Shown here: in pieces, positions 1 to 25,870 of the stretch
Numbering within the stretch: position 1 is the stretch's first letter
Layout of the letters: each line of letters begins with the position of its first letter
From: a virus
Lineage: Duplodnaviria > Caudoviricetes
Virus record (IMG/VR): IMGVR_UViG_3300044472_000046
Coordinates: 1-25,870 of that record
DNA length: 25,870 nucleotides
Reading direction: 5' to 3' (one strand)
Notes under the pieces: generated by a model
Seen by the model: only the letters and a program-made list of their open reading frames with translations
What the model was told of the DNA's origin: nothing
Database searches by the model: none
Program-made: the position numbers and the translations under genes

Positions 1-2526
1 CGCCCACAGCGCCAAGGCCACGCCATCGGCGTCGAGCGTGCCGGCTTCGCGGCCGTCCTCGAGAGCCTTGCGCACCTGCGCAAGACCGCGCTCAGGCAGC
101 GCCGGGGCCTTCACCTCTTGCGCACGCTGCTGCTCACGCATGAACGTCTCGTCGATGTTCGGTAGGCCTAGGTCGAGAGCTTCGTCGCCCGCTTCGGCCG
201 GTCTGCCGGGCTGATCCCCGACTGGTTTGGTTGGGGCCTCTGCAGCGCCGTCGGCCCCGGGTTGTTCGCCGGGGGCTGTAGCTGCGCCAGGGGGCTGTTC
301 GGCGCCGGTTTCAGCGCCTTGGCTGCCGCCAGCAGCCGGCTTGGTCGCATTCTCATTGGATTTCGCCTTCTCGATGATGGCCTGCACGGCCTTGTCGAAA
401 GCCACGGGGCTGCGCTCGTGCTGCGCAGCTGCCTTCTCGACGGCCTGCGGGTCAGCGTCGAGCGCGCGGCGCACGTCCATCGCACGACCTGCATCGTTGT
501 CGCCCAGGCCGTGGGCCTTACGCCAGGCCGGCTCGTCGAGGTACGTTACTTCGCCGACCGGGATCGGTTCTTGGGGCGGGGCTTCGCCGCCCGGCGCTGC
601 ACGCTGTAGGCTATCGCCAGGGCCTGCTTCTGCGGCTTGCCCGCCTTCATTTCCGCTGACACGTTCTGGTTGAACGCTACCTTGCTGCGGGACTTGTTCA
701 GCGGCATTCGGTGCTCCTTGGGCAGGGGCGCCGCCCTGCGGTTCGAACGGGGCTTGCGTCGCGGTGAGTTCCGGCGGCCCGGCTTTCGGCGGCGCCGGCG
801 GCTGCATCGCGCGCCCTTCCTCGAGCGCGGCTGCATTGCGCGCGGCGAGGCGCTTCTGCGCCCACTCGCTGCCGAGAACAGCGCGCAGTGCTGGGCGGCC
901 GGTCAGCGCGGCGGCTGTCCGGGCGATCCCGCTCGGGCCTTCCAAGGCCGCGAGAACCAAGTCCAGGCCGCCGGCGCCCGTCGTGCGGCCCTTGCCGGCT
1001 TTCGTCAAGCCTTGGCCGCCGAACTCCTTGGCGAACTTGGCGATCTGCAGGCCTTCACCATCGAGCGGCACGCCCTTGTCCAGGGCGCGCTTGAATACCG
1101 CCATGTTGATCTCGCCGCTCGGCGCCGAACGCATCGCGTCGTCGAGCACGTAGGTCTTCGCGATCTGCTTGCGCGCTGCTTGGTAGCTGCTCACAGCGTC
1201 GGCGAGAGCCGGATCGCCGCCCTCGTCAACCATCTTCTGCAGCGCGCGGTTCATGCCGTTGTCCACGGCCTGCGCCGCGTCGCGGTACGAGCCGCCGAGC
1301 TTCTTGTCGCCGGCGCGAAAGGCCTTGTCGGCTTCGTTGCGCAAGTCCTTGACCACCTCGATGGCCGATGCGGTGTTCGCCTCATCGACGCGCAGACCGT
1401 CTACGGCCTTGAGGATCGGGTTCTTGGCGATGTCGGACTTCGGGTAGTCCTTCGCGGCCTCGAGGTAGGGCGACACGATCTTGTCGAGGTCGGCGTTGTA
1501 CTGCGCGTCGTTCGTGAAGGTGCCGACATCCTTGACGGCAGCGTAGTCCTCGCCGGCCTTGGCGCGCAGTTCTTTCGTCGCCTCCGGCGTGAGGGGGGTG
1601 TCTTCCGGCAACCCGACCCACTTCTGGCCGAGCTTCGAAGCGTTCTCGACGTTGTGCGCGGCCAGGTTCTGCGTGAGCGCGGGCTTACCGGCCAAGGACT
1701 CTGTAGCACGAGCAGTCGCACTGCCGCCGCCGGCCTCCTGCGTGAGCTTGAATCCAGCGTCGAGGGCTTCCTGCCGTGCTTGAAGCTTCGGCTCGGCGAG
1801 CTTGGCTTGCTTCGCGCCTTCAGCGAAGGTTTGGGCCGCGACCTGCTGAGAGGTGCGCACCGCTTCAGGGGCGCCAAGTTTCGCCGCAACCCGGGCCGCT
1901 ACATCACGCGGCATCTCGTTGGGCAGTTCCCGGCGCAGCGCAGCGCCGAGCGGCCCAACGGGGCCCTGAAACGGGAGGGTCAGCAGTGTCGCGCCGAGCG
2001 GCGTCGCGATTTCGTTGACAGCGTAGTTGATCGCGCCCGCACCAGCTTGGCCTATCTCGGTCCGAGGCTCGTAGCCGTACTGCTGTGCGGCCGCACTGAA
2101 GGTTTGCTCGGCCGACGGAATCTGCGCTTGGTTCGTGTCGATCTGCTCACGCGATGCACCTTGTGCCAGATCCAGGCCGAGCCGCCCGACGCCGCGTACA
2201 GCGTTGACCGCTGTCGCGAGTGCGCCGACGATACCGCCAACCAGGCCGCCAGCGGCATGCAACCCGGTCTCGCCGATCCCGACCATGCCGCGCGCAGGGC
2301 CGAGAAGTGCAGCCTTCAGCGGTGTCTCCGCTGCCGGTTGCTGCGGTCCTGGTGCTGAGGCATCCCGGTTCGCGTAGACCGGGTTTCCTTGAGCGTCCAG
2401 GCCGCTCGGGATCGCGGCCGTGCCGGAGCGCGGCGCGGGGGGCGCCCCCGTGCCATCTGGCACGAACCCCGGCGGCAACGGTGGCGCTGCGTCGAGTTCA
2501 AAGCCGGGCGGCAACGGTGCGGTCAT
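1..2526 (-). CDS. Large internal virion/DNA ejection protein, 3'-partial (at least 842 aa, starts MTAPLPPGFELDAAPPLPPGFVPDG)
   Basis: ATG at 2526 overlaps the upstream stop (ATGA). I read this frame to position 1 and found no stop, which explains its absence from the ORF track. It has an Ala/Gly-rich N-terminus, a helical core (…LRNEADKAFRAGDKKLGGSYRDAAQAVD…YQAARKQIAKTY…) and a low-complexity segment below ~880. It sits last in the ejection cluster. Confidence 0.85.
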   Translation of the reverse strand, partial: MTAPLPPGFELDAAPPLPPGFVPDGTGAPPAPRSGTAAIPSGLDAQGNPVYANRDASAPGPQQPAAETPLKAALLGPARGMVGIGETGLHAAGGLVGGIVGALATAVNAVRGVGRLGLDLAQGASREQIDTNQAQIPSAEQTFSAAAQQYGYEPRTEIGQAGAGAINYAVNEIATPLGATLLTLPFQGPVGPLGAALRRELPNEMPRDVAARVAAKLGAPEAVRTSQQVAAQTFAEGAKQAKLAEPKLQARQEALDAGFKLTQEAGGGSATARATESLAGKPALTQNLAAHNVENASKLGQKWVGLPEDTPLTPEATKELRAKAGEDYAAVKDVGTFTNDAQYNADLDKIVSPYLEAAKDYPKSDIAKNPILKAVDGLRVDEANTASAIEVVKDLRNEADKAFRAGDKKLGGSYRDAAQAVDNGMNRALQKMVDEGGDPALADAVSSYQAARKQIAKTYVLDDAMRSAPSGEINMAVFKRALDKGVPLDGEGLQIAKFAKEFGGQGLTKAGKGRTTGAGGLDLVLAALEGPSGIARTAAALTGRPALRAVLGSEWAQKRLAARNAAALEEGRAMQPPAPPKAGPPELTATQAPFEPQGGAPAQGAPNAAEQVPQQGSVQPERVSGNEGGQAAEAGPGDSLQRAAPGGEAPPQEPIPVGEVTYLDEPAWRKAHGLGDNDAGRAMDVRRALDADPQAVEKAAAQHERSPVAFDKAVQAIIEKAKSNENATKPAAGGSQGAETGAEQPPGAATAPGEQPGADGAAEAPTKPVGDQPGRPAEAGDEALDLGLPNIDETFMREQQRAQEVKAPALPERGLAQVRKALEDGREAGTLDADGVALALWA
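546..707 (-). CDS. Small basic 53-aa protein MPLNKSRSKVAFNQNVSAEMKAGKPQKQALAIAYSVQRRA…, nested out of frame in the large ejection gene
   Basis: AAGGAG (719-714) lies 6 nt before the ATG at 707, and the stop is TAA at 548-546. The sequence resembles the widespread small phage protein pattern MPLKKG.S…IS.NI..EM.AGKPQKQAVAIA (recalled, not searched). Confidence 0.7.
   Translation of the reverse strand: MPLNKSRSKVAFNQNVSAEMKAGKPQKQALAIAYSVQRRAAKPRPKNRSRSAK
714..719 (-). promoter_or_regulatory. Shine-Dalgarno AAGGAG of the nested 546..707 gene
   Basis: Minus strand reads CCAAGGAGCACCGAATGCCG. Confidence 0.65.
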
Positions 2527-4574
2527 GCCGGAACCCACTGGCCGTTGACGAGCTTGATCCGTTCCCCCGTCTTCGGGTTCGTAGCCGTCTGGGGCTGCTG
2601 CGCGGCCGGCGCCGCAGTGGGCTTGCCCAGTTGCGACATCCGGTCACGCACGCCCTGCAACGCTTCGCGCGCAGCCTGCTTGCCGTTCGCAGCTTCCTTC
2701 GCCATCACGTTGTCGATCAGGCTGACGATGGTCTTCGACGGCAGATCGGCGTTTGCCAACTGGTCCCCGGTGTGAGTAGCCGAGACGGTCAGTTGCGCAT
2801 TCGACATCGGGCCGGTAAGCAGGCGCTGGTGCTCACGAGCCAGCCCAACCAAGGCGGCACGCAGGTTGTTGTAGTCGGCATCGCCGAGCGCACCCTTCAG
2901 CGCGTTGATCGGCTTGTTGAACAGCGGGCCGCCTTCGGTCGCACCGCCCTTAGCAAGCAGCGACTTCACGAGTTCGCCCTGCTTGAGCAACGTATCGTTG
3001 TACTGCTCCACGGCTGTGGTGTACTTCTGCCGATCGGCGAGCGTCTTCGTGTAGGCCGCATACTGCGCCTTGTTGGTGCCGACGTCCTGCGGCGACAGGC
3101 CGAGTTCTTGCGCCATCTCAGGGATGCGGTCTTTCACTGCGGCGATCAACGCCTGCCCCACCTTGCCGCGGGCAAGGCCTACCTGCCAGCCGTTGTCTCC
3201 CGCGATCGACTGTGTAGCGTAGAAATCGACGGTGCGCTGGCGCTTCTCTTGGATCTCTGCGGGGGACAGGAACTTCGTACCCGCGACCGTGCCGTCCCCG
3301 TTGACACCCGGAGCGGCAGCAGGCCCTGTCGGCTTGACCTTTATCAGACCGGCTGCGACGCGAGCGGCCTGGGCTTTGTCTGCTTCGCTCAGGTCGGATT
3401 TCTTGATGTCGGCGAGCTTCTTGCCGAGCGGCCCGGTAGTGGTGTCCTTCGGCGTCGGCAGCGTGCCGGCTTTCTGCATGGCTGCGACGGCCGTGTCTCG
3501 GTCCACGCCGTTGTCGAGCATGTACCGTTTGATCGCGTTCTCTTTCTCCTCCGTGGCGCCGACCTTCGGCGAGGCGCCGAGGTGCCGCAGCGAGTTGAGG
3601 TATGCCTGCGCCGAGGGATCGTCTTGCCCGGCTGCGAGCGCCTTGCCGATGCCGGGGTTCGCCGCCATCGCGGAAACGGCCTCGAGGCGGTGGATGCGAT
3701 CGACAGCGTCTTCCATGTCGAGGGATGCCACCATGTCGCCGGGGTGCGCCGAGCGGTTCTGCGTCACCGGGGCGATGTAGGGCGGCAACGGGTTGCCGTT
3801 GGCATCCACCGTGTCGATGGCGAGCACCGGGTGGATCTTCGTCGGGTCGTTCTGATCGGGCACGATCTTCACGAGCCGCTTCGCTACGATACGGCCGCCG
3901 TTGGGCGCCGTCTCGCCGAGGCCCTTCGCCAGCTCGGGCTGGAACAACGCATTGAGGCCGCGCAGCATCATCTGCTCGTTGCCCGTGCTTTGCCCGGTCT
4001 TGAAGTCGGTCACGGCCTGAGCAACCACCGACGGCTGCCCGTCTTTCGTCGGCATGAAGTCGGCCACGGGGCGGTCCGTCGTGGCCGTGATGGTCTGCAC
4101 CAGGTGCGCGGGGTCCATCTGCCGGATGTCGAGTTGCCCGGTCTGCAGCTTCGACACCGTGTCCTGCGCCTCTTGCTTCATCTGACCCACGAGGGGCGAG
4201 ACGAGCTTGTCGCGCACGGCGCGCAGCGCCGATGCATTGGCCTGCTGACGCTGGGTGAAGTCCTGCTGGTATTGCGCGGGAGGTGCTTGACCGGTGCGCT
4301 GCTGTTCCGCTGCCGCAGCGGCCGCCTCCTTGGCGAGTTCAGACTGCTCGCCTAAGAGCGCGGCCTGCTGATCGGCCGTGGTCTGCCGGTCCATCGCCCA
4401 CTGATCGTGCTTCGCTTGGCGGTCGGCGAGATCCTGCGCGCGCTGGTCGGCGGCCGTCTGCCGCGTGTTCTCGAACTCGCGCTGCTTCTGCGCCTGCTGT
4501 TGCGCGTCGAAGCGCAGCCCGAGGTTGAACCCGGACTCCAGGCCTTCGGCAGCGGCGCCAGCGACGGAAGCCAT
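2523..4574 (-). CDS. Internal virion/ejection protein (683 aa, starts MASVAGAAAEGLESG)
   Basis: Start moved to the ATG at 4574 (TGATG overlap with the upstream stop). Gln/Ala-rich coiled-coil N-terminus and a C-terminal ATNPKTGERIKLVNGQWVPA motif. Lies in the ejection cluster. Confidence 0.85.
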   Translation of the reverse strand: MASVAGAAAEGLESGFNLGLRFDAQQQAQKQREFENTRQTAADQRAQDLADRQAKHDQWAMDRQTTADQQAALLGEQSELAKEAAAAAAEQQRTGQAPPAQYQQDFTQRQQANASALRAVRDKLVSPLVGQMKQEAQDTVSKLQTGQLDIRQMDPAHLVQTITATTDRPVADFMPTKDGQPSVVAQAVTDFKTGQSTGNEQMMLRGLNALFQPELAKGLGETAPNGGRIVAKRLVKIVPDQNDPTKIHPVLAIDTVDANGNPLPPYIAPVTQNRSAHPGDMVASLDMEDAVDRIHRLEAVSAMAANPGIGKALAAGQDDPSAQAYLNSLRHLGASPKVGATEEKENAIKRYMLDNGVDRDTAVAAMQKAGTLPTPKDTTTGPLGKKLADIKKSDLSEADKAQAARVAAGLIKVKPTGPAAAPGVNGDGTVAGTKFLSPAEIQEKRQRTVDFYATQSIAGDNGWQVGLARGKVGQALIAAVKDRIPEMAQELGLSPQDVGTNKAQYAAYTKTLADRQKYTTAVEQYNDTLLKQGELVKSLLAKGGATEGGPLFNKPINALKGALGDADYNNLRAALVGLAREHQRLLTGPMSNAQLTVSATHTGDQLANADLPSKTIVSLIDNVMAKEAANGKQAAREALQGVRDRMSQLGKPTAAPAAQQPQTATNPKTGERIKLVNGQWVPA

Positions 4575-4951
4575 CAGAAGGCCCCTGGCGGCATGTTGGC
4601 CACCAGCATGCACACCGCGAAGGCACTCCCGGCAAGGCCGCCGAGCGTTCCGCCGATCACGCCGCCGAGGCCGGGCGCGATCGCATTGCCTGCGATGGCG
4701 CCTAACGTCGAGCCGAGCTTCGCCATGCCGGCCTTGCCTTCCGCTTCGAGCTTCTGGTTCGCGAGGTTGCGGGTGTTCTCTTGCTGCGCTGCGAAGCTGA
4801 GTTCACCGCCGGCCTGCTTCTCCTCATCCTGACCGAACTCGGCCAAGCCGCCCCCGAAGGGGTTCATGCCGCCGCGGCCGCCGAGCGCAGAGCGCCCACC
4901 CAACGAGGCCCCGAGTCCGAAGGAACTGCCGCCTGCCACTGTCTTTGCCAT
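4574..4951 (-). CDS. Small ejection/pilot protein with glycine-zipper hydrophobic C-terminus (125 aa)
   Basis: GSTLGAIAGNAIAPGLGGVIGGTLGGLAG GxxxG repeats; coupled to its neighbours. Confidence 0.75.
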   Translation of the reverse strand: MAKTVAGGSSFGLGASLGGRSALGGRGGMNPFGGGLAEFGQDEEKQAGGELSFAAQQENTRNLANQKLEAEGKAGMAKLGSTLGAIAGNAIAPGLGGVIGGTLGGLAGSAFAVCMLVANMPPGAF

Positions 4952-4952
4952 G

Positions 4953-5357
4953 TCAGACCCCTACAGGTGCTGGGTTGCCGAGGATGCTCTCCTGGCGGTT
5001 GCGTGTGAGTTCGCGCGCCGTGTTCTGCGCCTGCACGTCCGCCAAGGACTTGCTCAAGCCGAAGCTGCGATTTTTCGCGGCTTGCTCTTCCGGTGTCAGC
5101 TCGACACCCAGGCCGCGCAGCTGACGCTGCATCGCGCCTTCCTGCGAGGCGTACGAACTGTTGACGCGCGTACTCGCCTTTGCCATCTCCTGCCCCGGCA
5201 GCGTCGCGTCGGTGGCGTAGCTGATGAGTTGGTTCTCGACCGGCACGAATGTCTGAACGTACCGATTCCACTGGTCGCGCGTGAGCGCAGCGTAGGTCAT
5301 GCCCGCTGCGTTGCTTTGCTGCGCGCCACCACCGAACAGAGAACTGAGGAATCCCAT
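4953..5357 (-). CDS. Small internal virion/ejection protein (134 aa, starts MGFLSSLFGGG)
   Basis: Strong RBS AAAGGAGG and TGATG overlap at 5357. The MGFLSSLFGG-type N-terminus is typical of podovirus ejection proteins. Confidence 0.8.
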   Translation of the reverse strand: MGFLSSLFGGGAQQSNAAGMTYAALTRDQWNRYVQTFVPVENQLISYATDATLPGQEMAKASTRVNSSYASQEGAMQRQLRGLGVELTPEEQAAKNRSFGLSKSLADVQAQNTARELTRNRQESILGNPAPVGV

Positions 5358-6088
5358 CACCAGCCTCCTTTGATCTTGAGGCCGCCAGTCGGCGCCGGCG
5401 CGCTGCTCGACCACGGGTCGAAGCTCGGCGTCGACAGCCCAGGCACCTTCGGCGTGCTGCCGGCGTCCCACACACCGGCCGGCGCGGTGATCGTGCCGGT
5501 GCCGCCGGTCGGCGCTGTCGACGGTTTCATCAGCGCGCCGATACCTTGCTGCAAGCCGTAGCCCGCGGCGCTGCCCAGCAGGCCCGCAACGCCGGCTGCC
5601 TGCTGCGACTGGACCTGCGCGGTCTCCTGCGCCTGCTGTGCGCCCATCGCGGCCTGCTTCTCCATGCCGGTGCCGACTTGCTCGCGCTCACCGCGGCCGA
5701 GCGCTGTGATGGCGCCCAGGCCGCGCGTGTAGGCATCCGTGATCTGCTCGTCGGCGATCAGGCCGCCCATGGCGCTGCCGTGCGCTGCGTTTTCCTCGAT
5801 ATCACCCAGGCCCAGCTTGAAGCGCGAAGACGCCGGGCCGGCGCCCATGTTCGTCAGCGACTTCTCGACAGCGCCTTGGGTCTGCTCTGCGGCGATCGCC
5901 GCATCGGTTGATGCCTTGCCGGCAGCCATCTTGCGCGCGACCGAGCCCTCTGCACCTTCGGCCTTGATGTCGCCGATCAGCTTTTGCTGCACAGGCAGCC
6001 AACGCAGTTTGTAGTCCTGCATGAGGTTGACCGCGTGCTCGCGCATTGCGGCTTCCTGCGGGGACTCTTCGACGCCACCTTTGCTCAT
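5357..6088 (-). CDS. Internal virion/ejection protein (243 aa, starts MSKGGVEESPQE)
   Basis: ATGA overlap at 6085-6088. Ala/Gly/Gln-rich helical protein with a glycine-zipper-like GVAGLLGSAAGYG segment. Confidence 0.8.
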   Translation of the reverse strand: MSKGGVEESPQEAAMREHAVNLMQDYKLRWLPVQQKLIGDIKAEGAEGSVARKMAAGKASTDAAIAAEQTQGAVEKSLTNMGAGPASSRFKLGLGDIEENAAHGSAMGGLIADEQITDAYTRGLGAITALGRGEREQVGTGMEKQAAMGAQQAQETAQVQSQQAAGVAGLLGSAAGYGLQQGIGALMKPSTAPTGGTGTITAPAGVWDAGSTPKVPGLSTPSFDPWSSSAPAPTGGLKIKGGW

Positions 6089-6474
6089 TGAACCAGCCTC
6101 ACGAACTCGAGGGTTCCTCGGCGGTGCCACTCCGGCCCCAACCGTCTTGCCCAGCCGCGCCGCCTTGTCTGGAAGGCGATGGTCTGAGCTCCGAGTTCGC
6201 GCCCGATGCTGTCGAGCGCGGCGACTTGCCTCTCGAATGCGCCGAACCGGAAGGCTACGGCGATCCACACGAACAACTCGAGGCCTTCACTTCCGGGGCG
6301 TAGGTCGATGACCACCATCCCGTCATCGCAGGCCAAGCAGAGCGCTCGATTTGCCTCGCATTGTGCCCGGATTTCATCGATCTCGGAAGCCGAAGCTACG
6401 CCGGGGCGCAGCCCCCGGCAGGCATGCGTGACGAAAACCGCCTCTTCGATCTCGAAGTCGGTGCCGGAGATCAC
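6085..6474 (-). CDS. GNAT-like (acetyltransferase-fold) protein preceding the ejection genes (129 aa)
   Basis: LELFVWIAV…LDSIGRELGAQTIAFQTRRRGW pattern. Podoviruses commonly carry a GNAT-like gene between tail and ejection genes. The fold call is an inference. Confidence 0.6.
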   Translation of the reverse strand: MISGTDFEIEEAVFVTHACRGLRPGVASASEIDEIRAQCEANRALCLACDDGMVVIDLRPGSEGLELFVWIAVAFRFGAFERQVAALDSIGRELGAQTIAFQTRRRGWARRLGPEWHRRGTLEFVRLVQ

Positions 6475-7379
6475 GATACCGTCGGCGCGAGGCCGGTGAG
6501 AGTCAAAGCGCCGGCGCCAGGCACGAATGCGACGCTGATCGTCGGCGCGAGGCCGGCTAGAGCCAGCGCGGCCGCACCCGGGTGCATCGTGCTGTTGAGC
6601 GTGAAGGTCGGGTTGCCGCTCACGCCGTCCGGGTACGTGATGGCGATACCGTCACTTCCTTGCAACGTACGCGTGATGAGCGAACTACCGACCTTCACCA
6701 CCAGGCCGTCGGGACTGCTCAGCAGACTCGACAGCAGCGCCAGGGCGTCCTTCACGGCGCCGTAGGTGACCGGCAGGAAGTCCTCGAAGCCAGGATCGAA
6801 CCCAGCAACGCGCAGCGCCGGCCAGTCCGGCGCGACGTACAGCTTCTTGGTGTCGACGGCTACCCCGATGGGGATTGCGACATCGAGATAGCTCGGGTTC
6901 TGGGTCAGCCCGCCGCCGATGTCGGCGTAGACAGCACGGTGCACGACAAACGAAGCCGTCGGGATGCCGAGTTCGCCGTAGGTCTGCACCGTCACGCTCG
7001 CGCCGAGCGCTGCGCCGATGGTCGCGACACCGATCGGCGCGTAGACGCCGGTGGGGCTGCTCGGGTCCATCGGCGACACGCCGCCGTCCGATGTTGGGTA
7101 GACGACATCGTAGGCAACGATCGCAGCGTCCGCGCGCAGCGTCACGACATTGCCGGCTACGACACCGAGCAGTGAGGTCACGGTGCCGCGTAGCTGTGAA
7201 ATCTGCGCCTGCAGGGACGCGAGCGTCACTGCGGATGTGCTTGCTGCGGCCCCGCTTTGCAGCGTTGATACCAGAGCTTCGATCGCCTCGATGCGTTGGC
7301 GCGCGCTACTGACGGCCTCTTGGACAGGCCGCAGCAAGAGCTGGTTCGGCGTCGGGATCGCCGGGCGGCCGAGAGCCAT
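6471..7379 (-). CDS. Tail spike/needle or fibre protein (302 aa)
   Basis: N-terminal coiled coil, then a DUF2190/head-fibre-like segment (AIVAYDVVY…PIGVAT…VTVQTYG…IGVAVD). Next comes a fibre-type repeat ITRTLQGSDGIAITYPDGVSGNPTFTL, and the protein ends in two PGAxALxLxGLAP repeats. It follows the nozzle gene. Confidence 0.65.
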   Translation of the reverse strand: MALGRPAIPTPNQLLLRPVQEAVSSARQRIEAIEALVSTLQSGAAASTSAVTLASLQAQISQLRGTVTSLLGVVAGNVVTLRADAAIVAYDVVYPTSDGGVSPMDPSSPTGVYAPIGVATIGAALGASVTVQTYGELGIPTASFVVHRAVYADIGGGLTQNPSYLDVAIPIGVAVDTKKLYVAPDWPALRVAGFDPGFEDFLPVTYGAVKDALALLSSLLSSPDGLVVKVGSSLITRTLQGSDGIAITYPDGVSGNPTFTLNSTMHPGAAALALAGLAPTISVAFVPGAGALTLTGLAPTVS

Positions 7380-7381
7380 GG

Positions 7382-9247
7382 TCAGGTCAACTCCGCGACA
7401 TCTTCGGCCGCTTGCACCACCCGTACGGGCGATGTGCCGAGGATTTCATACTCCAAGGAGGTGTACTCGTCGGTTTCGAGCAGCGTGAACTCGGTCTCGC
7501 CTTCGATGACGACTTCTTCGATCAACACGCCGTCGCCGTACAGCCGCACGAGGATGTTCGTGTAGTCGGTTGCCTTCACCTGCATGATCGACAACCATGC
7601 AGGCCGTTCGAGCAGCCACAGCTTGCCGCGGTAGCGATAGGTCAGGTGCACCGATGGGGATGCATCGAACTGGTAGATCGTCGTGCCGTCGATGTAGTGC
7701 GGCGGGTTCGCGCGCACCGGCAACAGCTCGTCATCGGGCTCGTTGTCCATGTCGAGCACCATGTACAGCTTGTCGGTGATCGGGTCGACGTGCGCGGCCG
7801 AAGCATGGAAGGCCATCGGCACGATGCCGAAGCCGTCGGACTTCATGTCGATTGCGTAGCACCCGCTGTTCGATCCTGATTCCCAGAACATCCAGTAGAT
7901 GCTGTTGTGCGCGACGCCACGGATACTCGACGGGTTCAGCGCCTGCCACTGCTCGCGCGTGAAGACGCTTTCTGTGAGATTCTGGATCTGGCCCACACCT
8001 GCGACGGCCATAAGCCCGTTCGGGCCGGCGAAGACCACGCCGATGCGCGTGAGGTACGCGAAACTGCGCTTGCTCACGCAGGCGTACGGCACTTCCGACT
8101 TCGCCATGCTGTATGCGGCCGGGTCGTTGCCAGATGCCACGTAGACGAAGCTCTCTGTGCCGATCACCACCGTCGTGTCGATGTTGCCGATGCCGACGAT
8201 CGCGGTGTCGGTGTTCAAACGATACGCCACGGGCCATGCGTGCGGCTGGTTCTGCGCTGACAGGCACAGTTGGTTCTTGCTGAAGCCCGCCATGACGCCG
8301 TTCGGCAGCGCCAGGATGCGCTCGAGGTCGTCGGGCGGCAGCTCCCAGTTGTCCGACTGCAGCACCTCGCCGAGCTCACTGTCAGTGAGCGTGTCAGTGT
8401 AGTCGGCCGTGCCAAGCGGGATCTCGGCGACGAAACGGAAGGCAGTGCCTGTCGTGCCGGTGGCCGCGCGATATATGCGCTTGGTCGTGATGACGTAACC
8501 GGTGCTCACGCCGGTCGGCTCACTTGTGGGCGTGGTGATCGTCGCCGACACGCCGTCGGGGCGCACAACCGTCAAGCTCGGCAGGCTCGGCGCGCTCTCT
8601 TCGCCTAGATCGTTCACGAAGGTGAAGACGTAGCTCGTCGCTACGTTTGCCGGCACGTACCCAGTGGAACCGCTGGCCTGGACATGAGCGTTGTCGTACC
8701 AGGCGAAGACCGTCGAGCCCGTTTGCCCGCCCGTGCCATAGAAGCCGCAGTAGTCTCCGCGCGCGATGTTGACCGTGGCCGTGCGCGTTGCGATGTCAAC
8801 GTCGCCCGTCGTGCGCACGGTCGCCGTGACCGTCGTTGTGTTGTCGCTGTTCACAACGGCCTTGATGTGCATGCGCGCCCAGCTATCGTCAGGCAAGCTG
8901 CTCAACGGGATGATGACCGTTGTGACCATCGAGCCGCGGTCAGCCCACGAGATCGCAGTCCCTAACTGGAAGTAGTACCCGTCAGCATCATTGGCCTCGA
9001 GCACTACTGCAATGCCGTTGCCGCTGGAGTCGCGCCACAGGCCCCACCCAGCTTGCCGTGTGCCTGATGCAGCGCGTGAGGCCCGCCAATCGCTCGTAAA
9101 CTCGATGACCGTAGCTGATGCTACGCCGAAGTTGCGTGCGGCGTATGTCGGAATGCCGCCGCCGATCGTGTCGCGCCAAGCAAGACGGTACGATGGCGCA
9201 GGGTTGCCGATCGTCGCGTCTTGAATGACATTGCTCTCGAAGGCCAT
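7382..9247 (-). CDS. Tail nozzle (tail tubular B-like) protein, C-terminal part with an inserted beta-sandwich domain (621 aa)
   Basis: Motifs YVFTFVNDLGEESAPS, KRIYRA, LPNGVMAGF, PHAWP, ACVSKRS and FTREQWQALNPSSI match the 933W/Bcep22-type nozzle as I recall it. In frame with 9251..9757 across one TAA. Confidence 0.8.
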   Translation of the reverse strand: MAFESNVIQDATIGNPAPSYRLAWRDTIGGGIPTYAARNFGVASATVIEFTSDWRASRAASGTRQAGWGLWRDSSGNGIAVVLEANDADGYYFQLGTAISWADRGSMVTTVIIPLSSLPDDSWARMHIKAVVNSDNTTTVTATVRTTGDVDIATRTATVNIARGDYCGFYGTGGQTGSTVFAWYDNAHVQASGSTGYVPANVATSYVFTFVNDLGEESAPSLPSLTVVRPDGVSATITTPTSEPTGVSTGYVITTKRIYRAATGTTGTAFRFVAEIPLGTADYTDTLTDSELGEVLQSDNWELPPDDLERILALPNGVMAGFSKNQLCLSAQNQPHAWPVAYRLNTDTAIVGIGNIDTTVVIGTESFVYVASGNDPAAYSMAKSEVPYACVSKRSFAYLTRIGVVFAGPNGLMAVAGVGQIQNLTESVFTREQWQALNPSSIRGVAHNSIYWMFWESGSNSGCYAIDMKSDGFGIVPMAFHASAAHVDPITDKLYMVLDMDNEPDDELLPVRANPPHYIDGTTIYQFDASPSVHLTYRYRGKLWLLERPAWLSIMQVKATDYTNILVRLYGDGVLIEEVVIEGETEFTLLETDEYTSLEYEILGTSPVRVVQAAEDVAELT

Positions 9248-9250
9248 CGG

Positions 9251-9757
9251 TTAGTCCGAGAAAGGAACGACAGGAGAGATCGTCCACGCCGACGCGAGTT
9301 CGTCCCCGTGGTCTGTCACATCGACCGAGAATGTCGTCGGCGAGGAGTCCACGCCCAGTGAGACTGTCGGCACGCTGTCAGGCCCCGGCACGCCGAGCGG
9401 CCGCGTCGTGACAGGGTAGGGCGGCGCTCCGGTGGTCGCGAGTGCGTAGTTCGTGAACCTCGGCTGCGAGTACAGCAGCGGCGCTGTCAAATAGGCCCGG
9501 TACGTCGTGTCGCCTGCGATCGTGCCGCGCGCTACATCAACGTCGGCCGTCCACGAGAGCCACTTGTCGTGCAGCAGGTAGATCGTGCGCACGAGGTCGG
9601 GATTCGCAAGGCCGAGCGTCGTGATGAACTGGCGCCATGAGCGCAAGTCGCCGGTCAACAGCTGCGCGTTCGTTGCATCCTGCGCAGCGTTGTCGGGGAG
9701 TGCCCGTGGCGTGACACGAGGTGCTTCGCCGCGAAACGATTCGATCGCGCGGCGCAT
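9251..9757 (-). CDS. Tail nozzle protein, N-terminal part (168 aa), ends at an in-frame TAA
   Basis: FRGEAPRVTPRALPDNAAQ…RTIY…WLSWTADVDV…LGVPGP is the N-terminus of the same nozzle family. TAATG overlap with the upstream gene. Confidence 0.75.
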   Translation of the reverse strand: MRRAIESFRGEAPRVTPRALPDNAAQDATNAQLLTGDLRSWRQFITTLGLANPDLVRTIYLLHDKWLSWTADVDVARGTIAGDTTYRAYLTAPLLYSQPRFTNYALATTGAPPYPVTTRPLGVPGPDSVPTVSLGVDSSPTTFSVDVTDHGDELASAWTISPVVPFSD

Positions 9758-10719
9758 TAGGAGTAAACCCCGTTGACGTACTGCACGCCGATCCGTCCGC
9801 TAGTGGAGTCGCTGATTTCAAGCGACATCACCGTACACACAGGCATTTCCCCGACACCGATCGAAAGCGTAGCCGCTAGCGCGCCATCGATGAGCAACTC
9901 CACCGTCTGCCCTAGATTGCTGACCCGCACTGCGTAGTCGTGGGGCGCTGTCGGGTTACTCACCGGAATGCTACCCGTGTCATACCCGGTCACTGCGGTG
10001 GTGACAGAGGCCCCTGCATTCAGTACGCCGGAACTCAAGTACACGTAGATGTTGGGGCCGCGCAAAGTAGCTGTGCTGTCCCATGCATTGAGTGAGACAT
10101 AGGGGTCGTCGTTCGTTGTCAGCGAAGTGACGCCAAGCCCGAAAGTAAACCCTGTGGATGCTATCGGGGCCCCTGAGGGATCGCTGAAGTAGTCTCCCGC
10201 GGTGTTAATTTGCACGCTGCCGCTACCATCAAGCTCGACAGCTGCATTTACGGGGCCGCCGCCCATGTCGACCCACGAGGCACCGACTTCGCCGACGTGA
10301 CTTGCAAGCCCTCCTGCAGCCCCCGTGAAGGTGTCGTACAGGAACGCTGCCGAGAGAGTTGGTGCGGTGCCGGAGAGCGCTAAAGCGCCGACACCGGGCG
10401 CTGCGGCCAACGGCACTTGTACGCTCGGCGCCAACGTTGCCAGTCCCAATGCCGCAACCTGCGGTTGCACAACTACGTTCATGCCGAGGACCGCGGCGGG
10501 CGCATCGCTGCTCAGCCCCAAGCTGCCGGCATCGGGGCTAGCAGATCGGCTTGCAAGAACCGTGGGCGCGCTGCCGGAGAGTGCCAGAACCCCCGGGAAA
10601 GTACCGGCGGTGCTAGGCAGAATCGGGGCGAAGCAAGCTAGGCTCAACGTACCCGTCGGTACGGCCAACGCTACATTGTGCAACCCGCGCGCAACGACAC
10701 CAGCAAATGCAGTACGCAT
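9757..10719 (-). CDS. Fibre/receptor-binding-like protein: five PxxGxLxLxxxAP repeats plus a beta-rich (lectin/ConA-like) C-terminal domain (320 aa)
   Basis: Repeats visible at about residues 19-125. The C-terminal half is beta-rich (YDTFTG…HDYAVRVSNLGQTVELLIDG). The lectin-like fold is inferred. Confidence 0.65.
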   Translation of the reverse strand: MRTAFAGVVARGLHNVALAVPTGTLSLACFAPILPSTAGTFPGVLALSGSAPTVLASRSASPDAGSLGLSSDAPAAVLGMNVVVQPQVAALGLATLAPSVQVPLAAAPGVGALALSGTAPTLSAAFLYDTFTGAAGGLASHVGEVGASWVDMGGGPVNAAVELDGSGSVQINTAGDYFSDPSGAPIASTGFTFGLGVTSLTTNDDPYVSLNAWDSTATLRGPNIYVYLSSGVLNAGASVTTAVTGYDTGSIPVSNPTAPHDYAVRVSNLGQTVELLIDGALAATLSIGVGEMPVCTVMSLEISDSTSGRIGVQYVNGVYS

Positions 10720-10723
10720 GCCG

Positions 10724-11272
10724 TCACCCCGCCGCTAAGTCCCCGGCCAGGAGCCAGGTATCAACGCCGATACGAATGAGTGAGGCTGCTGCGTATCGCC
10801 CGGCCAGTTGCGCGCTAAGCCCGGTTCGGATCTGCAACGTAACCCCGCCGGATGCTGTCACTGTCACCGCCCCGGAGCCCCCTGCGGCTAGCAGTATGGA
10901 ACCTGTATCTGATGGCGTCAGCCCCATACCCGCATCCGTACCGACGTTGAGCGTCGCTGAGTAGCTGACTGAAGAGTTCGTTCGGACCCCGTTGTTCAGA
11001 TCGCTCGCGCTGAGGTTGTACGTCGTATCGGGGGATACCGTGTTCCATGAAAACGAAGGCGCTGAGCCACCGCCGGGGATATCGACGGTTACCTTATTCG
11101 CGTTCTCGCCGGTTCCGCGTGTCGCCGTGACGCCAGCGCCTGTGAAGTCGACGACTTCCGCATCAGCCCCGCCCAGGGCCGTACCTTCATCCTGAAACTG
11201 GATGAAGTTCGGGAAGCCGTCGTCGGTCTGCGGCGGAAAGTCAGAAACCGGCGTGATGCCGAAGGTTGCCAT
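10724..11272 (-). CDS. Short tail fibre/adapter-like protein (182 aa)
   Basis: IQFQDEG…VDFTGAGVTAT motif and a C-terminal YNLSASD…GAVTVTASGGVTL…YAAASLIRIGVDTWLLAGDL domain, both common in phage fibre proteins. Confidence 0.65.
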   Translation of the reverse strand: MATFGITPVSDFPPQTDDGFPNFIQFQDEGTALGGADAEVVDFTGAGVTATRGTGENANKVTVDIPGGGSAPSFSWNTVSPDTTYNLSASDLNNGVRTNSSVSYSATLNVGTDAGMGLTPSDTGSILLAAGGSGAVTVTASGGVTLQIRTGLSAQLAGRYAAASLIRIGVDTWLLAGDLAAG

Positions 11273-11275
11273 CGC

Positions 11276-11920
11276 TCACCTCACGAAGGGGCGCGGGCGC
11301 ACGCGCACCGAACCGGTGTTGAATGACCGCTGTACTTCGGCCTTCGCGTTGCTCACGCCGGCTTGAAATTCCTTCTGGCGGCGCACCGATTCAATCGGGT
11401 TCGTCCACGGCTGCTTAGGGATGCAGTAGAGGTACGACAGCGCGCCGGCCTCGACCGCTGAGCGGTACTTCACGAGCCCAGACTGTGGGATCTGCACTGC
11501 GTCTTCCTTGGGCTGCACGATGACCGTGACCAACAGGTTGTACACGCCGTTGGGTAGCGGGTCGAGCGCGATCTGCGCCTGGGGGATGTAGCAGTAGCGC
11601 ACCGGCATGCCGGCCGGCATGTTCGGATCCCACTGCGATGAATCGCTGGTGACGATCGGCCACTGCTGCAACTGGCCACCGATGACTTGACTGCCCGACA
11701 CGGCGCGCACAGCCACGATATCGAGGTAGGGGTCGCTGCCGAGGTCGTACTGCCGCGTGTCAGCGACGGTCGCGCCCGCAATCGCGAGCCGCAGGTACTG
11801 GCTCTGGCACGCCCAGTCACGGTACGCTCGAGCAAAGGCCCGGGCCAGCGTGATCGTGGGGCAGCGCTGAACGATCTGGGCGAGATTCGCTACTTGGTCG
11901 TTGACGTTGACCATGTTCAT
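11276..11920 (-). CDS. Head-tail adaptor/tail tubular A-like protein (214 aa, starts MNMVNVNDQ)
   Basis: ATGA overlap at 11917-11920. GALSYLYCIPKQPWTNP and LDPLPNGVYNLLV motifs. Position between capsid and nozzle genes. Confidence 0.7.
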   Translation of the reverse strand: MNMVNVNDQVANLAQIVQRCPTITLARAFARAYRDWACQSQYLRLAIAGATVADTRQYDLGSDPYLDIVAVRAVSGSQVIGGQLQQWPIVTSDSSQWDPNMPAGMPVRYCYIPQAQIALDPLPNGVYNLLVTVIVQPKEDAVQIPQSGLVKYRSAVEAGALSYLYCIPKQPWTNPIESVRRQKEFQAGVSNAKAEVQRSFNTGSVRVRPRPFVR

Positions 11921-12561
11921 GCGTCGCCCTCGGTCACATTCACCTTCGGCGCGACGGCGACCTGGGCCTTCGACTTCATGCCGATGAGCATGCCCCACTG
12001 CTGCATGTAGCTCGCGCTCTTGGCGAGGTCTTGCTTCTTGCTGTTCTTGGCGTAGGCCTTGCCGAGCACGTAGTTGGTGAGCGGCGCCTGGTAGTTGTCG
12101 GTGACGGGGATGTCCTCGCCGCTCGAGCCGCTGAGTGCGGCCGGCACGGCGCCGTACAGGATCTGCACGCTGCCGGTACCGTCATTGGGCGGGAAGACTT
12201 TGAAGCGCGTCGGCGCCCGCGGGTCGGCCGTGAAGTGCTCGACTTCGGCCTGCTGCGTGGCGCGCGGCCACAGGCGGTTCGCTCCGTCGAGCAGGGCGTC
12301 GTCGACTTGACTGACGACACGCCCCGTGCTGTTCTGGTCGATGTCGAGCAGCGCGATGCCCCCGGCCGGCAACTGCTGCGTGTTGCCTGCAACGAGCGTG
12401 ACGTATTCCTGCACCGTGAACATCTCGGGCTTGACGTTGGCCGTGGCGGTCAACGCCTCGTTCAGGTAGCCCACGAGCTCGCTGCGCGACCAGGTGCGAC
12501 GGGAACGGTCCAACAGCGTGGCGCTCACGCTATCGAGGATCGTTTCCGTCGAGATCGACAT
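11917..12561 (-). CDS. Head-tail adaptor protein, DUF6682-like (214 aa)
   Basis: LLD…WSRSELVGYLNEA…KP, LVAGNTQQLP, FKVFPP and LTNYVLGKAYAK motifs. The family name is recalled. Confidence 0.7.
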   Translation of the reverse strand: MSISTETILDSVSATLLDRSRRTWSRSELVGYLNEALTATANVKPEMFTVQEYVTLVAGNTQQLPAGGIALLDIDQNSTGRVVSQVDDALLDGANRLWPRATQQAEVEHFTADPRAPTRFKVFPPNDGTGSVQILYGAVPAALSGSSGEDIPVTDNYQAPLTNYVLGKAYAKNSKKQDLAKSASYMQQWGMLIGMKSKAQVAVAPKVNVTEGDA

Positions 12562-12562
12562 G

Positions 12563-12997
12563 TCAGGCCAGATCCACGCCGGCAGCGCGCGCCACGGCGT
12601 GACGCAGGGCAGTCAGGTGGCCGTTCGGGTCGAGCTTCACGTCGGGATAGTTTTCGCGGGCGAAGGTCACCAGTTCCTCGCGCGACGCCTTCATGATCTC
12701 GAACGGTTCGAGCGGCAGAGCATCCTCGACGCTCGGCGCGCGCAGCCCGCTCGTGGCCAGCCAACGCATGCGCTCGGCGTGCGTCGCCTTCAGGTCGCCG
12801 GTATAGACGCGGTACTTCGGGTGCGCGGGGATCGCCGGCTCTTTGCGGTCAGCGCTGCCGACACGCCCAGCGAGCCGCGGAACGTTCGGCATTAGGCGGC
12901 CGTCATCTATGTTGATGAGCATGGGGTGGCGCTTGTCCTGGCGGTTGCGATTGCGCTGGGCCTCAGCGAGACGCATTTCGACGGCTTCGGAGATCAT
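12563..12997 (-). CDS. Hypothetical protein (144 aa)
   Basis: RBS GAGGA upstream; tiles exactly between the terminator and the adaptor gene. Confidence 0.7.
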   Translation of the reverse strand: MISEAVEMRLAEAQRNRNRQDKRHPMLINIDDGRLMPNVPRLAGRVGSADRKEPAIPAHPKYRVYTGDLKATHAERMRWLATSGLRAPSVEDALPLEPFEIMKASREELVTFARENYPDVKLDPNGHLTALRHAVARAAGVDLA

Positions 12998-13030
12998 GAG
13001 TCGTTCCTCGGTTGATCGGTTGGGTGTTGG

Positions 13031-13055
13031 AAAACCGGCGCCCGCAGGCGCCGGT
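13031..13055 (-). terminator. Intrinsic terminator-like hairpin
   Basis: Minus strand ACCGGCGCC-TGCG-GGCGCCGGT-TTT: perfect 9-bp stem with a short U tract. Confidence 0.65.
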
Positions 13056-13072
13056 CACTGGCTTTCGGGTGG

Positions 13073-13270
13073 TCAGGAACCGCTCGGGCCGCCAGGGGTG
13101 TAGGCCGGGCGCTTCATCTTGCCCGCCTCGCCGTTGCTCTGGCCGGGGCCGAGGGGCGGATTCGGGTAGCGGGCCTTCGCCTTGCCGCCCGCCTGCGACT
13201 GTTCCTTCTGGATGGTCGCGGGCGGTACGAGCACGTCGTAGTTCGCGCCGTAGGGGTTCTTCGTCTTCAT
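13073..13270 (-). CDS. Small basic Pro/Gly-rich protein after the capsid gene (65 aa)
   Basis: RBS CAGGAG 7 nt before the ATG; flanked by two hairpins. Confidence 0.7.
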   Translation of the reverse strand: MKTKNPYGANYDVLVPPATIQKEQSQAGGKAKARYPNPPLGPGQSNGEAGKMKRPAYTPGGPSGS

Positions 13271-13301
13271 GGGTCAACTCCTGTTGAATTGCGAGACGGA
13301 C

Positions 13302-13330
13302 AAGACGAGGGCCTTGTGAGCCCTCATCTT
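13302..13330 (-). terminator. Stem-loop just after the capsid stop (partial terminator or mRNA stabiliser)
   Basis: AAGATGAGGGC-TCACAAG-GCCCTCGTCTT: 11-bp stem with one G-U pair and no strong U tract. Confidence 0.45.
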
Positions 13331-13337
13331 ACCCGCT

Positions 13338-14270
13338 TCAGGCACGCTTGACGACGGCAGTGCCGACGTAGTTCGGGCCGATCACTTGGAAGCCGAAGAC
13401 CATGAGGCCGCGGATGATGTACCCGAAGTCATTCGGGTTGTCGATCATCTGGCACTCGACGATCTGGGCCGCGAAGGTCAGGCCTGCGCTGTGGCCGAAC
13501 ATGCAGTAGCTCGCCGGGCCGGGGCTCGACTGCGTGAGCAGGTTGCGGCTCTGGTACATGGTGAAGCGATCGATCTCGCCCACCTTGCCGTTGCGCAGGA
13601 TCGACACACCGTCACCCGCCAGGGAGGCGATGCGCAGATCGGACTTCTTAATCAGCGCGATCATCCACGGCGGGGCGACGAACCAGCGGCCCTCGTCGGA
13701 CACGTTCTGCTCGTCGAGCACCGTGCCGCAATCAACGATGAACTCGACCACAGAGGTCTTGTCCAGCGCGACCGGCGAGGTCGAGTCGCCGAGGTTGATG
13801 TTGCCCGAGTCGGCTCCGGCGCTGTGCCCCGCGTTCTGCGCGGACACCTCGGCCGGAATGGTCGTGAGCATGTCCGCGTCCGCGGCGATGCGCAGCTGGA
13901 TCGAACCGTCGTTGGCGAAGACATCGGCCAGGTCCAGGTCGGACTGGCGCGAGTCGACGGTCGACAGCGCGACGGCGAACGACTTCGCCTGGTTGATCGC
14001 GAGCGTGACGGAGTTGTTGGTCGGGTACTGGGGCGACAGGCCCGCGCCGATCACGTAGTCACTGATCGTGATGTCCGGGATCGTGCGAATCTTGACCTGC
14101 GCGCCGAAGCCCGCGATCTCGCCTTCGTAGTCCGTCGAGGCGATTTCGCCGAAAACGGTGGTCTTGTAGAACTTCTCGACCAGCTTGCCCGAATAGATTT
14201 CGGGGTCGAAATTGATGGTACCCGCCGGACCGTAGTCGGGGATACCCGATGCGCGAGGAACGCCACTCAT
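13338..14270 (-). CDS. Major capsid protein (310 aa)
   Basis: FDPEIYSGKLVEKFY…TDYEGEI…GAQVKIRT, LDEQNVSDEGRWFVAPP, NGKVGEIDRFTMYQS and FGYIIRGLMVFG motifs. RBS CAGGAG. Follows the scaffold gene. Confidence 0.92.
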   Translation of the reverse strand: MSGVPRASGIPDYGPAGTINFDPEIYSGKLVEKFYKTTVFGEIASTDYEGEIAGFGAQVKIRTIPDITISDYVIGAGLSPQYPTNNSVTLAINQAKSFAVALSTVDSRQSDLDLADVFANDGSIQLRIAADADMLTTIPAEVSAQNAGHSAGADSGNINLGDSTSPVALDKTSVVEFIVDCGTVLDEQNVSDEGRWFVAPPWMIALIKKSDLRIASLAGDGVSILRNGKVGEIDRFTMYQSRNLLTQSSPGPASYCMFGHSAGLTFAAQIVECQMIDNPNDFGYIIRGLMVFGFQVIGPNYVGTAVVKRA

Positions 14271-14298
14271 GGTTTTCTCCTGAAGAGTGCGTTACCGG

Positions 14299-15255
14299 TC
14301 ACCTACCGGCATGGAGCTTCAGCCGCGCCTCGAACTCTTTCCGTTCCGGATCCTTGACCTTGCCGAGTGCAGAGCGCTTGTAGAAGTCGCGCTTCTCTGC
14401 CGCCGTGAGCGGCCGCGCCATCTCTGCTGCGGGGGCCGGCAATTCGCCCGAAGGCGCGTTGCCCGTCCCCCGCGGCGCAACCGGCGGTGCCGGCGGCGCT
14501 TTGCTGGCCTTGTACGACTGGAACATCTTTGCGACCTTGGTCGCGTCCAACGCCCCGACGTGGCGGTCCAGCAGCTCTTGGCGCTGCAGTTGCGAGTGCT
14601 CGTCATCCTGCGCAAGCCACGCCTTCCACTCGTCGGCGGCATCGATCTCAGCGTAGTCCGGCACGAGCTCGGCGAGCTTGTCCACGAACTGCGTCTTGCG
14701 ATCGGTCACGGCCTGGGCGGCATCCGCGGCTTGGCGGTCACGAAGCGGCTTGATTTCCGCGTCGATCGCACTGCGAACCGTCGTCTGCGCGGCCTTCAGG
14801 GCCGTGGCCGCCATCGTGCGGCACTCATCCTCGCCCAAGGCTTGCACCTGTTCGGCCGTGAAGAACTGGCCGAGGTCGATGCTTGCGTCCGCAGGCGGGG
14901 TAGCGTTGGCTTGCAGGGTGCGAACTTGCTCCTGCAACTCGGTCAACCGGCGATTGAAGCCTTCTTGCTCCGCGCGCCGTTCGCCGCGTTCCTTGTTCAG
15001 CACGCCGGCTGTCACATTGAAACGCTGCTTCCAGTAGGCCGGGTCGCTCTCGCGGGGGTCTGCCGGGGGTTGCGGGGGAGGTGTCGGGTCACCGGTGGTC
15101 GCAGCCTGTGCGCTCGGCTCGGCCGGCGGCGCGTTCGGGTCTGCGGGATCGGTCTTCGGTTCGGTGCGTGCTTTGATGCGGTCCTCAATCGCTGCGGAAC
15201 GCTTCAGGACGGCCCGAGGAAGACGGGTTTCGTTCGTGGCTTGGGAAGCCTGCAT
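14299..15255 (-). CDS. Capsid scaffolding protein (318 aa)
   Basis: Pro-rich acidic N-terminus, WKQRF..AG followed by a coiled coil, LVPDYAEID..EWKAWL. Directly before the capsid gene, RBS GGAGA. Confidence 0.8.
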   Translation of the reverse strand: MQASQATNETRLPRAVLKRSAAIEDRIKARTEPKTDPADPNAPPAEPSAQAATTGDPTPPPQPPADPRESDPAYWKQRFNVTAGVLNKERGERRAEQEGFNRRLTELQEQVRTLQANATPPADASIDLGQFFTAEQVQALGEDECRTMAATALKAAQTTVRSAIDAEIKPLRDRQAADAAQAVTDRKTQFVDKLAELVPDYAEIDAADEWKAWLAQDDEHSQLQRQELLDRHVGALDATKVAKMFQSYKASKAPPAPPVAPRGTGNAPSGELPAPAAEMARPLTAAEKRDFYKRSALGKVKDPERKEFEARLKLHAGR

Positions 15256-15336
15256 ATGGGTCTCTCCACGATCCGTGGCTACCAGCGATGGCGCCAGGGG
15301 GTTCGCACACGGGATGCAGGGCGCGGTTCCCGAAAA

Positions 15337-15594
15337 TCACGCAGCTCGACGCGACGGTGAGGTGACCGTTGAAATGCTGCGGGTAATGCGTTGCTGAGCT
15401 TCGGTGATGTCGGCGATCAACTCATCGAGCTCCAGTGCGCGGCCCTGCTGCCGGTGAACCTCTTCACCGACAGAGGTGCGCAGCTTGGATTCACGTTCCT
15501 TCAGCTTCGCGTCGTAGATGCTGAGCAGCATCTGGCCTTCCGGTGATTTCGAAAACCGGGCCATGAAAGCCAGTTGATCGCCGCTCAATCGCAT
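15337..15594 (-). CDS. Small conserved head-module protein (85 aa, Bbp19-like position)
   Basis: F.KSPEGQ.LL…HRQQGRA..L pattern of the small helical protein usually found between portal and scaffold in podoviruses. Confidence 0.7.
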   Translation of the reverse strand: MRLSGDQLAFMARFSKSPEGQMLLSIYDAKLKERESKLRTSVGEEVHRQQGRALELDELIADITEAQQRITRSISTVTSPSRRAA

Positions 15595-15601
15595 GGTCGC
15601 G

Positions 15602-15630
15602 AGTGTACCTGCGGATCAGTCGTCAAGCAA
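15602..15630 (-). promoter_or_regulatory. Sigma70-like promoter, likely leaderless transcript
   Basis: TTGCTT (15630-15625), 17-nt spacer, TACACT (15607-15602), 7 nt, then ATG at 15594. No SD before that ATG. Confidence 0.5.
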
Positions 15631-17403
15631 AAGTCGGGCCGCGATCTCTTTGGCGCGGCGTTCATTTTTGCTCTGAAGTTCCTGTGCCGCGACAGTTCTT
15701 GCTTGCTCATCGCGAAGCCGCGAGATTTCAGCCTGTAGCACCTTGAGCATCGTCTGGTTCTCTGCGTGCTGAGAGTCGAGGCGGGCTTGGTTCTCGGCAT
15801 GCTGCTCGGCCAAGGATGCCTGGTGCTCAGCGTGCAATGCGCGCATGAGTTCCTGCACAGTCGTGCGGCTGAGGGTTGCTTCTTCGCGCACCACGGCAAT
15901 CGCATCCGCCACGCGCCGCTCGACTTCTCGCGCCGGGGGCGTGGGCTTGGGCGCAGGTGCTGGTGCCTCAGCGATAGGTTCCGGCGGCGGCGGTTGCTTC
16001 TTCGACTGCGGCGCCAGCGGTGCGTCGTTCGGGTAGAGCGACAACGCACTGAGTAGACCGTGCGCACGAGGCGGCGGGACCACCGCATCGGGCATGTTCG
16101 TGATGTCGGCCGGCAGCGGCGGCTTCTCGAGCGAGACTTCCTTCTTGAGCGGTCGGAACTTTACGTTGCCGCCCAGGAACTTCGCGCTGAGCACGCCTTC
16201 GCCGCCGGTTGTCTGGACCGTCGGCTCGCCGCCGGTGAGGCTCAGCGCACCGGCCGGAACATCCACGGCTACGGAGCCCGTGAGCGCGGGTGCGAAACCT
16301 TGCAGCTGCAGCGCCCCGGCCGCGGGCTGCACGGCTTGGTTGTCGCTTTGAGAGACCGTCGGCGCGACGCCAGCGAGCACGAGTGCGCCGGCCCCCGGCT
16401 GCACTGCGGAGTCGAGCGAGACCGTCGGTGCGATACCGGTGATCACGAGCGCGCCGGCCGCCGGCTGCACTTCGAAGTCCGTCGAGATCGCTGGCGCCAG
16501 GCCGGCGAGCGCGAGCGCCCCGGCATCCGGCAGCACCGAAACATCGGTGAGCAGCGCGGGTGCCGCACCGACGAGGGTGAGGCTGCCGGCGTCCGGCTGC
16601 ACGACATGTGCATCGCCGTTCAGCACCGCTGGTGACTGCCCCTCTAGGGTCAGCGTACCTGCGTCCGGCGCGATGCGAAAGTCGGTGAGCAGCACGGGGA
16701 CCGTGCCGTCGAGGGTGAGTGCGCCGACGCCAGGGTACACGCCGATGTCGGTCGAGAGCGCGGGCGCCAAGCCAGCGAGCGACAGCACGCCCGCATCCGG
16801 CTGCACTGCGAAATCGGTCGAGAGCGCTGGCGCCAGGCCGGCGAGAACGAGCGCCCCGGCATCCGGCTGCGCTACAGAACCTCCAGCCAGGGCTGGCGCA
16901 AGCCCGCTGAGCACCAGCGAACCGGCGCCAGGTTGAACGGCGAAATCGGTCGACAGTACCGGCGCGAGGCCGCTGAAAACAAGGGTGCCCGTATCGGGGT
17001 AGGCAACGGTGCCGATGACGGTAGCAGGAGCGGCCCCCGCTAGTACAAGTGCTCCTGCTCCAGGGTAGGCAACGGTGCCGATGACGGTAGCAGGAGCGGC
17101 CCCCGCTAGTACAAGTGCTCCTGCTCCAGGGTAGGCGACGGTGCCGATGACGGTAGCAGGAGCGGCCCCCGCTAGTACAAGTGCTCCTGCTCCAGGGTAG
17201 GCAACGGTGCCGATGACGGTAGCAGGCGCAAGGCCGGCGAGCACCAGCGCGCCCGCATTCGGTTGCATCGCGAAGTCGATCGACAGTACCGGTGCGAGGC
17301 CGCTGAAAACAAGGGTGCCCGTACCAGGCTGCGCCGTAACAGAACCCGCCGCTGTCGGCAGGCTCGAGATCGGACTATCCGAGATCGGAGTGAAGCCGAG
17401 CAC
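15616..17403 (-). CDS. Repeat fibre/scaffold protein with 17 ~22-aa PxxGxLxLxGxAP repeats, Pro-rich linker and C-terminal coiled coil (595 aa)
   Basis: GTG start with AAGGAG RBS; N-terminal MLGFTPISDSPISSL. Repeats counted by eye. Ends …RAKEIAARLLLDD. Confidence 0.85.
   Translation of the reverse strand: MLGFTPISDSPISSLPTAAGSVTAQPGTGTLVFSGLAPVLSIDFAMQPNAGALVLAGLAPATVIGTVAYPGAGALVLAGAAPATVIGTVAYPGAGALVLAGAAPATVIGTVAYPGAGALVLAGAAPATVIGTVAYPDTGTLVFSGLAPVLSTDFAVQPGAGSLVLSGLAPALAGGSVAQPDAGALVLAGLAPALSTDFAVQPDAGVLSLAGLAPALSTDIGVYPGVGALTLDGTVPVLLTDFRIAPDAGTLTLEGQSPAVLNGDAHVVQPDAGSLTLVGAAPALLTDVSVLPDAGALALAGLAPAISTDFEVQPAAGALVITGIAPTVSLDSAVQPGAGALVLAGVAPTVSQSDNQAVQPAAGALQLQGFAPALTGSVAVDVPAGALSLTGGEPTVQTTGGEGVLSAKFLGGNVKFRPLKKEVSLEKPPLPADITNMPDAVVPPPRAHGLLSALSLYPNDAPLAPQSKKQPPPPEPIAEAPAPAPKPTPPAREVERRVADAIAVVREEATLSRTTVQELMRALHAEHQASLAEQHAENQARLDSQHAENQTMLKVLQAEISRLRDEQARTVAAQELQSKNERRAKEIAARLLLDD
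16950..17323. repeat. 44-bp direct repeat pair (16950-16993 and 17280-17323, one mismatch) bracketing the tandem array
   Basis: tcgacagtaccggYgcgaggccgctgaaaacaagggtgcccgta occurs twice, 330 bp (5 x 66) apart. Confidence 0.9.
16997..17226. repeat. 66-bp tandem repeat, ~3.5 near-identical copies (AYPGAGALVLAGAAPATVIGTV)
   Basis: Units start at 16997, 17063, 17129 and 17195, with one substitution at 17137. Confidence 0.95.
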
Positions 17404-17415
17404 GGCTTGGTCTCC

Positions 17416-18339
17416 TTAGAACGCGATGATGAGCACCATGCCGGGGCCGCTGCTGCCGCCGGCCCCACCGGTAACCCCGCCGCCGCCGCCGCCGCCGCCG
17501 CACCCAGGACCGAGTGTTGGACCACCCGCGCCGCCGGTACCAGAAGCCCCCGCAGTACCGCCGCCGCCGCCGCCGCAAGCCAGGTATGAAGCGGCCGGCA
17601 AAAGAGATCCGCCCAAGGGAATGATGATGCCGCTCTGCCCCGCACCAGCTGCAGCCGCGCCACCTGTGATCGTCGGGAACGTACCTGCGCCCGTGATACC
17701 GCCGCCGGCTTGGTCCGTGTTCGCTGTGCCGACACCGCCGCCGCCGGCACCCGGCGTGCTGGGCGTCAGGCTGGCAGCGAACGTGATCGAAGTACCCGCA
17801 CCACCGGTAGCCGCGCCACCGGCGCCGCCGGCTTGTCCACCCTTGGTTTGCACAGAGCCGAAAACGTCGAGTATCCTGTTTGTCGGGTTTGCGGCCGCAC
17901 TTCCGCCGCTGGCAGAACCGGATGAGGCGCCGGCACCGCCGGCACCGCCGCCGCCCGCAGCTAAAAAAGTGACTGCAGACACGTTTTGCGATGGGTTCAA
18001 AGTGACGTAGGTGTTTGACCCCGCAGTGCCTGCGGCGCCCGCCGCCCCGCCTGCTTGTGCACGTCCGGCGAAGATCCACAGCGTATCAGGAAGTGCGCAG
18101 GCCGGGAAAATACCGCTGACGTAAGCCCCACTGCCGCCGCCGCCGCCGCCGCCGCGCGCGTTGCCAGCGGCAGCACTGAAGCCGCCGCCGCCACTGCCGC
18201 CGCCGCCGACCGCGAGAATGAACACCCACTGCTTGCCGCGGGGCTTCTGCCAGGTTTGCCACTGATCCCCGCCCCCTGAGTTCGTCTGGGTGAAGCGTTG
18301 GATGTCTACCGAGGGCGGCAGGTGCAGCAAATCAAGCAT
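17416..18339 (-). CDS. Glycine-rich adhesin-like protein (307 aa, starts MLDLLHLPPS)
   Basis: Start at 18339 overlaps the upstream stop, RBS GGGAG. WQKPRG…AVGGGGSGGGG, GGGGGGSG and GxGxVLII termini are typical of phage polyglycine-II Gly-rich domains. Confidence 0.8.
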   Translation of the reverse strand: MLDLLHLPPSVDIQRFTQTNSGGGDQWQTWQKPRGKQWVFILAVGGGGSGGGGFSAAAGNARGGGGGGGSGAYVSGIFPACALPDTLWIFAGRAQAGGAAGAAGTAGSNTYVTLNPSQNVSAVTFLAAGGGGAGGAGASSGSASGGSAAANPTNRILDVFGSVQTKGGQAGGAGGAATGGAGTSITFAASLTPSTPGAGGGGVGTANTDQAGGGITGAGTFPTITGGAAAAGAGQSGIIIPLGGSLLPAASYLACGGGGGGTAGASGTGGAGGPTLGPGCGGGGGGGGVTGGAGGSSGPGMVLIIAF

Positions 18340-18775
18340 GAGGGCGCTCCCAGTCTTGCACCGGCGCATCCAGAATCTGTGCCGCACGCCCCGCGCCGAG
18401 CAGACCCGCTGCCTCGAGCGCCTGCACACCTTGACGCGTCGTGTCGTGCGCCAGGTCAACCGTCAGCGTCGAGTTGAGCAGCAGCATGTAGTCGGCCAAG
18501 GCGTCATTGGCGGCAGCGGCGCGCCGGATCACGATGCGCTCCTGCGTCGTCATGCGCTGCAAGAACGCGAGTGGCGTGATGCGCACATCCTGAGACTCAG
18601 CAGCTGGTGCCAGAACGACCGGCGGAACGTACCACGCCGGGGGCTTCGGATCGGTGTCCACCGTGCTGTAGTCGACACCGCCGAGGATCGGCTTGCCGTC
18701 ATCGGTGTAGAGGCTGCCGTCAACGGTCTCCAGCCACGCAGGACCGAGATCGGCGATGTCCACTCGCCGCAGCAT
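18332..18775 (-). CDS. Putative fibre assembly/chaperone-like protein (147 aa)
   Basis: ITPLAFLQRMT.QERI.IR…VDL…GV.AL..AGLL…RA.QIL helical motif, typically found next to fibre genes. TGATG overlap. Confidence 0.6.
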   Translation of the reverse strand: MLRRVDIADLGPAWLETVDGSLYTDDGKPILGGVDYSTVDTDPKPPAWYVPPVVLAPAAESQDVRITPLAFLQRMTTQERIVIRRAAAANDALADYMLLLNSTLTVDLAHDTTRQGVQALEAAGLLGAGRAAQILDAPVQDWERPHA

Positions 18776-19227
18776 CAGTACGCCCCGCCGATGCCCGTGA
18801 CGACCCAGCCGGTGCCCGCCGAGCCAGTGCTGGTGCCGAAGGACACGAGAAGGCGATACCCGGCCGGCAGTGCGAAGTTGAGGGGCACATCGAACGGGTT
18901 GCTAGCCAGAGTCTGCGACACGGTGACCGCAGGCAACGCGATTTCGTCGATGAGCCAGGTGTTGGCTGCAGTGTTCGATGTACCCGGCGTGAATGCACCG
19001 GTGACGCTGCACACGTAGACGCGCGCCACCGTAGCGGCCGGTGAGCCCGCCGAGCGAAACCGCAGGCGCTGGATGAAGCCGCCGTTGGTTGTGTCCGCCT
19101 GGAACACGCTGGTGATATTCGCTCCGGTGCCGTCCTGCGCCGTGTTGGCGTTCGGCCCGATGACTGCACCGCCGCCGCTTTGGATGTCACCGGCCTTGCT
19201 GTAGATGGGGTCGAGATTCGCTGCCAT
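18775..19227 (-). CDS. Small beta-sandwich virion-type protein (150 aa)
   Basis: RBS GAGG. Alternating beta pattern (GGFIQRLRFR…VARVYV…LIDEIALP…LPAGYRLLV). Confidence 0.7.
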   Translation of the reverse strand: MAANLDPIYSKAGDIQSGGGAVIGPNANTAQDGTGANITSVFQADTTNGGFIQRLRFRSAGSPAATVARVYVCSVTGAFTPGTSNTAANTWLIDEIALPAVTVSQTLASNPFDVPLNFALPAGYRLLVSFGTSTGSAGTGWVVTGIGGAY

Positions 19228-19234
19228 AGGTGCC

Positions 19235-19585
19235 TCACATCATGTTCATGTTCGCGGACCGCGCACAGCCCATGCCGCGGCCGGCACTGCGCATCAGGTC
19301 CGCAGGCGCCGTGCAGAACACGTCCTTCGAGCCGGCCGAGAAGTTCACCGCTGCGCCGCTGTTGCTCGACGAGTAGACCTTCGTACGGGCGAGCGTTGTC
19401 GAGCCGCTGAGCGTGCCGAGACCGACTTCCCACTCGCTGGTGCCAGCGATGCAGTACCAGACGAGATCGCCTGTCGAGAACGCGCTGCTAAAGGCCTGAT
19501 AGCCCGTAGCCGCGCCCGCCAACGTCACGGAACCCGTGCCGGTGGTGGTCGTGGTCTCCTTGACGCGATCCGCGGTGTGCGGCAT
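19235..19585 (-). CDS. Fibre connector-like protein, ADRVKETTTTTGTG family (116 aa)
   Basis: ADRVKETTTTTGTGSVTLAGA…EWEVGLGT…LART.V.SSSNSGAAVNFSAGSKDVFCT, a frequent N-terminal module of environmental phage fibre proteins, here stand-alone. Confidence 0.75.
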   Translation of the reverse strand: MPHTADRVKETTTTTGTGSVTLAGAATGYQAFSSAFSTGDLVWYCIAGTSEWEVGLGTLSGSTTLARTKVYSSSNSGAAVNFSAGSKDVFCTAPADLMRSAGRGMGCARSANMNMM

Positions 19586-19586
19586 G

Positions 19587-20021
19587 TCAAGTCAGCGTGA
19601 AGATGCCGCTCGCGTTGAACTGGATCGTCAACGTATTGCCGGTGGTCACGGTGAACTGCGAGGTCGAGAGCTTCGACCAGCACAGCGCCTTGCCGCCGGA
19701 GACACCGATGACGCCGAACTTCACGTTCGTGAGCGGCCCGCCGGTGGCAGTCCACACGAGGTTCGCGGCATTGAACTTCATCTGCTTGGCCGAGGCGCCG
19801 GTCGTCCAGATCATGCTGGCGAGAGCCAGGCCGTTGGCGACGTAACCGCCCGACGTGCCGATTTCGTTGTTGACCGAAGCGAAGGTCGACAAGGTGAAGG
19901 TCGAAGCATTTGACGCGCTGGTCGTCAGCTTCATCTTCAGCGCGGTCGTGCCGAGCACGATCGTGCCGTTGCCAATGTACTTCTTGGCCTTGTTGTAAAA
20001 CAGGAAAGCGGATGCAGCCAT
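19587..20021 (-). CDS. Small Ser/Thr-rich beta structural protein (144 aa), putative fibre subunit
   Basis: RBS GAGGAG. YNKAK…G.I.L…LKMKL…NEI…GY..G..L…FNAANLVWTA.GG…TVTTGNTLTIQFNASGIFTL pattern, seen in many phage minor structural proteins. Confidence 0.75.
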   Translation of the reverse strand: MAASAFLFYNKAKKYIGNGTIVLGTTALKMKLTTSASNASTFTLSTFASVNNEIGTSGGYVANGLALASMIWTTGASAKQMKFNAANLVWTATGGPLTNVKFGVIGVSGGKALCWSKLSTSQFTVTTGNTLTIQFNASGIFTLT

Positions 20022-20024
20022 CGT

Positions 20025-21449
20025 TCACTCCTCAGGCGCAAACGAGGCGCCGTGTTTGATCATGTGGGCAATGAGCCCGTCGCCATACAACTCAAGTTCC
20101 ATTTCGTCGCCCATGAAGCGCACGAGATCGCGGAACTCGGTGGCCTGTGAGACCATCCACGGCGTGCAGTTGAAGGTGCGGCCCCCGCACGTCAACGGCA
20201 TCGTAGCTTCTCCATCGTTTTCAGGCTGCGCGTAAGCGTGGTGCGCCTGAGGCGCCACGCACGAGTCGAAGCCGAACACGTGCATTCTCGCGAATCCGAG
20301 CATGCGCAGCAAGGGGAACGCACGCAGCACCACCGTGCTGCCGCCCGGAACCGGGAAGAACGTGCCCGCCTTCTCCCGGATCAGGTCTTCCATCGCCTCG
20401 GACACACCCGAGTGCCACAGGTACGTGCGCTCGCGCGGCAGGCCCTCGAGCGTGCTCGGGTGCACTTGTGAAGCGATAAGGTAGCGGCACGTCGGGTGCG
20501 GCCGGCGCGTGAAGCGCGCGTTGAATTCCCGGGCGTCGAGCACGATCTGCGCGCTCGGTTCCATCCCGTTGTCGATCGCCCAGTCATAGGCGCCGTTGAC
20601 AGTGATGAGGGCGGCACCTGCAGTGCGCAGACGCCGGATCTCTTCGACGTGATCGAGCATCGACGGCCCGCCGGCGAGCAGCACAACCTCGCGGTCCTGC
20701 TTGTTGAACGGCACCACGTGCATCCAGCCGGCCTCGACGTTGGCGCGAACTTGCTGCTCTGCAACTTCCTCGCCGACGTTGACCTTGCCGTGCTTGATGA
20801 TGTTCTCGGCACCTTCCCAGACGGAGCAGTAGATGCAGCAGAACAGCTCGTTCTCTCCCGACCAGTGGATGACGGCACCCAGGTCGGTCAGCTGCTTGAT
20901 CCACCACGCGAGCGGCTGCACGGTCAAGTGCAACTGCTCGCCAATCAGCGCGCCCATCGTGTCAGGCACGGTCGAAATCTGGAAGAAAACGTGCTCGGCC
21001 GCCGCCAGGATGTTGAGCAGCACCGTGCGCACCTGCTCGGGCGGGATGTGCTCCATCACGTCCGTGCAGTAGCCGTAAGCCGCGTGGTGCGCGATCGGTT
21101 GCGTCAGATCCTGCCGGCTGAAGCGGATGCGCTCGGGCTGCGTCTTGCAGGCATTGGCTACATCCTCATCGAGACAGTTCTCGGCGAAGTCGAGCATGTG
21201 CACCTTGGCGCGGCCAAAGAGGGCAATCATCAGCGCGCCGCGGCCCGTGCCGCAGCCGAAGTCAATGACATCGGCGTCGGGCGGCATGCTCGCCTGCTCA
21301 AGGAACATCTGCGCGGCGCCCTCGCCGGGCGCGCTCTCGCGGTACTCGGCGTGCTGCCACACCTTCTCGTACTTGGCCTGCTCGGGGTTCGCGACCGGGG
21401 CCACGCTCACCGAAGGTGCGAAGCCGGCGACGCCGACGGGGATGGTCAT
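20025..21449 (-). CDS. Fusion of class I SAM-dependent methyltransferase and Maf/DUF115 (MptE-like) glycosyltransferase-type domain (474 aa)
   Basis: N-terminal domain: VIDFGCGTG, MLDF, QDLT, CTDVMEHIP. C-terminal domain: VVLLAGGPSM, ITVNGA, IVLDAR, GGSTV…LGFARMHVFGFDS, HHAY. ATGA-coupled to the portal stop. Confidence 0.8.
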   Translation of the reverse strand: MTIPVGVAGFAPSVSVAPVANPEQAKYEKVWQHAEYRESAPGEGAAQMFLEQASMPPDADVIDFGCGTGRGALMIALFGRAKVHMLDFAENCLDEDVANACKTQPERIRFSRQDLTQPIAHHAAYGYCTDVMEHIPPEQVRTVLLNILAAAEHVFFQISTVPDTMGALIGEQLHLTVQPLAWWIKQLTDLGAVIHWSGENELFCCIYCSVWEGAENIIKHGKVNVGEEVAEQQVRANVEAGWMHVVPFNKQDREVVLLAGGPSMLDHVEEIRRLRTAGAALITVNGAYDWAIDNGMEPSAQIVLDAREFNARFTRRPHPTCRYLIASQVHPSTLEGLPRERTYLWHSGVSEAMEDLIREKAGTFFPVPGGSTVVLRAFPLLRMLGFARMHVFGFDSCVAPQAHHAYAQPENDGEATMPLTCGGRTFNCTPWMVSQATEFRDLVRFMGDEMELELYGDGLIAHMIKHGASFAPEE

Positions 21450-23707
21450 GTGTTGTGCTCCACTTCCCCGCCGATGAGTTCACCCTCGGGGCTGTACTGG
21501 TACTTGATGCGCTTGGTCGGTGGCTTCTTCGCCGTGTGCGCCTGCATTGCTGCGGCCACGGCTTGCTGCACGATGTTGGCGAGCACGCTGTGGTCGTTGG
21601 ACGCCGCCTCGCGCTCGGTGATCGCCTGCTCGCGCTCGAGGGTCTGCTGGTGCTCGAGCTGCATCTGCTGCAATTGCGTCTGCTGCTGCGCCTGCGCAGC
21701 CTGGGCTTGGGCCTCCTGCTGGGCCTGCTGGGCAGCAGCCAAGTCTTCTTCCGAGGGCACCACCTCGTCGACGGGCAACTCCATCGCGGCGGCCGTCTCG
21801 CGCAGCAGCGCGGCGCGGTACTTAGCCGTGATGATCTGCGCGTCGATCGGGTTCGCCGTCATCGTCAGGAACTGGATGCGCCGCTGCTGCGCCGACTCGC
21901 GAATCAGGATGGCCGCCGCACCGCGGGGCACTACCTTGCAGTCGCCCTTGATGCTGTTGTCGGGGTTGTAGAGCATCTCGTTGATGAAGGTGTCGCTGAT
22001 GTTCGGCGAGATGACACCGGAGTCGATGCCGCTGATCGCGCGGCGCAGCCCCTTGGCTGCGTTGTTCATCAGCATGGACAGGCCGGTAGCGGTGTCGGCG
22101 CTGCCGCCCGCGCGCTCGTTGCCGTAGGTGTAGCGCGGGATGCCCGTGGCATCGTCGGCGCGGATCTCCCACTTCTCGTAGGTCGCCATCAACTGCGAAC
22201 TGCGGTCGTCGGGCTGGAAGAACCCGATGCCCGGGTTCACACCCTGCGTGGGGTCACTCTTCAGCTGCCAGCACTTCCATGGGAACTGCTCGAGGCTTTG
22301 CTCACCGTCGGCGAGCCGGTCGACGTGGACCCACGTCTGCGGGCCGCTGGCGATCGACATGTTGTCAGCCAGGGCGCACGCGATCGCGTTACACATCTTC
22401 TGGCTGGTGGCCGCCAGGTCCGGGATCGACCGACCCCAAAAGGCGCCGGGGATCTCGTCGTACGATGCCTTGCGGTAGGGCCGCTGGCCGAGGGGGTTCG
22501 TGTTGAGTGCGGCATACAGCACGTAGCGTCCGCACACGAGCACGTTGCACTCGTAGTCGCGCGTCTCGTCGAGGTCCGGCACGCCGTAGCTCATCAGCTT
22601 CCAGCCCGGCACCGACCCCCAGTAGTTGAGCGCGTCGATCACGCCCGGGGGCGACAGCCACATGTACATCGTCTCTTGCTCGAGACGCTGCCTCTCGGCC
22701 TCGGTCCACAGCCACCCCTCGAGGTGCCCGTTGCTGTAGTCGCGCAGCGCGCCGTCGATCTGGTCATCCTGGTAGCCGGGCAGGCCTTTCAGGTCGAACA
22801 AGTCGCTGCGGTGAAAGCGCTCGCGCTCGATGAAGTCGCCCTGCTGCGGCGTCTTCGATGACGGCGCGGGGTAGACATCGAAGGGCGATACACGGTCCCA
22901 CGACTGCGCGGGGTTGTTGGAGACTTTCGGCTTCCAGCCGTCGGCCCACTCCAACGTCTTGCGCCGCGCGTAGATCGGCCCCTTGAGGATCGCTGCCGGG
23001 TAAGTGACGAAATCCTCCACGAAGGCGTCCATCGCATCGACGTAGCCGCCCTCGGCGAGCCGGTCGGCGATCTGCGTCTCCATGCGCTTGGCACGCTGCA
23101 GGGCCAGGTGCTTGATCGTCTTCTCGGCCTGGTCACGCAATTGGTCGCCCAGTTGCATCACGAGCGTGCGGTGCTCCTCGGCGCTCATCGTGCCGCCGCC
23201 GGCTTGCGCAGCCTGCATCATGGCTTGGTTCGCCTGCGCGAGAGCCTTGCTCACGATGGCCTTTTTCATCTGCATCGGCAGATCGGCGAGCGGTGTGGGG
23301 TCGAGGCCCCAGGGCTGCTCCCCCACAGGCAGCACGATCTCACGGATCCAGGCACTCGCTGCGCGGCACTTCGTCTCGGTCAAGTCCGACCAGACGATGT
23401 TCATGCCGCCGTTCGCGGATTGCAGAGACTGCAACTCCGAGGCGCTGTAGACCCCGCGGCGAGCGCGCAGGCATTGCAGCAGTTTCAGGTCGATGCGTTG
23501 CTTGGCGAGCTTGTTGCGCCCCCAGGCTGCGCGCACGTGGCTGACAAGCGCTGTCCACGTGTCTTCTTCGAAGACCATCGGCTCGGGCGGCTTCTCCGCG
23601 TCGCGCTGGATCAGTTCCTTGAGCCCCAACTGGCGCACCAGCGGGAAGCTGCGCGCCCCGGCCGGTGGCGTGGGTGAAGTCTGAGCGGCTTGCGGGGAGA
23701 CGGCCAT
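21446..23707 (-). CDS. Portal protein (~753 aa; alternative GTG start at 23716)
   Basis: TETKCRAASAWI, DFVTYPAAILKGP, RVSPFDVYP, PGAFWGRSIPD, ADDATGIPRY, TATGLSMLMNNA and IKGDCKVVPRG motifs. Directly after the terminase. Confidence 0.92.
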   Translation of the reverse strand: MAVSPQAAQTSPTPPAGARSFPLVRQLGLKELIQRDAEKPPEPMVFEEDTWTALVSHVRAAWGRNKLAKQRIDLKLLQCLRARRGVYSASELQSLQSANGGMNIVWSDLTETKCRAASAWIREIVLPVGEQPWGLDPTPLADLPMQMKKAIVSKALAQANQAMMQAAQAGGGTMSAEEHRTLVMQLGDQLRDQAEKTIKHLALQRAKRMETQIADRLAEGGYVDAMDAFVEDFVTYPAAILKGPIYARRKTLEWADGWKPKVSNNPAQSWDRVSPFDVYPAPSSKTPQQGDFIERERFHRSDLFDLKGLPGYQDDQIDGALRDYSNGHLEGWLWTEAERQRLEQETMYMWLSPPGVIDALNYWGSVPGWKLMSYGVPDLDETRDYECNVLVCGRYVLYAALNTNPLGQRPYRKASYDEIPGAFWGRSIPDLAATSQKMCNAIACALADNMSIASGPQTWVHVDRLADGEQSLEQFPWKCWQLKSDPTQGVNPGIGFFQPDDRSSQLMATYEKWEIRADDATGIPRYTYGNERAGGSADTATGLSMLMNNAAKGLRRAISGIDSGVISPNISDTFINEMLYNPDNSIKGDCKVVPRGAAAILIRESAQQRRIQFLTMTANPIDAQIITAKYRAALLRETAAAMELPVDEVVPSEEDLAAAQQAQQEAQAQAAQAQQQTQLQQMQLEHQQTLEREQAITEREAASNDHSVLANIVQQAVAAAMQAHTAKKPPTKRIKYQYSPEGELIGGEVEHNT

Positions 23708-23739
23708 GTTGGGCACAGATTATGCACTGCGGCCGCCGG

Positions 23740-23774
23740 AAAGAAAAACCCCGCCGCAGTCGCCTGGGGCGGGG
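23740..23774 (-). terminator. Intrinsic terminator between terminase and portal
   Basis: CCCCGCCCCAG-GCGA-CTGCGGCGGGG-TTTTTCTTT: GNRA loop, one mismatch, U tract. Confidence 0.8.
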
Positions 23775-23834
23775 GAAATCGGAGACATGCCGGGCAACTT
23801 GGGCTGGCACCGCGAGTCTACCGCCGTAACCCAA

Positions 23835-25562
23835 TCACTTCGACCAAACGACCGTTCTACGTTGCACGGGCCTCACCTTGGCAATCGTGACCTTCCTGTC
23901 GATGAGTTCAGGCACGAAGGTGAGGGCCAGCGAGTCGGCGCGGTCGGGGGACTTGCCGCCGTTTCGCTTGAGGTCTTTTTTGCTCTGCAACTGGATGCGA
24001 AACCGCGCGTCGTAGCCGTAGTCGAGACTGATCAGTTCCTCGGCGAGCCCGTCCTCGTCAGGCACGTGCCCGTGCTCGAGGAAGTCGCGCATCTTGCCCC
24101 AGCACTCGCTGCGCTGGTTGAAATACTGCTTGTCGTCCTTGGCCGGCTGCCCCCACTGCACAGCGATGAGCGCGGGCAGGCCCTGCATGCGCCGCAGCGC
24201 GCTGTCCAAGTCCGCGCCGTTGCCGATGGCGTCATAGGCGATGCACGCGATGGGCGCCTCCTTGCGCACGATCTCGAAGATGCGGCTCGCCAGGTCCGGC
24301 CCGTCGAAGCCGCTGAGTGCCATCTGCCAGTGAACCTGCAAGCCCTGACGCAACGTGATGACGGAGAAGTCATCGCCGAAGCGCGCCGGGTCGACCGCGA
24401 GGATCTTCGGGAAGGGCCGGTAGACATTCGGGTCAAGCCGGCGCCTGCGTGCGCCGTTGACAAGCTCAGGACTGATGAAGTTGGCGTAGCCCGCGCGCGG
24501 GAACTCGCCGCGCACGCGCACGCGCACGAAGTCGCTGTCCTCGCCGTAGTCCTCGACCCAGGCCGCGATCTGCCCCTTGTTGGCGAAGCTGATGGTGCGG
24601 CTGTCCACGCGGGTGTAAGTGTTGCGCTTACCCTGCGTGCAGTTTTTGAAGAAGCGTCCCGAGGTCTTCGTCGGGTTGCCGTAGCGGCACCAGATGATCT
24701 GCGTGCGCGCGTCGGTGAGCGCGCCCTCGGTCACGTCCCAGATCACGTCGTCGATGGCTGAGGCCTCGTCGAAGATGACCAACAGCCGCTTGCCTTGGTT
24801 GTGCAGGCCGGCGAAGGCTTCCGACTTCTCCTTGCTCCACGGGATCTGATCGACGCGCCAGGTCTTCTCGCGCACTGGGTCGCCGGCGATGTAAAGCGCG
24901 GTCGCGGTGAGGGTGAACAACTGCTTGGCGATGAAAAGCTGGTACCACTTGCCGAGCTCGGCCCACGTCTTGGTGCGCAACTGCGTGTCGGTGTTGGCGG
25001 TGATGACGCCGCGGGTGTCGGCCGCCGTGCTGGCAGCCCACAGGATGAGCCACGACACCTCGGCCGACTTGCCTACGCCGTGACCCGAGGACACGTCCTC
25101 CTCGATGACGCAGCCGTCCTGACCGCCGGCGCGGATGCGCTCGCCGATGCGCGTGAGTTGTTCACGCTGCCACGGCTCGGGCCCGGCCTGGTCCTCGAGG
25201 CTCGTGCCCTTCTCGCCCCACGGGAAAGCCCACAGCACGAAGCCCAGCGGGTCGGCGTGGAAGCCCGCTAAGCGGTCCATGAGCTCGTCGAGCGGCGTGT
25301 TCTTCACTGCAAGGTTGCCGATGACGGACTGCTTGACGGGGATCTTGAGAGCGTCCGAGGGGCCCTTGCCGCGCGTGCCGGCCAGCGGCAGCGGGGGGTT
25401 GAACCGCGGATCAACCTCGGCGCGGCGCTCCACCGGGTCGGGCACAAACAGCGCCGTACCGCTGACGTGCTGGTTGCTCTTGACCGTGTGCTGTCCATGC
25501 TTGTACTTCGGATCCTTGTACTTCGTGTGCGGCCCGCGCCAGCCGGAGTTCGGGCCGCCCAC
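23835..25562 (-). CDS. terL: Terminase large subunit (575 aa; true start uncertain)
   Basis: Walker A SGHGVGKS, Walker B LVIFDEAS, GNPT coupling motif, nuclease motifs AVDPARFGDD and SPDRADSL. Confidence 0.96.
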   Translation of the reverse strand: MGGPNSGWRGPHTKYKDPKYKHGQHTVKSNQHVSGTALFVPDPVERRAEVDPRFNPPLPLAGTRGKGPSDALKIPVKQSVIGNLAVKNTPLDELMDRLAGFHADPLGFVLWAFPWGEKGTSLEDQAGPEPWQREQLTRIGERIRAGGQDGCVIEEDVSSGHGVGKSAEVSWLILWAASTAADTRGVITANTDTQLRTKTWAELGKWYQLFIAKQLFTLTATALYIAGDPVREKTWRVDQIPWSKEKSEAFAGLHNQGKRLLVIFDEASAIDDVIWDVTEGALTDARTQIIWCRYGNPTKTSGRFFKNCTQGKRNTYTRVDSRTISFANKGQIAAWVEDYGEDSDFVRVRVRGEFPRAGYANFISPELVNGARRRRLDPNVYRPFPKILAVDPARFGDDFSVITLRQGLQVHWQMALSGFDGPDLASRIFEIVRKEAPIACIAYDAIGNGADLDSALRRMQGLPALIAVQWGQPAKDDKQYFNQRSECWGKMRDFLEHGHVPDEDGLAEELISLDYGYDARFRIQLQSKKDLKRNGGKSPDRADSLALTFVPELIDRKVTIAKVRPVQRRTVVWSK

Positions 25563-25569
25563 GGGATGC

Positions 25570-25842
25570 TCAGTACCCCTTGCCCAGCGGCACGGGCGAG
25601 GCGACGACCGGCGAGACGACCGAGCCGCTGATCGTGCGCGAGGGAGCGCCCAGCGCAGCCGGGAAGCCCTCGGCCTCGGGCACAGCGGCGCGGTCGGGGA
25701 TCGTGTCGGCCACGCGCTGCGCGCGAGCCGCGCCGGTCGAGCGCGATGCGCTCAAGGACTGGCCGATGCCGGTAGCTTGCGCGCGGAAGTCGGCGGGCGC
25801 GATGGCGCGCGGCTTGTGGGTCTCACCGGGAGAGGTCTTCAT
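25570..25842 (-). CDS. Hypothetical protein (90 aa)
   Basis: RBS GGAG before the ATG; ends 7 nt before terL. No recognisable small-terminase motif. Confidence 0.55.
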   Translation of the reverse strand: MKTSPGETHKPRAIAPADFRAQATGIGQSLSASRSTGAARAQRVADTIPDRAAVPEAEGFPAALGAPSRTISGSVVSPVVASPVPLGKGY

Positions 25843-25870
25843 CGTCGGTCTCCATGTGCGGCCGCGCCGC

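Follow-up and report, generated by a model that had tools for sequence, protein, structure and literature searches.

A small basic PHROG 2423 gene nested in the +1 frame of a giant virion-module gene of a podovirus-type phage

The window analysed here is a stretch of 25,870 nucleotides of viral DNA (IMG/VR record IMGVR_UViG_3300044472_000046), whose features, all on the minus strand, are collected in Table 1. A first-pass annotation had pointed to a Shine–Dalgarno (SD) sequence AAGGAG, 6 nt ahead of an ATG that opens a 53-aa ORF in a shifted frame of a very large gene; this description was borne out, with the addition that it applies to the minus strand, which that annotation had omitted. In this gene, denoted A, the ATG occupies 707-705 and the TAA ends at 546, and AAGGAG has a duplex energy of -7.7 kcal/mol. 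As in any embedded overlapping gene, A lies entirely inside an outer open frame on the same strand: it spans about residues 611-664 of the host protein (numbering from GTG 2538), the host frame is open throughout, with 645 open codons upstream and 182+ downstream, and its translation over A reads as the low-complexity linker quoted before. The final codons of A overlap a PIPVGEVT repeat of the host frame. A is the sole out-of-frame ATG ORF of the giant gene that combines at least 25 codons with an SD energy at or below -6 kcal/mol, and its start region is of only average openness (folding percentile 0.32). A Logan contig spanning 10-2600 was identical to the window with zero indels, but it is probably the window's own source and the agreement is thus not independent. 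No RNA datasets were found among the sequencing runs listed for the sequence. A second small basic ORF, B, lies 190 nt beyond A in the same shifted frame and had been overlooked; an alternative ATG for B is present at 350.

Table 1. Features of the window (SD, Shine–Dalgarno sequence)
Feature	Position	Strand	Remarks
Host giant ORF	1..2538	minus	846+ aa, cut by window start; acidic Ala/Gly/Glu/Gln linkers over A and B
Nested gene B	168..356	minus	62-aa basic Pro-rich ORF, NNPGPTALQRP motif, +1 frame, weak SD
Nested gene A	546..707	minus	53-aa basic PHROG 2423 protein, +1 frame of host giant ORF
SD AAGGAG of A	714..719	minus	6 nt (CACCGA) 5' of ATG
Preceding large gene	2523..4613	minus	696 aa, beside giant gene throughout clade
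Podovirus-type virion module	4574..25562	minus	profile matches
PHROG 610/611/596/594 genes	within 4574..25562	minus	virion module
Split PHROG 511 genes	9757-7382	minus	virion module
SU10-type adaptor	12561-11917	minus	virion module
Major capsid	14270-13338	minus	virion module
Portal	23716-21446	minus	virion module
Terminase	25562-23835	minus	virion module

The host ORF likely starts at ATG 2526, which overlaps the stop codon of the upstream gene (ATGA). It is the last gene of the virion module, large and late as ejection and polyvalent genes are; relatives carry LPD38 and ART-PolyVal domains, and in one clade member (L337) the host protein matches the PHROG 'DNA ejection protein'. The 846-aa fragment in the window, whose C-terminus lies beyond it, has no Pfam or PHROG match. 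The earlier name 'ejection-protein gene' is backed by gene position and by the domains of relatives. The product of the preceding large gene is likely another ejection protein; it has no family match, and the gene is free of out-of-frame ATG ORFs preceded by a good SD. A search by exact words found no viral contigs related to the host gene of the window, a single long database relative (P0002) was recovered, and when regions were searched using the host-frame shadow, two loci only came back, both already known. A 181-aa +1 ORF in locus L286 gave no relatives.

The A peptide matches PHROG 2423 with an E-value of 1.3e-17 and 49/52 positions aligned, that is, over the length of the family. As a chance control, the host protein was held fixed, its codons were re-drawn synonymously 200 times, and the +1 frame was scored each time against a family profile of 25 rows, the window's A peptide among them; real A reached 87.8 bits, compared with a maximum of 22.6 bits in the re-draws (159/200 gave a score). 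An open 53-codon +1 frame with an ATG is itself common by chance (719/5000 synonymous re-draws), so the case rests on the family match and on comparative signals rather than on ORF length. Together these confirm A as a nested ORF of the PHROG 2423 family that exceeds chance.

The first-pass annotation had named a family of small, normally stand-alone phage proteins, and this is what PHROG 2423 proved to be, with matches in 363 GenBank phage records; copies also occur in myoviruses such as Pbunavirus. The count of nested against free-standing cases that it had proposed gave, for 164 distinct peptides, 109 free-standing copies, 33 N-terminal modules of longer proteins, 17 clearly nested copies and 5 possibly nested ones. 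Counted by locus in four samples, nested copies made up 5/80, 10 (+2 uncertain)/118, 9 (+3)/99 and 2/5. Giant genes carry the nested copies in their +1 frame, at varying positions; these host genes are virion-related, have 1,070-2,250 codons and hold up to two nested genes, and in the 14 mapped loci the host gene exceeds all others in size and closes the virion module. LPD38, ART-PolyVal, InPase, RadC/JAB or GNAT domains were found at curated cut-offs in 7/16 host proteins scanned. In three complete genomes (G007, G008, G010) the nested copy is the sole family match. Free copies precede a portal-like gene in 34 cases and follow one large-gene family in 11. An SD match of at least 6 nt precedes 9/17 nested copies, as against 1/482 other out-of-frame ATGs of the same host genes, the remaining 8/17 having no 6-nt match; moreover, folding around the starts of nested copies is weaker than in typical windows of the host genes (median percentile 0.05). 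Annotations marked 'x2' in two GenBank matches (H2 and H15) turned out to be short end overlaps and not nesting. No cultured phage with the nested form was found in a weak 43-aa search, and Rhizobium phage RHph_TM3_14A, whose capsid protein is the closest among cultured relatives (43%), had no A match in 20.9 kb read. The A peptide has no Pfam match. DUF6496 (PF20106), likewise of small basic proteins, was matched by 1/25 family members at E 0.043, below the gathering score, and an Atlas cluster with 11% DUF6496 members scores 0.92; this would be a distant link at most.

Selection was followed in both frames, where position 3 of A corresponds to position 1 of the host. Among the 17 nested copies, differences amounted to 0.24/0.19/0.38 at A positions 1/2/3, and to 0.28/0.24/0.40 outside the DNA pattern used for searching. 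The window's A differs from the 16 other nested copies at 129/120/218 sites of A codon positions 1/2/3, and identity in the A frame exceeds that in the host frame in 16/16 of these comparisons. In close pairs, changes at host positions 1 and 3 numbered 37 and 12 in nested genes and 358 and 701 in flanks (Fisher p 7e-9, from four nested blocks selected after inspection). These data show purifying selection on the A frame. The host frame was examined through its T content: stop-making T is absent from nested A copies (0/132 sites), and other third-position T is also rare (5/279, compared with 116/607 in GC-rich free copies). Host position-1 T occurs at 9/874 sites in overlaps and 100/2040 in 60-codon flanks, and F/W/Y/C make up 0.2% of host-frame residues versus 5%. 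This depletion of T beyond stop avoidance, with the loss of F/W/Y/C, shows selection on the host frame through the overlap, and the suggestion that the stretch is still dual-coded was upheld by such frame-specific signals on both sides. In the window's host gene the only two runs of at least 45 codons without position-1 T coincide with A and B; in other hosts T-free runs were not specific for nested genes. When alignments were pooled and scanned blind with a sliding window, no inversion of codon positions emerged over A or B; most of the alignments over A placed non-homologous linker there.

B shows the same dual-coding signature as A. Over a 20-codon core shared with locus L311, 19/19 residues are identical in the +1 frame and 10/20 in the host frame, with 9/2/0 differences at host positions 1/2/3. 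B has no PHROG match, and its best score in the ESM Atlas, 0.85, is a weak lead. It was seen only nested and within one clade; in one exact-pattern scan 9/14 matches were nested and the other 5 unrelated.

We therefore considered what such an arrangement does. The reading we prefer, at a probability of about 0.7, is that the stretch is dual-coded, one frame giving a linker of a giant virion protein and the other a captured small basic gene whose product is likely packaged in the head. The host frame would supply an acidic low-complexity linker of a giant, probably ejected protein, and the +1 frame would give A, its translation likely starting at a dedicated ribosome-binding site of the late mRNA, with B nested alike as a second small basic gene. 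Inside the head, A may bind DNA or the inner capsid wall. As to origin, small basic genes cluster beside head and ejection genes, and the giant gene may have grown or recombined through such neighbours. Only the +1 frame could stay open, because the small gene can lose the stops T|AA, T|AG and T|GA through synonymous codon changes; the other shifted frame is closed, since Met-Lys forces TGA. Selection might later have removed third-position T elsewhere too, so that the host read-out lacks aromatics and Cys and can serve as a flexible linker. The dual-coded piece would be an accessory that shifts place within the linker.

The comparison of relatives bears on the direction of these events. In L337 a free copy of A lies 11 nt behind the stop codon of the giant gene, which, with the wide free-standing range, supports the earlier proposal that a free-standing gene was absorbed. 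The complete relatives G002, G015 and G016 keep the giant gene and lack A, so A is accessory and not essential. The opposite direction, in which the family was born by overprinting inside the ejection gene and free-standing copies were derived from it, would suit B, seen only nested and with no known family. For A it is very unlikely: free or fused copies are far commoner and wider (142/164 peptides), and close orthologues carry an unrelated linker in place of the host segment that covers A. For the same reasons A does not behave as a de novo gene, which would be younger and narrower in range than its outer frame; capture of an old gene is the likelier course, and the word 'overprinted', taken as a new gene born inside its host, is probably inapt, A appearing to be the older frame here. 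In a peptide tree (82 rows x 40 columns, with the 5 uncertain copies excluded and free copies thinned at 85% identity), 13 changes of state were counted against a shuffled mean of 15.8, no branch was starred, and a single nested clade was not rejected (AU p 0.388). Third bases are shared across lineages at 0.52-0.55 between nested copies and at 0.37-0.43 between nested and free copies, which would fit either cassette transfer or convergence.

Other readings concern the expression and the function of A. That A is a captured, unexpressed fossil surviving through a conserved host linker would agree with its being dispensable in the clade and with host-frame shadows that are 47% identical among nested copies, compared with 31-40% among free ones. 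Changes, however, concentrate at the wobble position of A, which is the first position of the host; nested peptides are conserved as well as free ones (0.73 and 0.71), the SD is kept, synonymous recoding of the host abolishes the family match, and 0/17 copies have a stop before the end of the second helix, though broken copies are harder to find by such searches. We regard the fossil as highly improbable, and equally so a programmed +1 frameshift, by which the giant protein would be cut short and end with the basic helix-turn-helix as a head-targeting tag. In the window the +1 frame is indeed open over the 65 codons that precede the ATG, and in-frame fusions of the module exist, in up to 1184 database proteins; yet the fusions inspected carry the module at their N-terminus, in locus L021 just 3 codons are open upstream, and in 17/17 nested copies the first residue of the family is precisely where an ATG or GTG stands, a strong SD at initiation spacing accompanying 9 of them. 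Somewhat less improbable, but still unlikely, is that basic A and B are made to attach to the acidic linkers of the very protein that hosts them, so as to compact or chaperone it for packaging, the nesting being kept because it ties both together. The same DNA does encode opposite charges (+13 for A and -6 for the host frame over it; +9 and -8 for B), the mapped nested cases are in giant genes, and B is found only nested. But this contrast follows from the genetic code, as AAG/AAA read one base off gives GAA/CAA; moreover, A is free in the majority of cases, frequently next to the portal gene, and occurs in myoviruses as well, and relatives keep the giant gene without A.

For a packaged product, evidence comes from a homologue. 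A is 53% identical over 38 aa to gp21 of Pseudomonas phage Pa193, a member of the same family, which was identified in mature virions by LC-MS (Mascot 288); gp21 has no assigned function and is not placed in the cryo-EM map (PMC11456595). Pa193 gp21 is free-standing between head morphogenesis and protease genes, unlike the nested A of the window. Through this homologue the earlier label 'virion peptide' gained support, and the product of A likely ends up inside the virus particle. A is predicted to fold as a helix-turn-helix, its two helices spanning residues 9-21 and 26-41 and a basic tail following them (mean pLDDT 82.9), and structural relatives of the model include modules in a prohead protease (E 0.02). 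No solved structure resembling A was found in the PDB by sequence or by Foldseek; a role in binding DNA or capsid is thus argued from charge, fold and gene context.

Among known systems, embedded spanins such as lambda Rz/Rz1 are similar in that a small +1-frame gene, often unannotated, lies wholly inside a same-strand gene. In the spanin paper, stop-loss extension of the outer gene is sketched as a possible route from separated genes, and no spanin family was found with both embedded and other architectures (PMC6139136), whereas the A family occurs both free and nested. Spanins are lysis partners of similar size acting in one complex; the outer gene of A is giant and virion-related. A and B as a two-component spanin were rejected by inspection: both peptides are basic and soluble, lack Cys and any hydrophobic stretch, and are encoded in a virion module. 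Polyvalent proteins share their domains and their place among late virion genes with the hosts of nested copies, although the window's host fragment has no such domain match; the words 'overlapping', 'alternative reading frame' and 'frameshift' are absent from the main text of the polyvalent-protein paper (PMC5512222). De novo viral overprinting also combines dual coding with one low-complexity frame, but for A the polarity looks reversed, the nested frame being the older and the host linker the newcomer. No published description of this arrangement or family was found in open-licence PMC and bioRxiv literature.

This would be a route to overlapping genes opposite to that of textbooks, in which the gene that becomes engulfed was there before and the frame that arises newly is that of the host linker. 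Since free, adjacent and nested states all occur in one phage clade, the steps of capture are open to direct study. More broadly, and at a little short of even odds, linkers of giant ejection proteins may be landing sites for hidden operons of small basic virion genes, with +1 capture of old genes, recoding to acidic linker and dual-coded cassettes being gained, lost and moved repeatedly in unrelated phage lineages, the products perhaps condensing DNA or chaperoning the host protein. Dual coding as in A and B would also mean that many uncultured podoviruses have virion genes which annotation overlooks inside their largest genes, and that other genes cast their shadows as some of the 'disordered linkers' known from polyvalent proteins. 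Speculatively, the A family is a candidate for unassigned capsid-interior densities, for example the chains of ~16 residues that lie beneath Pa193 hexons.

The window is a podovirus-type phage fragment of 25.9 kb, whose genes for terminase, portal, major capsid, SU10-type adaptor and further virion proteins lie on the minus strand. Its giant host ORF had no match in Pfam and PHROG searches over the 846-codon part within the window. Inside this ORF the first-pass annotation had read a small basic gene in a shifted frame, opened by AAGGAG six bases ahead of ATG, and had assigned its peptide to a family of small, usually stand-alone phage proteins. Both readings stand, as the Shine–Dalgarno (SD) motif and the 53-aa frame (gene A) are present (see table) and the peptide falls in PHROG 2423 (E 1.3e-17), with matches in 363 GenBank phage records. 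The real +1 frame scored 87.8 bits against the family profile, compared with a maximum of 22.6 bits when host codons were re-drawn with the protein fixed. An assembled contig, which is not independent of the window, is identical to it at every base from 10 to 2600.

Coordinates of features in the window and in related loci
Feature	Position	Strand	Description
Host giant ORF	2538 to beyond base 1	minus	last gene; at least 846 open codons
Gene A	ATG 707, end 546	minus	53 codons, +1 frame of host
SD of gene A	719-714	minus	AAGGAG, six bases ahead of ATG 707
Gene B	356-168	minus	62 aa, basic, weak SD, +1 frame of host; no known family
PHROG 511 ('internal virion protein') genes	9757-9251 and 9247-7382	minus	two consecutive genes
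Gene upstream of these	10719-9757	minus	
Methyltransferase	21449-20025	minus	fused to MptE-like domain; between portal and head genes
+1 ORF in related locus L286	5795-6337	minus	181 codons, in 2248-aa giant gene
+1 ORF in related locus L313	10222-10308	plus	29 aa, Lys/Pro-rich, strong SD

Both the A frame and the host frame are under selection. Among 17 nested copies, pairwise differences at A codon positions 1/2/3 were 0.24/0.19/0.38 (0.28/0.24/0.40 outside the searched DNA pattern), the least variable position being 2, which is the host's wobble position, and the peptide was equally conserved in nested and free copies (0.73 versus 0.71). When the window's A was compared with the 16 other nested copies, 129/120/218 differences fell at A positions 1/2/3, and identity was higher in the A frame than in the host frame in 16/16 comparisons. 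For close pairs, changes at host positions 1 and 3 numbered 37 versus 12 inside nested genes, in blocks picked after inspection, and 358 versus 701 in the flanks. Third-position T that would create a host stop occurred at 0/132 sites, as the definition of nesting forces, and other third-position T at 5/279 sites in nested A versus 116/607 in GC-rich free copies. T-initial host codons made up 9/874 overlap sites versus 100/2040 in the adjoining linker, thus the host read-out over A is poor in F/W/Y/C (0.2% versus 5%). Start sites are also kept: a 6-nt SD match precedes 9/17 nested copies versus 1/482 other out-of-frame ATGs, and most nested start regions show less folding than host windows, the window's own being average. 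As counter-evidence, no codon-position inversion over A or B appeared when the window's genes were scanned blind with pooled alignments, those over A being mostly of unrelated linker. From these comparisons, dual coding of the A stretch, which had been suggested beforehand, appears very probable (about 0.93).

Relatives were gathered by the A peptide (best 80 of 187), by the host-frame read-out of its stretch, by a DNA pattern in three collections and by the neighbouring gene, and a copy counted as nested when at least 200 codons of the host lay upstream of it and at least 50 downstream. The proposed count of nested against free-standing genes gave, for 164 distinct A peptides, 109 free, 33 starting longer proteins, 17 nested and 5 possibly nested. 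Per locus, the nested share was 5/80, 10 (+2)/118, 9 (+3)/99 and 2/5; the read-out search and the DNA pattern enrich for nested copies, and the least biased value is 5/80 (best 80 of 187 relatives). Across the 14 mapped loci, no gene is larger than the nesting host, which closes the virion module. LPD38, ART-PolyVal, InPase, RadC or GNAT domains exceeded curated cut-offs in 7/16 host or candidate host proteins scanned; these are domains of polyvalent proteins, which are described among late virion genes (PMC5512222). Elsewhere the A module often stands at the start of longer proteins that carry repeated xxGG motifs or PF19846 (database proteins and fusion loci such as L012, L047 and L067), which suggests a portable N-terminal tag. 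The contigs of two nested copies, L342 and L343, come from Ramlibacter and Burkholderiales genome bins, a weak hint of betaproteobacterial hosts.

Every nested copy lies in the same +1 frame. Host stops in this frame arise where AA, AG or GA follows a third-position T and can be removed silently, and the other shifted frame is closed, as Met-Lys forces TGA; the shared frame is thus imposed by the genetic code and is not a sign of common descent. The A peptide tree does not reject one origin of nesting (p 0.388), and third-base sharing among copies is compatible with transfer or convergence, so that nesting may stem from several captures or from a single cassette that spread. Nesting also occurs in phages whose records gave no match to the window's terminase (complete genome G010, partial records G011 and G012), members of the window's clade matching at 68-75%. 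Sampling via the neighbouring gene gave 15 loci: A is nested in 6, the sequence breaks off ahead of or inside the host gene in 3, and the host is complete and lacks A in 6 (L311, L318 and L313–L316, the last four being one phage type). Homologous ejection genes with stops in the A frame and a lost SD, which the first-pass annotation had named as a refutation, were not seen: where checked, hosts without A carry unrelated linker at that place and no decayed A. Nested A is the sole copy in complete genomes G007, G008 and G010, and A is absent altogether from complete genomes G002, G015 and G016. Element order varies as well, from A, domain, B in the window to domain, B, A in L086 and A directly followed by B in L306 and L309, and in L337 B is nested while a free A follows the host stop after 11 nt. 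Free copies are grouped with other small basic genes, the commonest place being ahead of a portal-like gene (34), followed by a place behind one large-gene family (11); in the nearest cultured relative, Rhizobium phage RHph_TM3_14A (L352), small basic genes (081-083) are free directly behind the giant gene. The L337 giant gene also has a module fused in frame at residues 911-955 (45 aa, PHROG 25603), which matches short Sinorhizobium phage hypothetical proteins, an in-frame accretion alongside the out-of-frame kind.

About a dozen related loci conserve gene B in the +1 frame. In L311, where A is absent, its core is identical to the window's at 19/19 residues in the +1 frame and 10/20 in the host frame; the changes at host positions 1/2/3 number 9/2/0. 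Motif differences by B position were 0.20/0.05/0.50 in five loci found independently of B's pattern. The N-terminal block, outside the pattern, showed 61% identity in the B frame versus 36% in the host frame and a slight position bias (0.37/0.28/0.39; nine loci). When IMG/VR was scanned with the exact pattern, 14 sequences matched: 9 lie within giant genes in the +1 frame, two of these at contig edges, the other 5 are unrelated, and none of the 14 is a free B gene. In the window's host, the two longest stretches without a T-initial codon are those over A and B. A third basic +1 ORF with a GTG start (VALTPNL...) is conserved about 150 codons behind B in L329, L338 and L340 (85% identity over 18 codons in the +1 frame versus 61% in the host frame). 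Single +1 ORFs were also seen: that of L286 has an NPGP motif, a long T-free host stretch and no relatives in IMG/VR, and that of L313 lies close to the end of an A-less giant gene. In RHph_TM3_14A, an unannotated 92-aa +1 ORF with a strong SD, basic N-terminus and hydrophobic C-terminus lies near codon 609 of EVB41_085, the penultimate large gene.

AlphaFold confidently models A as a hairpin of two helices plus a loose basic tail; solved structures gave no match by sequence or structure, and predicted viral relatives, with weak E-values, include modules within a prohead protease. A homologue, gp21 of Pseudomonas phage Pa193 (53% identity over 38 aa), was detected in mature virions by LC-MS and not placed in the map, where chains of ∼16 residues under hexons were left unassigned (PMC11456595). 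By analogy with this one homologue, A is probably a virion protein. It would be produced by internal initiation on late mRNA and would act as a basic protein inside the head, where its charge, fold and context tilt slightly towards binding of DNA or the inner capsid wall.

The closest known system is the embedded spanin pair, for which stop-loss has been proposed as one possible route; that survey reports no spanin family that is both embedded and in other architectures (PMC6139136). Unlike spanins as surveyed there, the A family occurs free, adjacent and nested, and no account of such nesting or of the family was found in open-licence literature. The nesting of A is a real, dual-coded and new variant of embedded genes; this case contributes a family for which there is virion evidence, nesting of a second gene, and a free-to-nested series within one clade. 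Elsewhere in the window, PHROG 511 is split over two genes, and in relatives it forms one longer gene or is split otherwise.
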